Source: a virus. Taken from it: DNA of 64,000 nt. This document shows positions 1-64,000 of the stretch, in pieces. The DNA is taken from IMG/VR virus record IMGVR_UViG_3300003663_000013, one strand, 5' to 3'. The notes beneath the pieces were generated by a model. It did not search any database, was not told the origin of the DNA, and saw only the letters and a program-made list of their open reading frames with translations. Position numbers and translations under genes: made by a program. Every line of letters begins with the position of its first letter. Within the stretch, counting starts at the first letter, position 1.

Positions 1-1
1 T

Positions 2-718
2 GATACTGAATTTTCTAAAGTATTAAGAGATCAAAGCAATTATCCAGTTAAAATAAATTTCCCAGGTTCTTTGATTAATACAGGAGATTATCAGGTCATA
101 AGTGTGTTGAGCGATACTTCTGCTATAATTGCTGGGGATTTAACGGGTGAGAATAACTTAGATTATAAAGTTATAGGTAGTTTTACTCCAGGTATTTCAC
201 CTTCTGGTAGTGATAGATTCCCTTATTTCTATGATAGTTGCAGTATTGATTTAGTAGAAGAGACAGTAGTAGATACGCCACCGGCAAAAACAAGTGGAAC
301 AGAGTTTTATATTGCAAGAGTAAGAAACACAGGAGCAGCTTTAGCAGATATTCAAGACAAGAGAACAGAGTTTTTTACAGCAGCAGGAGAAAATGGTGGA
401 TGGATAGAACCTAGTTTGAATGCTAACTTTACACAAGTTGCAGGTCGTGAGATAGAATATAGAAAGAATTATATAGGTGAAGTAGAAATAAGAGGTGCTT
501 TTACGACTACCTTAACTACAGGAACAATATTTACATTACCTGAAGGCTACAGACCTATAAATACAGAAGTGGGTATTTATACAACACATGATTTTGATGG
601 ATTGAAAACACTGATAGTGGATTCAGATGGTAATGTAAGTTCAGGAGCTACTACAGGTAATGATTACGACACTTCTAATGCAAATATTATAGTTAATATA
701 AAATTCAAAACTTCTTAA
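2..718 (+). CDS. structural protein, tail-fibre-like C-terminal part (5' end outside window)
   Basis: The reading frame stays open from the window edge through the listed TTG at 71. Composition is G/T/S/N-rich. It sits at the end of an operon that stops before the promoter-like gap at 1255-1372. Confidence 0.45.
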   Translation, partial: DTEFSKVLRDQSNYPVKINFPGSLINTGDYQVISVLSDTSAIIAGDLTGENNLDYKVIGSFTPGISPSGSDRFPYFYDSCSIDLVEETVVDTPPAKTSGTEFYIARVRNTGAALADIQDKRTEFFTAAGENGGWIEPSLNANFTQVAGREIEYRKNYIGEVEIRGAFTTTLTTGTIFTLPEGYRPINTEVGIYTTHDFDGLKTLIVDSDGNVSSGATTGNDYDTSNANIIVNIKFKTS

Positions 719-720
719 TT

Positions 721-1254
721 ATGTTAAAATTTTATTATACAAATATAAGTGAGAATGGAGGAATTCAAACTCGTTCAGATTTAAGTTTAGGAGGGTATAA
801 GAGTGCAACAGCAGTTCCTAATGATAGTGTGGGTAATTTATTTAGTGATATTTCAGTATATTCAGTAAGAGAAAATAGAGATGAGTATATTGCATTAACT
901 CTAGTAAATGAAACAGGAGCAGAAGTAACAGATGTGACTTTGTATTTTGATTATCCTGAAAATAGGCAAAAAGATATAGAATTAGCATTTGTTAATTTTA
1001 ATGCAAGTGATGAGATTGAGATTATTCCTAATTCATATTCTAAGCCTTTTAATGCTGTTTTTAATGCAGCAGATGGAGTGAATAATGCACTAAATATAGG
1101 TACACTTGCAGCAGGAGCAAAAATAGGTGTTTGGTTTAAAAAAGTGTTAAATATAAACAATATAAAATTACCATATAGCGATTTATCATTAGAAACTAAT
1201 GGTAATCCATTAATAGAAACAGAAGATATCTCTTTGATTGTCAGTTGGACATAG
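721..1254 (+). CDS. hypothetical protein (probably structural)
   Basis: 177-aa ORF whose ATG lies 3 nt after the previous stop. No recognisable motif. Confidence 0.5.
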   Translation: MLKFYYTNISENGGIQTRSDLSLGGYKSATAVPNDSVGNLFSDISVYSVRENRDEYIALTLVNETGAEVTDVTLYFDYPENRQKDIELAFVNFNASDEIEIIPNSYSKPFNAVFNAADGVNNALNIGTLAAGAKIGVWFKKVLNINNIKLPYSDLSLETNGNPLIETEDISLIVSWT

Positions 1255-1317
1255 TTTTTGGGATTTATTTCTTTTTTAGTTTGGAGAAGGGTAAAATGAA
1301 ATATTTTTGACTTTCTT

Positions 1318-1348
1318 TTTGTTTATTAAAATATATTTTATATATTTA
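1318..1348 (+). promoter_or_regulatory. Bacteroidetes-type promoter (TTTG -33, TATATTTA -7)
   Basis: TTTG at 1318-1321 and TATATTTA at 1341-1348 with a 19-nt spacer. Member of a recurrent box family seen at 16095, 36769, 38511, 41644, 51980 and 59307. Confidence 0.5.
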
Positions 1349-1372
1349 TATTGTAAAAATAAGTGGCAATAG

Positions 1373-1903
1373 ATGAAACAACAAATATACAATCTACTTT
1401 GCAAGTACTATGAAAAGATATACCAAAAAGTATTAAAACGTGGAGACTTTGTATTTATCCCTACTAAAAGAGAAAAAGTACAGATAAGTAATTTTGTAGA
1501 CTTTTTAGATGAAGAAATAGGAATAAATTCAATAGGAGAAGATTGGATATTTAATTATACTATTTATATATTTAAACAAAGAAAAGAACAAAAGACAAGA
1601 TATAAGAATCACATTCCAGTAAATTGGATATATGGTAAGAAGTCATATGAATTATATCAAAAAAGACATGAGAAGTGGGTTTATTTCAACGATAAGTTTA
1701 TAAGTGAATATAATATAAGGAAACCAAACTTAGAGGAGCAAATGGAGTTAAACACAGAAGAGTATTATGAGAAATTACGTAAACAATACTATGATCAAGA
1801 ATTTCCTCTAAGTTGGTGTTTTAATACAGTTGTTTATAACAAAAAGAGTAAATATTGTTTGAGGTGTAAAAGTAAAATGGATTGTAAGATATTGAATAAA
1901 TAA
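1373..1903 (+). CDS. hypothetical protein with C-terminal Cys cluster
   Basis: 176-aa ORF downstream of the promoter-like box. C-terminus reads CLRCKSKMDC. Confidence 0.5.
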   Translation: MKQQIYNLLCKYYEKIYQKVLKRGDFVFIPTKREKVQISNFVDFLDEEIGINSIGEDWIFNYTIYIFKQRKEQKTRYKNHIPVNWIYGKKSYELYQKRHEKWVYFNDKFISEYNIRKPNLEEQMELNTEEYYEKLRKQYYDQEFPLSWCFNTVVYNKKSKYCLRCKSKMDCKILNK

Positions 1904-1928
1904 GGAAGGTTGAGGGTGAAACAATTAT

Positions 1929-1975
1929 CTTTAACGATTGCAGATATGCCCAGTTTGGGATTAAATAGTAAAAAC
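1929..1975 (+). repeat. attC-like site, short type (homologous to 3243-3291)
   Basis: Reads CTTTAAC-GATTGC-...CCCAgtttGGG...ATTAAATAGTAAAAAC and aligns with 3243-3291. The small stem covaries between the copies (CCCA/TGGG versus CCGC/GCGG). Confidence 0.4.
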
Positions 1976-1992
1976 TTTAAATTATAGATAAA

Positions 1993-2295
1993 ATGAATAA
2001 AAATGTAGAAACTTCAAATGAAACACAGATACCCAAATTGGGTATATCTGATGTTATGCACTGTGATTATCAGCAAAAACTTTTTCACGAAATTGTTGGT
2101 ATGAAACACAGAATGCAAGGATTGGCTGGATTTGTCCAAAACGATTTTGATAAAATGTTGGAAGATGGTACAACCACTAAAGATGGAATTAAAGAAGCAA
2201 TTGAAGATATGGACAAATCGTTTGATAAAGTGATAAACGAAATGAATATACTTCGTGAAAAATGTAGAGTGATAATGTCTTATCATTGCGCCTAA
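1993..2295 (+). CDS. hypothetical cassette protein
   Basis: 100-aa ORF. Its TAA stop (2293-2295) lies inside GCCTAAC (2290-2296). Confidence 0.5.
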   Translation: MNKNVETSNETQIPKLGISDVMHCDYQQKLFHEIVGMKHRMQGLAGFVQNDFDKMLEDGTTTKDGIKEAIEDMDKSFDKVINEMNILREKCRVIMSYHCA

Positions 2296-2579
2296 CGGAC
2301 GAGTGTATGAATAGTAAAATTACGGATATGGAAAAAGTATATGAATTTTGGTATAACGACTGCATTTACGAAAGTGCGGCTGCTTGTATGAGTTTGCACA
2401 GAACACGCAAGGGTGCAGAAATGGCAATGGAATTTCACAAAGAGCAGAAACGTAAGGAGTTTGAAGAACTCTACAAAGATGAGGATGATATTGACTGGAC
2501 TTTTGATAGTATGAGTGCGTGGGGTGTTTCTGAAAGGGAAGTAGTTGAGTAATTTTATTATTTATACACATTGTTGTGG
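2290..2579 (+). repeat. attC-like site whose 20-bp stem encloses a whole ORF
   Basis: Layout is GCCTAAC (2290-2296), a 6-nt spacer GGACGA, the 5' arm at 2303-2322, the 3' arm at 2550-2569, ATT, then GTTGTGG (2573-2579). The 5' arm pairs with the 3' arm over 20 bp, including 2 G-T wobbles. Confidence 0.55.
2307..2552 (+). CDS. hypothetical protein (start and stop codons both inside the long stem)
   Basis: ATG at 2307 is the likely true start of track ORF 2286..2552. 81 aa with an acidic C-terminus. Confidence 0.5.
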   Translation: MNSKITDMEKVYEFWYNDCIYESAAACMSLHRTRKGAEMAMEFHKEQKRKEFEELYKDEDDIDWTFDSMSAWGVSEREVVE

Positions 2580-2603
2580 TGGCGAAGCGAACGTTTTAAT
2601 GCA

Positions 2604-2726
2604 CCACAACGGTTGGGTGTATGAGCAGTAGCCGAACACAAAACTTGATTAGAAGTAGAAACTTAAATATTAACAACTGCAATAGTTTAAACGCCTAACA
2701 GCTATTGCTTATACACTTTGTTAGGC
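2604..2726 (+). repeat. attC-like site (123 bp), ORF-less cassette
   Basis: Layout is CCACAAC (2604-2610), a 6-nt spacer, a 16-bp stem (2617-2632 with 2701-2716), TTT, then GTTAGGC (2720-2726). Homologous and equal in length to 54217-54339. Confidence 0.6.
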
Positions 2727-2735
2727 AACGTTTTT

Positions 2736-2972
2736 ATGAAAATAGCAATGATACCAGCAGATAATAATGGCAATATACTTTGGCTAAAAGAACTAAGGAC
2801 TGAAAATAGCAGGGCATTTATAAAATACAAAAGCACTTATAACGATATGCCATTTGCCGAAACTGAAATATTTGCAGTTGATGGCGGGAAAAACTTTGTA
2901 ATTACAGGCGACGACGGAACTATACTATACCGATTTTCGGCAAATTGGTTGGTTGGATTAAATGTTGCCTAA
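2736..2972 (+). CDS. hypothetical cassette protein
   Basis: ATG at 2736 is in frame with track ORF 2718..2972. The stop TAA (2970-2972) lies inside GCCTAAC (2967-2973). Confidence 0.5.
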   Translation: MKIAMIPADNNGNILWLKELRTENSRAFIKYKSTYNDMPFAETEIFAVDGGKNFVITGDDGTILYRFSANWLVGLNVA

Positions 2973-2998
2973 CGTTAAAATATAAAAAATCGTTGCGA
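2967..2998 (+). repeat. attC-like site, minimal or degenerate (32 bp)
   Basis: GCCTAAC, 18 nt, then GTTGCGA. The inverse core is the exact complement of the previous core GTTAGGC (2720-2726). Confidence 0.4.
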
Positions 2999-3000
2999 TT

Positions 3001-3249
3001 ATGAATGAGGAACTATTTGGAGAATTACACGAAGAAGAACAATATGGCTTGTTTGGTCAAGAACATCACAAGCAATGTTTTTTATATAGTGTTAGCGACC
3101 GTACTTCACCTAATAATAGGCTAAAAATAGAGCCTGTGTTTGATGGAATAAGTACAGCCGTTTCACAATATAAGGTAACTGACGACTTAGGTAGTATATG
3201 GATGGTAGGAACAAGAGAAGAATGCGATGCGTATTTGTATGGTCGCTAA
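3001..3249 (+). CDS. hypothetical cassette protein
   Basis: 82-aa ORF. AATCGTTGCGATT (2988-3000) upstream pairs with GGTCGCTAACGATT (3241-3254), which contains the stop codon. Confidence 0.5.
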   Translation: MNEELFGELHEEEQYGLFGQEHHKQCFLYSVSDRTSPNNRLKIEPVFDGISTAVSQYKVTDDLGSIWMVGTREECDAYLYGR

Positions 3250-3291
3250 CGATTGAGTGTAACCGCATGTAGCGGATTAAATAGTAATAAC
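3243..3291 (+). repeat. attC-like site, short type, core site not identifiable
   Basis: Layout is TCGC(T)AAC, a 6-nt spacer GATTGA, GTGTAACCGC-atgta-GCGGATTA, ending TAATAAC. Homologous to 1929-1975. Confidence 0.4.
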
Positions 3292-3309
3292 TTATCAAAA
3301 TAAACGAAT

Positions 3310-3564
3310 ATGAACAAAGAGCAGAATACTTCGCAAACCACAGAATCCGCTATTGCGGTTGACACTGTGTTAGCAACTGGGCTTTATTGTATTAAAGTTC
3401 AAGCTAATCATGATTGTTGGATTGCCGATTGGAATGGTGACCCTGGAAGAACATTAGTAAAAGAAAACGCAAAAACATTTAAACGTAAATCGGATGCTGA
3501 AAAGTTATGCAACGAAATGAAGATAAAATATCCAAATCGAAATGTTTGGGCCGATGTCTTTTAG
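3310..3564 (+). CDS. hypothetical cassette protein
   Basis: 84-aa ORF followed 7 nt later by TGCTAAC (3571-3577). Confidence 0.5.
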   Translation: MNKEQNTSQTTESAIAVDTVLATGLYCIKVQANHDCWIADWNGDPGRTLVKENAKTFKRKSDAEKLCNEMKIKYPNRNVWADVF

Positions 3565-3570
3565 CCTTGT

Positions 3571-3640
3571 TGCTAACGTTTTGAATATGTGGCGGCTTGT
3601 GTTGCGCCTGCGGCAAGCTGACATATATTTGTTGTTACCA
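3571..3640 (+). repeat. attC-like site
   Basis: Layout is TGCTAAC, a spacer, the stem ATATGT-GGC-GGCTTG / CAAGCT-G-ACATAT (3585-3626), then GTTACCA (3634-3640). The loop CGCCTGC can also pair with GCAGGCG at 3654-3660. Confidence 0.5.
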
Positions 3641-3711
3641 ACTGGCGGTTTATGCAGGCGTTGATTAAATGAACAGAAGTAATAATTAAATATTTTTTAG
3701 GGAGGGTTTTT

Positions 3712-4182
3712 ATGATTTTAAAACACAAAAGAGACAAGTTGCTTCAAGATATTTCAAGTGATTTGCATTTGGGTAGAATATCCGCAAAAGAAGCAATTGA
3801 AGAAGCTAATCTCTTAAATCAAACAACAATGCAAATAACGAAAGCATACAATGTGCAAATATGGGTAGGATTACAAGAAACCTACGATAAAGAAAAATTG
3901 CATACAATTAATGAAGTTGAAACCATTTGCCAAGATTTTGTAAATGAAGTTAAAGATTGTGTAACTGTAACACCAACAAAGTTTAAATATGTGAATGGGG
4001 GTGAAAACGGAGCTGTTATCGGCTGGATTAGTTATCCAAGATTTCCAAGAAAACGAAAAGAAATAAGAAAACGTGCTTTGGCTCTTGCAGAAAAATTAAT
4101 GAATGAATTAAACCAGTACCGAGTAACGGTAACAACGCCACTTAAAAGCTATATGCTTGAAAATAAAAACGTAGAACGATGA
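3712..4182 (+). CDS. hypothetical protein (first gene of a two-gene cassette)
   Basis: 156-aa ORF preceded by a strong SD-like GGGAGGG 5 nt upstream of the ATG. This is atypical for the rest of the genome. Confidence 0.55.
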   Translation: MILKHKRDKLLQDISSDLHLGRISAKEAIEEANLLNQTTMQITKAYNVQIWVGLQETYDKEKLHTINEVETICQDFVNEVKDCVTVTPTKFKYVNGGENGAVIGWISYPRFPRKRKEIRKRALALAEKLMNELNQYRVTVTTPLKSYMLENKNVER

Positions 4183-4973
4183 GCAAAGAAGACAAAGCAA
4201 TTAAATTTATAAGAACCATAGCAGCCAACACAAACAAGCCTTTATATGCAGGTAATAGTGGCGGTAAAGACAGTGCTGTAGTTGATAAGCTATTGCAGCT
4301 TAGCGGTATTGAATACCAAAGCTACTACACAAACACCACTGTTGACCCCAAAGGTACAATAAAGCATATTAGAGAGCATTACCCGCATACTGAAATACTA
4401 CACCCAAAAGAAAGCTTTTACCAACTTGTAGAGCGCAAGGGATTACCGACACGACTAAGTAGATATTGTTGTGAAGACCTGAAAGAGTATGCTTCTGTAG
4501 GAAAAATGGTGTTTGAAGGTGTGAGGAGTGCAGAAAGCAGAAAGCGACAAGGTAGAGACTACGTGCAATGCGATAATAGAAAATGGCAAAAAGGAGCGCA
4601 ACACATTTACCCGATTTACGATTGGAGTGATGAAGATGTTTATAGCTTTATTGAAAAGCACAATATTAAACTTGCACCACATTACAAATATGCAGATAGG
4701 CTTGGGTGTGTTGGTTGCCCTTTAGTAAGCAGAAAAGGACATAGAGAAAAAGAGTTTGCTATTTACCCGAAATATAGAAATGCTATAAAAAGAGCTATAA
4801 CTAAAGGAATGGCAAACAACCCACAATGGAAACTTAGTTGTGCAACTGATGGAGATGGAGAAAAAGCAATGCTATGGTGGTTGAGTGGTAAGACAATGAA
4901 CGAGTTCTTTAAACCTTACAGTTTTGAAAAAACTGAGGCGGGGTGGCAAAAATATTTAATTACGGACAAGTAA
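4179..4973 (+). CDS. PAPS-reductase-family PP-loop ATP pyrophosphatase
   Basis: N-terminal PP-loop motif NSGGKDSAVV. Length and Cys pattern are typical of phage PAPS-reductase-like proteins. The start overlaps the previous stop (ATGA). Confidence 0.65.
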   Translation: MSKEDKAIKFIRTIAANTNKPLYAGNSGGKDSAVVDKLLQLSGIEYQSYYTNTTVDPKGTIKHIREHYPHTEILHPKESFYQLVERKGLPTRLSRYCCEDLKEYASVGKMVFEGVRSAESRKRQGRDYVQCDNRKWQKGAQHIYPIYDWSDEDVYSFIEKHNIKLAPHYKYADRLGCVGCPLVSRKGHREKEFAIYPKYRNAIKRAITKGMANNPQWKLSCATDGDGEKAMLWWLSGKTMNEFFKPYSFEKTEAGWQKYLITDK

Positions 4974-5014
4974 GTACTGACCTTGATTAAATGCACTGCC
5001 TTTCTTCCGCTTGT

Positions 5015-5109
5015 TGGTAACGGACGAGTGTATGGCAAGTAAGCCACGCACGAACCTTGATATTAACCACAGAATTTGATTGGCTTATTTGCTATACACA
5101 TTGTTATGC
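5015..5109 (+). repeat. attC-like site (95 bp)
   Basis: Layout is TGGTAAC (5015-5021, the complement of GTTACCA at 3634), a 6-nt spacer GGACGA, an 18-bp stem (5028-5045 with 5082-5099), ATT, then GTTATGC (5103-5109). Confidence 0.6.
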
Positions 5110-5251
5110 AAAGTGCCTTAAAATATTGTTATGAATTATGCAGGTTTACTCAGTAATAAGGTCTGTAAGTATCGAAGATAACAGGTTCGCACTGAAAACA
5201 ATTGAAAAAGCAAAGAGAATCTGGGAGCAGACGAAGCCTTTCCTGCATTTT

Positions 5252-5349
5252 GCATAACGGGCCGGTTACATGTTGTCGAAAGCCAACCACAACCGACCGA
5301 TTCAGCGCACCGCCTTTGCATGGCTTTTGCAATATGTAACTTGTTACAA
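5252..5349 (+). repeat. attC-like site (98 bp)
   Basis: GCATAAC (5252-5258) is the complement of GTTATGC at 5103. A 6-nt spacer follows, then an interrupted stem: 5265-5275 with 5330-5340, and 5279-5285 with 5321-5327. It ends TT, then GTTACAA (5343-5349). Confidence 0.6.
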
Positions 5350-5443
5350 ATCTGGTGCGGGAAACACCACAAAAGCTGATTAAATGAGCGAACGTAAAAA
5401 AAGAAAAAAAAGGGAGGGCTTTTGAAATTATTTTATCTTAATA

Positions 5444-5475
5444 TTTGGATATTAAATATATTATCCGTATATTTG
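5444..5475 (+). promoter_or_regulatory. Bacteroidetes-type promoter
   Basis: TTTG at 5444-5447 and a perfect TAnnTTTG (TATATTTG) at 5468-5475 with a 20-nt spacer. It is embedded in a 12-bp direct repeat ATATTTGGATAT (5441-5452 and 5469-5480). Confidence 0.5.
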
Positions 5476-5491
5476 GATATAAATTAGAATA

Positions 5492-5725
5492 ATGAAACAG
5501 ATGAAAGCATATAGATTATACAAAGGATTCAACAAAATAGGAGAATTTGATTCTATTTTAGAGGCTAAAAAGAATGCGCCTAAAGAAGATGGGATTTATA
5601 ATTTGAAAGGCGAAAATTACAGAGATAGTTGGCAAATCATTAATGGAACTTATTATGGCGAACGAAACTTGGGAATACAGATTGCAGAAATCTGTGAGAT
5701 GGGATTCAGAAGATGCAATAGATGA
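5492..5725 (+). CDS. hypothetical protein
   Basis: 77-aa ORF downstream of the promoter-like box. It overlaps the next ORF in another frame. Confidence 0.45.
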   Translation: MKQMKAYRLYKGFNKIGEFDSILEAKKNAPKEDGIYNLKGENYRDSWQIINGTYYGERNLGIQIAEICEMGFRRCNR

Positions 5726-5933
5726 TGTGATTTATTTTATACAAAACGAATTTATAAACGAATGGTGTTTAACATCTGATGAAATGCCAACAATAGGGCA
5801 AAGATGCTGGTGTGTAAATGATAAAAATGATTTGTATTTGTGTATTTACTCTAAATTTTCAGTATTCCGAAAAAAACCAACCTTTAATAATATGCTTGGA
5901 AAGGGATGGGAAGTTCAGAGCGTAGTTAAGTAG
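5643..5933 (+). CDS. hypothetical protein (true start may be the ATG at 5655)
   Basis: 96-aa ORF with balanced composition. It overlaps 5492..5725. Confidence 0.45.
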   Translation: MELIMANETWEYRLQKSVRWDSEDAIDDVIYFIQNEFINEWCLTSDEMPTIGQRCWCVNDKNDLYLCIYSKFSVFRKKPTFNNMLGKGWEVQSVVK

Positions 5934-5956
5934 AAGCCGCTAAAAACACCTGAATT

Positions 5957-6127
5957 ATGATTGAGTGGTTACAAAAAAACAAGGAATTTCTTTCCATACG
6001 TGGAATTGAAAAGCATTTAGGAATGCCGGATTCAACTTTAATAAAAGCTGTAAACGGAGTTCAAAACTTACCTGAGAAATGGAAACAATCTTTGGAAGAT
6101 TTCATAAAGGTTTTGCAAAAACCTTAG
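5957..6127 (+). CDS. small helix-turn-helix-like protein
   Basis: 56-aa ORF not in the track (translated by eye). The segment LSIRGIEKHLGMPDSTLIKAVNG looks like an HTH. Confidence 0.35.
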   Translation: MIEWLQKNKEFLSIRGIEKHLGMPDSTLIKAVNGVQNLPEKWKQSLEDFIKVLQKP

Positions 6128-6239
6128 TGCGCGGGCTTTTTTCTTTTTTGGTCAAGTTGCACCGACCTATCATTTAAAAACTGTCGCAGCACTTGTTTGT
6201 AACTACTATATATCAAATTATCAATTTAATTTATTGATT

Positions 6240-6559
6240 ATGAATAAATTTGCAGAGTCAACTTTAAGAAAATATGAAAAATATCTTAAAGTTAAAAATT
6301 ACTCAGATAGAACTATTGATTTAATGGTCAAAATTCTTTACAATATAGCACTACAAGTTGTAATAAATTAGTCAAAAAATATCTTGGAGAACAATATCAT
6401 TTCCATTTACTTAGACACGCTGCATTTACTCATTTAACAGATCAAGGAGTAGATATTAGAGCAATTCAAAAACTTGCTGGACATAAATCAAGTAGGACTA
6501 CTGAAATCTATACTCAAGTAAGTACACAAGTTTTACATAAATTACCCTTGGCACTATAG
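6240..6559 (+). pseudogene. tyrosine recombinase (integrase) remnant with internal deletion and frame change
   Basis: The N-terminal fragment (6240-6371) encodes a SAM-like domain start, ESTLRKYEKYLKVKNYSDRTI. A second frame (6320-6559) encodes the C-terminal catalytic region HLLRHAAFTHLTDQGVDIRAIQKLAGHKSSRTTEIYTQ. The roughly 200-aa core between them is missing. Confidence 0.75.
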
Positions 6560-6569
6560 TAACTATAAA

Positions 6570-7151
6570 ATGAAGATATTTAAACCACATAAAGGAATTT
6601 GTATTGATTGTGATCAAGAAAAATGGATAGTAAATAGTAAAGGTCAGTGTGAAGAATGTAGATATAAGCAGAATCATGATGGAAAAACTAAATTAGAAGT
6701 ACAAATAGAGAAAGAAAAGAGTAAACCTAAGAAAACCTACCAGTTAAAAAGAACACCGTTAAAAAGGTCTAAAAAGACATTTAAACGAAGTTTTATAAAA
6801 CAAAGTAAAGAATCAAAAGAAAAAAGAGACGAAGTACTAAAAAAAGATAGAGAAACTTACTTGGAAGTATTTAATACAACCCCTAATGAATGTGAAGAAT
6901 GCAGATTAAATGGAATACATACTCCCTTACCAGATCAATTCGAAGATGAAGAAGGGAATATTATTGGTGTGTGGCAGTATTCACATATATTGGCTAAATC
7001 AAGTTTTCCTGAATATAGACATAAAGTAAAAAATTTTAATCGTTTGTGCAGGGAACATCACGATATATATGAATTCGGAGACAGAGAAAGTATGAAAATA
7101 TATAAACCAAATCAAATAATAATACAAAAACTAAAAAATGGAGAATTATGA
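6570..7151 (+). CDS. Zn-ribbon / HNH-like nuclease-fold protein
   Basis: Carries CxxC...CxxC pairs and a C-terminal HIL...N...LCREHH motif. The exact family is uncertain. Confidence 0.4.
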   Translation: MKIFKPHKGICIDCDQEKWIVNSKGQCEECRYKQNHDGKTKLEVQIEKEKSKPKKTYQLKRTPLKRSKKTFKRSFIKQSKESKEKRDEVLKKDRETYLEVFNTTPNECEECRLNGIHTPLPDQFEDEEGNIIGVWQYSHILAKSSFPEYRHKVKNFNRLCREHHDIYEFGDRESMKIYKPNQIIIQKLKNGEL

Positions 7152-7433
7152 AAGCAACATTAGAAAGTAGAATAGAGCAATTAGAAGAAAGAGTATTGGA
7201 ATTAGAAAATAAAAAATCAATTAAACCATTAGTTGTTATTAAGGTTCCTATTAATTTATCAATTAAAGAAGTCTAATACAATACTGATATTTTAAAAAAA
7301 GAAATGACAGATTATCACATACTTGTAGTTCAAGATAATGTTGATTATCCAAAATTTGAAGTATTTTGTGAAGACAACTTGAATAAATTAAATAAAGAAG
7401 AATTCGATAATTTATTAAAAAACAACCTTAAAA

Positions 7434-7970
7434 ATGAAAAATAGAGAAATTAAATTTAAAGCATTCATCCCAGAATTAAATATAATCTTAGACGATGTTA
7501 CTATATATGGTAATGGTCAAATGGGAATAGGAGTAGATGAATTAGAAGAAAGTCTTCCTAAAGGATATCAATTATATGAAGATATTATTTATTTTATTGA
7601 TGAAGAAAAAGATATATTTGATAGAGTAATGAGTATACTTCCAGGAGAAGATTGGGTTTGGTTTGAAGAAAATCAATTCACACCTTTACAATACACAGGA
7701 AAGAAATCAATAAAAGGGAATGAATTATATGAAAACGATATTGTGTTTGAAGAAATTCCTACAGAGTATGGAGATAGAAGAATATTTTTTATTGTAAAAT
7801 GGATTGAAGAATTAGCAGTATTTACATTTCTTCACTATCACGAGTTTATGGAATATGAAGATAATGGAATTAAAGCATTAGATGATTGTGAGTATTATGA
7901 CTTAAGTGGTTCAGAAAAAATGCATTATAAAGGCAATTATTTATTGAATCCAGATATTTTTGAAATTTAA
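7434..7970 (+). CDS. YopX-family protein
   Basis: The N-terminal REIKFKAF motif is typical of YopX. Paralogue of 55582..56025. Confidence 0.5.
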   Translation: MKNREIKFKAFIPELNIILDDVTIYGNGQMGIGVDELEESLPKGYQLYEDIIYFIDEEKDIFDRVMSILPGEDWVWFEENQFTPLQYTGKKSIKGNELYENDIVFEEIPTEYGDRRIFFIVKWIEELAVFTFLHYHEFMEYEDNGIKALDDCEYYDLSGSEKMHYKGNYLLNPDIFEI

Positions 7971-8033
7971 CAGTAATATATTTTTAATATTAATATATAT
8001 TTTATATTTTTAATCAGATACAAATTTAGATAC

Positions 8034-8579
8034 ATGAATAAATACGAAATAATTTATGCAGACCCACCTTGGAGTTATAATGAAAAGACTGATTGTGGTG
8101 GTAAAATAGGAGAATATAATTCTCACGTTTCTGACAATTACAATATAATGTCTTTTAATGATATATATAATTTACCCATTAAAGATATAAGTGATGACAA
8201 TTGTTTGTTGTTTTTATGGGTTACTTCTCCAAATTTAAAAGAAGGGATTAAGACAGGAGAGTCTTGGGGATTTAAATATAAAACAGTTGCATTTGTATGG
8301 CATAAAGTATTGTTATTACCTGGGAATTACACTATGCCTTCTGTAGAACTATGTCTTATTTTTAAAAAAGGTAAAATTCCTACTCCAAGAGGTCTGAGGA
8401 ATGTTAGGCAGTTTTTAGAAGAAAAAAGAACGAGGCACAGTAAAAAGCCTGATGAGATAAGGAATCGAATTAAACAAATGTTCCCACATCAAAATAAAAT
8501 TGAATTATTTGCTCGTGAGAAATATGATGGATGGGATGCATGGGGAAATGAAGTTAAAAGCGATATTAATTTATTTTAA
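8034..8579 (+). CDS. MT-A70-family N6-adenine DNA methyltransferase
   Basis: IIYADPPWSY catalytic DPPW motif near the N-terminus, with a size typical of phage MT-A70 enzymes. Confidence 0.75.
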   Translation: MNKYEIIYADPPWSYNEKTDCGGKIGEYNSHVSDNYNIMSFNDIYNLPIKDISDDNCLLFLWVTSPNLKEGIKTGESWGFKYKTVAFVWHKVLLLPGNYTMPSVELCLIFKKGKIPTPRGLRNVRQFLEEKRTRHSKKPDEIRNRIKQMFPHQNKIELFAREKYDGWDAWGNEVKSDINLF

Positions 8580-8586
8580 TTTATAT

Positions 8587-9093
8587 ATGAATAAATACTT
8601 AAAGAGTGCATTAGAAAGGTATAAATCAAAAGAAGAATTTAAGATTCATCCTATAAGTAAAGTTGATGCAGAAATAGTATGGGAATTAATGATAGCATTA
8701 GGTAAATTAGGTATAAATGATTTAAAAGATATATTAGATAATTACAAATATTGGAAAGATTCAGAAGTAAGAGATTTACTACTACAATGGAATATAGATC
8801 ATCCAGAAGGATTAATAGAAGAAACAACAGGAGGAAGTGAAAAGAAGAAGATAAGAAAATTCATGAAATTTGATGAGAATTTAGCAGACGTATGGATAAT
8901 AAAAACAGTAGATATACAAGACAGATATAATCACGTAAAGAATGAAATGGAGTATAATATAATACTAAACAAAGATTTTGCAGAGGGATTCCCAACAAAG
9001 AAATACACATATAAAACACCAGAGGTAAGAAAAGAGAAGTTAGACATACTTGAGTCTATTCTCAGTGATGACATAGAAATAATCGGTAAGTAA
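8587..9093 (+). CDS. hypothetical protein
   Basis: The in-frame ATG at 8587 just after the previous stop is more plausible than the track start at 8500. Confidence 0.5.
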   Translation: MNKYLKSALERYKSKEEFKIHPISKVDAEIVWELMIALGKLGINDLKDILDNYKYWKDSEVRDLLLQWNIDHPEGLIEETTGGSEKKKIRKFMKFDENLADVWIIKTVDIQDRYNHVKNEMEYNIILNKDFAEGFPTKKYTYKTPEVRKEKLDILESILSDDIEIIGK

Positions 9094-9110
9094 ATTTCAA
9101 AAAAGAAATA

Positions 9111-9332
9111 ATGACAAATACTGTAGTCCAAGATAACTTGACTATGACAGGTATTTTGCAATGGTTAACTGAAAAACATAAGGTTAAAAAATCAGGAGAA
9201 CCATTTTATCTATCAGATATACAAGGATATATAAAGAGAGAACAAATACCTGAATATTTAGGTGGTTATAAAATAATAAAAAAAGAAGAAAAATATAGTA
9301 AACTATATAAATTGGTAGAGAACAATGGCTAA
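9111..9332 (+). CDS. hypothetical protein
   Basis: 73-aa ORF, tightly packed with its neighbours. Confidence 0.45.
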   Translation: MTNTVVQDNLTMTGILQWLTEKHKVKKSGEPFYLSDIQGYIKREQIPEYLGGYKIIKKEEKYSKLYKLVENNG

Positions 9333-9963
9333 ATATAATAACAGATTTATAGCTTTAGATTGTGAAACTGGGGGATTACCTAAAAGTGGTAAAATGGCAA
9401 CAGTTGATATTTCTTTGACGGAAGTAGCTCTTGTTACAATCGAAAATGAAAAATTAGAGATAATATCACAAGACAGTTGGTTAATAGCTCCCTATGATGA
9501 TAATTTAATATATGATAAAGGGGCAGAGAGGGTTTCTGGTATAAGTAAAGAAATGTGTAAAAAAGAAGGATTGCCAATTGAAGAAGTATATCAAAATATA
9601 TTAGGAGTATTAAAAGACAACAAATTAGGAAAGAACAAACCTATCTTAATAATGCAAAATAAGTCTTTTGATACTCCTTTTATTGAAAACTTATTTCAAA
9701 TATTTGGAGATGATTTATGGAAACACATAGAAAGGGTGGAAGATACTTTGCATTGGGCTAGATACCGATGGATAGAAAAACCAAAATTTAACTTAGGTTC
9801 TATAGCAGAATATTGTGAATTAGATTTAGTCCAAGCACACAGGGCATTACAAGATACACTTATAACTGCAAAAATATGGATTAACTTCATGAAAAGCCTT
9901 AGAGGAGAAAATCAATTAACACAAAAAGAAGAAGTAAAATTTAGAGAAAAATTTAAATTTTAA
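9325..9963 (+). CDS. DnaQ-like DEDDh 3'-5' exonuclease
   Basis: ExoI motif ALDCETGGL and ExoIII motif HRALQDTLITAKIW. Confidence 0.75.
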   Translation: MAKYNNRFIALDCETGGLPKSGKMATVDISLTEVALVTIENEKLEIISQDSWLIAPYDDNLIYDKGAERVSGISKEMCKKEGLPIEEVYQNILGVLKDNKLGKNKPILIMQNKSFDTPFIENLFQIFGDDLWKHIERVEDTLHWARYRWIEKPKFNLGSIAEYCELDLVQAHRALQDTLITAKIWINFMKSLRGENQLTQKEEVKFREKFKF

Positions 9964-12900
9964 TGATCGAAAAACTTGACAAAGGTGGTTCACCTCACAC
10001 TATAGAACAATTAAACTGGGTATACGAACAATTTGAGAATGTCATAGATATGTTAGACGATAAAAGCCTAAAAGAAATATCCAGTGGTTCTCAATTTGAT
10101 GTAGATAGCTTAGTTCAAATAATAGAAGAGGAGACACTTAATATATTTACAGGCATACCAGAACCAATAAATGCAAGTAAGTTCTACAATCTAACCAACG
10201 TAACAGCCAATATACATGAAACACTTAAAGTATTAAATTACAATTACTTTAAGTTAACGATGATGCCAGGGTTCTATATCTCACCACTTAGTATTGAGTG
10301 GGGGAATATAATACAGATATATGATAGGACTTGTGTGCTGGCTTCCAGGGGTTTAGGTAAGAGTTTTGAATATTCCCTCGCTTTGCCTATCTGGAAAATG
10401 TATGGTTATAGAAGACCTTCTGAATTCAATCCAGTATCTTTAGATATAGCACGTAGAAGAGAGGGGCTGCTTGTAACAAATAAATATAAATTAGGACAGA
10501 AATTATTAGGTAAGATTGCTACAGAAATTAAAGAGAATGATGCACTTCACGAGAGATTAAAGCCAGAAAGAAAAGACGAAGGAACATTAGGTAGAGAGAG
10601 AATAGAAACAAAAAATGGTTGTGAATTAAACTTACGTTCTGCTGATTCAACAGCAAGGGGATTACACCCAGATTGGATAATAATAGATGATTATGGAGAT
10701 AATAACTGGATTTATAGTCAAGAACAAAGAGATAAAGCAATAGAAACTTTTTATGGTGATATAATGAAAACAATTGAGAGAGGTGGAACTATCAATATAG
10801 TCGGTTGTGTCTCAATGGACTCAACTATTATAACAAGAGATGGATTAAGAAAAATAGGCAATTTGTGTCCTGTAGAAAATTATAAAGAAAAAGGTTTATA
10901 TGAATATGAGATAGAAGTATTAGGTAAGAATGGGTGGAATAAGACGAGTCATTATTGGTGTAATGGATTAACTAAAACTAAAAAAATAACATTAAAGGGT
11001 GGTTATGAATTAGAGTGTAGTTTAATTCATCCTTTATGGAAAATGAATGAAAATGGGTGTCCTGACTGGTGCGAATCTAAAAATTTGAAAGTTGGGGATT
11101 GGATTGCTGTAAAAGATGGATATGATTTTGATGGAGAAAAAATAGATTTAACTGAATTTTATAGTAACTATAATGTAACATATAAGCATAAAAACATAAA
11201 AATACATAATTCTGTAGATAGAGATTTAGCTTATTTATTAGGATTATATGTTGCTGATGGAAGTTTTGAAGATACAGGTAGAATTACTATAGCTAAGTCA
11301 ATAGAAGGCATTAGAAAGTTTTTGTTAGAATATGGTTTTGTGAAAGGACAAGATATCAAATTAAGATATAATAGTAAATATTTGATTGATTTAATGCAAT
11401 ATTTGGGATTTACTAAAGCAACTGCAATAAGTAAACACATACCAGAAAAAATATTTAAAGCAGATAAAGAAACATTGAAATGGTTTTTACAAGGGATGTT
11501 TGATGGTGATGGCGGTTGTTATGTAGACAAAGATAGTTCTATTCAAATAAATTATAGTAGTATAAGTAAACAATTAATATATGATTTACATAACATATTA
11601 ATGGCATTTGGCATATTTTCATCTATTAAAGAAAGACCTCCTGGAATTTCTGAAAGAGTAAGAGGGAAACATAATCTTTATAGAATAAATATTGCAGGAT
11701 ATGATTCTAGATTATTTTTGGAAAAAATAGGATTTAGGTTTAGTGGTAAATCAGATAAGGTTACAGAAGATTTATTGTCTTCTATAAGGAGTAAAAATTC
11801 ATCTTATAGAAGAATCCCACATCAAAAGGATTTAATTAAAAAAGTAAGAAAAGAAAAACCAAGAAGAAAAAGTGGTGAAGTAAGCACACTACCACCATTT
11901 CATTCTCAAGAAGTAGTAAGTCCTAATATCTCTAGAGAGTCATTAAAAATAGTATCAGATTGGTTTGTAGAAAATGGGGCTAAAGGTGAATTTACAGATC
12001 AGTTAGTTAAAAATGGTAATGAAAATTTAGTATATTTACCTATAACAAAAATAGAAGATTCAGAAAATTACACAGTTGATTTTCATATTCCAAATAAACA
12101 TAATTTTATTACAAATGGTATTGTAAGTCATAATACGCCATTCCAAGAATCTGATTTGTACGCATATATACGTGAAAACGATAAGACATTTAAGTACTTT
12201 GAATACCCTGCTGTAATGCCAGATGGAACCATTGTTGCTCCACATAGGTGGAATATGGAAGAATTAGAGAAAGAATACGAAACCAATGGTCCATTAATTT
12301 TTTCACGTGAGATTTTAGTTGTTCCTATAAGCGATGGAAGTACAATTTTCCCTTGGGATATATTAGAGAAGTCTTTTATAGGGATGCAAGATTATAGATT
12401 AGTTACTAATAGAGATAGTTTTCCTATCAAGTTCAAATTCGTCAGTGTAGGTTGCGATTTCGCAATTTCAGGAAATATAGAAAACGCAGATGCTACTGTA
12501 TTTAGCGTTTGGGGCGTGGATGATTATGAAAATTATTGGCTATTACATATTTGGAGAAAGCAAGGAGCAAGTCACAATGAACAAATAGGCAAATTAAAAG
12601 AAATTGAGAGAAATTTTAGACCTGACGAAATAGTTGCAGAATCTAATGGTTTTCAGAAAGTTATGTTGAGTATAGGTAGAGAACATGGTATTAAAAATAT
12701 AACAGATTTTAATACTACTGGTTGGAATAAGAAAGATTTATATGAAGGTTTGCCTAGTTTAGCTATATTATTTCATCAAGGTAGAATGCGTATGCCACGT
12801 GGAGATGTTCAGAGTAAAGAAATGACAGACTGGTTATGTAGTGAATTTAATAGTATCACAATTAAGCCTGATAGTGGTAAGTTGGAGAGTGCTGGACAGC

Positions 12901-12986
12901 ACGATGACGGTCCAATGAGTGCGTGGTTAGGAATAAAATGTATAAGTGCAAGTAAAGATAAAGATGTTAATTTTGTAATGATGTAA
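9963..12986 (+). CDS. terL: terminase large subunit, interrupted by an intein
   Basis: Walker A-like ASRGLGKS, Walker B DWIIIDDYGD and a C-terminal nuclease-type region. The exteins join as INIVG|TPFQESD. Confidence 0.8.
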   Translation: MIEKLDKGGSPHTIEQLNWVYEQFENVIDMLDDKSLKEISSGSQFDVDSLVQIIEEETLNIFTGIPEPINASKFYNLTNVTANIHETLKVLNYNYFKLTMMPGFYISPLSIEWGNIIQIYDRTCVLASRGLGKSFEYSLALPIWKMYGYRRPSEFNPVSLDIARRREGLLVTNKYKLGQKLLGKIATEIKENDALHERLKPERKDEGTLGRERIETKNGCELNLRSADSTARGLHPDWIIIDDYGDNNWIYSQEQRDKAIETFYGDIMKTIERGGTINIVGCVSMDSTIITRDGLRKIGNLCPVENYKEKGLYEYEIEVLGKNGWNKTSHYWCNGLTKTKKITLKGGYELECSLIHPLWKMNENGCPDWCESKNLKVGDWIAVKDGYDFDGEKIDLTEFYSNYNVTYKHKNIKIHNSVDRDLAYLLGLYVADGSFEDTGRITIAKSIEGIRKFLLEYGFVKGQDIKLRYNSKYLIDLMQYLGFTKATAISKHIPEKIFKADKETLKWFLQGMFDGDGGCYVDKDSSIQINYSSISKQLIYDLHNILMAFGIFSSIKERPPGISERVRGKHNLYRINIAGYDSRLFLEKIGFRFSGKSDKVTEDLLSSIRSKNSSYRRIPHQKDLIKKVRKEKPRRKSGEVSTLPPFHSQEVVSPNISRESLKIVSDWFVENGAKGEFTDQLVKNGNENLVYLPITKIEDSENYTVDFHIPNKHNFITNGIVSHNTPFQESDLYAYIRENDKTFKYFEYPAVMPDGTIVAPHRWNMEELEKEYETNGPLIFSREILVVPISDGSTIFPWDILEKSFIGMQDYRLVTNRDSFPIKFKFVSVGCDFAISGNIENADATVFSVWGVDDYENYWLLHIWRKQGASHNEQIGKLKEIERNFRPDEIVAESNGFQKVMLSIGREHGIKNITDFNTTGWNKKDLYEGLPSLAILFHQGRMRMPRGDVQSKEMTDWLCSEFNSITIKPDSGKLESAGQHDDGPMSAWLGIKCISASKDKDVNFVMM
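10806..12134 (+). mobile_element. intein with LAGLIDADG homing-endonuclease domain (443 aa) in TerL
   Basis: Starts with Cys (CVSMDS) and ends VSHN, followed by Thr +1. Contains LAGLIDADG blocks LAYLLGLYVADGSF and LKWFLQGMFDGDGG. Confidence 0.85.
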
Positions 12987-12999
12987 AATCGGTAAATAT

Positions 13000-14382
13000 A
13001 TGAGTAAAATAAGCTTAGAATTTTTACGAGAACTTTTCCTTCTTTGTTTCTACAAAAAAGACGTAGTTGAAGTAGTGAGTCAACATTTAAAATATCAATT
13101 TATACCAGACGAATACAATCAATATAAAAAGATATTAAGGAGTATAGTGACTATATACAAGAATGAAGACAAACTTCCCACCTTTGGAATAGTGAGCCAA
13201 CAGCATCAACAAGACTTAAAAGTTCAAGAAACAGTAACAAAAATAAAAGAAACGAAGTTTCCTGATAAGGAAATAATTTTAAATGAATTAGAATCGTTTT
13301 TAAAAAGAAGTCAATTTCTATCTTTAAACAATAAACTTGCTACTTTATATGAACAAGGAAAAGAAGAAGATGCAATATTACTACAAGCAAAAGAGAGTGA
13401 ACAAATAGTAAACTTCTCTATTAAACAAGCAGGATTATATTATAGTAGAGTATTTCAGGACTTCGATAAGCGTATGGAACAGCGTTTAGTAAAACAAGAA
13501 TCAGGAGAGTATAAAAAAGATAAAGTTCCATTTGGTATAGAACCATTGGATATAATTACACACGGTGGAATAGATGTTACAGACACAGTATTGTGGATAT
13601 TACGTTCAGGCGTAGGTAAGTCAACAGCTTTAAAATGGGTTGGTGTTAATGCAGCACGTAAACATAGAAATGTACTACATATTCAATTAGAGGGTTCTCA
13701 AGAAGAATGTGAAATAAAGTATGATCAAGTATGGACTGCAACCTATTATAATGATATAAGATATGGCAATATAGATGATAAGAAATATGATAAACTACAA
13801 CAGATAGTTAATTATATGAAGTCTCACAATAATGATATATTCATACATGCATTTGAACAATTCAATACAGCAAGTATGGTAGATGTGAGAAATTTATTTG
13901 CTGATATAGAAAAGAAACAAGGACACATAGATTTAGTTATTATTGACTATTTAAAGTATTTAGATCCTGGAGATGGATTAAAGTATGGAGTAGATACTCA
14001 AAGTGTTAAAATGAGGAAAGAAAATACTTCAGATAGAATAAAGAATATGGCTAAAGAATTTGGAACACGTATAATGATAGCAGACCAAGCCAGCGATGTT
14101 CCTATTGATATTTGGAATGATCCTAATAAAGTTTTAACAAGACATAATATTGCAGGAGCTAAAAACTTACTGGATTCATATAGTTACGGATTTACAGGTA
14201 ATCAAACCATAGATGAACAAAAGGCTAATTTAATGCGTATTCACATTGAAAAATTTAGAAACTACAAACTCCCTAACAAACCTATTAAAATAGCAACAAA
14301 CTATGATTTAGGTAGGTTCTATGATCATTCAAGAACTAAGAAATTGTATTATAATAATGAAGAAGGTAAATACATATTTTAA
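13000..14382 (+). CDS. DnaB-like replicative helicase (RecA-fold ATPase)
   Basis: Walker A LRSGVGKST and Walker B LVIIDYL. Sits next to the primase gene. Confidence 0.6.
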   Translation: MSKISLEFLRELFLLCFYKKDVVEVVSQHLKYQFIPDEYNQYKKILRSIVTIYKNEDKLPTFGIVSQQHQQDLKVQETVTKIKETKFPDKEIILNELESFLKRSQFLSLNNKLATLYEQGKEEDAILLQAKESEQIVNFSIKQAGLYYSRVFQDFDKRMEQRLVKQESGEYKKDKVPFGIEPLDIITHGGIDVTDTVLWILRSGVGKSTALKWVGVNAARKHRNVLHIQLEGSQEECEIKYDQVWTATYYNDIRYGNIDDKKYDKLQQIVNYMKSHNNDIFIHAFEQFNTASMVDVRNLFADIEKKQGHIDLVIIDYLKYLDPGDGLKYGVDTQSVKMRKENTSDRIKNMAKEFGTRIMIADQASDVPIDIWNDPNKVLTRHNIAGAKNLLDSYSYGFTGNQTIDEQKANLMRIHIEKFRNYKLPNKPIKIATNYDLGRFYDHSRTKKLYYNNEEGKYIF

Positions 14383-14384
14383 TT

Positions 14385-14549
14385 ATGAAGAGAGCGTATT
14401 ATAGAAGTATTCCTTGTTATTTTAATCCTTTAACAAATGAAATTATGGGCAGAAACTGGTTTTGGGATATATTAATTGATGTAAATCTATGGATAGATGT
14501 AGATTTATTAGGATTAGAAGATTTAACTATTTGGATAGAAGAAGATTAA
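14385..14549 (+). CDS. small hypothetical protein
   Basis: 54-aa ORF (translated by eye) that fills the gap between helicase and primase. Confidence 0.3.
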   Translation: MKRAYYRSIPCYFNPLTNEIMGRNWFWDILIDVNLWIDVDLLGLEDLTIWIEED

Positions 14550-14573
14550 AAAGTTTTACTATATTTATAGTTT

Positions 14574-15596
14574 ATGAGTTTTGATAAGCAAAAAATAATA
14601 GATTATTTCAGTTTAAAACCATTTGGGACTCAAGGATGGTATAGATCAGATAAACTAGTTTGTCCTAATTGTGGACAAAATGATGAGTTTGGCATAAAAT
14701 TCACAGACAATGGTGGAGTAATGCATTGCTTACACTCAAGAACTTGTAATAGATATAAAACATCACTCTATAATTATCTTAGAATACATGATTTAACTCA
14801 TTTAGTAGAATTTGAACAATCTATAAGTTTTAATGCTTTTCCTGAACTAAACATAAAAAAAGAAGAAGAAACAATTGAAGAACTCCCTATTAAGAAATTA
14901 CCTATTGGATTTAAAAGAATAGAGAGAGATGAATATTTAGACAATAGAAGTTTTCTTCCACAACATTATGAATTATTTAAGGTGGGTGTTACTAAATTAG
15001 ATTCAAGATATAGAGATCACCTAATCTTTCAAATATTGAATAATAATAATGAATGTATTGCATGGTTAGCAAGAAGTAGAAAAAGTAAGGAGTGGCATAA
15101 AGAAAATATAGAAAAAGCAAAAGAAGGTAAAACACATTTAGTGTTAAGGTATGACAATAGTCCTAATACTGATTTTAGTAAGATTTTAGGTGGATATAAT
15201 GAAGTAACAGAAGGTACTGATACAATTATATTAGTAGAAGGTTTATTCGATAAAACAGGTGTAGATTGTAAATTAAACCTGTTAGAGGGTGAAGAGATAA
15301 AATGTTTATTTACATTTGGTAAGAAAATAAGTGAAGAACAAATAGAGTTAATTAACAGACTTCCTAATGTAAAAAACATCTATTTATTATATGACAATGG
15401 TTCTAATGAAGAAAGTAAAAGATATGGTATGCAATTAGAATCAAACACAAATAAAAAAGTAAGAGTATGTGAAATAAAAATAAAAGATAAGGATCCAGAC
15501 GATTTATCTTTTGAAGAATTAGAAAATACACTATTAGAATCGGTAGATAGTTTTAGTTTTAATTTAAGTAAATTTAATGGAATCAAACAAGCGTAA
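14574..15596 (+). CDS. DNA primase (Zn-finger + TOPRIM)
   Basis: CPNCG...H..H..C zinc finger. TOPRIM motifs ILVEGLFD, YLLYDNG and DPDD. Confidence 0.7.
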   Translation: MSFDKQKIIDYFSLKPFGTQGWYRSDKLVCPNCGQNDEFGIKFTDNGGVMHCLHSRTCNRYKTSLYNYLRIHDLTHLVEFEQSISFNAFPELNIKKEEETIEELPIKKLPIGFKRIERDEYLDNRSFLPQHYELFKVGVTKLDSRYRDHLIFQILNNNNECIAWLARSRKSKEWHKENIEKAKEGKTHLVLRYDNSPNTDFSKILGGYNEVTEGTDTIILVEGLFDKTGVDCKLNLLEGEEIKCLFTFGKKISEEQIELINRLPNVKNIYLLYDNGSNEESKRYGMQLESNTNKKVRVCEIKIKDKDPDDLSFEELENTLLESVDSFSFNLSKFNGIKQA

Positions 15597-16074
15597 AAGC
15601 AGAGATCAAAAGTTCTTTGAGTTTTTCATAACTCTACAAAAAGAGTACATTGTAGCTGAAATTCGTAAAAAGATTTATCCAGATGCAAGTGGCAAGGAAA
15701 AGAGTGAAGAAATAATGAGAGGTAAGAAAAAGAAGATTTTTGATATTGCAATGAAAAACTCTTTAAAAACCATTTTCCCAGACATGCAATTAGGTGGAAT
15801 GTCTTTGTATGATGAAGATTTAAGAATACAATTATATGGAGAAGTATATTGTGAATTCGGGATGCCGAATTTTATATATCGAGATTCAGTACAAAAACAA
15901 AGATTAGGGTGGAAAGATAAGAAGTGTTATTATTATTTAGATAATGATTTTAAGACTCGTGACGGACATATTGGAGTTTTAAAGAGTGTAGACTTTGATA
16001 AAGAGACTTGTGTATTGAGTATTGATGGAAGCCTTGAAGAATACAGCTTTGACGATGTAAGTCGAATATTATAG
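15577..16074 (+). CDS. hypothetical protein
   Basis: 165-aa ORF that overlaps the primase gene end. Confidence 0.5.
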   Translation: MESNKRKSRDQKFFEFFITLQKEYIVAEIRKKIYPDASGKEKSEEIMRGKKKKIFDIAMKNSLKTIFPDMQLGGMSLYDEDLRIQLYGEVYCEFGMPNFIYRDSVQKQRLGWKDKKCYYYLDNDFKTRDGHIGVLKSVDFDKETCVLSIDGSLEEYSFDDVSRIL

Positions 16075-16094
16075 TAAAAATTTTTTGAATTTTA

Positions 16095-16126
16095 TTTGTA
16101 ATTAAATATATTTTATATATTTTTAT
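16095..16126 (+). promoter_or_regulatory. Bacteroidetes-type promoter, 32 nt identical to 59307-59338
   Basis: The sequence TTTGTAATTAAATATATTTTATATATTTTTAT occurs identically at 59307. Confidence 0.5.
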
Positions 16127-16158
16127 AAATTGAAATTGTAAACTAAAATCGGTATAAT

Positions 16159-17181
16159 ATGACACACGCTATTCTCTCCAAAAGAACACTCCTAATAGGA
16201 GAAACCGTAAAGTGGTATAAACACACTAAATTATGTACAGGAATAGTCAGAGATGACTTAGATTCCTATATAGTAGTATTATGCATAGATATAGGTGGAG
16301 ATAAGTGTTGTAAGAAGAAAAAAATTAAAAAGGACATATTAATAACTAAAGAACAAGAAAAAATGGACGTAAGAAGAGTATTATTACAGAATCGTTTTAA
16401 AAAGATGACTAAGATTCAACTTTTAGAACAAGTAAAGAACGGTGGTTTAAGTGAATTAGAACAAGAGGTAATCACAGAAATTTTAATCACTAAAGGAACA
16501 ACAAATGCTGAATTAGAAGCATACGATTTAGAAGTTCCTGAAGTAGACGAAACACCAGAACAATCAGACGAAGACATAGAAGATATCAATGAGAGTATTC
16601 AAGTGGAAGGAACAGATAAAGAAGATGAAGATGGTATTGTTGATGAAGAATCAGGAGCGATTATTCCAAATGAAGGAGAAACAGTAAAAGACGGTAAGAT
16701 AATTGAACTATCTGTAGAAGAGAAAGAAGAAAAAGTAGTGTATGAAGACCCTTTAACAGAAGAAGAGATTGAGTTACAGAAGAAACAAGAAGAACAGAGA
16801 AAGAAGAATGAAGAGAAAAAGAAACCTGTAAAAATAGAAGTTAGTAAACCAGTTGAAGTAAGGGAAGAAGTTAAGAAAAGGGTCAATAAAAATAAAGGAT
16901 CGAAGAAAGTTCACTTTACAGAAGACGCCGTTCAATTAATTAATGGTGAAGATGTATTGCAAAAAGTTGAAAATAAAAATAAACAGATTTATTCTGATTT
17001 AGAATCCGGAATATCTCTCAAAATACAAACATCAAGAAGGGATATAGATGGTGTGTTAAAATATATTTTTTATGGTAAGCATGAAAAGGATATAGTGTTG
17101 GTTATAGATAGAGGAAGTGAGAAGCAAAAACGGGTAAAGGTCAATAGCATTAAGAATTTAGAAATAATTAAAAACGCGTAA
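16159..17181 (+). CDS. highly charged (E/K/D-rich) hypothetical protein
   Basis: 340-aa ORF with a long acidic central segment. Confidence 0.55.
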   Translation: MTHAILSKRTLLIGETVKWYKHTKLCTGIVRDDLDSYIVVLCIDIGGDKCCKKKKIKKDILITKEQEKMDVRRVLLQNRFKKMTKIQLLEQVKNGGLSELEQEVITEILITKGTTNAELEAYDLEVPEVDETPEQSDEDIEDINESIQVEGTDKEDEDGIVDEESGAIIPNEGETVKDGKIIELSVEEKEEKVVYEDPLTEEEIELQKKQEEQRKKNEEKKKPVKIEVSKPVEVREEVKKRVNKNKGSKKVHFTEDAVQLINGEDVLQKVENKNKQIYSDLESGISLKIQTSRRDIDGVLKYIFYGKHEKDIVLVIDRGSEKQKRVKVNSIKNLEIIKNA

Positions 17182-17251
17182 TATGATAATAAGAAAATTG
17201 TTTAAATTTGAAGGCTCTCATGTTGTGAGAGATTGTACATAAAACAAAGAA

Positions 17252-17701
17252 ATGTATAGAATATTAGAAAAGATACAGGAATTATTAGAAGAGTCTTTGT
17301 TGTTATATAAAAACAGCAATAGACCATACAATTACATACCTGGTTATATAAAAAGAAGACTTAGTGATTATGATGTAGAGAGTGTATTAAAATATTATAA
17401 AACCGCTAACTTTAATGAATGTATATATAGATTTGTTAATAAAATGAAAGATCCGCAGATTTGTGCCAATAAGAATTGTGTTAAATTTACAAAATATTAT
17501 GGAGCTGGTATAGGTTATTCTAAATATTGTAGTAAGAAATGTCGATCTACCTGTGTTGATCTTAAAGAGATGACATCGTCTAGGTTTAAAGGTAGAGAAA
17601 GTCCTTTGAAAGGTAAGACTTATAAAGAGATATATGGAGATAAGATCCCTAAATGTGGTTTTAAAAAGGCAGAGCTAATCCCAATTACAATCCGATATTG
17701 A
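17252..17701 (+). CDS. homing-endonuclease-like protein, N-terminal part (Cys cluster + NUMOD3-like repeat)
   Basis: CANKNC...CSKKC cluster followed by GKTYKEIYG-type repeats. The frame ends 35 nt after a T4A5 run (17659-17667). Confidence 0.45.
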   Translation: MYRILEKIQELLEESLLLYKNSNRPYNYIPGYIKRRLSDYDVESVLKYYKTANFNECIYRFVNKMKDPQICANKNCVKFTKYYGAGIGYSKYCSKKCRSTCVDLKEMTSSRFKGRESPLKGKTYKEIYGDKIPKCGFKKAELIPITIRY

Positions 17702-18246
17702 AGAAGAAAGCTACTGATTCGTTAAGGAAATATTATGCTGAACATCCGGAAGCTAAGGGATATCGTAGACAACTTATTTATGAAAGAGAACGGTTTTTTA
17801 TAAATAGTGGACGATTAAAATTTCCTAATTCTAAAGGCGAAATGTTTAGATCTTCTCTAGAAGCTCTTTTTTCTGAGTATTTGATAAATAGAGGTGTTAA
17901 ATATCAGTATGAAAAAAGATATAAATTGATCGACGGTAGAGTGAAAGTGGTGGATTTTACTTTATATAATCATATTTTAGTAGAGGTTAGTGGTTATGCT
18001 TTTGATAATTGGAGGAAAAGCTTCTCGTCCAAGATGAGGGTTGTGAGACAAACATTAAATAATCCCATTTTAATATTAACTTATCCTGAAAATTTGGAAT
18101 TTATACACGAAGACTTTGTAATAGGTTTTGATGTATATTTTGAGAATATATATGATGAAGAGAGAATATTTAGAATAATAAATTATATAAACGAAGTTAA
18201 ATTTTTAAATGACAAATATTATGAATGGCAAATGGCAAATAGCTAA
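17698..18246 (+). CDS. homing-endonuclease-like protein, C-terminal part (possible PD-(D/E)XK-like nuclease fold)
   Basis: The -1 frame is open from 17665. Read that way it gives KGRANPNYNPILKKKATDSLRKYYAEHPE, a NUMOD3-like continuation of the upstream ORF. Confidence 0.45.
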   Translation: MKKKATDSLRKYYAEHPEAKGYRRQLIYERERFFINSGRLKFPNSKGEMFRSSLEALFSEYLINRGVKYQYEKRYKLIDGRVKVVDFTLYNHILVEVSGYAFDNWRKSFSSKMRVVRQTLNNPILILTYPENLEFIHEDFVIGFDVYFENIYDEERIFRIINYINEVKFLNDKYYEWQMANS

Positions 18247-18775
18247 AGAGTTTGGCTGCGATTATGGACATAGAGTATGGACACAGCAATTAAATGAAGA
18301 GTATTCTTGTGATAGTAAATGCGTATGTAGGCATTTACACGGTCACCGAGCAACTATTATTGTTTATTTGGAGAGTGATAAACTTGATGAACAGGGGATG
18401 GTTACAGATTTTAAACACTTAAATTGGTTTAAAGAATTTATAGATAGAGTTATAGATCATAAATTTATTATTGATATAAATGACCCTTTACTTAAGTCTG
18501 GGATTTTTTTGAACAATGTTCATAGAGTAAAAGAAGATATTGATGGTGAAGCTTATTATGAAGTAGTTGCTCCTCATGAATATGAGGATATTGACAATAG
18601 TGTCTATGAGTTGTATGAAGGAATGGTTTTTGTAGATTTTGTTCCTACATCTGAAAATCTTTCTAAATGGTTTTTTGAGATCATTCAGAGAAAAATGAAT
18701 AAAATTGGAGTTAAAGTACAGAGAGTACAATTTTACGAGACTCCTAAATCACAAAGTAATTTCATTAAAAATTAA
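18209..18775 (+). CDS. queD: 6-carboxy-5,6,7,8-tetrahydropterin synthase (QueD)
   Basis: KEFGCDYGHRV and CRHLHGH motifs of the PTPS/QueD family. The start may be the ATG at 18221. Confidence 0.8.
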   Translation: MTNIMNGKWQIAKEFGCDYGHRVWTQQLNEEYSCDSKCVCRHLHGHRATIIVYLESDKLDEQGMVTDFKHLNWFKEFIDRVIDHKFIIDINDPLLKSGIFLNNVHRVKEDIDGEAYYEVVAPHEYEDIDNSVYELYEGMVFVDFVPTSENLSKWFFEIIQRKMNKIGVKVQRVQFYETPKSQSNFIKN

Positions 18776-18782
18776 ATAAGAT

Positions 18783-19541
18783 ATGGTAAAAACAATTATT
18801 GCAGGGAATCCAGATTTTAAAAAAGAGATTCCTGAAGGAGAATTATATTTAGATGTTGCAGAATTCTTTTGTGACACAATTCAAGGTGAAAATTTTGTAG
18901 GTTGGCCATCCGCATTCTTACGAGTACAGCACTGTACCCAGTCGTGTATTTGGTGCGATAGTAAAGAAGTTTGGAGATTTGGTAATCCTTATACTTTTAA
19001 TGAACTATTTGAACTCATAGAAGAGGCAGATTTGATTCGTAAATTTAAAGAAGGACAACACTTAGTACTAACAGGTGGATCTCCGGTGAGACAGCAAGAT
19101 GGATTAATAGCATTTATTAATGCTTTCATTGATAAATATGGATTTAAACCTTATATTGAGATTGAAAATGAATCAACTTTAATGCCAAAAGAAGATTTAA
19201 TTGATCTTGTAGATCTATGGAATAACTCACCTAAATTAGAGAGTTCATATAATCCTAAGAATTTTAGATATAATCCGAAAGTTTTAAGTAAATTAGCTTC
19301 TCTGGATAATTCTTGGTTTAAGTTTGTCGTGTATGATGAAGCGGGTTGGAAAGAGATTCAAGAAGATTTCTTAGATACAGGTTTAATTCGAAAAGATCAA
19401 ACAGTATTGATGCCATTAGGTGCTACAAGAGATGAACTTAATCAAAATCGTGAAAAAGTGCTTGAAATAGCAACAAGAGAAAATGTGAGATACTCTACAC
19501 GTGAACACGTGGTTGTTTGGGATCGTATGACTGGCGTATAA
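18783..19541 (+). CDS. queE: 7-carboxy-7-deazaguanine synthase (QueE, radical SAM)
   Basis: TIQGEN...FLRVQHCTQSCIWCDS carries the CxxxCxxC cluster, in a QueE-like N-terminal context. Confidence 0.8.
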   Translation: MVKTIIAGNPDFKKEIPEGELYLDVAEFFCDTIQGENFVGWPSAFLRVQHCTQSCIWCDSKEVWRFGNPYTFNELFELIEEADLIRKFKEGQHLVLTGGSPVRQQDGLIAFINAFIDKYGFKPYIEIENESTLMPKEDLIDLVDLWNNSPKLESSYNPKNFRYNPKVLSKLASLDNSWFKFVVYDEAGWKEIQEDFLDTGLIRKDQTVLMPLGATRDELNQNREKVLEIATRENVRYSTREHVVVWDRMTGV

Positions 19542-19560
19542 TTAAAAAACAAAATAATAG

Positions 19561-20208
19561 ATGTGTGAAATTATATCAGGACAGAACAAGATTCATTCTA
19601 ATGATGAATTAGATGAGAAAAGAAAAGATGTCGAAGAAAAGTATGGAGAATTTTTAACATCTCTAGGATATGATTGGAAGAATGATTCCAATATGAAAGA
19701 TACTCCTAGAAGAGTTGCTAAGATGTATTTAGATGAAGTAACTAAAGGAACCTACACTCCTCGACCTAAGATAACTACTTTTAAGAATCAGACGCATTAC
19801 TCCGGAATGGTTTTTGAAGGAGACATTATAGTGAAATCTTTATGTAGCCATCACATGCAACCTTTTGTAGGTAAAGCACACATAGCTTATATTCCTGGAG
19901 AAAGTGGTAATGTTATTGGATTATCAAAATTAAATAGATTAGTTGATTGGTTTTCAAGAAGACCTCAATTACAGGAGCAGCTTACACAACAAATACATGA
20001 TGAGTTATGTAAAATAATGCCAGACAACCAAGGCGTAGCAGTGATGGTTGAAGCACAACATATGTGTGTTTATTTAAGAGGTATTGAACATAATAGTGTC
20101 ATGAAAACTGCTCAAATGTCAAAAGTTTTTTTTGATAATGAAAAAAGATCCAGAGATGAATTTTATCGTATGATTGCTGATTTAAAAACCAATAAGAATA
20201 TAATATGA
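19561..20208 (+). CDS. folE: GTP cyclohydrolase I (FolE)
   Basis: TPRRVAKMY, CSHHMQPF and QLQEQLT motifs. Confidence 0.85.
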   Translation: MCEIISGQNKIHSNDELDEKRKDVEEKYGEFLTSLGYDWKNDSNMKDTPRRVAKMYLDEVTKGTYTPRPKITTFKNQTHYSGMVFEGDIIVKSLCSHHMQPFVGKAHIAYIPGESGNVIGLSKLNRLVDWFSRRPQLQEQLTQQIHDELCKIMPDNQGVAVMVEAQHMCVYLRGIEHNSVMKTAQMSKVFFDNEKRSRDEFYRMIADLKTNKNII

Positions 20209-20651
20209 TAAGGGTAAAATTTATTAAAACACATGAAGATGCTATTTTGCCATCTAAAAACTACCACGGTAATTCTACTGGTGACGCATGCTATGATTTA
20301 TTTGCTGTGGAAACCGTTAAAATAGCCGCTGGTGAAAATAAAGTAGTGCCTGTAGGTATGAAAGTGGCTTTTATAGAGCCAGGCTATTGGTTAAGAATAG
20401 AGGCTAGAAGTGGAAATGGTTTCAATAAAAATTTAGAACCACACCCTGGCATAATTGATAATGGTTATAGGGGAGATTTAGATATTAAAATATTTAATTT
20501 AGGGAAAGAAGACCAGGTTATAGAAAAAGGTAAAGGAGTTGCGCAATTTTCTATAATCAAAATGATTTCAGCTGATATAAGTTGGTCTCAGGAGATATCA
20601 GATTCTGAAAGAGGCGAAAAAGGTTTGGGGAGTTCAGATAAAAATGAATGA
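20205..20651 (+). CDS. dUTPase-fold nucleotide pyrophosphatase embedded in the deazaguanine cluster
   Basis: All five trimeric dUTPase motifs are present: GDACYDL, ARSG, GIIDNGYRGD, GVAQ and RGEKGLGSS. Motif 5 is diverged. Confidence 0.7.
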   Translation: MIRVKFIKTHEDAILPSKNYHGNSTGDACYDLFAVETVKIAAGENKVVPVGMKVAFIEPGYWLRIEARSGNGFNKNLEPHPGIIDNGYRGDLDIKIFNLGKEDQVIEKGKGVAQFSIIKMISADISWSQEISDSERGEKGLGSSDKNE

Positions 20652-20904
20652 AAAAAGTGACATAAGCAAATCGTTTTTCTTTAAAACTAAAGGTGGGTCT
20701 CAAGGTTATATAGATATTGAAGTCCACCCTCATAAAAATAATCTTCCTATTCATAAAGAAAGGGCAAATAAAAAGCAAGAAGTAAAAGGTAAAAAGGCAA
20801 GAATTGTAGAGCTTTTAGAAAAAAGGTGTAGTTCAAGTGAAATTAAAAAAATCACAGGTTTTAGTTCAGCATATATTAATAAAGTTAAAAATAATAAAGT
20901 ATGA
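20644..20904 (+). CDS. small HTH DNA-binding protein
   Basis: The C-terminal segment RCSSSEIKKITGFSSAYINKVKNN looks like an HTH. Confidence 0.4.
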   Translation: MNEKSDISKSFFFKTKGGSQGYIDIEVHPHKNNLPIHKERANKKQEVKGKKARIVELLEKRCSSSEIKKITGFSSAYINKVKNNKV

Positions 20905-21680
20905 AAAGAAGTCACGAAGTACCAATTTGTTTATTAGAGGAAAGTCGTAAATTTAATGATTTTGATTATGCATTAGTTCATCTATTCTCTGATAATTTTG
21001 AATATTATAATTTCTTTGTAGAATCCTTGAAAATGGGGAGAACGGTTATTTTGGATAATAGTGTCTTTGAATTAGGAGAAGCCTATGAAGAGCAGGAATA
21101 CGCAAGGTGGATAGAGAAATTAGAACCCACTTATTATATAATACCAGATCGTTTTGAGGATAAAAAATTTACAGTGAGTTCTGTAAATAAATGGACAGAG
21201 AGAACTTTCTGCGCTAAACCAATAGGCGTAGTACAGGGAGAAACAATAGATGAATTGTTGGAATGTTATGATGATATAGCAGATAAAGTGGATATTATTG
21301 CAATTAGTTTTGCACAGCCAGCTTTTGAGAAATTATTTCCTTCAATACATAAAGATTGGGCAAGGTCATTAGGTAGAGTATTTTTTGTCAATTCTTTAAT
21401 AAACAAAGGTTTATTGAGAGATTGGAAAAAACATCACTTATTAGGATGCTCTCTTCCACAAGAATTAATATGGTATAAAAACCCTATTTATAATTTTTTA
21501 ACCTCAATTGACACTAGTTCTCCAGTTTTACATACTATATTTGATAAGAAATATGAAAGTTGGGGTTTAAAAGAAAAAATTAAAACAAAGCTTGCTGATT
21601 ATATAAATATTGACAGTTCTTTGATTAATAGTAATTTATTATATTATAATCTTGAGATTTTTAAAAATTTAATGCCATGA
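20901..21680 (+). CDS. dpdA: DpdA-like (TGT-fold) 7-deazaguanine DNA transglycosylase candidate
   Basis: Motif order resembles TGT: ILDNSVFE (DSGGFQ-like), IIPDRF, GVVQGE (GIVQGG-like), HHLLGCS (LMGVG-like) and SIDTSSP. It sits between folE and queC. Confidence 0.6.
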   Translation: MKRSHEVPICLLEESRKFNDFDYALVHLFSDNFEYYNFFVESLKMGRTVILDNSVFELGEAYEEQEYARWIEKLEPTYYIIPDRFEDKKFTVSSVNKWTERTFCAKPIGVVQGETIDELLECYDDIADKVDIIAISFAQPAFEKLFPSIHKDWARSLGRVFFVNSLINKGLLRDWKKHHLLGCSLPQELIWYKNPIYNFLTSIDTSSPVLHTIFDKKYESWGLKEKIKTKLADYINIDSSLINSNLLYYNLEIFKNLMP

Positions 21681-22228
21681 AGATAGCTATTTCAGGGGCA
21701 CAAAATTCTGGTAAAACAACTTTAATCAAGTTAATTAAGGAAAAAGGTAAGACAAAAGGTTACATTTTTTTTGATGAGGTTGTCAGAACTTTAAAGAAGG
21801 AAAAAAATATATCTATAAATAAAGTGGCAGATTTTGATTCTCAAGTCTTGATTTTAGAAAGGCATTTAGAGAATTTAAAAGAAGAAAATTTTATAACAGA
21901 CAGGTGTTTATTAGACGCGTTTGTTTATTCTCATTATTTATACGATAAAGCGTTATACAGTAAGGAGCAAATGGATGTTTTTGAAAAGTTATTCTTGAAA
22001 GGTATTGATAAATATGATTTAATTTTTTTGCAAGATATCGAAGGTATTTCTATTGAAGATGATGGTTTTAGGAGCTTGGATATTAAATTTAGAGAAGACA
22101 TTCATTCCTTATTTTTAAATATATTAAGTATATTTAAAATAAATTATGTAATTTTAGAAGGAACCATAAACCAAAGATATAAAATATTTAATCGGTCTAT
22201 CAATGAGAAAATCAGAAAATATAAGTAA
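21677..22228 (+). CDS. P-loop NTPase / nucleoside(-tide) kinase-like protein
   Basis: N-terminal Walker A ISGAQNSGKTT in a small kinase-like protein. Confidence 0.5.
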   Translation: MKIAISGAQNSGKTTLIKLIKEKGKTKGYIFFDEVVRTLKKEKNISINKVADFDSQVLILERHLENLKEENFITDRCLLDAFVYSHYLYDKALYSKEQMDVFEKLFLKGIDKYDLIFLQDIEGISIEDDGFRSLDIKFREDIHSLFLNILSIFKINYVILEGTINQRYKIFNRSINEKIRKYK

Positions 22229-22730
22229 GTATACAATTGAATGGCAAGTTTTAAGGGTTTCTTTAAAAAATAAGTATAATGATGATTTAGTGTATAAATT
22301 ATCAATAGTAAAAAATTATTTTAATAAAACGAAATCTTATGACAGGTGGGAGAGAGTTTATAATTGGTTGGAAGGTTTAGAAAGAGGGTTTAAGACTCAC
22401 AGTAAATTTCATGAAATATCAATAATTAAGAGTGAGCTAAATTATTATAATGAACACAAGCCAGATAAAAATTATATTTCAAATGAAGATAATTCTTTTA
22501 AAGATTATGATTTGGTTATTTTACAAAAACTATGGAAAGATTTATTTAAGACAAACAAAAATTGGTTAGACAATGGTTATTTTCATAAAGAGTGTAATGA
22601 TTTTATAGATAAGCTATATGAATATTTAAAAAATAAGGTTATATTTGATGATAAGTATTCTTATCAGTGCTTACAAGCATTGAGGAGTAAATCTCTCTTC
22701 ATTCACAATAAACATAAATTCTTTTTTTAA
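22203..22730 (+). CDS. hypothetical protein inside the deazaguanine cluster
   Basis: 175-aa ORF with no recognisable motif. Confidence 0.5.
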   Translation: MRKSENISKYTIEWQVLRVSLKNKYNDDLVYKLSIVKNYFNKTKSYDRWERVYNWLEGLERGFKTHSKFHEISIIKSELNYYNEHKPDKNYISNEDNSFKDYDLVILQKLWKDLFKTNKNWLDNGYFHKECNDFIDKLYEYLKNKVIFDDKYSYQCLQALRSKSLFIHNKHKFFF

Positions 22731-22744
22731 TTAAAATTTATAGT

Positions 22745-24370
22745 ATGAAAAAAGCAGTAGTAGTATTTTCAGGAGGTCAGGACTCTACAACCTGTCTAGG
22801 ATGGGCTTTAAAAAATTTTGATGAAGTTGAAGCGATAACATTTAATTATGGACAAAAGCATTCAATAGAATTAGAGCAAGCTAAATCTATTTGTGAGAAA
22901 CATGGTGTAAATCAGACTTTAATAGATATTTCGTTTTTAAATACATTGGTTGATTCTGCTTTAACAAGCAACGGAGATGTTAATAAGACACATCCGAGAT
23001 TAAAATATCTCCCTGCAAGTTTTGTTCCTAATAGGAATGCATTGTTTTTAACTTTAGCTCATGCTTATGCACAAAAAATTGGAGCAGAGACTTTAGTGAC
23101 GGGCGTGTGTGAAACTGATTATTGTGTGACGGGAGATACGTTGATAGATTGTCCAAGAGATTTATCTATTTATCCTCAAGGTATCCCTATAAAGGAATTG
23201 GTAGGGAAAGAGTTTTTAACATGGTCATGGGATGTACAGAAGCAAAAAACAGTTTTAAAAAGAGCGTTTAATGTAAGAAAAACTTATGATGAAACAGATA
23301 TATATGAAGTTAAATATACTTGGGGAGTGGGTAAGAGTAAGAGGTTTGGCTCAGTAAAAGCTACATCGGATCATAGATTTCTACTTACATCTGGTAAATA
23401 TGTTAAATTGAAAGATTTAAAGAACGGAGATTCATTACAAACCTTTCATTCGACCTATGATAAAAAATATAGATTAATAACATCTGAACCCACCAAAGTG
23501 CAATATGAACATAAGTTAATCGTTTCTTTATTAAACAATATAAATATAGCATCAGATTGGGTTTCTCATCACAAAGATCATAATCCATATAATAATAATG
23601 TTGATAATTTACAGAAAATGGATTTTTCTATACATATGTCTCATCACACTAAACAAAGCTGGGAAAGTGGATTGCTTAAAGTAAACAATACTTTTATCAA
23701 TAACAATCCCATGAATTATAAAAAATATAGAGATAAAGTCTCTCAAAAAAAGAAAGAGTGGTGGGATAATTTATTACAAGAAGATAGACAGAGAATGTCT
23801 AATAAATCAAGTGTTAGTATGAAAAAAAGAATGGAATCAAATGATTATATAAATCCATCTAACCTACCAGGTGTTAAATTTAAGCAGAGATATGCTAGAT
23901 ACAAGTATTATAATAATAGAGATGGAATGGAAATGGTTAAGAAAGAAGCTGAAATAGCTGGATTTAGTGTAAATCATAAAGTAGTTTCTATTGAATATAT
24001 TGGTCGAGATTCAGCATACGATATGGAGGTAGAAGATACACATAATTTCGTAGCTAACGATATTTTTATTCATAACAGCGGATACCCTGATTGTAGAAAT
24101 ATATTTATTGAGTCATTACAAGAATCTTTACATTTAGCTTCAGATGTTTTAATAAAAATTGAAACACCTTTAATGTACTTAGATAAGGCAGATACATTTA
24201 AGATGGCTGATGATATAGGTATTTTAAATGACGTTATTAATTTATCTCACACTTGTTATAATGGAGATCACAAGACTAAGAATGAATGGGGATATGGATG
24301 TGGTGAGTGTCCTGCTTGTCAAGTTAGAAAAAGGGGCTATGAAGAGTATTTAAATAGATATAAAAAATAA
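22745..24370 (+). CDS. queC: 7-cyano-7-deazaguanine synthase (QueC), interrupted by an intein
   Basis: PP-loop VVFSGGQDST. The exteins join as GVCETDY|SGYPDCR, the canonical QueC motif. C-terminal Zn motif CGECPAC. Confidence 0.85.
   Translation: MKKAVVVFSGGQDSTTCLGWALKNFDEVEAITFNYGQKHSIELEQAKSICEKHGVNQTLIDISFLNTLVDSALTSNGDVNKTHPRLKYLPASFVPNRNALFLTLAHAYAQKIGAETLVTGVCETDYCVTGDTLIDCPRDLSIYPQGIPIKELVGKEFLTWSWDVQKQKTVLKRAFNVRKTYDETDIYEVKYTWGVGKSKRFGSVKATSDHRFLLTSGKYVKLKDLKNGDSLQTFHSTYDKKYRLITSEPTKVQYEHKLIVSLLNNINIASDWVSHHKDHNPYNNNVDNLQKMDFSIHMSHHTKQSWESGLLKVNNTFINNNPMNYKKYRDKVSQKKKEWWDNLLQEDRQRMSNKSSVSMKKRMESNDYINPSNLPGVKFKQRYARYKYYNNRDGMEMVKKEAEIAGFSVNHKVVSIEYIGRDSAYDMEVEDTHNFVANDIFIHNSGYPDCRNIFIESLQESLHLASDVLIKIETPLMYLDKADTFKMADDIGILNDVINLSHTCYNGDHKTKNEWGYGCGECPACQVRKRGYEEYLNRYKK
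23123..24076 (+). mobile_element. intein (318 aa) with HNH-type endonuclease insert in QueC
   Basis: Starts with Cys (CVTGDTLID) and ends FIHN, followed by Ser +1. The internal segment SHHKDHNPYNNNVDNLQKMDFSIHMSHH looks HNH-like. No LAGLIDADG blocks were seen. Confidence 0.8.
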
Positions 24371-24374
24371 TAAA

Positions 24375-24671
24375 ATGGAACAAAAATATAAAAAATTACC
24401 AACCATTTTTAAGAAGAATGGTTATTATTATAGAGTCTTAGATAGAACTGAAACTACTGCAATTGTAGAGCAATGTGTTGCAGAACGAGCCGATCCTTTC
24501 TGTTATGAGGTTTTTTATATTAAAAAGCAAGATGAGATGGATGTAAATATTGGTGGCGTTGATGTGCATTATGAAGCTAAAGAAAATCCCCCATCTAACG
24601 AAGATTTTGGGAAAACTGCTTGGAGTATTAGAGATAGAGATAAGGCCTTAAAACTATTTAAGCAATTATGA
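24375..24671 (+). CDS. hypothetical protein
   Basis: 98-aa ORF between queC and dnaE. Confidence 0.5.
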   Translation: MEQKYKKLPTIFKKNGYYYRVLDRTETTAIVEQCVAERADPFCYEVFYIKKQDEMDVNIGGVDVHYEAKENPPSNEDFGKTAWSIRDRDKALKLFKQL

Positions 24672-27600
24672 TAAAAAATTGGATTGAAGATAATTTACTA
24701 GATGTTCAGTGGATTGACGACAATGTCTTTGAAATAATTAATATTGGCAGATTTTTAGTTGTTTCAGAAAAAGACATTGTCTTTGATCAAGAAATGGATC
24801 TAATATTAGATCATGGAGAAGAGTCTATTGATATAGATTTTTATTGTTTTAAATTTGGAGAACAATATTATTACACGGATAGTATCAAGATCAAAAAATT
24901 AAAGCCATTAAAGTATTTAGGTAAATATAGAGATGAATTACAAATATCGAATCCTCCTTTTTTAGGAATACATGGAGGATACGAACTCTTAAATGGAAGT
25001 CGAATTTACATAGATTGGATTCAAAAAGCTAAATTTCTTGACATAAATACATTAGGGATTGTTGAAAAGAATACATTGGCAGGCGTATTAAAATTTCAAC
25101 TTGCTTGTCAAGACAACAACATCACTCCTATTATTGGAGAACAAGTAGTAGTTAAAGACGGTGACGACTTATTGCAATTTAAATGTTATGTGAAAAACGA
25201 GATTGGTTGGAAGAATCTTTTAACTATAAACAAGATTATAAACATCGTTAACCATGGATTTATATTAAGAGGTGATTTTTTGAATCTTGTTGAAGGGATA
25301 AGTGTAGTTGTTGATTGTAAATACACCCCTTATAATAAAATAAGAACATATCACTCTACCATTAGTGACTTATATTATCAAATAGATAGTGTTGAATTTA
25401 AAAACAATGAAAAAGATCAAGAATATTTATTGAATTTACAGAAGTTTGTTAAACAGAAAGATATAAAACCTGTTTTAATATCAGATGCTTATTATTTGGA
25501 TAAAAGCGATATTGATGCTAAAAGTATTTTAAATAATATAAGTAACGTAAGAGATTTCAAGAGCGAGGATCAGTATTTTAAAACTATAGAAGATAATTAC
25601 TCATCTCTTTCATCACTATTCTCTGATGAAAATGAATTTATTGAAGTATTTGGTGATGCTTTAAACAATGTTATTGAATTATCTAAAGAATGTGTTTTCC
25701 AGATTCAAACTGATATTAAATATCTACCAGAATATTTAATGACTGATGAAGAAGTAGAAAAGTATGGTGATAAAGAAACTATGTTTTGGGCATTAGTAGA
25801 GGAGGGTTTAAAAAACAAAATAAAAGACGATGATTTAGACAAATACTTAGATAGAATTAATGAGGAGTATGATACAATATCTTTAGTGCAATCCGAATTT
25901 GGGAATGGAGTTGATTATTTTCTCATTTCACAAGACATTGTAAAATATTGTAATGAAAATAATATTTTAGTTGGATTAGGTAGAGGTTCTGCAGCAGGTA
26001 GCTTTTTAGCTTATTTATTAGACATCACTAAAATTAATCCCTTTGATTATGACCTACTCTTTTCTAGGTTTTTAAATAAAGGACGTGTGGAGAAAGGGAG
26101 TCTTCCTGATGTAGATTTAGATTTTGAAGGATTGAAGAGAAGTAAAGTTAAGCATTATCTTGAAGAAAAATACGGACAAGATAATGTGTGTTCTGTAGGA
26201 ACATATACGACTTTACAATTAAGAGCAGCTTTTAAGGATATAGCAAGACAGAGAGGAATAGATCATAAGACAGCTAATTTTATAAGTGAAGGTATTGATA
26301 CAGATAGAGGAGATTGGGTAGATGTTTTTAAATTAGCTCAAGAAAAGCAGCCTTTAAAGAATTTTATTCTAAGACATCCTGATATTATAGAAGATATTCA
26401 ATTAATATTAAAGCAACCTAGATCAGCATCTGTACATGCCTGTGCAATGATTATAACGCCTCAAAATAAAACTATATATGAGTATATTCCTGTTAGAATA
26501 GGAGAAAAAGATGGTGAAGAAATAATTGTTAGCGAATGGGAAGGTGGTGAATTAGAAAAAGCAGGATTTTTAAAAGAAGACATTTTAGGGATAAGACAAT
26601 TAGATAAATACTCTTTTATATTGGATTTGATTAAGAAGCAAACGGGAGAGAATGTTAGCATTTATGATACACCACTGGATGTCGACGGAGTTTATGAATT
26701 ATTTCAACAAGGTAACAATGGAGATGTTTTTCACTTTGGAAGTCACGGTTTGACTCAATATTGTAAAGAATTAAAACCAGAAACTATACATGATCTAATT
26801 GCAGGTATTGCTTTATATAGACCTGGTTCGATGGAGATTAATTCCCACAATGAATACATCTTTAGGAAAGAAGGATCTTCTCCGATATCATATAGATGGG
26901 GAACGGAAGAGATCCTTAAAGATACTTATGGCTTAATTGTTTACCAGGAACAAGTAATGAAGATAGTTAGTCAATTAGCTGATTTTAGTTTAATAGATGC
27001 TGATGAGATTAGGAGAGCTATGGGTAAGAAAATTAAAGATGTTATTGATAAATATGAAGATCAATTTATTAGTAAGGTTATAGAGAAAGGTTGTCCTGAA
27101 GATGAAGCTAAGACGATTTGGCATGAGTTAGAAGTACAGTCTAAATATACTTTTAATAGAAGTCACGCAGCATCTTATGCGATTACTGGTTATATTGGCC
27201 AGTGGCTAAAATACCATTATCCTTTACAATATTGGACTGCTGCTTTTCAATTTGATGATCCAAACCCAAAGAAAAGTAACTTAGGTAGATATATAAGTGA
27301 AATAAGAAGAACAGATAATTTCATTAAAATAATGCCTCCTGAAATAAATGAATCTGGAGAAACCTTCACTTCTAATTATGAAAAGATGGAATTATACTGG
27401 TCTATTACAAGAGTAAAACAATTAGGTGAAAAGGCTCTTCAAAGCATAATGGAAGAAAGAAACAAGAACGGTGAGTTCTTTAGTTTAGAAGATTTTTTAA
27501 ATAGAACAGAGAAAAGAGTTGTAAATAAAGCAGTAGTAATTAATCTTATCCTAAGTGGTTCTTTTGATGCAATAGAAAACATAAAAATAGAAAGAGACCG

Positions 27601-28072
27601 TAAGATTTTAATCAATAAATATTATGAATTCTCAGGAACTAAGAGAGATAAAGAAGATGAATTCTTATTAGACCATCCTAATTACTGGTGGCAGATAAAA
27701 CAAAAAGAAATATGTGGATTTGGCGATATAGATTACAAGACGGTAATAACTGAAAACACAAAATTATTAGGAGATTACTGTGAAGGTTATCAAATAAAGG
27801 ATTTATCAGAGAATAAGAAGATCATAGTAGCAGGAATGATTAAAGATTTCACTATTAAAACAACTAAGAAAGACGATGAATACTGTAAATTAATATTAGA
27901 TTGTAACAATGAAGATGTTGATGTTATGGTATGGAATGAATCTTATAGAAACATACCAGAAGAAGAATTTCAAACAGGGAGAATATTTATAATGTTTGGT
28001 TCTATTGCTGAGTATAGAGGGAATAAATCAGTACATAGTTATGAAGAAAGTGAGATTTATTTTTTAAATTAA
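24668..28072 (+). CDS. dnaE: DNA polymerase III alpha-type (DnaE) replicative polymerase
   Basis: N-terminal PHP-like region, GLGRGSAAGSFLAYLLDITKINP, PDVDLDF, FNRSHAASYA and a C-terminal OB-like region. Confidence 0.85.
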   Translation: MIKNWIEDNLLDVQWIDDNVFEIINIGRFLVVSEKDIVFDQEMDLILDHGEESIDIDFYCFKFGEQYYYTDSIKIKKLKPLKYLGKYRDELQISNPPFLGIHGGYELLNGSRIYIDWIQKAKFLDINTLGIVEKNTLAGVLKFQLACQDNNITPIIGEQVVVKDGDDLLQFKCYVKNEIGWKNLLTINKIINIVNHGFILRGDFLNLVEGISVVVDCKYTPYNKIRTYHSTISDLYYQIDSVEFKNNEKDQEYLLNLQKFVKQKDIKPVLISDAYYLDKSDIDAKSILNNISNVRDFKSEDQYFKTIEDNYSSLSSLFSDENEFIEVFGDALNNVIELSKECVFQIQTDIKYLPEYLMTDEEVEKYGDKETMFWALVEEGLKNKIKDDDLDKYLDRINEEYDTISLVQSEFGNGVDYFLISQDIVKYCNENNILVGLGRGSAAGSFLAYLLDITKINPFDYDLLFSRFLNKGRVEKGSLPDVDLDFEGLKRSKVKHYLEEKYGQDNVCSVGTYTTLQLRAAFKDIARQRGIDHKTANFISEGIDTDRGDWVDVFKLAQEKQPLKNFILRHPDIIEDIQLILKQPRSASVHACAMIITPQNKTIYEYIPVRIGEKDGEEIIVSEWEGGELEKAGFLKEDILGIRQLDKYSFILDLIKKQTGENVSIYDTPLDVDGVYELFQQGNNGDVFHFGSHGLTQYCKELKPETIHDLIAGIALYRPGSMEINSHNEYIFRKEGSSPISYRWGTEEILKDTYGLIVYQEQVMKIVSQLADFSLIDADEIRRAMGKKIKDVIDKYEDQFISKVIEKGCPEDEAKTIWHELEVQSKYTFNRSHAASYAITGYIGQWLKYHYPLQYWTAAFQFDDPNPKKSNLGRYISEIRRTDNFIKIMPPEINESGETFTSNYEKMELYWSITRVKQLGEKALQSIMEERNKNGEFFSLEDFLNRTEKRVVNKAVVINLILSGSFDAIENIKIERDRKILINKYYEFSGTKRDKEDEFLLDHPNYWWQIKQKEICGFGDIDYKTVITENTKLLGDYCEGYQIKDLSENKKIIVAGMIKDFTIKTTKKDDEYCKLILDCNNEDVDVMVWNESYRNIPEEEFQTGRIFIMFGSIAEYRGNKSVHSYEESEIYFLN

Positions 28073-28111
28073 AATATATTTTCTATATTTAATTAAATAC
28101 AAACTTAAACA

Positions 28112-28633
28112 ATGGAAGAGAAAACAACTTATGTTCATCTTGCACGTAAAATTGCTGCAATAAAACCTACAGATTGGGACTATAGCTTTGATCCAGACGA
28201 AATATTCAAAATAGATCCTTACAATATTTTTGGAGAAATCATCACTATTCCTGTATTAATAAACAGATTAGGTGTATTAGCAGCAGAGATGAAATCTTAT
28301 GTGAAAGAAGAGGAATTTAGATTAAATGAAAAAGAAGCTAAAGTAAGACAATTATTTAGACAAGGGTTCGATAAAAAACCAACTGTACAAGAAACAGAAG
28401 ACCATCTAACTTTAGATCCTATTATTAAAGGAATGAGATTGAAACTAATTAAACTAAAGAAAGAATTAGAGACAATAGAAAACATGCACGAATCAGCAAA
28501 AGAAAAGTCTTTTAAATTGAATTATTTAGGTAAGAACTTAACACCAGAAGAATTTGAAAAAGATATAATTGAAGGAACAATAAATGGAATAACAATTAAA
28601 TTAACAGATAAAAGAAGTAGATTAAACAATTAA
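28112..28633 (+). CDS. hypothetical protein (coiled-coil)
   Basis: 173-aa ORF downstream of an AT-rich promoter-like gap. Confidence 0.5.
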   Translation: MEEKTTYVHLARKIAAIKPTDWDYSFDPDEIFKIDPYNIFGEIITIPVLINRLGVLAAEMKSYVKEEEFRLNEKEAKVRQLFRQGFDKKPTVQETEDHLTLDPIIKGMRLKLIKLKKELETIENMHESAKEKSFKLNYLGKNLTPEEFEKDIIEGTINGITIKLTDKRSRLNN

Positions 28634-28644
28634 ATTAAAGAAAG

Positions 28645-29970
28645 ATGAGCAGTACATTAGACAAAATCAGAGAAATGCGCCAAAGTGCGAAACAAGAAGA
28701 AGTAAAATACTTCAGTTCAAAAAGTTCAGGTAAAAACCTAAGACCAAGTGACCTTGATGAAGGAAAGAATTATTTTAGAATTGCACCAAGTCATGATCCT
28801 GAAAAGAATCCAAGTCCTTTCTATCCTTTTAGAAGTACATACTTAGAGGTAGAATTAGGAATTGATGATTTAAGTTCATGGAACATTGACAAATTAATTG
28901 GTGAGAAATCACTAATGAAACAACTTGGTATTGAAAAGCTTAGTGAATTGTCTGAAATGGACGATGACAAGGTAAAAGCTAAGTTAAAATCAATTTTAGG
29001 AGACGATTTTAAGTATAAAGTAACTAAGAGATTATTTATTTCAACTCTACATGGTAAAGAAGGAGATCAAGACTTAGTAGAGGAATACATTAAGTTCGTA
29101 GTGAAGAAAATAAATGATGAGGTTGGAGACAGAGATGAAGCAAGAAAACAACTTTCTCCTATTTTTGGATGGAGAGATAAGAGTGGTAAGTGGAATCCAG
29201 GAATAACACCAAGTACTTCTTATGTATTTTATGCTTGGGATTGGAAATCTTCAGACAAAAACTTTTTTAAAATCGAAATCTATGATAAAATGATGGATAA
29301 GATTGAAGAATTGTATGTTAAATTTGATGATCCAGACCAACCTCTTACAGTAGATCCATTTAGCCACCCGACTGAAGGCATAGGAATTATTATTGATAAA
29401 AATAAGAACGAAAAAGGTAAGTGGGATTTTGTTATTTCAGATGTTCCTATGACACGTAGTTTTAAGAATTATGCTGAATTTGCAAAGTATTTTGAATTAG
29501 GTGAAGCACAATTAAAACAACTTGAAGAAGCCAAACCACTTGCAGAACAATTTGGAAGAGGTGTTTTCAAACGTTCAGATTTTGAATTACAATTGAATGG
29601 ATTAGTTCTATTTGATGAAAAATATGGGTTTAATGCTTTTGAAAATGATGATTTCTTAGAAACAGTTGAACAGATTTCTAATCAATTTGAAGAAGAACAA
29701 ACACCACACAATCCACTTACAGGTGAAGGTAAAGCTCCAGAGAAGAAAAAAGAGAAAGTTGAAGAAACTGAAACAGCAGAAGAAGACGAAGAAAGCAGTG
29801 GAGATAAATCTTTTGACGAATTAATGGATAGTAAACCAGGAAAATTAAGAAGTGAAGAGAAGCCAAAGACAGAAGTTCCTGACGGTTCTATTAAAGAAAA
29901 TAAATCAACTAAATCACCTGATTTAGAAGATAAATTAGCTAAGTTGCGTAAGAATTTATCTAAGAAATAA
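28645..29970 (+). CDS. hypothetical protein, possible ssDNA-binding protein (acidic C-terminal tail)
   Basis: 441 aa with a long E/D/K-rich C-terminus, located in the replication module. The functional call is weak. Confidence 0.5.
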   Translation: MSSTLDKIREMRQSAKQEEVKYFSSKSSGKNLRPSDLDEGKNYFRIAPSHDPEKNPSPFYPFRSTYLEVELGIDDLSSWNIDKLIGEKSLMKQLGIEKLSELSEMDDDKVKAKLKSILGDDFKYKVTKRLFISTLHGKEGDQDLVEEYIKFVVKKINDEVGDRDEARKQLSPIFGWRDKSGKWNPGITPSTSYVFYAWDWKSSDKNFFKIEIYDKMMDKIEELYVKFDDPDQPLTVDPFSHPTEGIGIIIDKNKNEKGKWDFVISDVPMTRSFKNYAEFAKYFELGEAQLKQLEEAKPLAEQFGRGVFKRSDFELQLNGLVLFDEKYGFNAFENDDFLETVEQISNQFEEEQTPHNPLTGEGKAPEKKKEKVEETETAEEDEESSGDKSFDELMDSKPGKLRSEEKPKTEVPDGSIKENKSTKSPDLEDKLAKLRKNLSKK

Positions 29971-29980
29971 TTAACTTACT

Positions 29981-30019
29981 GAGAGTGGTTAATCTACCAC
30001 TCTCTTTAATCTTTTTTTT
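29981..30019 (+). terminator. rho-independent terminator
   Basis: Perfect 8-bp stem GAGAGTGG / CCACTCTC with an 8-nt loop, followed by a T-rich tract. Confidence 0.7.
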
Positions 30020-30022
30020 AAA

Positions 30023-30160
30023 ATGTTAAGTATAGGAGAATTTTTAGAATTATATCCTGAATTAGATCAGTATGATCGTAGGATAAAAGAATTAGCATAT
30101 GAATGTTATATCGAAGACATGGATTTTGATATAGATGAATTTATAAAAAGTATAAGTTAG
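30023..30160 (+). CDS. small acidic hypothetical protein
   Basis: 45-aa ORF (translated by eye) that ends immediately before the ATG at 30161. Confidence 0.35.
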   Translation: MLSIGEFLELYPELDQYDRRIKELAYECYIEDMDFDIDEFIKSIS

Positions 30161-31219
30161 ATGAAAAAACCATTAGTATTATTTTCTACTGATTGGCATA
30201 TAAAGCCCAATAATACAGAACAAATAATAGACTTAGTAAAGCAAAAAATAAAAGTAGCTTTAGATAACTCTATTAAAACATTAATTGTATTAGGAGATAT
30301 ATTTCAATCACGTCAAGCACAACCACTTATTGTTTTAAAGTGTTTTGAAAAGATATTAGATTTAGTTCATGAAGCAGAATTAGAACTATGGTGCATATCT
30401 GGAAATCATGACAAGACTGATTATACAAGTCAAGATTCATTCTTAGATCAATTTCAGTGGCATCCTGCTTTAAAACTTATTAGAGTATTTGAAGTAGAGC
30501 AAATAGGAGACTGGTTATTTTATTTTCTTCCTTATTTTGAAACAGAAATATGGAAAGAAATGATTGTTTCTTTTGAAAAATTAGGGATTAAATCAGATAA
30601 GAAAATATTGTGTTCTCATCAAGCCATTAATGGTTCTGTAAATAATGATGGAAGTAAAGTAAACAATGGAATAGAACCAAACGCATTAGATGAGTTTTAT
30701 AAAGTGTTTTTAGGGCATTATCACAATCAACAGAAGATAAGTGGTCATATTTATCATTTACCTTCTATTCAATCAAATAACTTTGGAGAAGATAATGAAA
30801 AGGGTTTCACTATTTTATATGACGATGGAAGTCACGAATTAATACAAAGTGAATTTAAACAATATTACACTATTGATATTGATTTAGATAAATTAAACAA
30901 AGACGAATTAAACGGTATTAAGAAGGATGCTAATGAATTAATAAAAGAAGCGGGAGCGAATATAAGATTTAAATTTAAAGGCTCAGAAGACAAGATAAAA
31001 GCCATTAAACAAGAAGAATTTACAGCATTAGGAATAGATGTTAAAAAAGAACATAAATCAGTAACAGATTCTATTGAAAAAGCAGTAACAGGAGAAGTAA
31101 TGGTTTATAACAATGATATTATTATAAAGAAATTTGAAGAGTTTTGTATAGAAGAAGAATATGATAATGTTGAATACGGTAAGAGTTGTTTAATTAAAAA
31201 GTTAAAAGAAAATGAATAA
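30161..31219 (+). CDS. SbcD/Mre11-type nuclease (metallophosphoesterase)
   Basis: Motifs STDWH, LGDIFQSR, SGNHD and GHYH. Lies two genes upstream of the SbcC-like ATPase, with recA between them. Confidence 0.75.
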   Translation: MKKPLVLFSTDWHIKPNNTEQIIDLVKQKIKVALDNSIKTLIVLGDIFQSRQAQPLIVLKCFEKILDLVHEAELELWCISGNHDKTDYTSQDSFLDQFQWHPALKLIRVFEVEQIGDWLFYFLPYFETEIWKEMIVSFEKLGIKSDKKILCSHQAINGSVNNDGSKVNNGIEPNALDEFYKVFLGHYHNQQKISGHIYHLPSIQSNNFGEDNEKGFTILYDDGSHELIQSEFKQYYTIDIDLDKLNKDELNGIKKDANELIKEAGANIRFKFKGSEDKIKAIKQEEFTALGIDVKKEHKSVTDSIEKAVTGEVMVYNNDIIIKKFEEFCIEEEYDNVEYGKSCLIKKLKENE

Positions 31220-32192
31220 AGAAGGAATACAAAGTGTTTTAGATAATATAGATAAAAAATTTGGTGAAGGAACTATTTCACGTAAACTAATAGATGTCCC
31301 AAGAGTAAGTAGTGGGTGTTTAAGTTTAGACTTAGCATTGGGCGGTGGTTATCCTAATGGTAGAATAATAGAAATAATGGGTTGGGAATCAAGTGGCAAG
31401 TCGACCTTAGCACTACATCTTGCAGCAGAAGTTCAGAAATTAGGTAAAAGAGTTGGTTATATAGATACAGAACATTCTTTAGATTTATTCTATGCTTCTC
31501 AATTAGGAGTAAATGTAGATATTGAATCAACAGACCCTAAATTTGTTATGTCACAACCTGATAATGGTGAACAAGCAATGGAAGTGGCTCGTGCTTTTAT
31601 TAATAGTGGAGAATTCGGATTAGTGGTAATAGATAGTGTTTCTGGATTGGTTCCTAAAGCATTATTACAGGGTGATGTTGGAGATGTAAAGATGGCAACA
31701 ATAGCACGTTTGATGTCTCAATGGGTTCCTGCTTTGACTTCTCCTGCTAATAAAACAAATTGTATAGTGTTGTTTATTTCTCAATATAGAGAAAAAATTG
31801 GAGTTATGTTTGGCTCCCCCATTACTACAACAGGTGGTAATGCTTTGAAGTTTTATGCTTCTCAAAGATTGGAAATTTCAAGAATAGGTCAAAACAAAAA
31901 TGGTGATGAAATATTGAGCAATAAATCACGTGTAAAAGTTATTAAAAATAAAGTATCTCCACCATTTCGTAAAGCGGAATTTGATATTGAATTTGGTACA
32001 GGTATTAACACTATTGGAGATGTATTAGACTTAGCTGTTGAATTAGATATTGTTAAAAAAGCTGGTAGTTGGTATAGTTATGAAGAAACTAAATTAGGAC
32101 AAGGAAGACAATCAGTTATAGAATTATTAAAAGACAATCCTGAAATTGTTCAGGAAGTAGAAGAAAAAGTTAGAAAAGAATTAAATTTATAG
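31212..32192 (+). CDS. recA: RecA recombinase
   Basis: Near-collinear with bacterial RecA: KKFGEGTISR, SSGCLSLDLALGGGYPNGRIIEIMGWESSGKSTLALH, and L1/L2-like regions. Confidence 0.85.
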   Translation: MNKEGIQSVLDNIDKKFGEGTISRKLIDVPRVSSGCLSLDLALGGGYPNGRIIEIMGWESSGKSTLALHLAAEVQKLGKRVGYIDTEHSLDLFYASQLGVNVDIESTDPKFVMSQPDNGEQAMEVARAFINSGEFGLVVIDSVSGLVPKALLQGDVGDVKMATIARLMSQWVPALTSPANKTNCIVLFISQYREKIGVMFGSPITTTGGNALKFYASQRLEISRIGQNKNGDEILSNKSRVKVIKNKVSPPFRKAEFDIEFGTGINTIGDVLDLAVELDIVKKAGSWYSYEETKLGQGRQSVIELLKDNPEIVQEVEEKVRKELNL

Positions 32193-32195
32193 TCT

Positions 32196-34196
32196 ATGTG
32201 GCAGCCTAGAGAACTTATTTTAGAGAATTTTCGGTCGTTTAAAGAACAAACCTTTGAGTTTAAGAAAGGTGCTTTTTTAATTCAAGGTATTAATAATACA
32301 GATGACGGTTCTGAATCGAACGGTTCAGGTAAATCTTCTTTACGTGAGGCACTTTGCTTTGTATTGGGATTACCAACTTTTAGTGACACTAATACGGATC
32401 TTATTAATAATAATGCTGATAAATGTAAGGTAGAATTTCACTTATTTAATTCTTTAACAAAAGATGATTTATTGATTATAAGAGAATTACCACTTAAAGG
32501 TAGTTCTATGGTTACTATAATATTAAATGGAATAGATCAAAAAGATCAATTTGCAACAGTAAGAGATGGTGATAAATTAATTATTGACTTAATTGGTATT
32601 AGTAAAGAAGATTTATTAAATCATTATATTGTAAGTAAAGAAAAGTTTACCTCTTTCTTTTCTTCTTCTGATACTAAAATTAAAGAACTTATTAGTAGAT
32701 TTAGTAATTTTAATAAGTTTGATGGTGTTGAAGATATTGTTCAAATAGATATTGATTTTTTAAATGAAGAACTAAAAATATTAAATGATGGATTACAAAA
32801 ATATGAAGGTAAAATTGAATATTTAAAAGAAGAGTTAATAAAAGAGAAGGAAAAGGATGTAGAAGAGGAAATAAGTAGTCAAATATCGAAGATTAATGGC
32901 GAGATAAGTAATTATATTAAATCAATTGAAGATGCGAGAGAAACTATTCAAAACAAGAAAAATAAGATATTTGAATTAAAAGGTAGAATTCCTATTCATG
33001 AAGCTAAAAAAGAAACCTTAGAGAAAGAACTTAAATCATTACAAGAAATTAAGTTTGACGATGAGATTAAGCAAATAGAAAAAAAGAAGGAAAAAGCAGT
33101 AGAACAGAAAGATATTATCAATCAAGAGATTTATAGTATAGAAACTCAATTAAAAGAGTTTAATAAATTTAAGATTGAGATTGAAACAGCAATTGAAGGT
33201 TCTATTCAGTGCCCTAAATGTTTTCATGAGTTTATTCCCAATAATGAAATTTCTATTGAAGAAGCTAAAAAGACTTTGCCCACTGTTTTAAAAGAAATCG
33301 AAGAATTTAACACTAATATTAAAAATAATTCAAGTAAAATTAGTAAAATTCAAGAGATTTTATCTAAATTGAATGAGAATTTAAGTAGTTATGAACAGAA
33401 AATCAGTGATTTTAACAAACACAAGAATAATTTATTAAATAAAATAGATGATTGTGATACTGAAATTTATAATATAAGTCGATCTATAAGCAATATTACT
33501 GGTGAAATCTCTTCTATTGAAGATAGGATTGTTCATTATAACAAAATGATTGAACAAAAGAAACAATCTATTGAAGAAATAAAGAAGCAAGAAGTTAAGA
33601 CCAAAGAAGAAGAAATCAATAAATCAATAGACAGTCTCATTGAAGAAAAATCTAAACATGAATTAAAGATTGAAGAAAAGAAAGATCAAATATTTGAAAA
33701 AGAACAGTGGGTCTTTAGATTTAAGAAATTTCGCAGTAAATTAGCGAATGAATCTTTAGATATTATACAAGGGTATGCTAATATGTATTTAGAGAACATG
33801 AAAACCAACTTAAATGTTAAAATAGAAGGATTTAGACAAAATAGAGATGGTTCTATACGTGAAAAGATTAATCCTATTGTTTTAAGAAATGGTATTCAGG
33901 AGGGTTCTGGTAACTTTAAAAAATACAGTGGAGGAGAGAGAGGAAAGATTGATATTGCAACCAGTGTATTAGCTGTTCAAACTCTTATTAATAATTCTTG
34001 TCATACAGGAGGATTGAATCTTACTTTTATAGATGAAGTATTAGAATCAGTAGACTCTCAAGGATTAGAAAGTATTGTAGAGAGTGTTGATAACCCTAAT
34101 ACTCATTTTATGGTTATTTCTCACGTAAGACATGATAAAGTTCATAATAATGTAATAACGGTTGAAAAAACTAATAATGTAAGTAAAATAATATAA
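32196..34196 (+). CDS. SbcC/Rad50-type ATPase
   Basis: Walker A NGSGKSS, a long coiled coil with a CPKC hook, signature YSGGERG and Walker B LTFIDEV. Confidence 0.75.
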   Translation: MWQPRELILENFRSFKEQTFEFKKGAFLIQGINNTDDGSESNGSGKSSLREALCFVLGLPTFSDTNTDLINNNADKCKVEFHLFNSLTKDDLLIIRELPLKGSSMVTIILNGIDQKDQFATVRDGDKLIIDLIGISKEDLLNHYIVSKEKFTSFFSSSDTKIKELISRFSNFNKFDGVEDIVQIDIDFLNEELKILNDGLQKYEGKIEYLKEELIKEKEKDVEEEISSQISKINGEISNYIKSIEDARETIQNKKNKIFELKGRIPIHEAKKETLEKELKSLQEIKFDDEIKQIEKKKEKAVEQKDIINQEIYSIETQLKEFNKFKIEIETAIEGSIQCPKCFHEFIPNNEISIEEAKKTLPTVLKEIEEFNTNIKNNSSKISKIQEILSKLNENLSSYEQKISDFNKHKNNLLNKIDDCDTEIYNISRSISNITGEISSIEDRIVHYNKMIEQKKQSIEEIKKQEVKTKEEEINKSIDSLIEEKSKHELKIEEKKDQIFEKEQWVFRFKKFRSKLANESLDIIQGYANMYLENMKTNLNVKIEGFRQNRDGSIREKINPIVLRNGIQEGSGNFKKYSGGERGKIDIATSVLAVQTLINNSCHTGGLNLTFIDEVLESVDSQGLESIVESVDNPNTHFMVISHVRHDKVHNNVITVEKTNNVSKII

Positions 34197-34198
34197 TT

Positions 34199-34528
34199 AT
34201 GAAATTTAAATGTGATAATAAAGATTGTATGCTTTATAATAAAACAGAATTCAACTATCCTGTTGTTAAGATAAAGTATAAGGAACAAGGTAAAATTTAT
34301 ACCTTTGAAAATGGTAATGAGATTATTTGTCCTAATTGCGGTAAACCTTTATCTTATATTGAAGAATTTAAAGGGTATGGTAAGTGGTTAGGTTCTTTTG
34401 ATTCAAGAACTCCTCAAGAAAAGAAGGAGATTCTTAAAAAAAGAGCAAGACAACATGACAAAACAGATAAAAAACTTAAAGAATATAAACAATACCTCGA
34501 TAACGGAGGAACTAATACAAAATATTAA
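34199..34528 (+). CDS. Zn-ribbon protein
   Basis: CDNKDC...CPNC pairs. Confidence 0.45.
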   Translation: MKFKCDNKDCMLYNKTEFNYPVVKIKYKEQGKIYTFENGNEIICPNCGKPLSYIEEFKGYGKWLGSFDSRTPQEKKEILKKRARQHDKTDKKLKEYKQYLDNGGTNTKY

Positions 34529-34530
34529 TT

Positions 34531-34842
34531 ATGTTAAAAAAAGAACAATTGGAACTCATAGCAGTTCTTAATAAAAGCTACTCTAATATTATTCTTGTTA
34601 TAGACCCTACTGAAAATGTAGAATCAAGAATTTATATAGCTGGAGACTTTAGGGAAAATACAGAGAGTATTAAATATTTTTCTATTACTCACTATAAAGA
34701 CATCACTCAAATCATAGATCAAAGCTCTATGTCTTTTAATACAAGAGGTAGATTAGAAGAGATTGTAACTTCTATTGAAAACACAGAACAAGTTATCAAA
34801 GAACGTAAGTTTTGTGATAAATTTATGTGGGTTAAATTTTAA
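34531..34842 (+). CDS. hypothetical protein
   Basis: 103-aa ORF. Confidence 0.45.
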   Translation: MLKKEQLELIAVLNKSYSNIILVIDPTENVESRIYIAGDFRENTESIKYFSITHYKDITQIIDQSSMSFNTRGRLEEIVTSIENTEQVIKERKFCDKFMWVKF

Positions 34843-34869
34843 TTATATTAACTATAAAAACTAAAAATT

Positions 34870-35097
34870 ATGTGTACAAATTGTAATTACAACGTACCTT
34901 ATACGGTACAAGATTTAAAAATTGACTTCTTAAATGAAGTAGGATACAGAGCAGAAAATGAAATAGGAATGTATATTAATTGGTTAGAAGAAAGACTTGT
35001 TAATCAACGTAACTATGAACATCATGCTGAACAAGCCAATATTGAAACTACAACTGATTTAATGAATCGTAAAAAAGCAGCAGGAGAAGTATGTTAG
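34870..35097 (+). CDS. hypothetical protein
   Basis: 75-aa ORF preceded by the TTATATTAACTATAAAAA box, which also occurs before 55314. Confidence 0.45.
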   Translation: MCTNCNYNVPYTVQDLKIDFLNEVGYRAENEIGMYINWLEERLVNQRNYEHHAEQANIETTTDLMNRKKAAGEVC

Positions 35098-35648
35098 AAA
35101 CAGATAAGATATATATGGGAATAGATCCTGGTTCAGATGGATTTTGTACTTTTAATATTGGTGATGAACTTCATTTTAAACACCTGGCTGATTTTAAAGT
35201 AGGTAAAGAATGGTCTCCTTTATTGATGTTAAGTTTTTTTAAAGAATTTAAAGACTTAAATATCCATGTAGTATTAGAGGATGTTCATGCAGATGGAAGT
35301 TGGACAGGACTTACAAACTGGTCTTTAAGTCGTTGTAAGGCAATTATTGAAACATCTTTAGCTGCTTTTTCTATTCCTTATACTAATGTAAGTCCTCAAA
35401 CATGGCAAAAAGAAATGTTTCAAGGAATACGTGAAGTTCGCAAACCTTCTACTACTGTTAAAAAGAAAGACGGTACTATGTATGAAAAAAAAGGAAGACT
35501 GGATACTAAACCAATGTCAATACTTGCTTCTCAAAGACTTTTCCCTAATGTTAATTTAGCTCATGGCAAAACAGCAAGAGCTACTAAGCCACACGATGGT
35601 AAAAGTGATAGTTTATTAATGTATGAATATTGTAAAAGACATTTTTAA
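35091..35648 (+). CDS. RuvC-like Holliday junction resolvase
   Basis: N-terminal YMGIDPGSDG, a central acidic LEDV and a C-terminal DSLLM, in an RNase H-fold pattern. Confidence 0.6.
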   Translation: MLETDKIYMGIDPGSDGFCTFNIGDELHFKHLADFKVGKEWSPLLMLSFFKEFKDLNIHVVLEDVHADGSWTGLTNWSLSRCKAIIETSLAAFSIPYTNVSPQTWQKEMFQGIREVRKPSTTVKKKDGTMYEKKGRLDTKPMSILASQRLFPNVNLAHGKTARATKPHDGKSDSLLMYEYCKRHF

Positions 35649-35649
35649 T

Positions 35650-35766
35650 ATGACTAAAAAAGACGATTATTCACTCGAACAACAATTAAAAAGAGAAAGA
35701 AAAAGAGCTATTATAACTTTAATAGCTTGCGGTTTATTTATACTTTTAACTTATTTATTAACATGA
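35650..35766 (+). CDS. small single-pass membrane protein (holin/spanin-type candidate)
   Basis: 38-aa ORF (translated by eye) with a charged N-terminus and a hydrophobic C-terminus. It lies just upstream of the amidase. Confidence 0.35.
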   Translation: MTKKDDYSLEQQLKRERKRAIITLIACGLFILLTYLLT

Positions 35767-36068
35767 AAATAAAACTTGATACTATTAATAAAACCATTGA
35801 TTTGGAAGAAAGTGTTAACTTAAATGATTTATTTAATCATCTTAATATTTTTCTTCCTAATAATCTTTGGAAGGAATACACTTTAAATATGAATGCTACT
35901 ATATATTGGACTAATCCTATTGTTATTGAGACTCCAGTATATCCTCATTCTCCCACTACTATTCCTTATCCTTGGATTACTTATCAAAGTGGTACAGGAG
36001 ATAATGAATTTATTAAAGAACCTACTATTACAAGTGGTGTTTATTGTATTGAAACTAAAATTCAATAA
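35763..36068 (+). CDS. hypothetical protein
   Basis: ATG at 35763 overlaps the previous stop (ATGA). Preferred over the track start at 35727. Confidence 0.45.
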   Translation: MKIKLDTINKTIDLEESVNLNDLFNHLNIFLPNNLWKEYTLNMNATIYWTNPIVIETPVYPHSPTTIPYPWITYQSGTGDNEFIKEPTITSGVYCIETKIQ

Positions 36069-36070
36069 TT

Positions 36071-36688
36071 ATGAGTACAATTAAAATTAAAAGTAAATTT
36101 CATTGGTTACTTGATAATGGTCATGGAGGAATAATTAATGGTGAATATCAGACAGCAGGTAAACGTTCTCCTATCTATGATGGTAAACAAATATTTGAAG
36201 GCGTTTATAATCGTGAAATTGTTCAAATGGTATATAAATACCTTAAAGGGAATAATATTGATTCTACTATTTTAGTTCCTGAACAAGAAGATGTTTCTTT
36301 AAAAGAAAGAGTTGTAAGAACTAATAAAATATATAAAGAAAAAAGCAATACTATTTTAGTTTCCTTCCATCTTAATGCAGGAGGTGGTACTGGATTTGAA
36401 GTTTATACTTCTAAAGGAGAAACCTTTAGTGATAAAATTGCCACTATGTTTATTAATTATTGGGAACAAAATACTAATTTTAAAATACGCAAAGATTATT
36501 CTGATGATGATCCTGATAAAGAAGCCGACTTTTATATTTTAAAATACACCTATTGTCCTGCTATTTTGGTTGAAAGTTTATTTATGGATAATAAAAATGA
36601 CTTTGATTATTTAATTTCTGAAGAAGGAAAACGTAAAATTGCAGAAAACCATATAAATTCTATTATAAATTGTGAAAAATATTTGTAA
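36071..36688 (+). CDS. N-acetylmuramoyl-L-alanine amidase (Amidase_3-type endolysin)
   Basis: Motifs LLDNGHGG, SFHLNAGGGTGFEVY and ILVESLFMDN. Confidence 0.75.
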   Translation: MSTIKIKSKFHWLLDNGHGGIINGEYQTAGKRSPIYDGKQIFEGVYNREIVQMVYKYLKGNNIDSTILVPEQEDVSLKERVVRTNKIYKEKSNTILVSFHLNAGGGTGFEVYTSKGETFSDKIATMFINYWEQNTNFKIRKDYSDDDPDKEADFYILKYTYCPAILVESLFMDNKNDFDYLISEEGKRKIAENHINSIINCEKYL

Positions 36689-36725
36689 AAATATGTAATT
36701 TTTTCTTATTCATTATCAACACTTT

Positions 36726-36757
36726 AAAGGAACATTGTAAAATTTGTTCCTTTTTTT
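36726..36757 (+). terminator. rho-independent terminator
   Basis: 9-bp stem AAAGGAACA / TGTTCCTTT followed by a T-run. Duplicated at 38468-38499. Confidence 0.7.
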
Positions 36758-36768
36758 ATGTAAAAAGT

Positions 36769-36799
36769 TTTGTATTTAAAAATATAGTTTATATATTTA
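36769..36799 (+). promoter_or_regulatory. Bacteroidetes-type promoter
   Basis: TTTG at 36769-36772 and TATATTTA at 36792-36799 with a 19-nt spacer. Confidence 0.5.
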
Positions 36800-36849
36800 T
36801 ATCGTTAAACAAAACAAAAAACACATTATTAACTAAAAAACTAAAAGTC

Positions 36850-37233
36850 ATGAAAATCACTAAAATTAACACAAAACAAGCTAATGAACTTAAACAACCA
36901 TTTTTGACATCTGCAGATAAAAAAAGATTAGGCGTAACAGGTTACAAAAATATATCAGTGTTCGGATGGTATTTTCAAAAAGAAACGGAAAAGGCTATTC
37001 TTTTCACAGGAATACAAGACATTGGTGATTATTATAACAGAAGTAAAGAAGAAGTTAAATTGTGGTTACCAAAGAGTCAGTTGTTGGTTTTTGAATATAT
37101 AGACGATGAATTAATTTTTGATGGATATACAACTGAAGAGGCAAAAACTAAAATATTTTTTGTGAAAACCTGGCTTTACAATAAAAAAAGAAATGATATA
37201 GAACTTACTCATTTTAAAAATTCTGCATTATAA
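36850..37233 (+). CDS. hypothetical protein (small-gene array member)
   Basis: 127-aa ORF preceded by the conserved leader ATTATTAACTAAAAAACTAAAAGTC. Confidence 0.5.
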   Translation: MKITKINTKQANELKQPFLTSADKKRLGVTGYKNISVFGWYFQKETEKAILFTGIQDIGDYYNRSKEEVKLWLPKSQLLVFEYIDDELIFDGYTTEEAKTKIFFVKTWLYNKKRNDIELTHFKNSAL

Positions 37234-37269
37234 AAATTAAATAAATTATTAACTAAAAAACTAAAAGTC

Positions 37270-37593
37270 GTGAAAACAATAGAAATTAATTTAAACGATT
37301 TTTTCAAAAACTTAGAAAAAAATTATTTCGAATACACAGGAATGTTTATCCCTCACCATTTTATTGCAATTGATTTTGATGAAGAAAACGAAAAAACAAG
37401 AATTTATGACGCAGTTGTAGCATCTGCAAACTCTTATATAAATTATGAAGGAATTAAAATCTGGACAAATAATAATCGAAACAAATTAAGCAAAAAAAAG
37501 GTTTTCGATGAATGTGAATTTGCTCTAATAACTAATATTATCGATGTATTAAATTATAGATATCCAGATTACAATTTTAAATTAAAAAATTAA
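37270..37593 (+). CDS. hypothetical protein (GTG start, same conserved leader)
   Basis: The same 25-nt leader occurs at 37245-37269, with GTG at the position of the ATG. Confidence 0.45.
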   Translation: MKTIEINLNDFFKNLEKNYFEYTGMFIPHHFIAIDFDEENEKTRIYDAVVASANSYINYEGIKIWTNNNRNKLSKKKVFDECEFALITNIIDVLNYRYPDYNFKLKN

Positions 37594-37605
37594 AAAATTA
37601 AAGTC

Positions 37606-37785
37606 ATGGAAACACGAATTATAAAAATCGATAACATCATGTATCTTAACGCTGAAATTGATATGTTTCATAACGCTGGTTATCAGGTTTGCAAAAGAAA
37701 TGAAAAGCCTTGTTTGAAAATTATTTTTAAGGAAAGTGCGTCGTATAACAGGCGCCAAAAAACAGTTTATTTCAAAAGAAATTAA
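37606..37785 (+). CDS. small hypothetical protein
   Basis: 59-aa ORF (translated by eye) after the partial leader AAAAATTAAAGTC. Confidence 0.35.
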   Translation: METRIIKIDNIMYLNAEIDMFHNAGYQVCKRNEKPCLKIIFKESASYNRRQKTVYFKRN

Positions 37786-37817
37786 AAAACAAATTATTAA
37801 CTAAAAAACAAAAAGTT

Positions 37818-38195
37818 ATAAAAACAAAAAATTACAAAATTGAAATTGAAGAAATAACAAGAGAATGGTCGGAAGATGCTTATTCTTATAATGTTTTAGG
37901 AACTAATATTAAAGGTGAGTGTGAGGGTGAAAATGAAGCCTTCATATATGCTAAAAAAGAAATTGATAAAATTAAACAAGAAAAAAAAGAAACAATTAGC
38001 ATTACTGGGGAATATGAAGGTAAAAAAACAATTATTGAATTTGAATATTCAGACCTTGAAAATTTTTATAAAATTTCAACAGATTTAAAAGATTTTTTAT
38101 CTAAAATTTCAGAAGCATGTTCAGGTGAAGGAGAGTCTGATATTTTAATTCAAAGAGATGTTAATAAATTAACTGATTGGTATATGTATTATTAA
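37818..38195 (+). CDS. hypothetical protein with ATA at the expected start position (non-canonical start or pseudogene)
   Basis: 125-codon open frame with no ATG/GTG/TTG until its last few codons. The conserved leader at 37793-37817 places ATA where its paralogous neighbours have ATG or GTG. Confidence 0.35.
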   Translation: MKTKNYKIEIEEITREWSEDAYSYNVLGTNIKGECEGENEAFIYAKKEIDKIKQEKKETISITGEYEGKKTIIEFEYSDLENFYKISTDLKDFLSKISEACSGEGESDILIQRDVNKLTDWYMYY

Positions 38196-38216
38196 AACAA
38201 TATTAGCTTCCTAATC

Positions 38217-38417
38217 ATGAAAACTTTAATCAATACAATAACAGAACAAACTCAAGAATTAAAGATTAAATTTTTAGAACAAACTGAAGAATGGACTAAA
38301 AAGGAAATTGAAAGATTAATTAATGTCTCAGAAAAATATAAAACTTCAAAACATTATAGTGAAGAGAATGGTTATATTAGTGAAAGAAAAGCATATAAAT
38401 TCTATTATGAATTGTGA
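38217..38417 (+). CDS. hypothetical protein
   Basis: 66-aa ORF. Its 3' end enters the duplicated 133-bp block. Confidence 0.45.
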   Translation: MKTLINTITEQTQELKIKFLEQTEEWTKKEIERLINVSEKYKTSKHYSEENGYISERKAYKFYYEL

Positions 38418-38467
38418 AAAATATCTATAAAAATATGTAATTTTTTCTCATTCATTATCAACACTTT

Positions 38468-38499
38468 AAAGGAACATTTTAAAATTTGTTCCTTTTTTT
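38468..38499 (+). terminator. rho-independent terminator (duplicate of 36726-36757)
   Basis: Same AAAGGAACA / TGTTCCTTT stem plus a T-run. Confidence 0.7.
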
Positions 38500-38510
38500 A
38501 TGTAAAAAGT

Positions 38511-38541
38511 TTTGTATTTAAAAATATAGTTTATATATTTA
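38511..38541 (+). promoter_or_regulatory. Bacteroidetes-type promoter (duplicate of 36769-36799)
   Basis: TTTG at 38511-38514 and TATATTTA at 38534-38541 with a 19-nt spacer. Confidence 0.5.
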
Positions 38542-38574
38542 TGCCATCAAACAAACACAAAAAAACATACTATT

Positions 38575-38964
38575 ATGTATATAGAAAAGAAAAGACAAAT
38601 GGAATTGAGAAAATTTATAGCAACAACTATTAGAGAATATCTTAATGAGAATGTGAATAATATTACATATAGTAACATATTGAGTAATATTGACATTGTT
38701 AAAGATATTAACTTAACCAAAAAATTAATGTCATTATCTTACAAAGAATTATCAGGAGGAATAAAAGCTGTTTGGAATTACCCCAATGAAAATCCAAGTA
38801 ATGTCGTAATTGCTTTTGAGAATAGTGAGCCAATTGGTGTTATTACGAATACAAATGGTCATCAAAATATATTTATTAAACCAGAATATAGAAAATTAGG
38901 AATAGGTTCAAAATTAAAGGATATTATGTATAATAGGAAAACATCAATCGAAGCACTTCCGTAG
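38575..38964 (+). CDS. small GNAT-like acetyltransferase candidate
   Basis: IFIKPEYRKLGIGSKL resembles GNAT motif A. Confidence 0.4.
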   Translation: MYIEKKRQMELRKFIATTIREYLNENVNNITYSNILSNIDIVKDINLTKKLMSLSYKELSGGIKAVWNYPNENPSNVVIAFENSEPIGVITNTNGHQNIFIKPEYRKLGIGSKLKDIMYNRKTSIEALP

Positions 38965-39202
38965 TATTGGTGCTAACAATAGAATTAAACAATATTGATA
39001 TTGATGAATTGCCTAAAAATGTAAAAATTCCAAATGAAACCACATTTGTAATGAGTTTAGAAGATGCAAAACATTTAAAGGCATTTTTAGATGTTGCTCT
39101 AAATAATGTTTAATTAATACTAAACTATATTACACCACCTCCTACTGAAACAAATAGGAGGATTTGGTGGTAGAAACATATTATTAATTAAAACTTAGCA
39201 TT

Positions 39203-39682
39203 ATGATACTTAGTAACAATTTTTTACAAGAAATTAAGGAGCACAATTTTGATATAATGTTTTGCAATTATGATACTATGAATGAATGTAGTATTGAAGA
39301 GGCAAACGCTATAAATATAAGTTGTTTGTCTGATCCCGCTTTGATTCCATTAGGCACATTTATAAAGTGTCCTAAAAAGAAGCCATTAACATTAGACTGG
39401 ATAATGAACAAAATAAATAAAGAAAGTCAATTTATTAATCTAAGTAAGTATATGAGTAAATTATTAAACATTGGTGGTTTAACGGTTTATCCTACTTCTT
39501 ACGGTGTGGGCATGTTTCGATTATTCGGTATTGATAAAAAAGAACTAAATCGAATACATGAGTTTTTTAAATCAAATAATATTGAGTATACTAATGAATA
39601 TTCAAATGCACGTTATGTTTATAGGTTTAAAATATCAAAAAAACAAGACAATATTAAAAAAATTGAAAATTTAGTAAAATAA
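39203..39682 (+). CDS. hypothetical protein
   Basis: 159-aa ORF. Confidence 0.5.
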   Translation: MILSNNFLQEIKEHNFDIMFCNYDTMNECSIEEANAINISCLSDPALIPLGTFIKCPKKKPLTLDWIMNKINKESQFINLSKYMSKLLNIGGLTVYPTSYGVGMFRLFGIDKKELNRIHEFFKSNNIEYTNEYSNARYVYRFKISKKQDNIKKIENLVK

Positions 39683-39700
39683 CAATTAAAAACAACAGAT

Positions 39701-39871
39701 ATGCAAGGATTGATAGATTATAAAACAGCTAAAAAAATTATTAATAAATACCCGAATGCGGATGAGTATATAATTGACAGGGTAATGGATTTGAAAATTA
39801 AAGAATCGCTTTATTTTCAACCAAACAGAGACGATCACACAAGTAAGGGAATAATAACAAGAACATTTTAA
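39701..39871 (+). CDS. small hypothetical protein
   Basis: 56-aa ORF (translated by eye) that ends just before the terminator hairpins. Confidence 0.3.
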   Translation: MQGLIDYKTAKKIINKYPNADEYIIDRVMDLKIKESLYFQPNRDDHTSKGIITRTF

Positions 39872-39903
39872 CCCTGCCAGTTCCGCTAAGTCTGGCGGAG
39901 TTC

Positions 39904-39935
39904 AGCCCGTTAAACTTTCGAGTTGCGGGCTTTTA
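39904..39935 (+). terminator. rho-independent terminator candidate
   Basis: Stem AGCCCG / CGGGCT followed by TTTTAT, preceded by a second GC-rich hairpin (39876-39896). Confidence 0.5.
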
Positions 39936-39997
39936 TAGGTGTAAAAAGTAAATTTTAGTAAATCGTAAATTATTAATCGGTAAACAAAACACACAAA

Positions 39998-41011
39998 ATG
40001 AAATCTTTAAAAATTCAATCATTCATTGCAAGTTTTTTTAGTGTAGTATTTTCTTTAAGTATTGCTAAACAACTTGTTGGGATAGTATCTAGTTGGGTAC
40101 TTGTCCTATTGTACATCTTCACCATTCTCTTTTTACTTTATAATGAAAATCGTAAAGTAAAAGAATTAAGACGTAAAGCAATTGGTAGAAACTTTTCATG
40201 GTATACTATTGTTTTTACCCTGTTTATTTCAATTTCTATGTCTTCCCTTGGTATTTACCTTTGGACTAATAAAACGTTTGAAAAATCACTTGTAAATGAT
40301 GAAAATAAGGTAAATGACATTACTCAAGTAGAATCAGAATATAATAAGCGTATAGATGAACTTCGTTCTTCTTCTATTAGTTCTGAAGAATATCTTCAAT
40401 TGAAAAAAGATATTGAATGGTGGAAACGTAGAAGACCTGCTGATTTAGAAGAAAGAGCAGAGAGGAATAATCAAATTGCTATTTTACAAGAACGCCTTAA
40501 TGATGTATTGAGTCAGTATTCTACTCAAAAACAAAATCAACTAGACTTACTTCTATTAGAAAAAGAACAAAAGTTAAATGAAGTAAAAACTTCTTATAGT
40601 GGTAAGGCTCGTAAATTAACATTTGACAACTATATTTCTTTTATTTTTATTATCCTTGTTTTTATCACCGAGTTTATTATTATTAATATTCAATCTGAAA
40701 TTGGTAGATATTATAAAGAAACTGATTCTAAGGAATTAAAGATAATAAAAGACTTATTGAATCAGGGTTTAAAGGAGATTACAATTGACGATATTACTTA
40801 TTCTCAATTTGCAGAAGATTTTACTTACAAACAAAGTAAAAAACTCTTTAATCTTCTATTAACCCTTGAAATTTTAACAGATCGTAAAAATAAGGAAGTT
40901 GGTAAGGGTGAGAGTAGAAAGTCTGTTATTTACGCTAATTTTATTGAAAAAAAGGATGCTTTACGTAAACTTAGAGATTATTATTTTAGATTAAATAACC
41001 TTAAAAAATAA
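39998..41011 (+). CDS. membrane protein with coiled-coil domain
   Basis: Several N-terminal hydrophobic segments, a central charged coiled coil and another hydrophobic segment. Confidence 0.55.
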   Translation: MKSLKIQSFIASFFSVVFSLSIAKQLVGIVSSWVLVLLYIFTILFLLYNENRKVKELRRKAIGRNFSWYTIVFTLFISISMSSLGIYLWTNKTFEKSLVNDENKVNDITQVESEYNKRIDELRSSSISSEEYLQLKKDIEWWKRRRPADLEERAERNNQIAILQERLNDVLSQYSTQKQNQLDLLLLEKEQKLNEVKTSYSGKARKLTFDNYISFIFIILVFITEFIIINIQSEIGRYYKETDSKELKIIKDLLNQGLKEITIDDITYSQFAEDFTYKQSKKLFNLLLTLEILTDRKNKEVGKGESRKSVIYANFIEKKDALRKLRDYYFRLNNLKK

Positions 41012-41016
41012 AACAC

Positions 41017-41262
41017 ATGGGAACAACATTAATACAAATAAGAAAAGGCGATACAGTAATATATGAGCCTAAAAACAGAGCAATGGAAATGAAAGTTGTA
41101 GACTATCAACTAACTCCTAATGGAATGAATAATCCTAAATTAGTTTGTGTAATAACAGCTATGAGAGAAGATGGTTTTGAAGTTAATGCTACTTCTGATA
41201 AATTTATTTCTTTAAGTGAAGGAAATTATATTGATAAATATCAAAAATTTAATACTAAGTAA
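41017..41262 (+). CDS. hypothetical protein
   Basis: 81-aa ORF. Confidence 0.45.
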   Translation: MGTTLIQIRKGDTVIYEPKNRAMEMKVVDYQLTPNGMNNPKLVCVITAMREDGFEVNATSDKFISLSEGNYIDKYQKFNTK

Positions 41263-41264
41263 TC

Positions 41265-41390
41265 ATGAAAACAATACTTTTAACACTATTAATAGTAGGA
41301 ATATTAAGTTTTATCTTAATATGTTCTGTTATTGTAGCAACAACAGCTTATAAGAGAAGAAATAATCTTTTTATGGAGGACGAATCATGA
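41265..41390 (+). CDS. small single-pass membrane protein
   Basis: 41-aa hydrophobic ORF (translated by eye) that overlaps the next start (ATGA). Confidence 0.3.
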   Translation: MKTILLTLLIVGILSFILICSVIVATTAYKRRNNLFMEDES

Positions 41391-41638
41391 AACTAAAATA
41401 CAGAATAAAAGAATGGAAACACCCATTTGCTAAAGATTTCTACACAGCACAATATAGAATTTTAGGCATTTGGATGAATATAAATAGTATGGGTGTTGGT
41501 AGATTATTCCAACCTTCCTCTACTATGTGTGAAACTTTTCAAGAAGCCAAACAACGTGTTAAACAACATCAGTTAAATATGGAAAGAGCAGGTGATATTG
41601 TGAGAAGATTTGGTGTTACTGTTTGGGAAAGTAAATAA
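41387..41638 (+). CDS. hypothetical protein
   Basis: 83-aa ORF. Confidence 0.45.
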   Translation: MKLKYRIKEWKHPFAKDFYTAQYRILGIWMNINSMGVGRLFQPSSTMCETFQEAKQRVKQHQLNMERAGDIVRRFGVTVWESK

Positions 41639-41643
41639 AAAAT

Positions 41644-41674
41644 TTTGATTTTAAAAATATATAAACTATATTTA
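41644..41674 (+). promoter_or_regulatory. Bacteroidetes-type promoter
   Basis: TTTG at 41644-41647 and TATATTTA at 41667-41674 with a 19-nt spacer. The ATG at 41679 is only 4 nt downstream, so the mRNA may be leaderless. Confidence 0.45.
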
Positions 41675-41678
41675 TCGT

Positions 41679-41999
41679 ATGATTTCAAAGATAAAAATAA
41701 AAGGTTCAACAAGTTTATACGAGAACACATCTATTCAATTCACTCCAATAGGAATGTATGTTAGAGTAAGTGTAAATATCTCTCCTGAACTTATTCCTTT
41801 TCTTTCACCTAATAATGTAGAAAAAGGAGAAACACACTGGGTATATTGTTTAAAACATCACATTAAAAATAAAAATATATGTGATATAAGTTTTAAACAC
41901 GTACAAGAAACGCTCTTAAATCGTTGTATGATAAGTGTTCGTAAAGCAAAGCAACAACTATTACAAAAAGAAATAAATGTATTATCACTAAAAAATTAA
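41679..41999 (+). CDS. hypothetical protein
   Basis: 106-aa ORF. Confidence 0.45.
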   Translation: MISKIKIKGSTSLYENTSIQFTPIGMYVRVSVNISPELIPFLSPNNVEKGETHWVYCLKHHIKNKNICDISFKHVQETLLNRCMISVRKAKQQLLQKEINVLSLKN

Positions 42000-42003
42000 T
42001 AAA

Positions 42004-42444
42004 ATGAGTTTAGATGTAAGTTTAAATAGAAGATTAGATAATTATAATGAATTATCAATTGAACAAAAATCATATTTCCATAGAGAATATGCTGATTATA
42101 TAACATGGGAAGGAGATGAATTATCTTTTGATGAGTGGTTTAAAGAAAATGGAACAGAAGAAATATTCAGTGCCAATATCACTCACAATTTAAATACAAT
42201 GGCAGATAAAGCAAGAATTTATGAAGCTTTATGGAGACCAGAAGAAATAAAGGCTAAACAAGCTAAAGACATTATTCCTATTTTAGAAAAAGGATTAAAA
42301 AAATTAAAAGAAAAACCAGAGTATTTTAAACAATTTGATGCAGAGAATGGATGGGGGACTTATAAAGATTTTATTCCTTGGGTTGAAAATTATTTAGAAG
42401 CCTGTAAAGAGTATCCAGAAGCAGAAATATATGTAAATCGTTAA
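42004..42444 (+). CDS. hypothetical protein
   Basis: 146-aa ORF. Confidence 0.5.
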   Translation: MSLDVSLNRRLDNYNELSIEQKSYFHREYADYITWEGDELSFDEWFKENGTEEIFSANITHNLNTMADKARIYEALWRPEEIKAKQAKDIIPILEKGLKKLKEKPEYFKQFDAENGWGTYKDFIPWVENYLEACKEYPEAEIYVNR

Positions 42445-42461
42445 CATAAAAAAATAAAATC

Positions 42462-42674
42462 ATGAAAAGAAATTACAGAAAAATATCAATAATGGATTTT
42501 TCTTTTAGAAAAACAGGAAGTGGACACTACTATGTAACTTATACAAGTCCTAACACAGGAAACAGTTGGAGTAAGACAATAACAGATATGACCATTATAG
42601 ATGCAACCAAAAACGAAGACTTTCCTAAAAAGAAAGATTTAGAACATTTAAAGAAATTAATAAAACGTAAATAA
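42462..42674 (+). CDS. hypothetical protein
   Basis: 70-aa ORF. Confidence 0.45.
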   Translation: MKRNYRKISIMDFSFRKTGSGHYYVTYTSPNTGNSWSKTITDMTIIDATKNEDFPKKKDLEHLKKLIKRK

Positions 42675-42781
42675 ACACATCTTAGAGCTTCATATATCAA
42701 TTTTAAGTTAAATCTAATAGATTATATTAAAAAGAAAAGATAATTGAAATATGACCGTTATAATTAACAAATAAAACAAAT

Positions 42782-42994
42782 ATGAAAGTATTTATGATAA
42801 CAAAAATGAATAATGGTAAAAAATCATATCATTGTTCAAATTGTGGAGCAAATAGAAAGTATAGAGAAACAATTTGCCATGAATGTGGTGGACAATATGA
42901 AGATTGTACTTGTACTACATGTTGGCAAAGAGAAGAGTGTGAATTTGCCTTTGATTCTTACAATATGTGGGGAGATTGTTTAAAAAATAAATAA
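42782..42994 (+). CDS. Cys-rich small protein
   Basis: 70 aa with CSNC...CHEC...CTCTTC...C. Confidence 0.45.
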   Translation: MKVFMITKMNNGKKSYHCSNCGANRKYRETICHECGGQYEDCTCTTCWQREECEFAFDSYNMWGDCLKNK

Positions 42995-43139
42995 GTATCA
43001 ATGAATTATAAATAATTTTTATTATCTTTACCGTTACTTCAAGATGGGACAGGGAGTGGCTTCCTTTCTAAGAATACCTTACCTATTCTGGATTACCATC
43101 AGAAGTTTTAATTGGTAAGGAATTTTAAAACTTAATTGC

Positions 43140-43862
43140 ATGAAAAAACAGGATTATCTTAATGAAATTTTTAAAATAATAGATTCTATTCCTAAAGATT
43201 TTAGTGATTGGACTTTTCTAAAAAACAGTATAATTACTAAGATAACTGAAACAAAGAAAAATAATAGGAGTTGTATTTGTTGTAATGGTATTGATGAAAA
43301 TTCTTTAAAAAACACAAATTTAAAACCACATTCAATAAGAATATTACGTGATCAAGCAATAGATTGTAATAAAAAATTAAAGTATAAATTAAAAACTTAT
43401 AGTAATTTTTTGTGTAATGATTGTTTAATTAAATATAATATTAAAAAAAGACTTAAAGATCAAGACGTACAAAGAGAACAAGAACTTAAAGAAATACAGG
43501 CTGACCGTTCAAAAAGAAAACAACAATCAATAAGATTAAATGTAATTACAAAAGGGATTAAAGGATGGGCTTCTCCATATCAAAGGTTGGATTTTGCAGG
43601 AGATTATATGAAGAATAATCCAGAAAAAGCTAAAGAAATAATAAATTTACCATACAAAGATTACTTAAACCATTGGTATTGGTGGGCAGTTTCTCAATAT
43701 GTAAAACACAGGAATCCTACTTGTTCTTTCTGTAATAACACAGAAAATTTGAATGTCCACCATAAAACTTATAAAAACAAGGGGAAAGAATATCTTACGT
43801 GGAGAGAAGATTTGGTGGTTTTATGTAAAGATCACCATAGAATGGTTCATAACATAAAATAA
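43140..43862 (+). CDS. HNH endonuclease
   Basis: C-terminal motif CSFCNNTENLNVHHKTY...LCKDHHRMVH. Confidence 0.7.
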   Translation: MKKQDYLNEIFKIIDSIPKDFSDWTFLKNSIITKITETKKNNRSCICCNGIDENSLKNTNLKPHSIRILRDQAIDCNKKLKYKLKTYSNFLCNDCLIKYNIKKRLKDQDVQREQELKEIQADRSKRKQQSIRLNVITKGIKGWASPYQRLDFAGDYMKNNPEKAKEIINLPYKDYLNHWYWWAVSQYVKHRNPTCSFCNNTENLNVHHKTYKNKGKEYLTWREDLVVLCKDHHRMVHNIK

Positions 43863-43868
43863 AAGATA

Positions 43869-44306
43869 ATGAAAAAAGATAATAGAGGTAAAAAACCAAA
43901 AACATCTATTCAAGATAAAATAAAAAAGTTTCACAAGGACGATAGTGAATATCGTTATTTATATCATATACCTGCTATAAATCAAAAAGCAGTGATTGAT
44001 AATGAATGGGATTTAGATATTGTAGACTTAACAGTTTTCTATGCTATCAAAAGTTTTATTTTGAGTAAAAAATGCATAAAAACAACAGAGAACAATGTGG
44101 ATTGGTATTATATAAAAGAAGAAAAAATACTTAGCGATGTACCACTACTTCCATTGGCAAGTGCAAGTGCTGTTTCTAAAAGAATAAATAACTTATGTAA
44201 GTTTAAATTATTAGAGAGAAAGTCTGATAATAAAGAGACTGGAAGAAAGTTACTTAGATTAGGAGACAATTATGAACTAATGATATATACAAAAAATGAA
44301 GCTTAA
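43869..44306 (+). CDS. hypothetical protein, possible winged-helix DNA-binding protein
   Basis: 145-aa ORF that ends exactly where the 3 x 22-bp repeats begin. Confidence 0.45.
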   Translation: MKKDNRGKKPKTSIQDKIKKFHKDDSEYRYLYHIPAINQKAVIDNEWDLDIVDLTVFYAIKSFILSKKCIKTTENNVDWYYIKEEKILSDVPLLPLASASAVSKRINNLCKFKLLERKSDNKETGRKLLRLGDNYELMIYTKNEA

Positions 44307-44361
44307 TATTATAATATCAAAGTCTTCATATTATAATATCGACATCTTCATATTATAATAT
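44306..44361. repeat. three iteron-like 22-bp direct repeats, each centred on the palindrome ATATTATAATAT
   Basis: The palindrome occurs at 44306-44317, 44328-44339 and 44350-44361, at exactly 22-bp phasing. Confidence 0.8.
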
Positions 44362-44443
44362 TAATAATAAAGAGTATTACTTATTATGAGCATTAATTAT
44401 ATATACCATATTCTATTTATTACATAAATAAAATATGTAAAAG

Positions 44444-44472
44444 GCAAATCAAAGATTTGCTTCTAAATTTTT
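44444..44472 (+). terminator. hairpin / terminator candidate
   Basis: 7-bp stem GCAAATC-aaa-GATTTGC followed by a T-rich tract. Confidence 0.4.
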
Positions 44473-44554
44473 AAAAAATTAAAACAATAGAGAAGAAAAT
44501 AAAATTATAGTAACTATAGATTTCACTCTATTAATAAAAAGAAAAAGATAACAA

Positions 44555-44821
44555 ATGAACAGAAAACACTACCCTACTACAATAAAAGAAAAAATAGGTT
44601 CTTTAACTTATAAAGGAAAGAAACTGGATGTATACGAAGTATGGAGATTATATCACACTAGAATAAGAAAACCAACAGAGGAAGAAAGAGAAATAAACAA
44701 TCTCCCTAATTCTTATTGGGAGTGTGAATGTGGATTTAACTCACTAACAGGAATGAGTAATATAAAAATAATAGAGGGAAGAACATATAGTTGTTGTTTC
44801 TTAGAATTAAAAGAAGTATAA
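44555..44821 (+). CDS. hypothetical protein
   Basis: 88-aa ORF. Its stop overlaps the RNase H start (TAATG). Confidence 0.45.
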   Translation: MNRKHYPTTIKEKIGSLTYKGKKLDVYEVWRLYHTRIRKPTEEEREINNLPNSYWECECGFNSLTGMSNIKIIEGRTYSCCFLELKEV

Positions 44822-45330
44822 TGGCAATAGAAATCTATACTGATGGTAGTGCAGTAGCAAAAAGAAACAGTCCTAATCATGGAAAAGGAGGAATAGGAGT
44901 TGTATTCATTATAAACAGTGAACCTGTTCAAATGATAAGTAAAGGATATCGTCCTACTAAAATCGGAAGAATGGAACTTACAGCCATTTTAACAGCTTTA
45001 AGAGCATTAGATAAGAATCAGAAAGCAATCATATATTCAGACAGTAAATATGCTGTAAACTGCTTTAATGAAGGATGGTTGAAGAAGTGGGAAAGAAATT
45101 CATGGAGCGATAATATAAAGAATAAAGATATTTTACAGCCACTATTATCAGAATATAGAAAATTTCCACCAGGAAGTATTACTTTTAAGCACGTAAAAGG
45201 ACATAATGGAGATAAGTGGAATTCTGTATCCGACGAACTGGCTTCATATAAAAACTTTGAAGAATTTGAAAAAGACTTAGATGAAAGTGAATTTAAATCT
45301 GATATAGTGATATATAAACACGAAATTTAA
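44821..45330 (+). CDS. ribonuclease HI
   Basis: IYTDGS, ELTAILTAL, IYSDSKY and KGHNGDKWNSVSDELA motifs carry the DEDD pattern. ATG at 44821 is preferred to the track start at 44791. Confidence 0.8.
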   Translation: MAIEIYTDGSAVAKRNSPNHGKGGIGVVFIINSEPVQMISKGYRPTKIGRMELTAILTALRALDKNQKAIIYSDSKYAVNCFNEGWLKKWERNSWSDNIKNKDILQPLLSEYRKFPPGSITFKHVKGHNGDKWNSVSDELASYKNFEEFEKDLDESEFKSDIVIYKHEI

Positions 45331-45340
45331 ACAAAGAATT

Positions 45341-46093
45341 ATGGATAATTTAATGGAATTATTTTGTATGGACAATTTAGAATTGATGGCAGAAATACCA
45401 GATGACACCATTGATTTAATTTACTGTGATATACTTTACGGAACAGGTAGAAAGTTTAAAGACTACCAAGATTTGAAACCGATTAGAAGTGAAATTGAAA
45501 GCCATTACATACCACGAATAAAAGAAATGTACCGAATATTGAAAGATACTGGAAGTATTTATTTACAAATGGATACAAGGATAAATCATTGGATACGGTG
45601 TATTATGGATGATATTTTTGGGTATTCTAATTTTAAAAATGAAATTATCTGGGCATACAGAAGTGGTGGTAAAACAAAAAAAAAATTTAGTAATAAATAT
45701 GATACTATTTATTGGTATTCAAAAACAGAAAAATATACTTTTAATATTGAAGAGCTATACATTCCCAATAAAAACAAGGGTTCTTATAAAAAAATAAAAA
45801 ACGGAGTTGAATACAATTATGATAAATCTTTGCCTGTTGATTGGTGGGATGATTTACCTCCTATGTTGAGTAGTTTACACAAAGACTATGTTCATTATGC
45901 AACCCAAAAACCCAAAGCACTAATTGAACGAATAATAAAAGCAAGTAGTAATGAAGGCGATTTAGTAGCAGACTTTTACGCTGGGAGTTTTACAACAGCA
46001 GAAGTTTGTAAAGATTTAAACCGTAATTTTATTGGTTGCGACATTAACCCTAAAGGTGTTGAGATAGGTGAAAAAAGAATTAAAAACCCTTGA
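45341..46093 (+). CDS. beta-class N4/N6 DNA methyltransferase-like protein with degenerate catalytic motifs
   Basis: The C-terminal ATQKPKALIERII...DLVADFYAGSFTT matches the family. Motif IV reads CDILYG instead of (D/S)PPY, and motif I reads AGSFTT instead of GSGTT. Confidence 0.6.
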   Translation: MDNLMELFCMDNLELMAEIPDDTIDLIYCDILYGTGRKFKDYQDLKPIRSEIESHYIPRIKEMYRILKDTGSIYLQMDTRINHWIRCIMDDIFGYSNFKNEIIWAYRSGGKTKKKFSNKYDTIYWYSKTEKYTFNIEELYIPNKNKGSYKKIKNGVEYNYDKSLPVDWWDDLPPMLSSLHKDYVHYATQKPKALIERIIKASSNEGDLVADFYAGSFTTAEVCKDLNRNFIGCDINPKGVEIGEKRIKNP

Positions 46094-46148
46094 TTTTCTT
46101 TTATTATACCAAAAATTTTTATTAATTTTATTAAAATCAATTCTTTAT

Positions 46149-46475
46149 ATGGCTAAAAAATTTAAACTATTAATCCCCTTAACTACTACAGGAAGAAAAG
46201 GGATTACATTGGTAAAAGCAGAAAAAATTCCAACATTACAAGAATATTTACCAAAAGAAGATGAACTTTTGTTGAATTTAAAGGTTCAAAAAGGAAGAAT
46301 AGAGAGAGAATTAGAATACAATCCTATTGTAAGAAAACTACCAGTTGATAAATTTAATCAGGTAGAAAAAGAAATTCGTAAATTAAAATCAAATCATCAT
46401 TTTATTAAAAAATCTTTTGATATAGTAAATGACAGTGATTTGAATACACCATTGGTACAAATCGTTCAAGTTTAA
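46149..46475 (+). CDS. hypothetical protein
   Basis: The in-frame ATG at 46149 (MAKKFKL) is preferred to the track start at 46068, which overlaps the methyltransferase. Confidence 0.45.
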   Translation: MAKKFKLLIPLTTTGRKGITLVKAEKIPTLQEYLPKEDELLLNLKVQKGRIERELEYNPIVRKLPVDKFNQVEKEIRKLKSNHHFIKKSFDIVNDSDLNTPLVQIVQV

Positions 46476-46485
46476 AAAACATTAT

Positions 46486-48987
46486 ATGTATAGTAAAGAA
46501 GAAGTGTTTGAAAGTACATTAGAGTATTTTCAAGGCGATACTCTGGCAACTCAAGTTTGGATAAATAAATATTGTTTAAAAGACCAAGTAGGTAACTTAT
46601 TAGAATTAAATCCAAACGATATGCACATAAGACTTGCAAGTGAATTTGCAAGAATAGAATCAAAATATTCAAATCCTTTAAAAGAACGTGAGATATATAA
46701 TCTTTTAAAGGATTTTAAGTATATAATACCACAGGGTTCACCTATGGAAGGAATAGGTAACTACAACAAATTCAGCACGTTGAGTAATTGTTACGTTATT
46801 GATTCTCCAAGGGATTCCTATTCTGGGATTCTTACTACTGAAAGAGAGATGATTGAGTTATATAAAAGAAGAGGTGGGGTAGGTTTATCATTGGACACAT
46901 TAAGACCAAAAGATATGCCTACTTCTTCTGTTTCAGAAAAAAGTTCGGGTTTGGTATTATTTGGAGAACGTTATAGTAATACAACACGTGAAGTTGCACA
47001 AGATGGTCGTAGAGGAGCATTAATGGAAACTTGTAGAGTGGATCATCCAGATATTGAATATTTCATAGATGCTAAGATGGAACAAGGAAAAATATCTGGT
47101 GCAAATATGTCTGTGTTAATATCAGACGATTTTATGAATGCTGTTGAAAATAAAGAAGAATATAATTGTTATTGGAAAGGATTTGCAGGAGAAATAAACG
47201 AAAAGAAAGATGCTGAGAAAGTTTGGAATAAAATAATTCATAATGCTTGGCAATCAGCAGAACCAGGAGTAATATTTTGGGATACAGTATTGAGAGAGAG
47301 TATTCCGAGTTGTTATGGTGAAGAATGGAAAGAAAGGTCCACAAATCCCTGCTCAGAATTGCCTCTGTGTCAATATGATAGCTGTCGCTTGTTAGTTTTA
47401 AACTTATATAGTTATGTAGACAATCCATTTACTTCTGGTGCTAAATTTAATTTTAAATTATTTAGGCAGCACGTTGATTATGCACAAAGATTATTAGATG
47501 ATTTAATTGATCTTGAAATAGAAAAAATAGATAGAATTATTGAAAAAATAGAGAATGACGACGATAAAGACGACGATAAGACTATTGAACTTAACTTATG
47601 GAACAAGATCAAAAAGAAAGCAATAGAAGGTCGCAGGACAGGGTTAGGGATAACAGCAGAAGGTGATATGTTGGCAGCATTAGGATTAATTTATGGAACC
47701 GATGCAGCTACTAATTTTTCAGAAAACTTACATAAAATATTAGCTATTGAAAGCTATAAATCCTCCATTCAAATGGCTAAAGAACGTGGTTCTTTTCCTA
47801 TTTGGAATTACGATAAAGAAAAAAATAATCCATTTATAAAAAGAATAATAAAAGGAATGTCTTTAAGAGAAGACGAGCCAACTTATGAAATAGATGATTT
47901 ATTGGTAATAAGTGATTATAAACAATATGGTCGTAGGAATATAGCTAATTTAACCATTGCACCCACTGGAAGTGTTTCTATTCTTACTCAAACAACTTCA
48001 GGAATAGAACCAGTATTTAAAGTTTCCTATAAAAGAAGAAGAAAAGTAACAGAGAAAGATAAAGCCACATTTATAGATGAAGTGGGAGATATGTGGGAAG
48101 AATACAATGTATTTCATCATAAATTTATTGATTGGTACTATAAATCTAATTTAAATAGAGATTTAAGTAATTCTTATTTAAAAGAAAGATTTGAATGTGA
48201 GAAGTTTTTAAATCAATTATCTGATGAGGCATTGAATGAAATAATTAAAATATCTCCTTACTACAAAGCAACTTCAGAAGATGTAGATTATTTAGGTAAA
48301 GTAGAAATGCAAGGAAGAATACAGAAATGGATAGACCACTCTATTTCTGTAACAGTAAATATGCCTAAAGACGTAACGGAACAAATGGTTTCAGATGTAT
48401 ATATGAAAGCATATAAGACGGGTTGTAAGGGATTGACGGTATATAGAGATGGTTCACGTTCAGGGGTATTGGTTTCTAATGATAAGAAAGAAGAAGTGTT
48501 TCCAGAAGAAAGACCGAGAGAAGTAATGTGTGAAATAAATCATTTAACAATACAGGGAGTAAAATGGATTGTGTTGGTGGGTATTTTAAATAGTAAACCT
48601 TATGAAGTGTTTTGTTTAAGAGATCAAGAGATATTAAAAAAATACAAAACAGGTAGATTAATAAAAGTAAGAAGTAGAGTATATGATTTACAAGTTGATG
48701 ACGATGGAACCATTCATAATATAGTAGGAGAGTTTACTAATCCATTAGAAGGTGCTTTAACACGTCAAATAAGCTTAAATTTAAAACATACGCCATTAGA
48801 GGATATATACCTTCAATTACAAAAAGAAGGTAATATATCAGATTTTAATAAGGCTATTTCAAGGGTATTTAAAAAGTATTTGAAGGATAAGGATTTAAAA
48901 GCAAAATGTCCTGAATGTAAAAGTAATTTATCTATGGAAGGTGGTTGTATAATTTGTAAAAACTGTGGTTATAGTGAGTGCAATTAA
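46486..48987 (+). CDS. nrdJ: ribonucleotide reductase, class II (B12-dependent) type
   Basis: Active-site STNPCSELPL, and the length and domain order of NrdJ-type enzymes, with a C-terminal Cys-rich tail CPECKS...CIICKNCG. Confidence 0.7.
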   Translation: MYSKEEVFESTLEYFQGDTLATQVWINKYCLKDQVGNLLELNPNDMHIRLASEFARIESKYSNPLKEREIYNLLKDFKYIIPQGSPMEGIGNYNKFSTLSNCYVIDSPRDSYSGILTTEREMIELYKRRGGVGLSLDTLRPKDMPTSSVSEKSSGLVLFGERYSNTTREVAQDGRRGALMETCRVDHPDIEYFIDAKMEQGKISGANMSVLISDDFMNAVENKEEYNCYWKGFAGEINEKKDAEKVWNKIIHNAWQSAEPGVIFWDTVLRESIPSCYGEEWKERSTNPCSELPLCQYDSCRLLVLNLYSYVDNPFTSGAKFNFKLFRQHVDYAQRLLDDLIDLEIEKIDRIIEKIENDDDKDDDKTIELNLWNKIKKKAIEGRRTGLGITAEGDMLAALGLIYGTDAATNFSENLHKILAIESYKSSIQMAKERGSFPIWNYDKEKNNPFIKRIIKGMSLREDEPTYEIDDLLVISDYKQYGRRNIANLTIAPTGSVSILTQTTSGIEPVFKVSYKRRRKVTEKDKATFIDEVGDMWEEYNVFHHKFIDWYYKSNLNRDLSNSYLKERFECEKFLNQLSDEALNEIIKISPYYKATSEDVDYLGKVEMQGRIQKWIDHSISVTVNMPKDVTEQMVSDVYMKAYKTGCKGLTVYRDGSRSGVLVSNDKKEEVFPEERPREVMCEINHLTIQGVKWIVLVGILNSKPYEVFCLRDQEILKKYKTGRLIKVRSRVYDLQVDDDGTIHNIVGEFTNPLEGALTRQISLNLKHTPLEDIYLQLQKEGNISDFNKAISRVFKKYLKDKDLKAKCPECKSNLSMEGGCIICKNCGYSECN

Positions 48988-49029
48988 ATAATTTTTATTA
49001 TATTTATTTGAAAATAAAAAGTTAAGAGT

Positions 49030-49485
49030 ATGAAACAAATAAAATGTCCAGATTGCGGTTCAACTAAAATTTGTAAAGATGGTTTTTCAGAAAAAGGTGA
49101 ACAATATTATAGGTGCAATAATCCTGACTGTTCCAGAAAAAACTTTAAAGAGGGAAGTAAACCAATATTCGGTAATCTTAATAGTAAAAAAGAAGAGAAT
49201 AAGAATATGAGGCCTGTAAATAGTATTGGAATGTCATTACAAGAATTTAGAGAAAAAAATGATACAAAAGTAATAATTGAAAAAGGTTTATCTAAATTAG
49301 AAAAAGATAAATTATACAAAACAGAGGATTTTAAAATATTACTAGGGATTCCTAATAATTTCGGTACGAAAAAATTGTTAGAACTTGGAATGTTAGATAA
49401 TTACCATGGTAAGTGTCGTGGTGAATTATATTGGTCACATCCAGAGACTATTAAACAATTGAAATTTGAAGCACTATTAGTATAA
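49030..49485 (+). CDS. Zn-ribbon DNA-binding-like protein
   Basis: N-terminal CPDCGS...CNNPDC zinc ribbon. Confidence 0.45.
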   Translation: MKQIKCPDCGSTKICKDGFSEKGEQYYRCNNPDCSRKNFKEGSKPIFGNLNSKKEENKNMRPVNSIGMSLQEFREKNDTKVIIEKGLSKLEKDKLYKTEDFKILLGIPNNFGTKKLLELGMLDNYHGKCRGELYWSHPETIKQLKFEALLV

Positions 49486-49487
49486 TT

Positions 49488-50579
49488 ATGAGTGAAGGAA
49501 TAGATATTAATCAATTTAGGGCTGAACAAAACGAACAAGTACAAGAACTTGAACGTCAGCTCAAAGAAAAAGATCAGATACTTGAACAGTATAAAGCATC
49601 TAAAGGAAAATTAGATGTATTTTTTAAACAAGTATTAAATTCAATCTCTCCAATAGAACCATTCCCAAGTTTATTTGAAAAATTTTACAAAGAACATAAA
49701 TCAAAAAGTGAAGTAGTTGCAGTAAAACAAACTTCAGACGTTCATATGGGAGCCACTCAAGATGCTTATGAAGTGGAAGGGTTTAATAGTTTTAATCCAG
49801 AAATATGTAGAAATAGATCATTAGGATTTAGTCAATCCCACATTAATTATGTAAATGCAATGCGTAATGCATATAACATAAAACAGTTGCATTGGTTATT
49901 TACAGGAGATAATATTTCAGGAGACATTCACGATGAATTAAAGATCACTAATGCATTCCCATCTCCAGTACAAGTATATGAAGTAGCCAAGTTATTTGCA
50001 AAACAAATAGCCTTAACTGCTCCTAATTATGAAACAGTGGTAATAGATTTTATTACTGAAGACAATCATGCTAGATTAACGAAGAAACCACAAGCAAGTG
50101 AAGCAGGTATGAATAGTATGAATTATTTAGTGGGTGTTTTAACAAAAGAAATGGTTAGAAATATTCCTAATGTAACATTTAATATTCACGCTTTACATGA
50201 AAAGGTAATTCAAATATCTAATATTAAATACTTAGTAAAACACGGACATGGAACTAAAAGTTGGATGGGTATTCCTTGGTATGGAATAGAAAGAGCAGTA
50301 GGAAGAGAATCTACTTCAAGAATGCAACTAATACTAAGAGATTTAGAGAGATCAAAAGAAATAGGATTTAATAAGATCATTCACGGTCACTATCACGTTA
50401 ATTTTGATACTCCTATGTATGCTTGTTCTCCTTCAGTACAAGGAACAACAGCTTATGATCATCAAGCAGGTCGTTATGCAGAACCAGGACAAGTAGGTTG
50501 GTTGGTTCACCCTAAACACGGAGAATTTGCAAGAACAGTATTTAATTTGAATATATTTGACAACGAAAAGTTTGATTAA
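49488..50579 (+). CDS. calcineurin-like metallophosphoesterase
   Basis: Motifs DVHMG, GDNISGD, EDNHA, KHGHG and HGHYH. Confidence 0.6.
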   Translation: MSEGIDINQFRAEQNEQVQELERQLKEKDQILEQYKASKGKLDVFFKQVLNSISPIEPFPSLFEKFYKEHKSKSEVVAVKQTSDVHMGATQDAYEVEGFNSFNPEICRNRSLGFSQSHINYVNAMRNAYNIKQLHWLFTGDNISGDIHDELKITNAFPSPVQVYEVAKLFAKQIALTAPNYETVVIDFITEDNHARLTKKPQASEAGMNSMNYLVGVLTKEMVRNIPNVTFNIHALHEKVIQISNIKYLVKHGHGTKSWMGIPWYGIERAVGRESTSRMQLILRDLERSKEIGFNKIIHGHYHVNFDTPMYACSPSVQGTTAYDHQAGRYAEPGQVGWLVHPKHGEFARTVFNLNIFDNEKFD

Positions 50580-50722
50580 CTATAAATAAGACAATAAAAA
50601 TATAAACATTATAATAATAAAGTGGTTTAAAAAGAAAAAATAGAGATTGTTGTTTGTGTTTTCAAGGTTGTAGATTTTTTAAATCGCTATAGTCTGGGAA
50701 CATTCTAAATTTGAGATTTAAT

Positions 50723-51463
50723 ATGTTATATTGTGAAGATAATCTTTATACTATGAGTAATAGAATAAAAGATAATTCTATTAATTTGACAGTTACATCA
50801 CCCCCGTATAATGTTGATTTGGGTAATAATAAATATAATAAAAAAGGATATGATGTTTATGAAGATAATAAAGATTATAAAGATTATTTATTCTATTTAT
50901 ATAAGAGATTTAATTTATTATATCAAAAAACAGTTGATGGTGGTAGATGTTGTATAAATGTAGGTAATCAGAAAAATGGTAGAATTCCACTTGTAAACGA
51001 TATTATGAATATGATGTTGTTTATTGGATGGAAAGTGTATACTCAAATTGTATGGAATAAGAATCAATGTTCTCCAAGAACAGCATGGGGAAGTTTCAAT
51101 AGCCCATCTAGTCCATCCTTTCCAACTCCTTTTGAGTTTATACTTGTCTTTTCAAAAGGAGGATATAAATTGAAACATAAAGGGGTTTCTGATCTTAATA
51201 AAGAAGAGTTTATAAAATTTAGTCTTGCTCGTTGGGATATGTCGACAGCTAAAAAATCAATAACTAAACACCCAGCATCTTTTCCAGAAGAATTACCATA
51301 TAGATGTATTAAAATGTTTAGTTATATAGGTGATGTTATTTATGATCCTTTTGCTGGAATTGGGACAACTTTAACTGTTGGCAATATGTTAAATAGAAAA
51401 ACAATAGGTAGTGAAATAAGTGAAGTTTATTGTGATATTTATAATGAGAAATTAAAACAATAG
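50723..51463 (+). CDS. N4-cytosine/N6-adenine DNA methyltransferase (SPPY type)
   Basis: Motif IV TSPPYN and HPASFPEELPYRCI...DPFAGIGTT. ATG at 50723 is preferred to the TTG at 50711. Confidence 0.75.
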   Translation: MLYCEDNLYTMSNRIKDNSINLTVTSPPYNVDLGNNKYNKKGYDVYEDNKDYKDYLFYLYKRFNLLYQKTVDGGRCCINVGNQKNGRIPLVNDIMNMMLFIGWKVYTQIVWNKNQCSPRTAWGSFNSPSSPSFPTPFEFILVFSKGGYKLKHKGVSDLNKEEFIKFSLARWDMSTAKKSITKHPASFPEELPYRCIKMFSYIGDVIYDPFAGIGTTLTVGNMLNRKTIGSEISEVYCDIYNEKLKQ

Positions 51464-51468
51464 AGTGT

Positions 51469-51936
51469 ATGTTAAGAATAAACATAAAAAAAGAACATGA
51501 GAATTATATAGAACCTAAAAAGGCACACGAGACAGATGCTTGTTTTGATGTATATATTGCAGAAATAGAAAGAATAGCTAAAGGTTTGGTTGTTGTTAAT
51601 TTAGGATTTAGTACAGAAATACCAGAAGGATGGAAAGGGATAGTAGTTCCCAGAAGTAGTTTAACAAAAACAAATTGGGTAATTCAAAACTCTCCTGCTC
51701 AAATAGATAGTGATTATAGAGGAGTTTGGATGTTAAAAATGAGATGTATTCCTAGTTATATTAACAGTCAAATGAAACCTCCCACTTTATATTATGAAAG
51801 TTTCCCTTATCAAGTAGGGGAAAGAATTGGACAAATATATTTTGAAAAAGTAAATGATGTAGTATTATTGTCAGTAGAAGAAACTACTGAAACAGTGCGT
51901 GGAACAGGTGGCTTTGGAAGTACAGGAAATAAATAG
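51469..51936 (+). CDS. dut: dUTPase
   Basis: Canonical motifs TDACFDV, PRSS, IDSDYRG, RIGQ and RGTGGFGSTG. Confidence 0.8.
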   Translation: MLRINIKKEHENYIEPKKAHETDACFDVYIAEIERIAKGLVVVNLGFSTEIPEGWKGIVVPRSSLTKTNWVIQNSPAQIDSDYRGVWMLKMRCIPSYINSQMKPPTLYYESFPYQVGERIGQIYFEKVNDVVLLSVEETTETVRGTGGFGSTGNK

Positions 51937-51951
51937 TTGATTTTAATAAAA

Positions 51952-51982
51952 CCTATTTGAAAAATAATAGGCTTTATTTTTT
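51952..51982 (+). terminator. terminator candidate
   Basis: 6-bp stem CCTATT / AATAGG followed by CTTTATTTTTT. Confidence 0.4.
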
Positions 51983-52010
51983 GTTTTTAAAAATATAGTT
52001 TATATATTTA
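51980..52010 (+). promoter_or_regulatory. Bacteroidetes-type promoter
   Basis: TTTG at 51980-51983 and TATATTTA at 52003-52010 with a 19-nt spacer. Confidence 0.5.
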
Positions 52011-52050
52011 TATTGTTAAAAGAAATTGTAAAATATAAAAACAAAACATT

Positions 52051-52311
52051 ATGTCAGTAAGAGAATTAGAAAGCTTATTAAAGCAATCAGTAAGTATGTT
52101 AAGTGATATGAATTATATAATCACTATTGTAAACAACGAACCCATTATCCAAACTTATTTTGATTTAAGTGAAGGTCAACATTTCATAGATTATGATGAA
52201 AGTAATGATTTATATGTTGTTAATAGAAGAGTTGGAGATGGTGTTGGAGATAAGATAAGATTTGAGACAATAAAAGAAGCATTGAAGAGATTAGAGAAAT
52301 TAAACAAGTAA
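52051..52311 (+). CDS. hypothetical protein
   Basis: 86-aa ORF followed 5 nt later by GGCTAAC (52316-52322). Confidence 0.5.
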   Translation: MSVRELESLLKQSVSMLSDMNYIITIVNNEPIIQTYFDLSEGQHFIDYDESNDLYVVNRRVGDGVGDKIRFETIKEALKRLEKLNK

Positions 52312-52392
52312 ATGTGGCTAACGTTAAGGCATATAAACGCCATGCAACCGAATTATAATTAAAAAAGAATAATAATTAAATATTTTTGAGCG

Positions 52393-52623
52393 ATGGCAAA
52401 TACAAATGATTACGGAGGACAAGGATTAAATAGAGGTAGTTCTTTTCATATAAAAAAGCCACTTGGTGAAGGTGTGGTTTGGGGTGCGAAGGCTAAAAAA
52501 TGGCTTGTACGAATAAAAAAGAATGGAATAATATGCACAATGGGAGGATACACAGATAAGCAAATAGCAGAAAGACAATATGCCATTTGTGTGGTGGGTA
52601 AATGCACTACAACGGTACGGTAA
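52393..52623 (+). CDS. AP2-domain DNA-binding protein
   Basis: GVVWGAKAKKWLVRIKKNGIICTMGGYTDKQIAERQY fits the AP2/integrase DNA-binding domain pattern. Confidence 0.55.
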   Translation: MANTNDYGGQGLNRGSSFHIKKPLGEGVVWGAKAKKWLVRIKKNGIICTMGGYTDKQIAERQYAICVVGKCTTTVR

Positions 52624-52660
52624 TATGATTAGTTGCCATACTACGAACTTTGAAATTTAG

Positions 52661-52700
52661 TAATAACTTGACAGGCAATTAATTATATTGCTTGTTGTAA
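52661..52700 (+). repeat. attC-like site, short type
   Basis: Layout is TAATAAC, a 6-nt spacer, the stem GGCAAT / ATTGCT, then GTTGTAA (52694-52700). Confidence 0.4.
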
Positions 52701-52734
52701 AATCGTTAAATTATTATGGCAAAAAAAAGAAAAA

Positions 52735-52956
52735 ATGTTTATAGGAGATGATTGCCCAAATTGTGGATGTGGTTTAATTGTAACCACTACATGTGGGGAG
52801 GAAAATGATACAGAATTTGAACAATACTATTATGATGGTGATGAAGTTAGATGCGAAAACAATTGTGGATTTTTATCTACAGTGAGTATAAATGAAGATG
52901 GTGCATGTGCTTATATAGCAGATGGCAACTTAGATGAATTGGAGGAGTGCGAATAA
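52735..52956 (+). CDS. Cys-rich acidic small protein (cassette ORF)
   Basis: 73-aa ORF with CPNCGC...C...C...C. Confidence 0.5.
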   Translation: MFIGDDCPNCGCGLIVTTTCGEENDTEFEQYYYDGDEVRCENNCGFLSTVSINEDGACAYIADGNLDELEECE

Positions 52957-52965
52957 TTTTATGTT

Positions 52966-53098
52966 TTACAACGTATGGTGGTATGGTGTTGTAGCGGATT
53001 AGAAAGCACGAACATATCGAACTGTACGGAAGTAAATAGAAAGTAATGAACTTTGAATTAAACACAAAACCCGCTATGCATTATACCACGTGTTATCG
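52966..53098 (+). repeat. attC-like site (133 bp)
   Basis: TTACAAC (52966-52972) is the complement of GTTGTAA at 52694. A 5-nt spacer follows, then a 19-bp stem (52978-52997 with 53071-53089, one bulge), then GTTATCG (53092-53098). Confidence 0.55.
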
Positions 53099-53248
53099 GC
53101 TGATGTGGTTTAATTGCCTGAATTTCAATACGAACCACAAAACAGTTTTTATTTTTTTAGGGTAGGAAGAAAAATAATTGAAAAATGTTTTGGTTGTTTG
53201 AAACAAAAGTATTGCCTTTGACGTATAAATTAATAAAACGAATGAATT

Positions 53249-53692
53249 ATGAAAACATTTAAACTTCCATTTAGCGAAACCGAAATTGATGTAAATAACG
53301 AAGGTGTTATTACAAGAGTAAACGGATTTGACTTTATTTGTAACATTCTTGAAATGAAATTGTCTGAATATAGGTTGATGGACTTAGACAATAAAGGTTC
53401 ACATATGTTCCCATATTGGTTAGATATGTTCATTCAAGAAATAGGAACATCACTACCTGAAAATAATGATGATTTTGAAAAAATTGTTAGAACAAATTGG
53501 GAACAATGGAATACCGATGATGTTTTAATTGGTACTCAATTAGACCATTATCAATTTGGTGATGAACACATGGCACATGATATGAAAGATTATTATGGTG
53601 AATTACGTGCTAATGGTGATTTATTTCAAAGGAGATGGGATTTTGCTATTGCAGATATTGAAGTAAGAATTAAAAGTGAGCAATATGTCTAA
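53249..53692 (+). CDS. hypothetical protein
   Basis: 147-aa ORF with balanced composition. Confidence 0.55.
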   Translation: MKTFKLPFSETEIDVNNEGVITRVNGFDFICNILEMKLSEYRLMDLDNKGSHMFPYWLDMFIQEIGTSLPENNDDFEKIVRTNWEQWNTDDVLIGTQLDHYQFGDEHMAHDMKDYYGELRANGDLFQRRWDFAIADIEVRIKSEQYV

Positions 53693-53840
53693 GCGAATAT
53701 CACTAAAACTGACTGACGAGAATGATTGGTTGGTTGATAAACTAAACGAAGAAAAAGAAAAACAAAATAGACCAAGTTTTAATAATATGGCAGAGACTAT
53801 TTTGGTTGAGTATTTTGAAGAGCGTGGGCAAAAACAATGA
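53685..53840 (+). CDS. ribbon-helix-helix (CopG/Arc-like) DNA-binding protein
   Basis: 51-aa ORF (translated by eye). MSKRISLKLTDENDWLVDKL...NMAETILVEYF fits a beta-strand plus two helices. Confidence 0.45.
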   Translation: MSKRISLKLTDENDWLVDKLNEEKEKQNRPSFNNMAETILVEYFEERGQKQ

Positions 53841-54145
53841 TTATGATACTTAGTTTTGAAATTACAATGCCTAATGTCGGTAGCTGGAATGGCAAATGGA
53901 CTGGTGCTGAAAACCTTCACTTTGCTTTTAGAAATATGTCTAAAAAAGAAGTTGAAACTTTTATGGAAGGTAAGGAGCATAAGAATTTTTACTACAACTT
54001 TGGCGATGGTTGGGGAGCAAACGTTAAAGTAAAACCAATAGATGCCAAAACAAAAAATAAGATTCAGCGTAAAAATTCTGGATTTATGGGCTATGATTGG
54101 ATGATTGATAGCATATTTGAACACGGAAAGATTATTGTTGAGTGA
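53837..54145 (+). CDS. hypothetical protein flanked by 15-bp direct repeats
   Basis: 102-aa ORF. GAGCGTGGGCAAAAA occurs at 53820-53834 and again at 54144-54158. Confidence 0.55.
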   Translation: MIMILSFEITMPNVGSWNGKWTGAENLHFAFRNMSKKEVETFMEGKEHKNFYYNFGDGWGANVKVKPIDAKTKNKIQRKNSGFMGYDWMIDSIFEHGKIIVE

Positions 54146-54168
54146 GCGTGGGCAAAAAGTTCATACGA

Positions 54169-54202
54169 GCTACAGCGCATTATTTATATAATGAGTTGTA
54201 GC
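54169..54202 (+). repeat. attC-like site, minimal hairpin
   Basis: GCTACAGC, 18 nt, then GTTGTAGC, giving an 8-bp stem with one G-T pair. Confidence 0.4.
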
Positions 54203-54216
54203 ATCGTTTAAATGTG

Positions 54217-54339
54217 CTACAACGTTAAGTATATGGCAAGTAGCCGAACACGAATGATGAACAAAGATATAAATATTAATAACCAGCAGATAGTTTCTAA
54301 AACGCCTAACACGGCTATTTGCTATATACATTGTTAGGC
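54217..54339 (+). repeat. attC-like site (123 bp), ORF-less cassette, homologue of 2604-2726
   Basis: CTACAAC (54217-54223) is the complement of GTTGTAG at 54195. A 5-nt spacer follows, then an 18-bp stem (54229-54246 with 54312-54329), ATT, then GTTAGGC (54333-54339). Confidence 0.6.
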
Positions 54340-54349
54340 ACAGTTAATT

Positions 54350-54556
54350 ATGGCTTATACAAAAAATTACACAGAAAAATTTAAAGTTGGTGACAAAGTT
54401 AAGTTAACCAAGAAAGTTGATTCAATGGCTGGATATTTCCCAAAAGGGGATATAGTTGAAATATGTGATATTGACGACACGAGAGGATACGGTTTTAAAG
54501 ACGAACATGGTAACAGAGTGATAGAATGTGGATGGGATTGCTGCACTTCTATTTAA
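54350..54556 (+). CDS. hypothetical cassette protein
   Basis: 68-aa ORF bracketed by GTTAGGCACA (54333-54342) and TGTGCCTAAC (54558-54567). Confidence 0.5.
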   Translation: MAYTKNYTEKFKVGDKVKLTKKVDSMAGYFPKGDIVEICDIDDTRGYGFKDEHGNRVIECGWDCCTSI

Positions 54557-54560
54557 TTGT

Positions 54561-54577
54561 GCCTAACTACTATATAT
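54561..54577 (+). repeat. terminal inverse-core plus junction GCCTAAC-TACTATATAT
   Basis: Same junction as TTGTAAC-TACTATATAT at 6197-6213. Followed by a roughly 45-nt relic of the recombinase gene start (ATG at 54600, TCAACTTTAAGAA at 54622-54634). Confidence 0.5.
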
Positions 54578-54655
54578 AAGTAAGTAAGTATAAATTCTTA
54601 TGTATTAATGCTTTACAAGTATCAACTTTAAGAATTTGGAATAAAAATAATAAAA

Positions 54656-54928
54656 ATGGCACAAGAAATAGATTTATTCAAACTCTCTCTACTAAGTGAT
54701 ATGATAAATATGGAATTACATAATATTCCTATTAAAAGAATATTGGATCCAGAATTGAAATGTAAGTTAAAAAATTTAAAAAAGAGTACAGATGTATTAG
54801 TTCCAAAATGGGATGAGATGTTTAAAGGTAAAAAAGAAGATACTGAAGAATTTGGTAAGATATCAGACAATATCAATACTTCTATTGATAATTATTTAAA
54901 AGAATTAAGAGAAGATGATACTAATTAA
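54656..54928 (+). CDS. hypothetical protein
   Basis: 90-aa ORF. Confidence 0.45.
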   Translation: MAQEIDLFKLSLLSDMINMELHNIPIKRILDPELKCKLKNLKKSTDVLVPKWDEMFKGKKEDTEEFGKISDNINTSIDNYLKELREDDTN

Positions 54929-55172
54929 CATAGCAATATTACTTGGATTTATAGTAGGTATAATGATAGGATTATTTATAGTTACTATAATAAGAAAAGA
55001 CAGACCACCACTAACTAAAGAAGAAAAATCTCTATTAGAAGACTCTTTGGTGTGTTTAATAGATAAAAAGAACAAGTATATGTATAAACACGTAAACGAT
55101 AGTCAATTAGTAGATATGGTACAGGACGATATAAATAAATTAAGTGCCTTGTTTAATAAAATAAAAATATAA
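54915..55172 (+). CDS. small membrane protein
   Basis: Has an N-terminal transmembrane segment. Confidence 0.45.
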   Translation: MILINIAILLGFIVGIMIGLFIVTIIRKDRPPLTKEEKSLLEDSLVCLIDKKNKYMYKHVNDSQLVDMVQDDINKLSALFNKIKI

Positions 55173-55313
55173 AGAAAGTAAAAGAAACATGGAATAAAGA
55201 AGTAAACAAACACAAAGAACCCGAACCATTGAGACCAGACATAAGATTAAGAGGTGTAAGATTAGATGGTAGAGGTTGGATGTAAATTTATATTAACTAT
55301 AAAAAAATAAATT

Positions 55314-55589
55314 ATGAAATTATTTAAAAGAAAACCTAACGAATTAGAGAAATTAATAATTGATTTCTTTAAAAATGGGTATAGGGAATTAGGAAAAATT
55401 CAAGGTAGTGAAATGCAAAAACATTACTGGAAACATAAGGCTAAAGAAGATAAACAAAGGGTGATAGATAGATATAAGTATTTAAAATATCGAAAAGAAT
55501 CAGATTTAGAGTTTACAGAAGAAAATAAGAAAGAATTTGAGTACGTAGAATTTTTATACAAATATAAATACAAGATGAAAGATGAATAG
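55314..55589 (+). CDS. hypothetical protein
   Basis: 91-aa ORF preceded by the TTATATTAACTATAAAAA box. Confidence 0.45.
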   Translation: MKLFKRKPNELEKLIIDFFKNGYRELGKIQGSEMQKHYWKHKAKEDKQRVIDRYKYLKYRKESDLEFTEENKKEFEYVEFLYKYKYKMKDE

Positions 55590-56025
55590 AGAAATAAAAT
55601 TTAGAGGTAAAAGTAAAGAACCAGGATGTGAAGGAAAGTGGGTAACAGGATATTTCTTTAAAGACAAGAAAGATGGTTACATGATATTAGGAGGTGAACC
55701 TCAATATGGATGGTTTAACCATAGAATAGAAGAAGAAACACTAGGAGAGTATATAGGATTAAAAGATAAGAATAATAAAGAAATATGGGAGGATGATTTA
55801 AGGATAGATGAAAAAGGGGTTGTATTCAGAATATACAGTACAATAGGTGGGTTTGTATTTAAAGCACATTATTGGAAAGAAGATTGTAGAGGATTAGTAT
55901 TTTCAGATGAACTAATATTATTATCATTAACAGATCCACAGAATATAAGATGGTTAGTGGAAAGTACAAAACATATAGGAAACATACACGACAATCCAGA
56001 ACTATTAAAACAAAGAGAGGGATGA
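55582..56025 (+). CDS. YopX-family protein
   Basis: N-terminal REIKFRG and C-terminal IGNIHDNPELL, both hallmark YopX motifs. Confidence 0.65.
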   Translation: MNREIKFRGKSKEPGCEGKWVTGYFFKDKKDGYMILGGEPQYGWFNHRIEEETLGEYIGLKDKNNKEIWEDDLRIDEKGVVFRIYSTIGGFVFKAHYWKEDCRGLVFSDELILLSLTDPQNIRWLVESTKHIGNIHDNPELLKQREG

Positions 56026-56216
56026 AATATACTATAGTAATAGAAAAAGACAAAGAAGGTAAAGTAAGTATGAACAGAACAAATGAGGGGTTTAATCCAT
56101 TTGAATTAGTGGGATGGGTAGAATTCATTAAAGATGATTTATTATCTCAAATTGCTGAAGGTATGAAACCTGATATTGTTCGTAAGAAATATCTTGAAGA
56201 TAATTATAAAAAATAA
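56022..56216 (+). CDS. hypothetical protein
   Basis: ATG at 56022 overlaps the previous stop (ATGA). Preferred to the track start at 55950. Confidence 0.45.
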   Translation: MKYTIVIEKDKEGKVSMNRTNEGFNPFELVGWVEFIKDDLLSQIAEGMKPDIVRKKYLEDNYKK

Positions 56217-56321
56217 ACTATAAGAAAAACTAATAATCATTAAAACATTATAAAATTTTCTTATTTGTTATGAATACTTTAATTTTATACCTTTATGAGA
56301 CAGAAATAACCAGTTATATAT

Positions 56322-57491
56322 ATGACTAAGAAAAAACAAAAATTAGAGAAAAAGGGAACAAGAATAAATAGTGAGTATGCTTATGACAAGAGAGCAGCCG
56401 AAAAATATAATAGAATTGTTTCAATATCAGATAGTTACAGGATGCACGAATGTAGCGATGGAACTATATTGGATTTTATGGGTACGGTTTATCATGGAAG
56501 GAAGAAAACGGGACACTTATCGAAAGAGGAGAGAGCGTGGATAGAAGCGAGATACAACAAGTTTTCACAACTAAAGATGCATTTGGGGAGATTAAAGAAA
56601 CAAGCATTCGGGTCAAGCCAGAGTAACAAAGGATCCCTACTGGAAGCAAGGAAAGCAGAGTTATTGGAGATGTTCGGGAGATACTACAGCACACCAGAAG
56701 TACACAAGAAACTTGCTGAAGACGGTATGAACCTTAACATTGACCTATTGAGGAGGTTTAGGATAAAATATAAATTAGAAATAGAGAAACTCCAGTCAGA
56801 CTATGACAAAGAGTACGATACAGTAGGAGTAGCAAGAAAAAGAAGTAGATTAGAACAATTGGATTACATTATAAGGAGATACAGACAGGAGTTTGATGAG
56901 GCACAAGGAAAGAATATGTTGCCCTATGGAAGAGAAATAATAAAGGTATTAGAACAAGCAAGGAAAGAGGTAGAGGGAGAACAAGTACACTTACACGCAG
57001 ATGGTACAATCAATATCGCAGCTACTATAGAAAGTAGTAAATCAGTGGAACAACTATATAGTGAAATAAACTTCATGAATTTATTAATAGCAAGGGTTGC
57101 AGCAAGAATGCAAATAGATCCACTATTAATACAACATCAATTAACAAATAGTTGGTATGCTAAGTTCACAGGATTGAAGCGTAACGATAATTTAATGAAT
57201 GAGACACCAGATTATCCAAGTAAGATAATATTGAATTGGGGAGATGTAAAGGACAAGGCAAAAAAGAAGGAACAAGAGTATAACCAATTGAAAGAGAAGT
57301 TCAAACGAGAGAACACAACAGAAGTACAGCCAGAGGAACAAGAAGAAATAAATAAAATACGTGAGAATGTAGTTAAAAAGTTGAAACTCAAGCAGAAATA
57401 CATAGACGACATCAAAGATAGAATGGCTGGTAGGTCTGCCACAAAGAGAGATATTAAGGAACTAATCAAAGAGATAAAATCTAACAAGTAA
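56322..57491 (+). CDS. hypothetical protein (charged, helical)
   Basis: 389-aa ORF with no firm motif. Confidence 0.55.
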   Translation: MTKKKQKLEKKGTRINSEYAYDKRAAEKYNRIVSISDSYRMHECSDGTILDFMGTVYHGRKKTGHLSKEERAWIEARYNKFSQLKMHLGRLKKQAFGSSQSNKGSLLEARKAELLEMFGRYYSTPEVHKKLAEDGMNLNIDLLRRFRIKYKLEIEKLQSDYDKEYDTVGVARKRSRLEQLDYIIRRYRQEFDEAQGKNMLPYGREIIKVLEQARKEVEGEQVHLHADGTINIAATIESSKSVEQLYSEINFMNLLIARVAARMQIDPLLIQHQLTNSWYAKFTGLKRNDNLMNETPDYPSKIILNWGDVKDKAKKKEQEYNQLKEKFKRENTTEVQPEEQEEINKIRENVVKKLKLKQKYIDDIKDRMAGRSATKRDIKELIKEIKSNK

Positions 57492-57597
57492 AAGTTGTGT
57501 TGCCCTAGTGGAGAAAGTGAGACTTATTAACTGATAATGAAATAGTTAAAAAATAAGTGTAAAAATATATAAAATATATTTTGTAATGTAAATTTTT

Positions 57598-57789
57598 ATG
57601 TATATTTTTATAGTAACTATAAAAACAAAACATCATGAAAAAAGAAAAAAAGAACTAAAAGAGAAATTCCATTACGAACCAAAGACAGTAAGACCTTATC
57701 ACATAAATAAATTGAAGTGGTGGGTAATAATTATAGTAACTATAATCCTGGTAGCAATATCATTAATTTATGGATTCCCTAAAATATAA
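57598..57789 (+). CDS. small membrane protein (start uncertain)
   Basis: C-terminal transmembrane segment WWVIIIVTIILVAISLIYGF. The listed ATG lies inside a promoter-like box. Confidence 0.4.
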   Translation: MYIFIVTIKTKHHEKRKKELKEKFHYEPKTVRPYHINKLKWWVIIIVTIILVAISLIYGFPKI

Positions 57790-57794
57790 GAGAT

Positions 57795-58133
57795 GTGAAA
57801 CAAGATCAAGAGAATCGTAAAAAAGCATTAAAATGGTGGAGAGAATTGGACTCTATGAATATTGAATTTGTAACAACAGCTTGTGGAATGGAACATAGAA
57901 AACAAACACCATTTACAGGAAGAGAAATAGAAGAGATGTATAATAAGATGTATGAACCTATTATATTAAATAGAGATACAGTTAATAAAAATACTATAAC
58001 TTTGAGTGAACAAGATATAGATGATCTTAAACGCATAAGAGATTATTTGGGTAAGAATGATAAAACAATATTTAGTCATTTTGCATTTAAAGTAATAGAC
58101 GATATACTTAAAAAATTACAAAAAGATGAGTAA
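57795..58133 (+). CDS. hypothetical protein (GTG start)
   Basis: 112-aa ORF. Confidence 0.45.
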   Translation: MKQDQENRKKALKWWRELDSMNIEFVTTACGMEHRKQTPFTGREIEEMYNKMYEPIILNRDTVNKNTITLSEQDIDDLKRIRDYLGKNDKTIFSHFAFKVIDDILKKLQKDE

Positions 58134-58282
58134 AACTATAATAATATAAAACACTCTATTTTATTTATCGCAACTCCCAATAGAAGATCAAAAGAAATAT
58201 CTAACGGAAAGAGGATTAGAGCAGAGTAATATGTTACAGAAACAAACAAAGTCAGGTGTTCAATATACAAAGGAGAAATAAT

Positions 58283-58429
58283 ATGAATAGAACATTCCAT
58301 GATACAGATACAAGTAATTATATTCCTATTAACAGAGACAATGATAATGGAGAAATATTTTGGGGTTGTTTAGGATTTATAGTAGGTGTATTATTTGCTA
58401 TAGTAACTATAATTCTATTAAATTTATGA
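58283..58429 (+). CDS. small membrane protein
   Basis: 48-aa ORF (translated by eye) with a C-terminal transmembrane segment. Confidence 0.3.
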   Translation: MNRTFHDTDTSNYIPINRDNDNGEIFWGCLGFIVGVLFAIVTIILLNL

Positions 58430-58587
58430 GAACAATATTTAAAACAATATTTTTGTTGATTATTTTTATAGTTGCTATAATCACACTGGTTCCTATTATA
58501 GTAGCAACTTATGTATTCCCAATGTTTATAATATTTATAGTACTTATAATAGCAATTATTGTAAATATTTTTAAGAGATTCTTTTGA
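58426..58587 (+). CDS. small two-pass membrane protein
   Basis: ATG at 58426 (MRTIFKTIF...) overlaps the previous stop. It is the inner start of track ORF 58360..58587. Confidence 0.35.
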   Translation: MRTIFKTIFLLIIFIVAIITLVPIIVATYVFPMFIIFIVLIIAIIVNIFKRFF

Positions 58588-58627
58588 AATTAAAATATAT
58601 TAGCTATATTTATTGAAAGTAAAAGTT

Positions 58628-58831
58628 ATGATAGCAGTATTTGCAGAAAAAAGTATGTTGAGAGGATTTAATGTTCAACCTAAACATCAATTCATATTTG
58701 TTAAATCAAAAGAAGATATAAGAGAAAAAGAATTTACAGGAGTAATAGTGAGATTTGATATATGGCAAGACAAACAAATGTCTCAAGCATATGTAGAATT
58801 AAAAAGAAGACAACCAAAGTTATTTAAATAA
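58628..58831 (+). CDS. hypothetical protein
   Basis: The in-frame ATG at 58628 is preferred to the TTG at 58613. Confidence 0.45.
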   Translation: MIAVFAEKSMLRGFNVQPKHQFIFVKSKEDIREKEFTGVIVRFDIWQDKQMSQAYVELKRRQPKLFK

Positions 58832-58839
58832 AAAGTAAG

Positions 58840-59124
58840 ATGGATAAAATTGACATAGTAGATAGAATAAACTTTAGCCAAGAACAATTTGGATTAGAGA
58901 TAAAAGTAAGTATGAAAGGTTATACTTCTACTATAAAGTATAGTTATGAAGATAGGTGTTATTATGGCAAAATAGAGAATATAGATGACTTGTTTCTATT
59001 TGAAGGAGAAGATGTAGGAGAAGCTTGTTATTCATTTGTAGAAGCAGTACACAATTATCAAGAAATGAAAGGTATAATTAAAAGAGATAAAAATCGTGAA
59101 AGAAGAAATGAAACTAATGAGTAA
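58840..59124 (+). CDS. hypothetical protein
   Basis: 94-aa ORF. Confidence 0.45.
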   Translation: MDKIDIVDRINFSQEQFGLEIKVSMKGYTSTIKYSYEDRCYYGKIENIDDLFLFEGEDVGEACYSFVEAVHNYQEMKGIIKRDKNRERRNETNE

Positions 59125-59306
59125 TTCTCAGAAATTAAAAAATAAGAGAAGATATATTGAATAATCAATAATTATTATTATATTTATATTGTTCAAAGAA
59201 CATAACAATTACTTCTTAATAATCCTACCCCATAACTTCAAAGAACCCATTCGTAATAGGTGGGTTCTTTATTTTAAAAATAAATTAAAAATAATAGTGA
59301 AAAAGT

Positions 59307-59338
59307 TTTGTAATTAAATATATTTTATATATTTTTAT
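59307..59338 (+). promoter_or_regulatory. Bacteroidetes-type promoter with no ORF downstream
   Basis: 32 nt identical to 16095-16126. The next credible CDS starts about 420 nt away, behind a terminator. Confidence 0.45.
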
Positions 59339-59341
59339 CAT

Positions 59342-59676
59342 GTTAGTTAGTAGATAAATAACTGGGGGTTCACTTATATAAATGGCATTGCGGAGAAGCA
59401 TTGAAGATATTATCTCCTTAGTTGTTTTTAAAATACCACCACTGTGAAACCGATGAGAGAGGTGGTCGATTCGGTTAAAGATAGAGGATAGCCTATAGAA
59501 AAACAAAGGTACACAGATGCAAAAAGTGCATGTACTCTATCTTATTTAAAAAGAAAATAGAAACAAAACAAAATACATTATGGAAGCATCAAAGATTCAA
59601 GAACTAATAAAAGAAGTTAAAAGAAGCGGTTTGTAGTGAAAAACTCCGTTAAACCTTAATTGGTTGCGGAGTTTTT
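59342..59676 (+). ncRNA. candidate phage ncRNA (orphan promoter-to-terminator unit)
   Basis: No + strand ORF longer than about 21 codons. Several hairpins are present, including interleaved CCACC/GGTGG (59436/59461) and AACCGA/TCGGTT (59448/59471) pairings. It ends in a strong terminator. Confidence 0.3.
59640..59676 (+). terminator. rho-independent terminator
   Basis: AAAACTCCG...AACC-ttaatt-GGTT...CGGAGTTTT, ending in a T5 run. Confidence 0.65.
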
Positions 59677-59757
59677 AAGGTAGAAAGTTGTATGTAATAA
59701 AATTTTTATATCTTTACGACTTTAAAAATTAATTCGGTGTTTAATAAAATAAATATT

Positions 59758-60366
59758 ATGAAGAGAGTATGTATATCAATTTTATTAATTTTAACGTGTT
59801 TTAACGAACTTTTTGCTCCTAATGAAGGATATTATCAAAGAGACATGAAACAACAAGAAATGGTTAGTATAATGCATTTAAATGATGTATTAGAGAACAA
59901 ATTAAAAGATTACTTACAATTCATAGAGTACAAACCATATTACAAACCATCCTTAGAAAAAGCAATACATAGGATACTTGTAATAAAAGCGGTAGCATTA
60001 ACAGAAACAGGATTAAGTTTAAGTGATTATATACAATTAACAGATAGAGAAAAATGGAAAGTTGCTTATAATAAAAAAGAACAAGCAGCAGGGTTACTTC
60101 AAATAAGGCCTATAATGCATAAGCATTTAACAAAAAGATTAAAGTTGTGTGATTATGGAATAAACGATAGGTGGGAAGGAGATAAATCAATAAGAATGTT
60201 TATAGCCTTTCAAAACTATTACAACCCTAATTGGAATATGGAAGTAGCTAGTAGAGATTGGAATGGAGGAGGAGGATTAGGAATGAAGAAAACAGCAACA
60301 TTGAAATATTATAAGAAGTTTTATAGTAACTATAAAAAGTTACAAGAAGAGTATTCTCTTAATTGA
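59758..60366 (+). CDS. secreted lysozyme-like / lytic transglycosylase candidate
   Basis: Signal-peptide-like MKRVCISILLILTCF. ALTETGLS and EQAAGLLQIRP resemble SLT-domain motifs. Confidence 0.45.
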   Translation: MKRVCISILLILTCFNELFAPNEGYYQRDMKQQEMVSIMHLNDVLENKLKDYLQFIEYKPYYKPSLEKAIHRILVIKAVALTETGLSLSDYIQLTDREKWKVAYNKKEQAAGLLQIRPIMHKHLTKRLKLCDYGINDRWEGDKSIRMFIAFQNYYNPNWNMEVASRDWNGGGGLGMKKTATLKYYKKFYSNYKKLQEEYSLN

Positions 60367-60523
60367 GAAGAGTAGTGTGTTTTGTTTTGGAAGTGTCATT
60401 AATTTAATTATTAGTGGCACTTTTTTATTTTAACACAATTATTTTTTATATTGAATAAAATTTTTTATTTTTATAACGATAAGAAATTTGAATTCGGTAT
60501 TTCTAAAAGAAATAATTAGAAAA

Positions 60524-61219
60524 ATGAAGTATAGAACAGAGATCATAAATAAAAATGAGATCACTAAAAGTGAGTATGATCAATTAAAAGAATTGAGAAA
60601 ATTTGATGAGTTTACACCAGAACAAGTATTGTCTGCTAAATTAAGTATACATTCTTTAATTAAAAAGGGTGAAACTCAGGAATTGACACAAGACGAACTA
60701 GACATTATAAAGTCAGGAACAGAGGAACTAAACAACCTTACAAGATACACTATTAATGAAATGATTAATGGTCGTATATGCAAGTCAGATATCTATGTTC
60801 AACCTATGCAAGTAATGTGGGAAGACACTCTCGAAAAGTCATTAGATGGAGAAACTATTAAGAAAGGCATTTACCTTGATACAGAACTAAATAGAAAATT
60901 AGACCGTGTTGGTGATGTAATTATCAAAGGTAAAACCATGAAGAAGAAAGAAGAGATGGAAGAAGAAGATGACATGGATGAAGATGAAAAAATGGAGATA
61001 GAAAAGAGCGAGATGTATAAAGCTTGTATGTCTAAAATAGTAAAAGGAGAGGGTGTTGATAAAGAATCTATGATAGAAGAAATGGAAAAGGTATATCCAG
61101 ACATGGATAAAGACAAGATGAAAAAATACATTAAAAAAGCATATAAAAATGTGAGTAAGGTTTATATGAAGAAATCACAAGATTATTCTAAAATGGCTGC
61201 TGATGAAGATGAAGAATAA
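60524..61219 (+). CDS. acidic protein immediately upstream of portal (function unknown)
   Basis: ATG at 60524 lies within track ORF 60488..61219. The C-terminal half is very E/D/K/M-rich. Confidence 0.5.
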   Translation: MKYRTEIINKNEITKSEYDQLKELRKFDEFTPEQVLSAKLSIHSLIKKGETQELTQDELDIIKSGTEELNNLTRYTINEMINGRICKSDIYVQPMQVMWEDTLEKSLDGETIKKGIYLDTELNRKLDRVGDVIIKGKTMKKKEEMEEEDDMDEDEKMEIEKSEMYKACMSKIVKGEGVDKESMIEEMEKVYPDMDKDKMKKYIKKAYKNVSKVYMKKSQDYSKMAADEDEE

Positions 61220-61266
61220 TTGAGAACTTGAAAAATCGGTATTATTAAAGAAAAGAAGAGTTCACA

Positions 61267-64000
61267 ATGGCAAAAAAGAAAGAAGACAGCCATAATTATC
61301 CACAAAGCTTGTCAGAACTCTCTAAGATGAAATCAGAATTAGAAATGTTAGAGCTATTTCACATAGAAAAGGCTCTAACTTCTAATGATCCTAGAGCATA
61401 TATAGAAGCTAAGACACATATAAAAAACATAGAAGAAAAGAAAAAGACAGATTTACGTTCTTTTTCTTTCTCTCCTGATGGTGATTATTACACAGGACAA
61501 GGTTATAGATACAAACCAATGGGTTTAAGTAATGACCTGTTGAGAAATATGTCTAATACACCACAGATAAAAGCCATTATAAACACCCGAATAGAACAAG
61601 CAAGTAACTTCAACAAGTTTTCTTTAGACATGCAAAAACCAGGATGGACTATTAAAAGAAAATCTGGGTTATTTGATGAAAAAGAAAAAGAACTAAGTGA
61701 CCAAGATAAAAGAACCATAGAAGCAGTTTACCAATTCATGGAAAATGGAGGCAAATTAGGACAATGGGATTTTGATGGTTGGGAAACATTTACAAGGAAA
61801 TTATATGAGGATAGTTGGGGATTAGATCAAGGAGTATTTGAAGTAGCAGTAGATAGAATTGGACGCCCCAGTTCTTTTGATGTATATGACGGTGGAACTT
61901 TCTACCTGGCAGAACATAGATACAAAACGGAAGCAGAAAGAAAACAACTGGAAGCATTTATGATAAATGGATACTTACCTCGTTACGTTCAAGTAATAAA
62001 GAACAAAGTACAAAGAGAGTATTATCCATGGGAATTGTGTTTCGGAGTAAGAAATGCAAATTCAAGTATAAAATTAAATGGATATGGATTGAGTGAAAAC
62101 GAAGTATTGATTCAGATTATAACATGGATGTTGAATGCAAACTCCTATAATGGCAATTTTTTCTGTATTTCTGAAGATAGTAGAATTGTTACAGATTTAG
62201 GTATTAGAGATATTAAGAGTTTAGTGGATTACGATAGTTTTAAAGTATATGATGGAGTTGAGTGGATTAATGCTAAGGCTTATAAAACAAGAGTAGATGA
62301 TTTATATGAGACAAGGCTTTATAATGGATTGAAATTAAAAACATCTAAAGAACATAGATTTTTAATATTTAGAGAAGGTAGTACAGAACCGATATGGATA
62401 GAACAAAAAGACCTTGAAGTAGGTGATCTTTGTATGGTTGAGATAAATTCTCACAATATGTTTAATCCTGATGATTATTTTATAGGAAAAGAGTATTACA
62501 GAGAGTTTACTAATCCTACGAAAGAAGCTATATTAAGAAAGCCAAACACATTCACCCCTACTATAGAGATGGTTGAGGACGAAGAATTTTGGGAGATGAT
62601 TGGTTTTGCTATGGGAGATGGTAATTGGCAAAAACACATTTTACAAATATTCCTTCATTGGGAGAAAGATAAAGAATTATTTAAAAAATTCTCTGATGTG
62701 TGTAAAAGGTATAATATTAGATATCAAAAGAGAGTTATAAATAAGAAAGTTACAAGAGGAGATAGGATTAAAGGCTATCCAGCAATATTTATTTATCATG
62801 CAACTTTTATGGACTGGTTGATAGATATAGGGCTTGGATATAGTAGAGATAAGAAAATTCCTTTGAGTGTATTTAATTTACCAGATAATTTAAAAGGAGC
62901 ATTTTTAAGAGGTTGGTTTTCTGCTGATGGACATTCTGAGAAAAATGTCTCGGGATACAAAACTCCTACTTTATGTTGTGTAAATGACGATCTTAGACAA
63001 GATGCTATACAATTATTATTGAGTTTAGGTATTGCTGCGAAAGAAGCAGGACGTGGTTATAAAAACTATAAAGGCAGAAGTATTATAATTTTTGTTCAAG
63101 ATGTTGTTAGCTTTGTAGATAAAGTTGGATATATACAAGATTATAAGAACGAAGGAGTTTTTAGAAACAAACGAACTCAACACAAATGGGATCTATTGCC
63201 GAATTCTTTGGCTTTAGATATTTTGAATAAATATTATGTAGGGAGAGCTGATATAACTAAAGTTAAAAATCAAGTTAAGGGTGGTGGTAGAATAAGTAGA
63301 GGTAGGTTAATAAGGTTATTAAATGAAGCAAATATCGAGATACCATCTATTTTAAACTATCATTTTATTAAGATAGAGAATGTGGGTAGAGAAAGTATTG
63401 GGGTAGAACAATTATATGATATTGAAGTGTTTAGTGACAAACACATTTTCTTATCTAATTTTGTTGCAGTTCACAATAGCCAGGGAAGTAACCCGAAAGG
63501 TATATTAAACTTCAAGGACAATGTTAACCCTACTAAATTAGAAGAATTTAAACAAGCATGGTCGAATACATTAAGTGGTTACAAAAATTCCCACAAATTA
63601 GCCGCAATATCAGGAGGAAATCTTGAGTGGTTAAACATGCAATTGTCGAATCGTGATATGGAATTCCACAAATGGAGTGAGTTCCTAACTGTATTAGCCT
63701 GTACTGTATTTAGAATAGATCCTGATGAAGTAGGATTCCACTTAGAAGGAAGTAAAGGAATGTTTGGTCAAGATGGTCAAAAAGAAAGATTAAAACATTC
63801 TAAAGAAAAAGGGTTGGAACCATTCATGAAATTTTGGCAAAAGAAATTCACAAAATACTTAGTTGGACCATTAACAGACGGTAAATTCGAATTCCAATTT
63901 ACAGGATTGGAACCAGACGATGAAGAAGCACAATTAAAAAGAGATATAGAGATACTTACTAATGCAGGTATGTCAGTACAAGACTTCTTTATGAAGTATT
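61267..64000 (+). CDS. portal protein, interrupted by an intein (3' end outside window)
   Basis: Frame translated by eye from the ATG at 61267 and still open at the window end, so it is absent from the track. The exteins join as SYNGNFF|SQGSNPKGIL, a portal-like motif. Confidence 0.65.
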   Translation, partial: MAKKKEDSHNYPQSLSELSKMKSELEMLELFHIEKALTSNDPRAYIEAKTHIKNIEEKKKTDLRSFSFSPDGDYYTGQGYRYKPMGLSNDLLRNMSNTPQIKAIINTRIEQASNFNKFSLDMQKPGWTIKRKSGLFDEKEKELSDQDKRTIEAVYQFMENGGKLGQWDFDGWETFTRKLYEDSWGLDQGVFEVAVDRIGRPSSFDVYDGGTFYLAEHRYKTEAERKQLEAFMINGYLPRYVQVIKNKVQREYYPWELCFGVRNANSSIKLNGYGLSENEVLIQIITWMLNANSYNGNFFCISEDSRIVTDLGIRDIKSLVDYDSFKVYDGVEWINAKAYKTRVDDLYETRLYNGLKLKTSKEHRFLIFREGSTEPIWIEQKDLEVGDLCMVEINSHNMFNPDDYFIGKEYYREFTNPTKEAILRKPNTFTPTIEMVEDEEFWEMIGFAMGDGNWQKHILQIFLHWEKDKELFKKFSDVCKRYNIRYQKRVINKKVTRGDRIKGYPAIFIYHATFMDWLIDIGLGYSRDKKIPLSVFNLPDNLKGAFLRGWFSADGHSEKNVSGYKTPTLCCVNDDLRQDAIQLLLSLGIAAKEAGRGYKNYKGRSIIIFVQDVVSFVDKVGYIQDYKNEGVFRNKRTQHKWDLLPNSLALDILNKYYVGRADITKVKNQVKGGGRISRGRLIRLLNEANIEIPSILNYHFIKIENVGRESIGVEQLYDIEVFSDKHIFLSNFVAVHNSQGSNPKGILNFKDNVNPTKLEEFKQAWSNTLSGYKNSHKLAAISGGNLEWLNMQLSNRDMEFHKWSEFLTVLACTVFRIDPDEVGFHLEGSKGMFGQDGQKERLKHSKEKGLEPFMKFWQKKFTKYLVGPLTDGKFEFQFTGLEPDDEEAQLKRDIEILTNAGMSVQDFFMKY
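62164..63477 (+). mobile_element. intein with LAGLIDADG homing-endonuclease domain (438 aa) in portal
   Basis: Starts with Cys (CISEDSRIV) and ends VAVHN, followed by Ser +1. Contains LAGLIDADG blocks FWEMIGFAMGDGNW and LKGAFLRGWFSADGH. Confidence 0.8.

Follow-up and report, generated by a model that had tools for sequence, protein, structure and literature searches.

Related cassette systems

Bacterial integrons accumulate gene cassettes at a primary site that lies beside a gene for a tyrosine recombinase of the Xer/IntI branch. Their sites are imperfect palindromes with outer AAC/GTT boxes, inner stem boxes and an unpaired spacer, and they fold asymmetrically with respect to strand. The cassette ends are complementary, as befits a circular intermediate cut in AAC/GTT, and most cassette genes have no known function. 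Each of these traits has a counterpart in the locus described here. In the pdif, or Xer-site, modules of Acinetobacter plasmids, genes lie between inverted 28-bp double-stranded dif-like sites and are swapped among replicons by Xer-type tyrosine recombinases, the host XerC/XerD. The PeSL mobile regulatory cassettes of T4-type phages, reportedly described by Arbiol et al. in 2010, consist of an early promoter and a stem-loop, and homologous recombination is thought responsible for their movement. We know of no dedicated recombinase, attI or complementary cassette ends in PeSLs.

Clusters of attC-like sites were reported in phages by Qi et al. 2023 (PMC9892861), who used HattCI and IntegronFinder, so the statement in the initial annotation that cassette arrays are not established in phages is outdated. 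Their set includes two sites of Polaribacter phage P12002L, which they treated as bacterial integron components and for which no dedicated recombinase or attI was reported; our covariance model finds at least four sites in this phage. P12002L_attC1 (TGCTAAC-GGCTAC-stem-ATT-GTTAGGC) shares the architecture of the sites described below, and methyltransferase cassettes are a further likeness. IntI1 did not recombine P12002L_attC1, the single tested site of this architecture (Qi et al. 2023, PMC9892861); this failure is what a dedicated recombinase would lead one to expect, although it does not in itself demonstrate one.

The window analysed here is a 64,000-nt stretch of a marine Bacteroidota-type phage genome (IMG/VR record IMGVR_UViG_3300003663_000013). 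Judging from its sequence, the region at 1929–6213 is very probably an array of eight mobile gene cassettes, part of an integron-like site-specific recombination system of Bacteroidota phages. This system appears widespread in phages of the group, and only pieces of it have been recognized to date; the literature searched contained no description of it as a whole.

The array departs from the known systems in several ways. Unlike the phage CALINs of Qi et al., which are attC clusters that lack an integrase, the present sites belong to a large family that has a recombinase and an attI-like site of its own, and the gene orientation is reversed. Relative to bacterial integrons, where genes point away from the integrase gene, the genes here run toward it and are co-directional with it, can start inside or lie wholly in the site loops, and are carried by a phage. 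AAC and GTT are all that is retained of the outer boxes RYYYAAC/GTTRRRY, an asymmetric spacer (5–6 and 2–3 nt) together with invariant G·T pairs replaces the two extrahelical bases, and the outer stem spans ∼3–5 bp when integrated and a predicted 8–10 bp on excision. The recombinase is shorter and lacks the IntI-specific insertion. pdif modules likewise place genes between inverted sites for a Xer-type enzyme, but have neither hairpin sites nor long co-oriented arrays beside a dedicated recombinase gene. PeSLs resemble the array in that accessory genes of hyperplastic phage regions lie between stem-loop repeats and are exchanged, with circles proposed; the present arrays differ in their dedicated recombinase, attI-like site and complementary cassette ends.

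Hairpin sites of the array

The island has a G+C content of 35–38%, compared with 24–30% in its flanks and 23–33% for the window as a whole, which bears out an earlier impression. It is accessory, since two distant relatives (L003 and L004) lack it and have their homologues of ORF 1373 and ORF 6570 directly joined. All 13 outer 7-mers listed in the initial annotation are present at the coordinates given there. Of the integron core consensus to which they had been assigned (RYYYAAC/GTTRRRY), the invariant part is confined to the triplets AAC and GTT, and most sites misfit the remainder (e.g., CCACAAC, TGGTAAC, TTGTAAC). Three stop codons (2293–2295, 2970–2972 and 3247–3249), which terminate ORFs 1993–2295, 2718/2736–2972 and 3001–3249, fall inside nnnTAAC, as had been noticed.

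The GTTnnnn end of one site pairs with the nnnnAAC start of the following site. This neighbour complementarity, the central claim of the initial annotation, holds more strongly than claimed there, at seven of eight consecutive junctions once two of its pairs are corrected. The pair GTTGCGA 2992/TCGC(T)AAC 3243 is imperfect and spurious, and two true perfect pairs had been overlooked (GTTAGCG 3091/CGCTAAC 3244 and GTTAGCA 3369/TGCTAAC 3571). With a further site at its upstream end (site i), the corrected chain is unbroken and contains eight hairpin sites, with perfectly complementary runs of 8–10 nt at seven junctions and one mismatch at the eighth (GTTATGC 2053/GCCTAAC 2290). The island contains seven GTT...AAC inverted repeats that are 9 nt or longer and whose arms lie within 1.5 kb, against 0.54 ± 0.75 in 1000 shuffles, none of which reached seven. 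A covariance model trained solely on the sites of other contigs recovers six island sites at E <0.1, all on the + strand. The same rule was examined at 125 independent sites from viral contigs, 117 of which have enough downstream sequence for the complement test. In 96 of these 117, the next 1.5 kb downstream contains a complement of GTTnnnn, against 22.3 ± 4.0 in shuffled sequence, and just 7 of the 125 sites are self-complementary.

Each site comprises the C of the AAC box, a 5–6 nt spacer, a long stem with conserved G·T pairs, a 2–3 nt spacer and GTTnnnn. As proposed, all eight form hairpins (9–21 bp). Most fold better on the + strand than on the other, and site c folds poorly. Compensatory changes affect 13 of 26 stem pairs; the G·T pairs are invariant or nearly so.

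All sites lie on the + strand. Site i (1929–2059; CTTTAAC, 5-nt spacer, 19-bp stem, GTTATGC) was found by hairpin search and has a + strand fold of −13.3 kcal/mol (z −2.7) and a covariance model score of 17.5 bits. Its loop contains the start of ORF 1993–2295, and it is homologous to site d and to sites in three other contigs (L138, L186 and L112). The 21-bp stem of site a (2290–2579; GCCTAAC-GGACGA-GTGTATG ... TATACAC-ATT-GTTGTGG) wholly encloses ORF 2307–2552. Site b (2604–2726; 123 nt, CCACAAC ... GTTAGGC, 47 bits) belongs to a conserved subfamily, with 84% identity to Cellulophaga phage phi18:3 and 91–94% to many viral contigs. Site c (2967–3097; GCCTAAC ... GTTAGCG) has an 11-bp A/T-rich stem, the weakest fold among the sites, and a loop containing the start of ORF 3001–3249; its end, GTTAGCGACC at 3091, is complementary over 10 nt to GGTCGCTAAC (CGCTAAC core from 3244). 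Site d (3244–3375; CGCTAAC, long imperfect stem, GTTAGCA; −19.6 kcal/mol, z −2.8) likewise holds the start of an ORF (3310–3564) in its loop, and its end, GTTAGCAAC at 3369, pairs over 9 nt with GTTGCTAAC (TGCTAAC core from 3571). Site e (3571–3640; TGCTAAC ... GTTACCA) is compact (70 nt, 27.9 bits), folds at −11.2 kcal/mol on the + strand versus −6.2 kcal/mol on the − strand, and is similar to a site at 440–575 of contig L001. Its end, GTTACCAAC at 3634, is complementary to GTTGGTAAC (TGGTAAC core from 5015). Site f (5015–5109; TGGTAAC-GGACGA-GTGTATG ... TATACAC-ATT-GTTATGC) is canonical (95 nt, 19-bp stem with two G·T pairs, 80 bits, E 1.5e-18), and each of its halves is 98% identical to phage P12002L. 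Site g (5252–5349; GCATAAC ... GTTACAA) has a 12-bp stem and scores 35 bits.

Cassettes and their genes

A cassette consists of a hairpin site and the DNA downstream of it. Accordingly, among pairs of sites with at least 90% identity, conservation extends to the downstream flank alone in 11 pairs and to the upstream flank alone in 1. After the site comes a segment that varies between cassettes and contains one to three genes or their final parts, followed by nnnnAA, which can pair with the GTTnnnn of the same cassette. This agrees with the earlier idea of circular cassettes, in which segments between sites are flanked by complementary ends. The crossover had been placed at G|TT on the + strand; natural breakpoints lie at the nnnnAAC end instead, with one exception given below. 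Because a cassette is a site plus its downstream segment, all of the initial boundaries (2574–2720, 5104–5343, 2721–2992 and so on) are shifted relative to these breakpoints, and the ‘ORF-less’ and ‘one-gene’ units were wrongly delimited.

Cassette 8 (1935–2295), the furthest from attI, comprises site i and ORF 1993–2295 (100 aa); its limits are AA|C at 1934/1935 and 2295/2296, and it ends with the three bases of a TAA stop codon. Cassette 7 (2296–2609) comprises site a, with ORF 2307–2552 in the loop, and a 24-nt segment that together with the flanking repeats makes up a 38-nt hairpin (2573–2610). The 40 nt spanning this hairpin (2572–2611) are 100% identical in Nonlabens phage P12024L, and in contigs L104 and L116 the hairpin adjoins attI. 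Cassettes 6 (2610–2972; site b, ORF 2736–2972, 78 aa), 5 (2973–3249; site c, ORF 3001–3249, 82 aa) and 4 (3250–3576; site d, ORF 3310–3564, 84 aa) have one gene each. Cassette 3 (3577–5020) joins site e to ORF 3712–4182 (phrog_4848, function unknown) and ORF 4179–4973, a member of the PAPS-reductase family (Pfam PF01507, PHROG 424) that is 76% identical to a gene of contig L099. Cassette 2 (5021–5257) has site f and a 142-nt segment with no convincing gene. Cassette 1 (5258–6202), which adjoins attI, contains site g and ORFs 5492–5725, 5643–5933 and 5957–6127; a motif at ∼5430–5480 resembles what we take to be the Bacteroidota promoter consensus (TTTG/TAnnTTTG).

All genes are oriented toward the recombinase gene, and ORFs 1993, 3001 and 3310 start within a site loop and stop at the next TAA|C. 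The cassettes carry accessory genes, mostly without known relatives, plus the one PAPS-reductase-like gene. DNA methyltransferases are often present on the cassettes of relatives, which suggests an anti-restriction role.

Cassette exchange in related phages

A near-identical contig (L065) carries three cassette segments of the window at 98.6–100% identity, in another order and beside other neighbours. The site a segment (2292–2575) is 100% identical to L065 3631–3348, with different neighbours on both sides. Cassette 6 (2608–2974) is 99.5% identical to L065 5671–5305, also among different neighbours, and identity ends at AAC on both sides. Cassette 4 (3233–3578, 98.6%) is joined there directly to the site a of cassette 7. 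These breakpoints lie at site ends; one exchange breaks at GTT| rather than AAC (site a, 2575), which points either to crossover at both ends or to an added contribution from homologous recombination inside these conserved elements. In Polaribacter phage Freya_1, 2, 6, 8 and 10, the differences are whole cassettes only. All of their breakpoints are at nnnnAAC|, not at G|TT, the crossover position of the initial annotation, and the empty site, TTTACAAC|ACCCCTATAAC, lies immediately upstream of the integrase gene.

The attI-like end and the recombinase

The array ends on the + strand in an attI-like junction (6197–6213; TTGTAAC|TACTATATAT) complementary to GTTACAAA at 5343, and we infer that new cassettes are inserted here. 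Of the 15 viral loci examined, 14 have the motif, nnnnAAC plus TAYYATATAT or a close variant, at a distance of 35–70 nt before the start of the recombinase gene; the remaining one, L119, lacks it. At 16 of 16 loci with a recombinase gene, all best-strand covariance model matches share the strand of this gene and lie on its upstream side.

In the window, a remnant of this gene (6240–6556, + strand) follows the junction. It keeps roughly residues 1–27 and 187–267 of a 267-aa family, with ∼160 codons deleted internally and an in-frame TGA at 6317. Residues 187–267 share 68% identity with the L065 recombinase (tblastn), the remnant has NCBIfam XerC/XerD/IntI C-terminal matches, and tblastn finds no second copy elsewhere in the window. 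The gene is a pseudogene in this genome, and the recombinase is Xer-like, not an IntI. The gene is intact in relatives, where it encodes 267–271 aa with a Pfam Phage_integrase domain and a SAM_4 N-terminal domain; the closest matches are XerA and IntI. The protein scores 161 bits, under the 265-bit cut-off of the IntI model, and misses ∼48 residues of VchIntIA, including the IntI-specific insertion. In integrons this insertion contacts the extrahelical bases of folded attC; since the recombinase lacks it, we can only infer that a single-stranded substrate is used. The loss of ∼160 internal codons means that the array is probably frozen here, barring supply of the enzyme by a co-infecting relative. 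Bartlau et al. assumed a role in lysogeny, and the recombinase may serve as a lysogeny integrase in addition to, or in place of, cassette recombination.

Proposed mechanism and alternative explanations

The site statistics, the L065 shuffling, the whole-cassette differences in Freya phages, and the recombinase gene with its attI-like site support an integron-like reading. The core of the initial proposal is thus strongly supported, while its register, strand, consensus and cassette boundaries were wrong. Sequence comparison also strongly supports cassette movement through a circular form by site-specific recombination. The recombinase would cut within or beside the AAC of two sites, between A and C by analogy with integrons. 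In the excised circle, nnnnAAC and GTTnnnn would pair over 8–10 bp and complete the hairpin site, and the circle could then re-insert at attI or another site. We take the folded + strand as the probable substrate because the conserved G·T wobbles occur only on it; it would be the counterpart of the integron ‘bottom strand’.

Alternatively, the sites may be conserved intergenic regulatory or RNA modules of 95–125 nt, with general phage recombination swapping genes between the repeats and no need for a site-specific enzyme dedicated to the task. The same shuffling by homologous recombination has been proposed for the promoter-stem-loop PeSL cassettes of T4-type phages. Site interiors at least 90% identical have unrelated flanks in 403 of 416 pairs, which provides ∼100 bp of homology. 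In addition, the exceptional L065 breakpoint lies at the GTT, the far end of the element, and the conserved G·T pairs would be G·U in mRNA transcribed from the same strand. However, such recombination leaves unexplained the 8–10-nt inverted repeat around each variable segment, the Freya indels that end at AAC beside a non-repeated attI, and the recombinase gene with its adjacent conserved site at the same end of every array. A regulatory role is further opposed by the sites, which show no enrichment of terminator-like or sigma-70-like signals and match no Rfam family. We consider this explanation unlikely.

Less probable still is a bacterial integron fragment (CALIN) captured from the host chromosome, an origin that Qi et al. 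2023 proposed for other phages; any recombination of its cassettes would then fall to a host IntI. Among the phages in which Qi et al. 2023 found attC-like sites is P12002L, which shares the present site family, and arrays of the family also occur in Bacteroidota genome assemblies. Yet we count at least 120 stretches in viral contigs versus 66 in representative genomes of 185,579 species, and Bacteroidetes have almost no canonical integrons (Neron et al. 2022). The failure of IntI1 on the P12002L site, the gene orientation opposite to that of bacterial integrons, and the non-IntI recombinase and attI-like site proper to the system (16/16 loci that include the gene) also oppose this origin.

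That the hairpins are a MITE or other non-autonomous transposon family inserted between genes, beside an unrelated lysogeny integrase with its attP, is highly improbable. Many phage and Bacteroidota genomes do contain multiple copies of these short, highly conserved hairpin elements, and a census found many MITEs shared by Bacteroidota and their viruses (PMC11602168). Against this, direct target-site duplications are absent, the Freya phages gain and lose a site with its gene(s) rather than a bare element, ORFs begin in the element and continue into the variable segment, and the sites follow one another in order and in a single orientation, with complementarity between neighbours, and in every case precede the recombinase gene.

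Finally, chance pairing in an A/T-rich genome rich in GTT and AAC triplets has practically no likelihood: 17% of random GTTnnnn elsewhere in the window have a 7-mer complement within 1.5 kb and a permissive search for hairpins (stems ≥7 bp) stays at noise level (43 versus ∼42 shuffled), but chance is already refuted by the shuffles, the independent contigs (96/117 versus 22) and the independent covariance model, with E down to 1e-18.

The cassette island and its hairpin sites

The window is a low-G+C (~29%) tailed-phage genome that encodes a large terminase, a DnaB-like helicase, a DNA polymerase, a ribonucleotide reductase, an SbcC-like protein and a QueC-like protein. The island at 1929–6213 is richer in G+C, as the initial annotation had noted (35–38% at 1.9–6.2 kb versus 24–30% in the flanks). 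We hold with good confidence that this island is an integron-like site-specific cassette array. The initial annotation had proposed the same class of mechanism, and that part of its reading stands; its register, cassette boundaries and claim of novelty do not. All 13 heptamers that it listed are present at their positions, and each of the three stop codons that it cited terminates a real ORF inside nnnTAAC.

Reading of the sequence and a purpose-built hairpin search identify eight sites in the island, all on the + strand and more regular than first described. From 5′ to 3′, each site consists of nnnnAAC, a 5–6 nt spacer, a 9–21 bp stem, a loop, the returning stem, a 2–3 nt spacer and GTTnnnn. 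The starts of nnnnAAC and GTTnnnn are 1929 and 2053 in site i, 2290 and 2573 in site a, 2604 and 2720 in site b, 2967 and 3091 in site c, 3244 and 3369 in site d, 3571 and 3634 in site e, 5015 and 5103 in site f, and 5252 and 5343 in site g. A terminal TTGTAAC at 6197 has no hairpin downstream. The start codon of the downstream gene lies within the loop of sites i, c and d, and the loop of site a holds a complete 81-codon gene. We dropped a 32-nt version of site c (GCCTAAC...GTTGCGA) for one of 131 nt that ends in GTTAGCG. When stems as short as 7 bp were accepted, the hairpin finder performed at chance level (43 versus ~42 hits), and it was informative only at 9–12 bp or more. A covariance model trained on 19 sites, all from contigs other than the window, scored sites f, b, g, e and i at 80, 47, 35, 28 and 17.5 bits, respectively, each on the + strand.

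Two smaller sequence elements stand out in the island. The octamer GATTAAAT, in many cases with a G after it, is present at six positions in these 4.3 kb (1959, 2956, 3275, 3663, 4985 and 5378) versus seven in the other 60 kb. Copies lie within the loops of sites and close to either end of variable segments; in places they are simply coding sequence ahead of a TAA/C end. A 38-nt hairpin, GTTGTGGTG-GCGAAGCGAACGTTTTAATG-CACCACAAC, lies at 2573–2610. Megablast of window positions 1–9000 against isolated phages gave no close relative, just a 40-nt match; these 40 nt (2572–2611), which span the hairpin, are 100% identical in Nonlabens phage P12024L. A near-identical copy abuts the attI-like site in two other loci (L104 and L116). 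The hairpin resembles a widely travelling element, either a minimal cassette or an ‘empty’ segment between sites.

Complementarity of neighboring site ends

The initial annotation held that GTTnnnn of each site is complementary to nnnnAAC of the next. This neighbor rule applies at seven of the eight junctions, with perfect complementary runs of 8–10 nt (e.g., GTTAGGCAAC/GTTGCCTAAC and GTTAGCGACC/GGTCGCTAAC). One of the listed pairs, the imperfect 2992/3243, is spurious, and the true partners are 3091/3244 and 3369/3571. The island contains seven GTT...AAC inverted repeats of at least 9 nt spaced by up to 1.5 kb, versus 0.54 ± 0.75 in shuffled sequence, and none of 1000 shuffles reached seven.

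On a larger scale, we examined 125 non-redundant sites from viral contigs, among the matches listed, with a detector-free 7-mer test. The complement of GTTnnnn was found within 1.5 kb downstream at 96 of the 117 sites with enough downstream sequence (shuffles, 22.3 ± 4.0; maximum, 35), and that of nnnnAAC upstream at 84 of 122 (20.7 in shuffles). Wrong-direction controls gave 17 and 11, and only 7 of the 125 sites were self-complementary. The complements detected are placed in proper site context. This test replaced a fuzzy search for the ‘next’ site, which yielded 64 perfect matches out of 305 (9 expected) but was noisy and passed over sites of other subfamilies. Complementary ends, which in integrons are the signature of a circular intermediate, are thus present both in the window and in other contigs.

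A Xer-like recombinase and an attI-like site

Downstream of the last nnnnAAC, the window continues with TACTATATAT and then two tyrosine recombinase fragments, which correspond to approximately residues 1–27 and 187–267 of a 267-aa family. About 160 codons are gone and there is an in-frame stop; the gene is a pseudogene. An intact copy is found in a near-identical viral contig (L065), behind TTGTATATAAC joined to TACTATATATAA. Homologues occur in 18 of the 192 fetched loci. We inspected the upstream regions of the 15 viral loci with near-full-length matches, and 14 of them (the exception is L119) carry nnnnAAC/TAYYATATAT or a close variant 35–70 nt ahead of the start codon. The window has this motif at 6197–6213. 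An attI, the primary site that lies by the integrase gene and takes up cassettes, accordingly has a counterpart here. In 16 of 16 loci that include the recombinase gene (15 viral and one from a genome assembly), all best-strand hits of the covariance model are upstream of this gene and share its strand, with up to nine sites in one locus.

The recombinase has the Pfam domains Phage_integrase and SAM_4 (N-terminal). The 267-aa L065 protein scores 175 bits against XerA and 161 bits against the integron-integrase profile TIGR02249, both below the cut-offs (265 for TIGR02249). It aligns end to end with archaeal XerA (PDB 4a8e). Its alignment with VchIntIA (2a3v) falls into two pieces, in which residues 179–214 lie opposite IntI 181–264 and ∼48 residues are absent; we take this skipped stretch to include the IntI-specific insertion. 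On these profile scores and alignments, we class the recombinase as Xer-like, related to IntI but not an IntI. Cultured phages encode homologues at 36–41% identity, namely Cellulophaga phage Ingeline and Polaribacter phages Freya, Leef and Danklef. A candidate cognate enzyme from Cellulophaga phage phi18:3, gp037 (a 428-aa integrase annotated as a tyrosine site-specific recombinase), was rejected, as tblastn with the L065 recombinase missed the phi18:3 loci.

Distribution and fold of the site family

Related sites are found in cultured phages: phi18:3 matches site b at 84% identity, and Polaribacter phage P12002L matches both halves of site f at 98%. In phi18:3, ends that obey the neighbor rule (GTTAGCA ... 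TGCTAAC) bracket a DNA methyltransferase gene. A degenerate pattern for the commonest subfamily matches at least 120 stretches in IMG/VR viral contigs and 66 in representative bacterial genomes, mostly Flavobacteriaceae and other Bacteroidota. P12002L carries at least four family-model sites (1448–1577, 1757–1820, 2603–2664 and 8412–8476 of L192) around methyltransferase and Mom-like genes; the published analysis gave two attC sites. Bacteroidota genome assemblies (L213, L225, L237 and L240) contain arrays of 4–12 sites, in some cases on large contigs or chromosomes attributed to Lutibacter, Winogradskyella and Flaviramulus. Several small MAG contigs with sites carry an assignment to unrelated taxa (Methanolobus, Gammaproteobacteria) and probably represent mis-binned phage DNA.

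RNAalifold analysis of 20 diverse sites yields one long stem of 26 pairs, 13 of which show compensatory changes. AAC and GTT are invariant across the family. Four G.T positions vary little or not at all; two belong to the inner stem, and the other two lengthen the AAC/GTT stem. These positions pair on the + strand only and are A.C mismatches on the opposite strand; most sites fold better on the + strand. The spacers are unpaired and asymmetric (5–6 nt versus 2–3 nt), and we identified no two discrete extrahelical bases of the canonical type.

Cassette units and their movement

L065 shares three stretches of the island with the window in another order and with other neighbors: 2292–2575 (100% identity), 2608–2974 (99.5%) and 3233–3578 (98.6%). 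Identity ends at AAC triplets, with one exception that ends at GTT. The ten Freya isolates (Freya_1 to Freya_10, L259–L268, MT732463–MT732472) were isolated on one host strain and range from 43,978 to 48,920 bp. Among the five compared (Freya_1, 2, 6, 8 and 10), the length differences come down entirely to how many cassettes lie upstream of the integrase. Freya_1 reads TTTACAAC directly followed by ACCCCTATAAC and then the integrase. In Freya_10, a 4.9-kb array of ~12 genes is inserted exactly at this junction and ends in GTTGCTAAC followed by ACCCCTATAAC. Freya_2 retains only the first 889 nt of the Freya_10 array region, Freya_8 lacks one internal unit limited by AAC at each end, and Freya_6 has a private 440-nt unit. 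Whether an isolate has 0, 2 or more cassettes, the array is always joined as AAC/ACCCCTATAAC upstream of the integrase. A similar length series is seen in Danklef_1–5 (47,186–48,177 bp).

The initial annotation expected relatives to differ by whole units broken at G/TT. Whole units are indeed gained and lost, but all Freya breaks fall directly after or within AAC. Linkage was assessed in 416 pairs of sites that are at least 90% identical and come from different loci. In 11 pairs only the downstream flank is conserved, and in one only the upstream flank; the GTT tail is common to 121 pairs and the AAC head to 25. Given the flank linkage and the Freya breakpoints, we rejected + strand G/TT as the crossover. 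Breakpoints, flank linkage, and ORFs that run from a site loop to the next TAA/C together indicate that the mobile unit is a site with the DNA on its downstream side and that crossover is at the AAC end. The boundaries first proposed were therefore shifted in register, and the eight cassettes become 1935–2295, 2296–2609, 2610–2972, 2973–3249, 3250–3576, 3577–5020, 5021–5257 and 5258–6202.

The island itself is accessory: two distant backbone relatives (L003 and L004) join homologues of ORF 1373–1903 and ORF 6570–7151 without it. A peptide-pattern search of viral contigs found no relatives of ORF 1373. ORF 6570–7151, the first backbone gene past the island, encodes a cysteine-rich 193-aa protein with HNH-like motifs that is 44–46% identical to its counterparts in L003 and L004. 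Freya phages likewise have an HNH endonuclease gene after the integrase.

Cassette genes

All cassette ORFs are directed at attI and the integrase. Pfam and PHROGs assign no function to eight of the ten, and the content is mostly genes without known relatives plus one PAPS-reductase-family gene. In relatives, DNA methyltransferases and a Mom-like gene lie at the equivalent positions, so the cassettes may have accessory or anti-restriction roles. Multi-gene cassettes contain the pattern TTTG, ~19 nt, TAnnTTTG (5430–5480 in the window; ~7800 and 6290 (minus strand) in L065). It resembles what we take to be the Bacteroidota housekeeping promoter consensus; if this match holds, some cassettes may bring their own promoter.

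Proposed mechanism and alternative explanations

Alongside the observed anatomy, complementarity rule, breakpoints, and recombinase and attI association, we propose the following route. The recombinase would cut inside the AAC triplets of two sites. The folded + strand is its probable substrate, since the conserved G.T pairs form on that strand alone. A circle would be released in which nnnnAAC and GTTnnnn form an 8–10-bp outer stem that completes the site, and this circle would re-insert at attI. The outer stem of an integrated site would consist of just AAC/GTT and two G.T pairs, such that integrated cassettes may be poorer substrates than excised ones. The recombinase of this phage is dead, and unless another source provides the enzyme in trans, the array has probably stopped changing.

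Exchange by homologous recombination at the conserved sites, in a PeSL-like manner, could contribute and may account for the single GTT breakpoint in L065, yet it leaves the complementary ends, the attI junctions and the recombinase linkage unexplained. It is unlikely that the array is a captured fragment of a bacterial integron: a non-IntI recombinase of their own accompanies the sites, Bacteroidetes (Bacteroidota) almost entirely lack canonical integrons (Neron et al. 2022), and IntI1 failed on the sole family-type site tested (PMC9892861). Three further readings were rejected: a MITE reading conflicts with the whole-cassette Freya differences that end at AAC; terminator hairpins with the single terminator-like site found (2.7 expected), a sigma-70 promoter scan likewise without enrichment, and the lack of any match at E up to 1 in Rfam, which has no attC family; and chance with the shuffle tests and the 96 of 117 sites versus 22.

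Relation to integrons

The accepted view of integrons is that they are bacterial and that IntI defines them. Read on the minus strand of the window, the phage array has the geometry of a canonical integron, with integrase, attI, and cassettes each ending in their own site. The eight island sites also share the attC architecture of imperfect palindromes with boxes and AAC/GTT triplets. However, integron cassettes are promoterless and are read away from a Pc promoter at the integrase/attI end, whereas here the genes run toward the integrase, and the recombinase, ∼48 residues short, lacks the additional domain specific to IntI. Nor do the outer heptamers follow the integron core consensus RYYYAAC/GTTRRRY, as first claimed: only GCCTAAC/GTTAGGC fit, CCACAAC, TGGTAAC, GCATAAC, TTGTAAC, CGCTAAC and TGCTAAC do not, and the four outer bases vary freely. 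The system works like an integron but departs from one in the IntI insertion, the core consensus and gene orientation. A CALIN is a cluster of two or more attC sites, as called by the IntegronFinder attC model, that lacks an intact integron integrase nearby. The window resembles one in that its eight sites are accompanied by just a deleted recombinase gene. Inspection of the island by eye showed no Xer/dif-type sites, the 28-bp double-stranded targets of XerC/XerD (two inverted 11-bp arms with a 6–8-bp spacer).

The initial annotation knew of no phage precedent. This is outdated because Qi et al. 2023 (PMC9892861) described integrons and attC clusters in 21 phages, including a two-site P12002L cluster whose attC1 has exactly the architecture of the island sites; HattCI called a P12002L site of this architecture. 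That study did not describe the dedicated recombinase, the attI, or the site family and its spread. We found no description of the complete phage system in the literature searched, which was that outside subscription journals, and an earlier one is possible.

We lean towards viewing the system as a self-contained integron analogue of Bacteroidota phages, either parallel to integrons or an earlier branch. It would combine a short Xer-like recombinase without the IntI insertion, a private attI, strand-asymmetric folded sites in which conserved G.T pairs replace extrahelical bases, and reversed cassettes. Through it, phages would trade accessory and anti-defense genes (e.g., DNA methyltransferases) fast enough for changes to show among isolates of a single bloom. 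If so, the design of recombinase, folded site and cassette array is not unique to IntI, and hyperplastic small-gene regions in phage genomes gain a concrete mechanism. The pool of mobile phage cassettes would also offer good anti-defense candidates, among them methyltransferases, Mom-like proteins, PAPS-reductase-like proteins and many genes without known relatives. Bartlau et al. 2021 interpreted these integrases as signs that the phages are temperate; integrase genes of flavobacterial phages would not automatically be such evidence. The Freya isolates, of which the five compared differ only in cassettes, provide a cultured system open to direct tests of mechanism.

A second array and other features of the window

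A second, shorter array of the same site family lies at 52607–54577. Its first site (52607–52700) scores 57 bits, and the partner of GTTGTAA at 52694 is TTACAAC at 52966. The site that starts at 52966 ends in GTTATCG at 53092, which is partnerless and breaks the chain. Further on, a mini-hairpin joins GTTGTAG at 54195 to CTACAAC at 54217, and is followed by a site at 54217–54339 and an ORF at 54350–54556. The array ends in GCCTAAC followed by TACTATATAT (54561–54577), the attI-like motif also seen at 6201, with no recombinase gene after it. Elsewhere, ORF 22745–24370 matches QueC-like proteins of the 7-deazaguanine pathway in two stretches, with a weak mid-protein match to the HNH-endonuclease family phrog_7545; it may be a DNA-modification gene with an intein or homing-endonuclease insertion.

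Follow-up and report, generated by a model that had tools for sequence, protein, structure and literature searches.

The textbook example of a device for collecting and shuffling genes in bacteria is the integron; how phages exchange their many small accessory genes is much less clear. In T4-type phages, repeated intergenic stem-loops (PeSL) stand between small accessory genes in plastic regions with gene shuffling, and in the pdif modules of Acinetobacter plasmids genes are likewise bracketed by short recombinase sites. For integron membership we follow Cury et al. 2016, and for the IntI-specific additional domain near patch III of the recombinase Messier & Roy 2001. CALINs found in virulent phages have been read as attC clusters from bacterial integrons without an integrase (PMC9892861); in that work Qi et al. 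2023 took the sites of Polaribacter phage P12002L in this way and reported no dedicated phage recombinase, attI-like site or reversed cassette polarity. Here we analyzed a 64,000-nucleotide stretch of viral DNA (IMG/VR record IMGVR_UViG_3300003663_000013; hereafter the window) containing two arrays of hairpins which, on comparative evidence, are very probably cassette-borne sites with the role of attC in an integron-like gene-capture system of Bacteroidota phages. The carriers are phages of Flavobacteria and relatives, and the system is integron-like in its logic but is not a canonical integron.

As in integrons, the arrays consist of mostly single, small, co-oriented ORFs between imperfect hairpins whose outer boxes end in AAC or begin with GTT, the crossover would fall in the outer box, and the complementary ends of a cassette would rebuild one site in a circle. 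A fixed insertion site likewise adjoins the recombinase gene and isolates differ on that side, and the enzyme, a tyrosine recombinase with a Phage_int_SAM_4 domain at its N terminus, belongs to the Xer/IntI neighbourhood. The elements share with attC the R''-L''...L'-R' organization of an imperfect palindrome, a covarying inner stem and unpaired bases, and placing the cassette boundary at the coding-strand ..AAC box mirrors the integron convention. On the other hand, the recombinase is missing the additional domain that IntI carries near patch III (I2 helix), and the hairpin lies 5' of its cargo, with ORFs often beginning inside it, whereas attC lies 3' of the ORF. Integron cassettes are read away from attI and intI from the Pc promoter, whereas here they are read toward a co-directional downstream recombinase gene (int). 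The conserved part is the inner arm (GTRTATG/TATAYAC) with fixed G.T pairs, the 5' side of the sense strand carries the extra unpaired bases, loops can contain a whole gene, and the hosts are phage genomes, all of which differ from integrons.

Array 1 occupies positions 1929-6240 of the window on the gene strand; all features below are on the + strand. Its first element (1929..2059) has the R'' box CTTTAAC, a spacer gattg, a 19-bp stem (1941-1959/2032-2050), a spacer at and the R' box GTTATGC; the ORF 1993-2295 begins in its loop, its folding z is -2.72 and copies 81-88% identical occur in three viral contigs (L107, L174 and L108). Hairpin element A (2290..2579) is formed by R'' GCCTAAC (2290-2296), a 6-nt spacer, L'' (2303-2323), L' (2549-2569), a 3-nt spacer and R' GTTGTGG (2573-2579), and its 21-bp stem includes two G.T pairs, at stem positions 7 and 12. 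As the sequence-only reading had proposed, this one stem encloses a complete 81-aa ORF (2307..2552), entirely within the element's loop, whose ATG at 2307 is the ATG of the conserved GTGTATG and whose TAA at 2550 lies in the 3' arm; an identical protein is encoded in contig IMGVR_UViG_3300035542_000178, and there is no Pfam match. An ORF-less module follows (2573..2610; R' GTTGTGG, 24 nt and R'' CCACAAC), an empty cargo that forms a small hairpin on its own. Positions 2572-2611, which span this 38-nt module, match Nonlabens phage P12024L exactly over 40 nt, and a 25-mer from it is present in 4 viral contigs. Element B (2604..2726) comprises R'' CCACAAC, the spacer ggttgg, L'' (2617-2632), L' (2701-2716), the spacer ttt and R' GTTAGGC, and its minimum-energy fold favours a local GCCTAAC/GTTAGGC hairpin instead. 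It is followed by a 78-aa cargo ORF (2736..2972) with its TAA stop within the next R'' box, GCCTAAC (2967-2973). That box opens a weak, AT-rich element (2967..3100; L'' 2980-2990, L' 3077-3087, R' GTTAGCGACC) in whose loop the ORF 3001-3249 begins; its stem alone is unconvincing (z = +0.6) and it was counted because its boxes match those of its neighbours, over 7 nt upstream and 10 nt downstream.

The following element (3241..3377; R'' GGTCGCTAAC, L'' 3257-3278, L' 3344-3365, R' GTTAGCAAC) has a bulged stem, holds in its loop the start of the ORF 3310-3564 (84 aa) and folds with z = -3.56, none of 200 shuffles folding equally well. A short element (3569..3642; R'' GTTGCTAAC, stem 3583-3599/3614-3629, R' GTTACCAAC, z = -2.51) precedes a two-gene cargo (3712..4973) that is bracketed by GTTACCAAC (3634) and GTTGGTAAC (5013) and encodes a 156-aa product and a 264-aa protein with a PAPS-reductase domain (PF01507, E = 4.6e-14). 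Element C (5013..5109) contains R'' GTTGGTAAC, the spacer ggacga, L'' (5028-5046), L' (5081-5099), the spacer att and R' GTTATGC (z = -2.52); no ORF was found in the cassette 5110-5258. The R'' box GCATAAC of the next element (5252..5350; stem 5264-5280/5325-5341, R' GTTACAAA) complements the preceding R'. The array ends in an attI-like sequence (6196..6240), in which R'' TTTGTAAC, pairing with the R' at 5343, is joined to TAC-TATATATC, 38 nt upstream of a recombinase ATG. The recombinase is a remnant (6241..6560) of the N-terminal 43 aa and, in another frame, about 66 C-terminal aa that retain HxLRH...GH...Y; about 160 aa are missing, including the catalytic RVSE region. The whole island (1904..6569), that is, array 1, the attI-like site and the int remnant, is dispensable: it is missing between both flanking core genes in L255, the one relative of the window phage found by a TerL-based search, and its G+C deviates (0.35-0.38 across 2001-6000 vs about 0.29 elsewhere). 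A megablast of window positions 1-8000 against deposited phages returned nothing beyond one 40-nt exact match. Among ten window ORFs searched against Pfam, eight had no match, one had a marginal match to DUF7645, under the cut-off, and the other was the PAPS-reductase domain.

Array 2 (52607-54580, gene strand) begins with an element at 52607..52700 (R'' CTACAAC, 19-bp stem, R' GTTGTAAAA, z = -2.29). The R'' of element D (52964..53099; R'' TTTTACAAC, stem 52978-52997/53071-53089, R' GTTATCGG) complements the preceding R' over 9 nt. A degenerate mini-element (54169..54202; GCTACAgC, stem GCATTAT/ATAATG, R' GTTGTAGC) is followed by a 13-nt empty cargo and by element E (54216..54339; R'' GCTACAAC, L'' 54229-54246, L' 54312-54329, R' GTTAGGC). 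A 68-aa cargo ORF (54350..54556) then lies between GTTAGGC and GCCTAAC, and the array closes with a second attI-like end (54561..54580; GCCTAAC-TAC-TATATATAAG), downstream of which no recombinase gene was found.

All five hairpins listed by the sequence-only reading were recovered, together with further copies at 1929-2059, 2967-3100, 3241-3377, 3569-3642, 5252-5350 and 52607-52700 and the mini-hairpin at 54169-54202. A scan of the window for AAC-N4-8-stem-N1-4-GTT found 9 distinct elements (10 matches) on the + strand and 1 on the - strand, compared with 0-3 in shuffled sequence, and ATAYAC-N3-GTTRNR occurs four times where 0.36 occurrences are expected. The element detector is a heuristic with about 1-2 false matches per 64 kb, and AAC and GTT do not vary because the scans demand them. 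The evidence for the hairpins is comparative, not thermodynamic: single-copy folding energies are mostly unremarkable (z from +0.6 to -3.6), and single-sequence folding, tried as a discriminator, does not set the elements apart. The compensatory changes noticed between the arms held up as stem covariation in 71-123 copies from other viral contigs, each anchored independently. In the 123 unique elements, which were anchored solely on GTRTATG...TATAYAC without using the stem for selection, 93% of inner stem positions are paired vs 58% with permuted partners. In alignment A3 the stem is 94.1% paired, 10 of its 17 pairs show changes on both sides, and the covariation score is 0.395 vs 0.144 in shuffles (0/500 reach 0.395) and at most 0.123 with slid partners. 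Stem positions 7 and 12 are conserved as G.T pairs (the latter in 114/123 elements), the sense strand is the better-folding strand in 93/104 elements, and the unequal spacers seen in the first copies are general, the 5' spacer being longer than the 3' spacer by 3-4 nt in 313/358 elements. Loops that hold an entire ORF, from the arm ATG into the 3' arm, are exceptional (5/117 long-loop elements), and a rule that long loops always carry one was rejected on this count; more commonly, the cargo ORF begins in the loop and runs out via the 3' arm.

Known classes of repeats did not account for the elements. No Rfam 15 family matched the whole window at gathering score, nor positions 1900-6300 at E <= 1, and a tRNA scan found nothing. 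REP/RAYT elements and CRISPR repeats were considered and dropped, as were terminators, there being no T run, and IS200/IS605-type elements (Y1 HUH transposase, hairpins at both unit ends), here there being one hairpin per unit and a linked tyrosine recombinase. The window also holds AT-rich promoter-like repeats, which form a family separate from the hairpins.

The outer boxes, described in the sequence-only reading as an inverse core and a core of the same site, are indeed present, but each pairs with a neighbour's box and not with its partner across the hairpin. A search demanding pairing of an element's own boxes recovered almost no real copies, and we therefore adopted the rule that the 5' ..AAC box of each element pairs with the GTT.. 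box of the preceding one, so that every cargo is flanked like an integron cassette. R' of one element and R'' of the next are complementary over at least 8 nt in 60/129 consecutive pairs, as against 1.4% of random pairs and 3% of the elements' own two boxes, and the chain is perfect across 9 elements in another viral contig (L030) and through both window arrays. The full RYYYAAC consensus is matched by some copies only. Several comparisons tie the hairpin to the cargo downstream of it: hairpins co-travel with the downstream box in 243 pairs vs the upstream box in 57, and with the downstream flank in 11 cases vs 1 for the upstream flank; an ORF spans the GTT junction alone in 143 elements and the AAC junction alone in 7, and a stop codon lies within R'' in 88. 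A cargo-based test of co-travel gave 2 informative pairs and was replaced by the box-linkage, ORF-crossing and isolate comparisons. The majority of similar hairpins in different contexts (832 pairs) differ in both boxes.

In this organization, a cassette extends from just after one ..AAC box to the next ..AAC box and comprises, in order, a 4-7-nt spacer, the hairpin (arms usually GTRTATG...TATAYAC), a 1-3-nt spacer, the GTT.. box, the cargo and the terminal ..AAC box. The cargo is usually one small ORF, its start often inside the hairpin loop, and the terminal box is complementary to the cassette's own GTT.. box, so that closure of a circle would restore a single complete site whose outer stem is fully paired. 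Among the larger cargo proteins, 7 of 48 are DNA methyltransferases, and an ADP-ribosyltransferase domain, an RNA ligase and, once, TnpB were also found.

Arrays are directly followed, on their own strand, by intact homologues of the window remnant; proteins of 263-267 aa were found at this position in 242 viral contigs, alongside which there are roughly 500 bacterial Ints, and the recombinase overall has 263-271 aa. In the best 80 of these 242 loci, same-strand elements upstream number 353, compared with 19 downstream elements and 33 on the opposite strand, and where the upstream sequence extends for at least 4 kb, 49/51 loci have at least one element, and 41/51 at least three, within 4 kb. 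In addition, a conserved ..AAC-TAY-TATATAT, with its junction directly after AAC, occurs a median 61 nt upstream of 69/69 non-redundant intact int genes, and also at both window array ends. The fuzzy attI pattern alone is too permissive where DNA is AT-rich, since 34% of control windows match it; the motif is informative by its position and its per-column conservation. In some loci the fixed site is half-palindrome-like (e.g. ATATAA-CTA-TTATAT), while its partners in the arrays are long hairpins. The enzyme belongs to the Phage_integrase family of tyrosine recombinases and has the Phage_int_SAM_4 N-terminal domain; it is Xer-like and without the extra domain of integron integrases. The NCBIfam integron integrase model TIGR02249 gives 150-161 bits, in two stretches, against a cut-off of 265; the top NCBIfam match is XerA_Arch with 175-186 bits (cut-off 220), and XerD gives 146-152 (cut-off 329.6) and XerC 141-143 (cut-off 335), so that the recombinase is below every Xer equivalog cut-off. 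The best structural and sequence match is Pyrococcus XerA (4A8E; 156 bits, aligned end to end). In the alignment with VchIntIA (2A3V), profile positions 9-174 correspond to residues 11-179 and 207-255 to residues 260-308, a gap which indicates that IntI4 has about 48 extra residues there, at the site of the additional domain. The sites differ from those of Xer-dif systems in being long, variable-loop hairpins and not 28-30-bp duplex dif, and the organization differs from both Xer-dif and pdif in its directional arrays with one site per cassette. Arrays are also present in the cultured phages P12002L and P12024L, which have no recombinase homologue. In the window, array 1 has a recombinase pseudogene and array 2 lacks such a gene; either these arrays are fossils or a recombinase acts on them in trans.

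These data bear on whether the hairpins are ordinary integron attC sites, that is, a CALIN from bacterial integrons recombined by a host integron integrase, to which we assign a very small chance. The outer boxes fit RYYYAAC/GTTRRRY in several copies, e.g. GCCTAAC/GTTAGGC, and a hairpin with unpaired spacers is the expected architecture. Moreover, two P12002L sites have been flagged as a CALIN, of which attC2 recombined with attI1 under IntI1 (PMC9892861). The other site, P12002L_attC1 (minus strand, 30005-30059), has the spacer-hairpin-spacer layout of the present family and was the sole site giving no verified IntI1 recombinants (PMC9892861), and the flagged region belongs to a run of at least 9 elements (31-41 kb, minus strand). 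In addition, the array-linked recombinase scores under the integron-integrase cut-off and lacks about 48 aa of the IntI4 additional domain, the hairpin moves with the cargo that follows it and ORFs continue through the GTT box, which is the opposite of integron cassettes, the cargo is typical phage accessory content, and the insertion point in the Freya phages described below adjoins a phage-encoded integrase lacking the additional domain. The original designation of the hairpins as attC-like recombination sites thus gained from the box logic, the linked recombinase and the attI-like site, but they are not canonical integron attC.

Differences between phages in whole cassettes support the site-specific capture system that we favour. 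Three window cassettes are 98.6-100% identical to sequences in an unrelated phage contig (L147), in another order and with breaks at AAC. Window positions 2292-2575 are 100% identical to L147 7559-7842, the identity stopping exactly at ..AAC and GTT, 2608-2974 (element B and its cargo) are 99.5% identical to 5519-5885, and 3233-3578 are 98.6% identical to 7219-7564. The sequence that adjoins hairpin A on its GTT side differs between the two phages; together with the frequent differences between boxes, this suggests that exchange also occurs on the GTT side or that homologous recombination across conserved arm ends contributes. Furthermore, the cultured Polaribacter phages Freya_1, 2, 6, 9 and 10, with flanks 99.9-100% identical, carry 0 to 12 inserted genes exactly between ..AAC and ACCCCTATAAC, upstream of int. 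Their common cassettes are distal to int and their differences proximal, and Freya_10 equals Freya_9 plus one 307-nt cassette. The Freya integrase is 37% identical to the window-type enzyme, and its fixed site differs.

The same junctions could in principle reflect passive, PeSL-like hot spots for homologous or microhomology recombination with no dedicated site-specific enzyme. Many copies share 13-17 identical arm-end bases (AACGGACGAGTGTATG; TATACACATTGTT), one break of hairpin A at GTT lies inside such a shared stretch, and the majority of similar hairpins differ in the boxes on both sides, all of which fit this idea. We nevertheless see hardly any chance for it as the full explanation: the arrays are tightly and directionally tied to a single recombinase family and to a fixed site upstream, the Freya junctions are all at AAC beside int, and the boxes beyond AAC/GTT are variable yet complementary across each cargo, a complementarity that recombination through shared arms would not keep. 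The elements also differ from PeSL in having no promoter consensus, and in the linked recombinase, fixed insertion site and exact junctions.

A different possibility is that the hairpins act at the RNA level only, in RNase III-type processing, as mRNA stabilisers or as translational occluders, and that the recombinase is an ordinary lysogeny integrase. Every element is on the coding strand, the wobbles conserved on the sense strand are G.U-compatible and ORFs start in the loop or stem, as might be expected of RNA elements, and Bartlau et al. took the integrases of Freya, Leef and Ingeline as signs of a temperate lifestyle. We give this reading a small chance, since it leaves unexplained the 8-10-nt inverted boxes round each cargo that are chained through arrays, the movement of whole units between unrelated phages with breaks at AAC, the isolate differences at one fixed point beside the integrase and the one-sided pile-up of elements at the recombinase gene, and no Rfam family matches, even at E <= 1. 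An RNA role in addition to recombination may exist, and in an mRNA the stem of element A might, as the sequence-only reading proposed, sequester the start codon of its ORF.

The capture-system interpretation draws on the anatomy of the elements, their covariation, the box chain, the linkage of recombinase and fixed site and the cassette-sized differences between phages breaking at AAC. In the mechanism that we propose, the Xer-like tyrosine recombinase, whose gene closes the array on its downstream side, would carry out strand exchange at AAC or directly beside it, with a cassette site and the fixed site about 60 nt upstream of that gene as partners, and new cassettes would thereby enter beside the recombinase gene. 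We infer that this enzyme catalyses the cassette reaction and that the exact cleavage bond would be at or next to AAC. By analogy with attC, the site would act in single-stranded, folded form, and the strand concerned is probably the gene-sense one. The IntI helix is thought necessary to recognise folded attC sites (PMC7790495), and since the recombinase lacks this helix the single-strand mechanism is an analogy.

Taken as a whole, we find it reasonably probable that these elements represent a second, undescribed cassette-capture system beside integrons, common in Bacteroidota phages and present, with a flipped arrangement, in Bacteroidota chromosomes. It would use a minimal Xer-like recombinase without the IntI domain and hairpins 5' of the cassettes, would be active today in culturable Polaribacter phages, and would either have arisen independently or be a surviving relative of the integron ancestor. 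If true, a large group of aquatic phages would have a defined, site-specific route for the exchange of accessory genes. By the working rule of Cury et al. 2016, recombinases near attC without the IntI domain do not count as cassette integrases, and the linked recombinase described here, which has no such domain, challenges this rule. The system would also offer a handle on the origin of integron integrases from Xer-like enzymes (PMC7790495), and it is testable, as the Freya phages and their host Polaribacter sp. HaHaR_3_91 are cultured and natural isolates already differ by single cassettes. Lastly, an integrase in these phages has been taken as a sign of lysogeny, and a role in cassette capture would mean that this inference needs checking.

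The window is a portion of a large AT-rich tailed phage with 89 of its 95 called ORFs on the + strand, including genes for a large terminase, a DnaB-type helicase, a large DNA polymerase, an SbcC-like protein, a ribonucleotide reductase and a QueC-like protein, and no close relative was found among deposited phages. The only related phage that we found (L255) has a 65% identical TerL. The N-terminal half of the window's large terminase ORF (9963-12986, 1007 aa) matches helicase and endonuclease families, and its match in L255 (10001-14038) extends over 4038 nt, suggesting that one of the two terminases carries an insertion or is a fusion. A 541-aa ORF (22745-24370) combines a QueC-like part (residues 1-132) with an HNH-endonuclease match (residues 254-305). 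Additionally, a separate family of AT-rich direct repeats of about 45-65 nt (core AAAATATATTTTATATATTTA), unrelated to the hairpins and probably phage promoters, lies ahead of gene blocks at 1316-1378, 7978-8028, 16058-16139, 28057-28121, 36767-36829, 38512-38569, 51978-52040, 57543-57627, 58578-58628, 59270-59349 and 60439-60473, and a 184-nt direct repeat (36643-36826 and 38385-38568, 92% identical, 1742 nt apart) is found in a small-ORF region.

The five hairpins listed in the sequence-only reading were all present at their coordinates, and the stem of the one at 2290-2579 (hairpin A; 21 bp, 2303-2323 with 2549-2569, G.T pairs at stem positions 7 and 12) does enclose an 81-codon ORF, whose ATG (2307) is that of the arm motif GTGTATG and whose TAA (2550) lies in the 3' arm. 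Scanning the window for AAC and GTT around a stem, with a spacer of 4-8 nt on its 5' side and one of 1-4 nt on its 3' side, gave 10 + strand hits, which represent 9 distinct elements, and a single - strand element, compared to 0-3 in shuffled sequence. With further copies added by eye and by the logic of neighbouring boxes, array 1 contains eight hairpin elements (1929-5350) and array 2 contains four (52607-54339). The folding energy of single copies was unremarkable (z +0.6 to -3.6), and a scan of the window found no Rfam match to the hairpins. The two copies of about 120 nt have a second GCCTAAC in the loop (2693-2699 and 54304-54310), 20-22 nt upstream of the GTTAGGC box, which gives an alternative local hairpin favoured by the DNA minimum-energy fold for the copy at 2604-2726. 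In addition, CGTTTTAATG is a recurring loop motif of the shortest hairpins that is also seen in ORF-less modules, across different phages (window 2590-2599; locus L001 2190-2200 and 2520-2535; P12002L 30027-30037).

The compensatory stem changes and unequal spacers proposed from the sequence both held in a larger set. The 16-mer AACGGACGAGTGTATG occurs in 89 IMG/VR stretches and is followed by the full hairpin in 66 of them, with highly varied stem sequences. Among 123 unique elements chosen by the terminal motifs GTRTATG and TATAYAC alone, so that the stem was not selected on, the nine inner positions were paired in 93% of cells, compared to 58% with permuted partners (maximum 63%), and several stem positions showed all four Watson-Crick pairs; position 12 was G.T in 114 elements and hardly ever Watson-Crick. 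In a gap-free alignment of 71 of these elements, with the loops swapped for GAAA, the stem was 94.1% paired, both sides changed in 10 of 17 pairs, and the covariation score of 0.395 was far above that of shuffles (0.144; 0/500 at or above the observed value) and slid partners (at most 0.123). The 5' spacer was longer than the 3' spacer by 3-4 nt in 313/358 elements, and with DNA parameters the gene-sense strand gave a more stable fold than its complement in 93/104.

A feature that the sequence-only reading had not seen concerns the outer boxes. Within one element the ..AAC and GTT.. boxes pair no further than YAAC/GTTR; each ..AAC box is instead complementary to the GTT.. box one element upstream, with the cargo lying between the two. 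In array 1 the pairs are GTTGTGG 2573 with CCACAAC 2604, GTTAGGC 2720 with GCCTAAC 2967, GTTAGCGACC 3091 with GGTCGCTAAC 3241, GTTAGCAAC 3369 with GTTGCTAAC 3569, GTTACCAAC 3634 with GTTGGTAAC 5013, GTTATGC 5103 with GCATAAC 5252, and GTTACAAA 5343 with TTTGTAAC 6196, and array 2 shows the same neighbour complementarity. Across the 254 elements compared, 60 of 129 neighbouring box pairs showed complementarity of 8 nt or more, compared to 1.4% of random pairs and 3% of an element's own two boxes. Integron cassettes follow the same box logic, in which crossover within the outer box yields a mobile unit with complementary ends.

Four agreeing lines of sequence comparison indicate that the mobile unit is the spacer, the hairpin, the GTT.. 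box, the cargo and the ..AAC box, which places the hairpin at the 5' end of its own cargo. Similar hairpins in different contexts kept the downstream box in 243 pairs and the upstream box in 57, and the downstream flank in 11 and the upstream flank in 1. Of 414 array elements, 143 have an ORF of at least 50 aa that crosses the GTT junction alone and 7 have one that crosses only the AAC junction; a stop codon falls within the ..TAAC box in 88 elements. Furthermore, window segments 2292-2575, 2608-2974 and 3233-3578 are 100%, 99.5% and 98.6% identical to IMGVR_UViG_3300035542_000178, which is otherwise unlike the window, has a higher G+C and carries the three in a different order; they end at AAC, save for one end, at hairpin A, which lies at GTT. 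Given this break and 832 pairs of similar hairpins that differ in both boxes, exchange probably also takes place at the other box, or through ordinary recombination via the conserved arm ends. The 387 cassettes of all arrays have a median length of 408 nt and a median cargo of 84 aa, with one ORF in 254 and none in 19. DNA methyltransferases account for 7 of the 48 larger cargo proteins, and single cases include an RNA ligase, an ADP-ribosyltransferase domain, a Rv2179c-like exoribonuclease, the window's PAPS-reductase-domain protein and TnpB. The TnpB, found among the cargo ORFs of loci L002-L174 and the window, is an OrfB_IS605 protein whose TNB domain is Cas12f-like, so that the gene of a transposon-associated nuclease is one of the cassette passengers.

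The last ..AAC box of array 1 (6196-6203) is joined to TAC-TATATATC, and 38 nt past it starts the ORF of a tyrosine recombinase remnant, which retains 43 residues of the N-terminus plus, in a different frame, the C-terminal HxLRH...GH...Y segment, with about 160 residues between them absent. The genes flanking window 1904-6569 directly abut in L255, so array, fixed site and remnant form a 4.67-kb island, with a G+C of 0.35-0.38 compared to about 0.29 elsewhere. Both arrays end in the same fixed-site motif, and no recombinase gene follows that of array 2. As the window's recombinase is dead, we infer that its arrays are relics or depend on a recombinase from a co-infecting phage. Intact homologues of 263-267 aa lie on the same strand directly downstream of hairpin arrays in four loci, one of them a perfect nine-element chain, and their alignment as query retrieved 242 viral contigs. 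In the best 80 of these 242 loci, 353 elements preceded the recombinase gene on its own strand, compared to 19 downstream of it and 33 on the opposite strand; an element lay within 4 kb upstream in 49 of the 51 loci with enough upstream sequence. The motif ..YAAC followed by TAY-TATATAT was present in 69/69 non-redundant loci, a median of 61 nt before the recombinase gene. L255 itself has a 41%-identical recombinase elsewhere (20666-22010), with one long-loop hairpin element upstream and a sequence before the gene unlike the TAT-TATATAT fixed site.

The recombinase has Phage_integrase and Phage_int_SAM_4 domains and scores about equally against archaeal XerA, integron-integrase, XerD and XerC models, each time below cut-off. 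With Pyrococcus XerA the alignment runs from end to end; with Vibrio IntI4 it consists of two blocks that skip about 48 IntI4 residues, the region of the IntI-specific additional domain. Since this domain defines integron integrases (Cury et al. 2016), the system falls outside the strict definition of an integron; the same authors regarded recombinases near attC sites without it as not being cassette integrases. The family is large in metagenomes, where it is labelled only generically as XerD. The same short type (40-52% identical) also occurs in bacterial genomes, mostly Bacteroidota (Arundinibacter, Flavobacterium, Pseudopedobacter, Algoriphagus) plus one Desulfitobacterium, with chained arrays of identical layout located downstream of the gene and on the strand opposite to it (75 elements minus, 18 plus; for example L240 10627-15174, L218 9585-15741, L237 10880-13153 and L249 9721-16334). 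The system is thus not restricted to phages, and in bacteria the recombinase gene is flipped with respect to the phage layout.

Among the open-access papers searched, none described a phage recombinase together with a fixed site and a hairpin array as a single system, though a description may exist elsewhere. Qi et al. 2023 (PMC9892861) reported attC clusters without integrase in virulent phages, with two sites in Polaribacter phage P12002L, of which attC1 (TGCTAAC ggctac GGCTAAACGG...CCGTTTTAGCC att GTTAGGC) was the sole site without verified IntI1 recombinants. It shares the spacer-hairpin-spacer layout of the window's family and is located between two methyltransferase genes, on the coding strand; P12002L has at least 9 further elements, and no recombinase homologue was found in it. 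The recombinase would presumably catalyze cassette exchange. By analogy with integrons this may proceed on a folded single strand, for which the evidence is the strand-specific G.T pairs and the asymmetric spacers, and it would have to operate without the IntI helix that reads extrahelical bases.

Lastly, the cultured Polaribacter phages Freya_1 to Freya_10 (43,978-48,920 bp), isolated from the North Sea in 2018 on a single host strain (Bartlau et al. 2022), supply the fourth line of comparison on the mobile unit. Bartlau et al. 2022 interpreted the integrases of Freya, Leef and Ingeline as indicating a temperate lifestyle and did not mention cassettes or hairpins. Freya_1 and Freya_10 match at 100% and 99.86% identity on the two sides of a 4,921-bp block with 12 small ORFs, which Freya_10 carries at the exact junction of GTTTACAAC and ACCCCTATAACAACAATAAG, some 45 nt ahead of the integrase gene. 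Freya_2 carries the first two cassettes of the block, Freya_6 the first three and one private cassette, and Freya_9 is without only the 307-nt cassette nearest the integrase; all junctions fall between ..AAC and ACCCC. Danklef_1-5 (MT732458-62, about 38.0-41.6 kb), a different Polaribacter phage species from a different host strain, have 38% of the Freya_10 array in common, in three pieces at 97.3% identity. Shared cassettes in the Freya arrays are integrase-distal and differences integrase-proximal, the pattern expected if cassettes are inserted at a fixed site next to the recombinase gene. Since the Freya and window-type enzymes share only 37% identity and have different fixed sites, this behaviour belongs to the wider family.

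Follow-up and report, generated by a model that had tools for sequence, protein, structure and literature searches.

Two probable integron-like cassette arrays of a large phage end beside decayed Xer-type recombinase genes

The window, i.e. the whole analysed stretch of 64,000 nucleotides of viral DNA (IMG/VR record IMGVR_UViG_3300003663_000013), contains two arrays of small genes and hairpins that close on the same junction. It is highly probable that the two junctions are the recombinase-proximal ends of integron-like cassette arrays, the Xer-type recombinase genes of which have decayed, and that the arrays are carried by a large phage with its own replication genes. Three other explanations, namely an ordinary lysogeny integrase, cassettes moved by some other enzyme, and hairpins that act at the RNA level, fit the data less well. 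The gene content of the window includes a terminase, a DnaB-like helicase, a DNA polymerase, an SbcC-like nuclease and a ribonucleotide reductase, with all genes on one strand, and scans of the window for tRNAs and Rfam families were both negative.

Results

Two arrays of hairpin cassettes

The cassettes consist of a 5-6 nt spacer (e.g. ggttg), an L'' box, a loop, an L' box, 2-3 nt, an R' box (GTTRRRY), an ORF and the R''-type box RYYYAAC, in this order. The following features were found:

1927-1935, + strand: first R''-type box ATCTTTAAC, 5' limit of array I; the hairpin that follows has L'' CAGATATGCCCAGTTTGG and L' CCAAATTGGGTATATCTG
1936-6203, + strand: array I with its eight cassettes; a cassette starts directly behind one AAC and includes the following one
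2296, 2610, 2973, 3250, 3577, 5021, 5258 and 6203, + strand: AAC ends of array I
2573 and 2604: R'/R'' pair GTTGTGG / CCACAAC of array I, 7-nt complementarity
2720 and 2967: R'/R'' pair GTTAGGC / GCCTAAC of array I, 7-nt complementarity
3091 and 3244: R'/R'' pair GTTAGCG / CGCTAAC of array I, 7-nt complementarity
3369 and 3571: R'/R'' pair GTTAGCA / TGCTAAC of array I, 7-nt complementarity
3634 and 5015: R'/R'' pair GTTACCA / TGGTAAC of array I, 7-nt complementarity
5103 and 5252: R'/R'' pair GTTATGC / GCATAAC of array I, 7-nt complementarity
5343 and 6197: R'/R'' pair GTTACAA / TTGTAAC of array I, 7-nt complementarity
52316-52322, + strand: first R''-type box GGCTAAC, 5' limit of array II
52323-54567, + strand: array II, four cassettes, with AAC ends at 52613, 52972, 54223 and 54567
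52694 and 52966: complementary pair GTTGTAA / TTACAAC of array II
54333 and 54561: complementary pair GTTAGGC / GCCTAAC of array II

Array I has seven cassettes, and array II two, with the 7-nt complementarity of R' and R''. The third cassette of array II, which has the non-complementary boxes GTTATCG and CTACAAC, may be composite. The entire ORF of cassette 2297-2610 lies inside the loop, and in cassettes 2974-3250 and 3251-3577 the L' and R' boxes are located within the ORFs. Array I has a G+C content of 0.35-0.36, compared to 0.26-0.31 for the backbone. For the gene that follows array II, no relatives were found in a search. Most cassette proteins are unknown; a PAPS-reductase domain occurs in one.

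Both arrays close on one junction

In both arrays the last RYYYAAC is directly followed by TACTATATAT (6197-6213 and 54561-54577), as the preliminary description had stated, and all coordinates given there for the two ends proved right. Below, a caret marks a junction or a cut.

6197-6203, + strand: TTGTAAC, R'' box of the last cassette of array I and left half of junction I; complementary to GTTACAA at 5343-5349
6204-6213: TACTATATAT, right side of junction I
6204-6239, + strand: attI-like site and recombinase leader, copy I, consisting of TACTATATAT and 26 nt; TAnnATATAT after the AAC is kept in ∼27 relatives
54561-54567, + strand: GCCTAAC, R'' box of the last cassette of array II
54568-54577: TACTATATAT, right side of junction II
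54568-54603, + strand: attI-like site and leader, copy II (TACTATATATAAGTAAG...), gapless against 6204-6239; resembles the metagenomic loci L002 and L003 (TATTATATATAAG...)

The identical 13-mer TCAACTTTAAGAA that had been noticed behind both junctions is present at 6258-6270 and 54622-54634. As its offset from the junction is +54 nt in both copies, the alignment of the two regions is gapless. The compound pattern TAACTACTATATAT-N44-TCAACTTTAAGAA occurred twice in the window and, with 3 mismatches allowed, in 0 of 100 dinucleotide-preserving shuffles, which excludes a chance origin; the similarity reported for 54600-54640 thus survived both the alignment and the shuffle test. An ATG ∼35 nt past each junction had also been described. 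It is indeed present at 6240 and 54600, but the one at 54600 is no gene start (ATG TAT TAA) and is a coincidence; in the gapless register the codon aligned to ATG 6240 is the ATT at 54604. The attI-like region 6204-6239 showed no folding on its own.

Remnants of two recombinase genes

Recombinase remnants follow both leaders:

6240-6320, + strand: recombinase pseudogene copy I, N-terminal remnant; codons 1-27, MNKFAESTLRKYEKYLKVKNYSDRTID, with a weak Pfam SAM-like match
6314-6559, + strand: pseudogene copy I, C-terminal remnant in another frame; residues ∼186-266, with HxxR, H, Y and the stop
6570-7151, + strand: gene downstream of the remnant; 40% identity to positions 8027-8500 of contig L020, in which the recombinase ends at 8018
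54604-54634, + strand: all that is left of the second recombinase gene, ∼10 codons with TCAACTTTAAGAA at their end; the remainder is deleted

Junction I had been proposed to run into the SAM-like N-terminus of a tyrosine recombinase and, after an internal deletion and frame change, into the catalytic C-terminus. This reading was borne out by the matches to relatives: positions 6194-6319, comprising the junction and the first 27 codons, are 76% identical to contig L021 (2190-2317), and positions 6314-6556 are 75% identical to residues 186-266 of the near-full-length relative L001 (tblastn). The second frame reads from 6314 as ...FNGQNSLQYSTTSCNKLVKKYLGEQYHFHLLRHAAFTHLTDQGVDIRAIQKLAGHKSSRTTEIYTQV...LAL and a stop, and this C-terminal piece matched Pfam PF00589 with an E-value of 1.4e-14 over profile positions 115-170 of 172. 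The deletion, the junction of which lies within 6314-6320, removed ∼158 codons and changed the frame; by comparison with the invariant columns of the family alignment (A2), Arg-I and the β-hairpin catalytic Lys are lost. Since the ORF 6570-7151 is syntenic with the gene after the intact L020 recombinase, array I occupies the orthologous locus.

At array II, ∼45 nt of the gene start had been thought to survive. Instead, the 36-nt leader and ∼31 nt of coding sequence remain, in which TCAACTTTAAGAA encodes a conserved STL(R/E), as in L018-L021 and L025. A tblastn search of the window with a family member revealed no further recombinase copy, and neither copy I nor copy II has the catalytic R-K-H-R-H-Y of the PF00589 superfamily in one frame. 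With copy I deleted and frameshifted and copy II down to ∼10 codons, the earlier verdict that both recombinases are dead stands, and the cassette system of the window is enzymatically dead. As both genes are destroyed, the arrays would be mobile only with an enzyme supplied in trans. Dead genes next to intact-looking hairpins are equally compatible with a recent loss, with supply in trans and with a hairpin function other than recombination.

Intact homologues occupy the same junction

A word-indexed protein search with the remnant gave three short matches only, one of which led to the metagenomic contig L001. It carries a 266-codon gene with a single in-frame TAA, located after a same-strand array of small ORFs. 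With the L001 protein as query, homologues were found on 36 viral contigs of up to 640 kb; seven MAG contigs have homologues as well. Most of the viral homologues are intact (265-270 aa, typically ∼266, 51-73% identity), with no variation at the catalytic R, K, H, R, H and Y among the intact relatives (alignment A2). In ∼27 viral loci, a hairpin-cassette array and then xxxxAAC^TAnnATATAT precede the gene on its own strand, with 35-55 nt from this site to the ATG. The intact homologues that had been sought at this junction therefore exist, and together with the pseudogenes they support the proposal that each array of the window once had its own recombinase immediately 3' and on the same strand. 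Their position at the junction below arrays also argues against ordinary lysogeny integrases with an unrelated attP.

The four bases in front of the AAC vary by locus (GCAT, GCCT, TGCT, ACAT, TTAT, CTAT, GGCT, GGGT and others). In L008, L010, L011, L012 and L014 the right flanks are nearly identical and the left flanks unrelated, with the homology starting at TAAC^. AAC^TACTATATAT had been put forward as a candidate attI equivalent, and the constant right and variable left flank, together with the single site shared by the Freya phage arrays described below, strengthen this candidacy: comparison of loci and isolates places a primary site beside the recombinase gene, and the array ends there. 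TAnnATATAT, which contains a TATAAT-like hexamer, may partly or wholly be the recombinase promoter.

In a scan with one genome per species, the junction was confined to homologues of at least 48% identity. The junction-bearing homologues on MAG contigs have 48-60% identity and come from bins that are mostly Bacteroidota; chromosomal Bacteroidota homologues of at most 46% identity were parts of longer proteins, and the junction was absent from them. A DNA search of GenBank phages with both junction regions gave no match.

Decay of the recombinase is recurrent, with in-frame stops in L001 and L021, 5' truncation in L031 and L032 and an interruption in L034. That the arrays persist in the window and in five or six relatives in spite of a decayed neighboring recombinase gene could mean that true cassette arrays are moved by host XerC/D, a bacterial IntI or a distant phage recombinase, and that the adjacent enzyme is employed elsewhere, e.g. 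in multimer resolution. Host Xer does act on folded single-stranded phage DNA in the case of the CTX phage. Furthermore, IntI1 recombines attC-like sites of a Polaribacter phage in E. coli (PMC9892861). We nevertheless regard this explanation as unlikely, because the linkage of gene, site and array as well as their order and spacing are kept across enzymes that differ by up to 50-64%, and because the attI-like site directly adjoins the gene, as it does in integrons. The hosts are, moreover, Bacteroidota, in which classical integrons are uncommon.

Cassette gain and loss among phage isolates

The nearest GenBank phages were the Polaribacter phages Freya_1 to Freya_10 and Cellulophaga phage Ingeline, the 'integrase' of which is 34-36% identical. 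The Freya integrase has 36% identity to the family of the window, and its attI-like sequence differs. The HNH gene downstream of the Freya integrase showed no homology to the ORF 6570-7151 of the window. Freya_1 and Freya_10 are 99.9-100% identical in their flanks. Between ATTGTTTACAAC^ and ^ACCCCTATAACAACAATAAG, Freya_10 carries an insert of 4.9 kb with 12 small ORFs and hairpin sites, which ends in ATTGTTGCTAAC^, 55 nt before the integrase ATG. The arrays of the isolates compare as follows:

Freya_1: none
Freya_2: A
Freya_5: A-B
Freya_6: A-B-X
Freya_8: A-C-D
Freya_9: A-B-C
Freya_10: A-B-C-D

All of these arrays end in xxxAAC^ACCCCTATAACAAC, 55 nt before the integrase ATG, and five different left partners are found at this one attI-like site. 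Freya_8 is without cassette B, and the end points of the excision lie inside CAAC, with differing sequence on both sides. The differences amount to integron-like insertion and excision within one phage species and one host strain.

A Xer-like enzyme

The recombinase consists of a SAM-like N-domain and a catalytic domain, with no arm-binding domain. All NCBIfam scores were under the curated cut-offs, and XerA (187 bits, cut-off 220), XerC (151, cut-off 335) and XerD (146, cut-off 330) ranked above the integron integrase model TIGR02249 (129-143 bits in two pieces, cut-off 265). The best PDB matches were XerA structures (4a8e, 5hxy; E-value 9e-34 for 4a8e). The IntI structure 2a3v aligned in two segments, of which one pairs query 9-181 with chain 6-181 and the other query 217-259 with chain 265-307, and ∼48 IntI residues are left unmatched; the IntI-specific insertion, for which the intact homologues were to be inspected, is therefore absent, as is the additional domain that marks the IntI clade. 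On these comparisons the enzyme is Xer-like rather than an IntI. Its scores below the Xer cut-offs and its sites, which are hairpin arrays and not of the dif type, also set it apart from a Xer dimer-resolution system.

Whether the gene is, or was, an ordinary lysogeny integrase has to be weighed, in which case the conserved upstream sequence would be a promoter or attP and the hairpin arrays would be unrelated to it. GenBank labels the Freya and Ingeline homologues 'integrase', and the paper on the Freya phages by Bartlau et al., in which cassettes are not mentioned, takes the integrase to indicate temperate potential (PMC8776804); TAnnATATAT also resembles a −10 box. A 266-aa Xer-type protein with only the SAM-like and catalytic domains, however, lacks the arm-binding domain of such integrases, and attP would be constant on both sides, whereas here the left flank switches at AAC^, even between near-identical isolates, and the right flank is constant. 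The gene co-occurs with arrays in ∼27 loci, while its chromosomal homologues are without the junction, and the phage of the window has its own replisome, a ribonucleotide reductase and two copies of the junction. A lysogeny integrase is thus a very improbable explanation.

Hairpin sites and the position of the crossover

On the + strand the sites read aTTGnnnnTAAC, spacer, L'' (∼18 nt), a loop of ∼0 to >100 nt, L', 2-3 nt and GTTAnnnnCAGT. They are imperfect hairpins of the attC type (R''-L''-loop-L'-R') with conserved AAC and GTT, as in integrons, and they cluster upstream of the recombinase gene on its strand. The hairpin detector had a background in AT-rich DNA and the chaining of cassettes was imperfect; of the 143 putative cassettes so obtained, 81 had a 5' GTTRRRY and a 3' RYYYAAC complementary at 7/7 positions. 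The ATG is upstream of R', usually in the loop, in 63 of the 128 ORF-bearing cassettes, and the loops possibly contain a promoter. In many cassettes the ORF stops at the TAA of TAAC. Every cassette ORF is directed at the attI-like site and the recombinase gene; promoterless cassettes that read away from attI and are driven by Pc, a feature of integrons, were not found.

Stem mismatches from a Watson-Crick-only search were G.T or T.G in 169 cases, against 20 of A.C or C.A. When folded with DNA parameters, the + strand was more stable in 65 of 67 sites (mean −14.0 vs. −11.7 kcal/mol), and individual hairpin sites of the window were likewise more stable on this strand. The bias to the + (coding) strand indicates folding of the strand that has AAC at the 5' end. 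In the classical attC site it is also the bottom strand with AAC at the 5' end that is recombinogenic. The asymmetry of the sites resides in the 5-6 nt 5' spacer, compared to 2 nt at the 3' side, and in recurrent G.T pairs; clear bulged bases were not seen in the sites.

Shared modules locate the end points of exchange. One hairpin family, ∼90% identical in arrays I and II of the window and in L003, L007 and L015, has a variable RYYY before the AAC and a constant GTTAGGCA after L'. A 495-bp cassette that is 99% identical in L007 and L024 has AAC at both borders. A cut at G^TT of R' is unlikely, since it would split the ORF from its ATG in the 63 of 128 cassettes mentioned above. Taken together, the aligned borders place the crossover most probably at the AAC of the 5' R box and not at G^TT of the 3' box, with end points narrowed to (C/T)AAC; the cleaved bond would be AA^C, as in the 5' R box of integrons. 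L007 and L034 share one hairpin module at 99% identity as far as GTTATA^ in R', but different ORFs follow, so that exchanges also occur at or near R', or via homologous recombination. The classical top-strand reading, in which cassettes would run TTRRRY...G, was rejected because the loop frequently contains the ATG, and because it is with the downstream R' and ORF that the hairpin moves.

The G.T-biased pairing of the coding strand fits an RNA structure equally with single-stranded DNA. The hairpins might accordingly be regulatory elements at the RNA level, involved in processing, stability or translational control and comparable to the promoter-stem-loop modules of T4-type phages, and their shuffling might proceed via homologous recombination between repeats. 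It is the coding strand that folds, the wobbles would be G.U in RNA, start codons lie in loops, and one exchange has its end point at R' and not at AAC, all of which would suit such a role. The excision in Freya_8, on the other hand, ends within the 4-nt CAAC, and as its flanks differ on both sides, the long homology required for recombination between repeats is absent. A single attI-like right partner, itself devoid of a hairpin, is combined with five different left partners, an Rfam match is absent, and the AAC/GTT triplets in the R boxes are those characteristic of integron attC sites. We consider an RNA-level function in place of site-specific recombination hardly likely.

Discussion

The integron-like reading of the arrays suggests the following mechanism. 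The primary site xxxxAAC^TAnnATATAT, 35-55 nt upstream of the gene for a ∼266-aa Xer-type recombinase, would serve as the attI equivalent. The + (coding) strand of a cassette site would fold such that RYYYAAC pairs with GTTRRRY and L'' with L', and the recombinase would cut at or beside AA^C of the 5' R box. A new cassette would enter immediately in front of the recombinase gene if the partner of the folded site is the double-stranded attI-like site; if the partner is a second hairpin, a cassette would be excised. In this scheme we infer the recombinase as catalyst, single-stranded DNA as substrate and the exact bond that is cleaved. With somewhat less assurance than for the arrays of the window, we favor the broader view that they belong to a second, phage-borne kind of integron, in which a Xer-like enzyme without the IntI insertion captures and excises self-expressed cassettes via coding-strand hairpins, with insertion at an attI-like site upstream of its own gene.

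Current understanding ties the recombination of folded single-stranded sites in integrons to IntI and its special domain. If a plain Xer-type system does the same, this chemistry must have originated, or survived, outside IntI as well, and the phage enzyme offers a minimal model for it. Flavobacterial phage 'integrase' genes, now taken as signs of lysogeny, and the integrase-less attC clusters of virulent phages would both have to be reinterpreted. Such a system would also explain how these phages exchange small accessory genes, perhaps with anti-defence functions, in the course of one bloom, and would give virulent Bacteroidota phages a store of accessory genes with fast turnover, a turnover visible between the Freya isolates. 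As these isolates and their host are in culture, the idea is directly testable. For the window, it accounts for both array ends, and the local system turns out to have lost its enzyme twice.

Small modules that are shuffled between replicons at short sites are known from the pdif modules of Acinetobacter plasmids and the PeSL cassettes of T4-type phages. The pdif sites are double-stranded Xer sites in alternating orientation, unlike the phage hairpin arrays, and the PeSL modules have neither a dedicated site-specific recombinase nor an attI-like site. For a Xer enzyme that exchanges one strand of a folded single-stranded hairpin site, the CTX phage and other IMEX are precedents. The enzyme described here has its closest relatives in sequence and structure among the Xer enzymes. 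It differs from the Xer systems of the CTX phage and other IMEX and from XerA/XerC/XerD-dif in being phage-encoded, in having no dif-like 11-6-11 site and in acting, as proposed, on cassette arrays instead of one integration or resolution site.

CALINs have been described in virulent phages, including Polaribacter phage P12002L, by Qi et al. (2023), who found attC-like sites between small ORFs of flavobacterial and other phages, with the integrase absent, showed that those of the Polaribacter phage are recombined by IntI1 in E. coli, and proposed a transfer of bacterial integron parts (PMC9892861). The arrays described here differ from CALINs in that a dedicated non-IntI recombinase and its own attI-like site are linked to them, or were once linked and then decayed. 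In a full-text literature search, in which absence is no proof, the combination of a dedicated Xer-like recombinase and an attI-like site was found undescribed for phages.

With classical integrons the phage system shares a tyrosine recombinase beside a primary site at the array end, R boxes of the form RYYYAAC/GTTRRRY together with L boxes, a probable crossover at the AAC of the 5' R box on the folding strand and, by the proposed mechanism, a position of the newest cassettes next to the recombinase. The preliminary description had seen a layout different from that of classical integrons. This is true of the cassette ORFs, as the recombinase gene lies downstream of them and is co-directional, but not of the recombination sites. 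The bottom strand of a classical integron reads ...RYYYAA^C-hairpin-GTTRRRY-(antisense ORF)-RYYYAA^C-attI-intI(sense), and the phage arrangement is the same except for its sense ORFs, so that the geometry of the sites is conserved and the cassette ORFs are inverted. The phage system further differs in its carrier, a phage, and in its recombinase, which is without the IntI insertion and matches best as XerA/XerC/XerD-like. Its cassette ORFs are on the folding strand and point towards attI, often starting in the hairpin loop; in this inverted orientation a promoter (Pc) at attI cannot drive them. Finally, the strand bias of the phage sites appears to stem from G.T pairs and the longer 5' spacer, whereas in classical integrons it is conferred by extrahelical bases of the 3' arm.

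Cassettes of the two arrays

The G+C content of array I (window 2001-6000) was 0.35-0.36, as compared with 0.26-0.31 in the remaining window, which is consistent with the cassettes having been taken from a pool external to the window's genome. The cassette at 2297-2610 carried a complete ORF of 81 codons (2307-2552) inside the hairpin loop, and its R' (GTTGTGG) and R'' (CCACAAC) boxes were separated by only 24 nt. The ORF at 3712-4182 and the ORF at 4179-4973, which contains a PAPS-reductase domain (PF01507, E 4.6e-14), together formed a single two-gene cassette. In the last cassette the ORFs 5492-5725 and 5643-5933 overlapped by 83 nt in different frames and may represent one gene split by a frameshift.

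In array II a 15-mer occurred twice within the third cassette, which is long, each copy directly 3' of one of two consecutive ORFs:

Window 53820-53834 and 54146-54160: 15-mer GAGCGTGGGCAAAAA, two copies

As the R' and R'' of this cassette do not match, it is possibly composite and may have arisen by the fusion of cassettes.

Repeats, hairpins and other genes of the window

An AT-rich repeat and a hairpin family recurred at the following positions:

Window 1297-1385, 51958-52045, 36768-36809 and 38510-38542: promoter-like AT-rich repeat, copies 78-97% identical
Window 2605-2727 and 54218-54340, L003 9513-9636, L007 883-1018 and L015 8151-8276: shared hairpin family, ∼90% identical

Each array had one copy of the AT-rich repeat one gene upstream, and the copy upstream of array II was located directly 3' of a terminator-like hairpin. 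The identity within the hairpin family spans unrelated phages (L003, L007 and L015 are viral contigs with a homologous recombinase). Its members have an additional internal GCCTAAC directly 5' of the stem arm L', which could form an alternative short hairpin with their own R' (GTTAGGC).

The window's genome, which bears many long DNA hairpins, also encodes an SbcC-like subunit (PHROG 77; 32196-34196) of a palindrome- or hairpin-cutting nuclease. The terminase large-subunit ORF (9963-12986) was unusually long with 1007 aa; the terminase match was confined to residues 714-1002, and the N-terminal part had weak matches to endonuclease and helicase families.

Recombinase genes and attI-like sites in related loci

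Decay of the array-linked recombinase has occurred independently in several relatives, and two further loci carried a second, more distant tyrosine recombinase (∼31% identical):

L034 3930-5258: decayed recombinase, ∼860-nt insertion
L001 and L021: decayed recombinase, in-frame stops
L031 and L032: decayed recombinase, 5' truncations
L022 2129-2665 and L023 1155-1691: second tyrosine recombinase, directly downstream of the array-linked one

In L001 (2353-2400) the attI-like motif was tandemly duplicated, reading CACTAAC, TATAATATATAAAACATATAAC and TATAATATAT in succession. The three cassettes preceding it are paralogues that have the hairpin and the N-terminal codons in common.

Exchange end points and cassette turnover

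The hairpin modules of L007 (2059-2211) and L034 (2457-2608) were 99% identical through the GTTATA of R' and were followed by differing ORFs. Hence AAC is not the end point of every exchange, as some appear to stop at R'. Among the cultured Polaribacter phages, Freya_6 (MT732468; L132/L133) carried a cassette with two small ORFs, ending in ACTACCAAC at the presumed crossover, that was missing from Freya_10, the bearer of the longest array. Differences among the isolates thus reflect both cassette loss and the acquisition of new cassettes.
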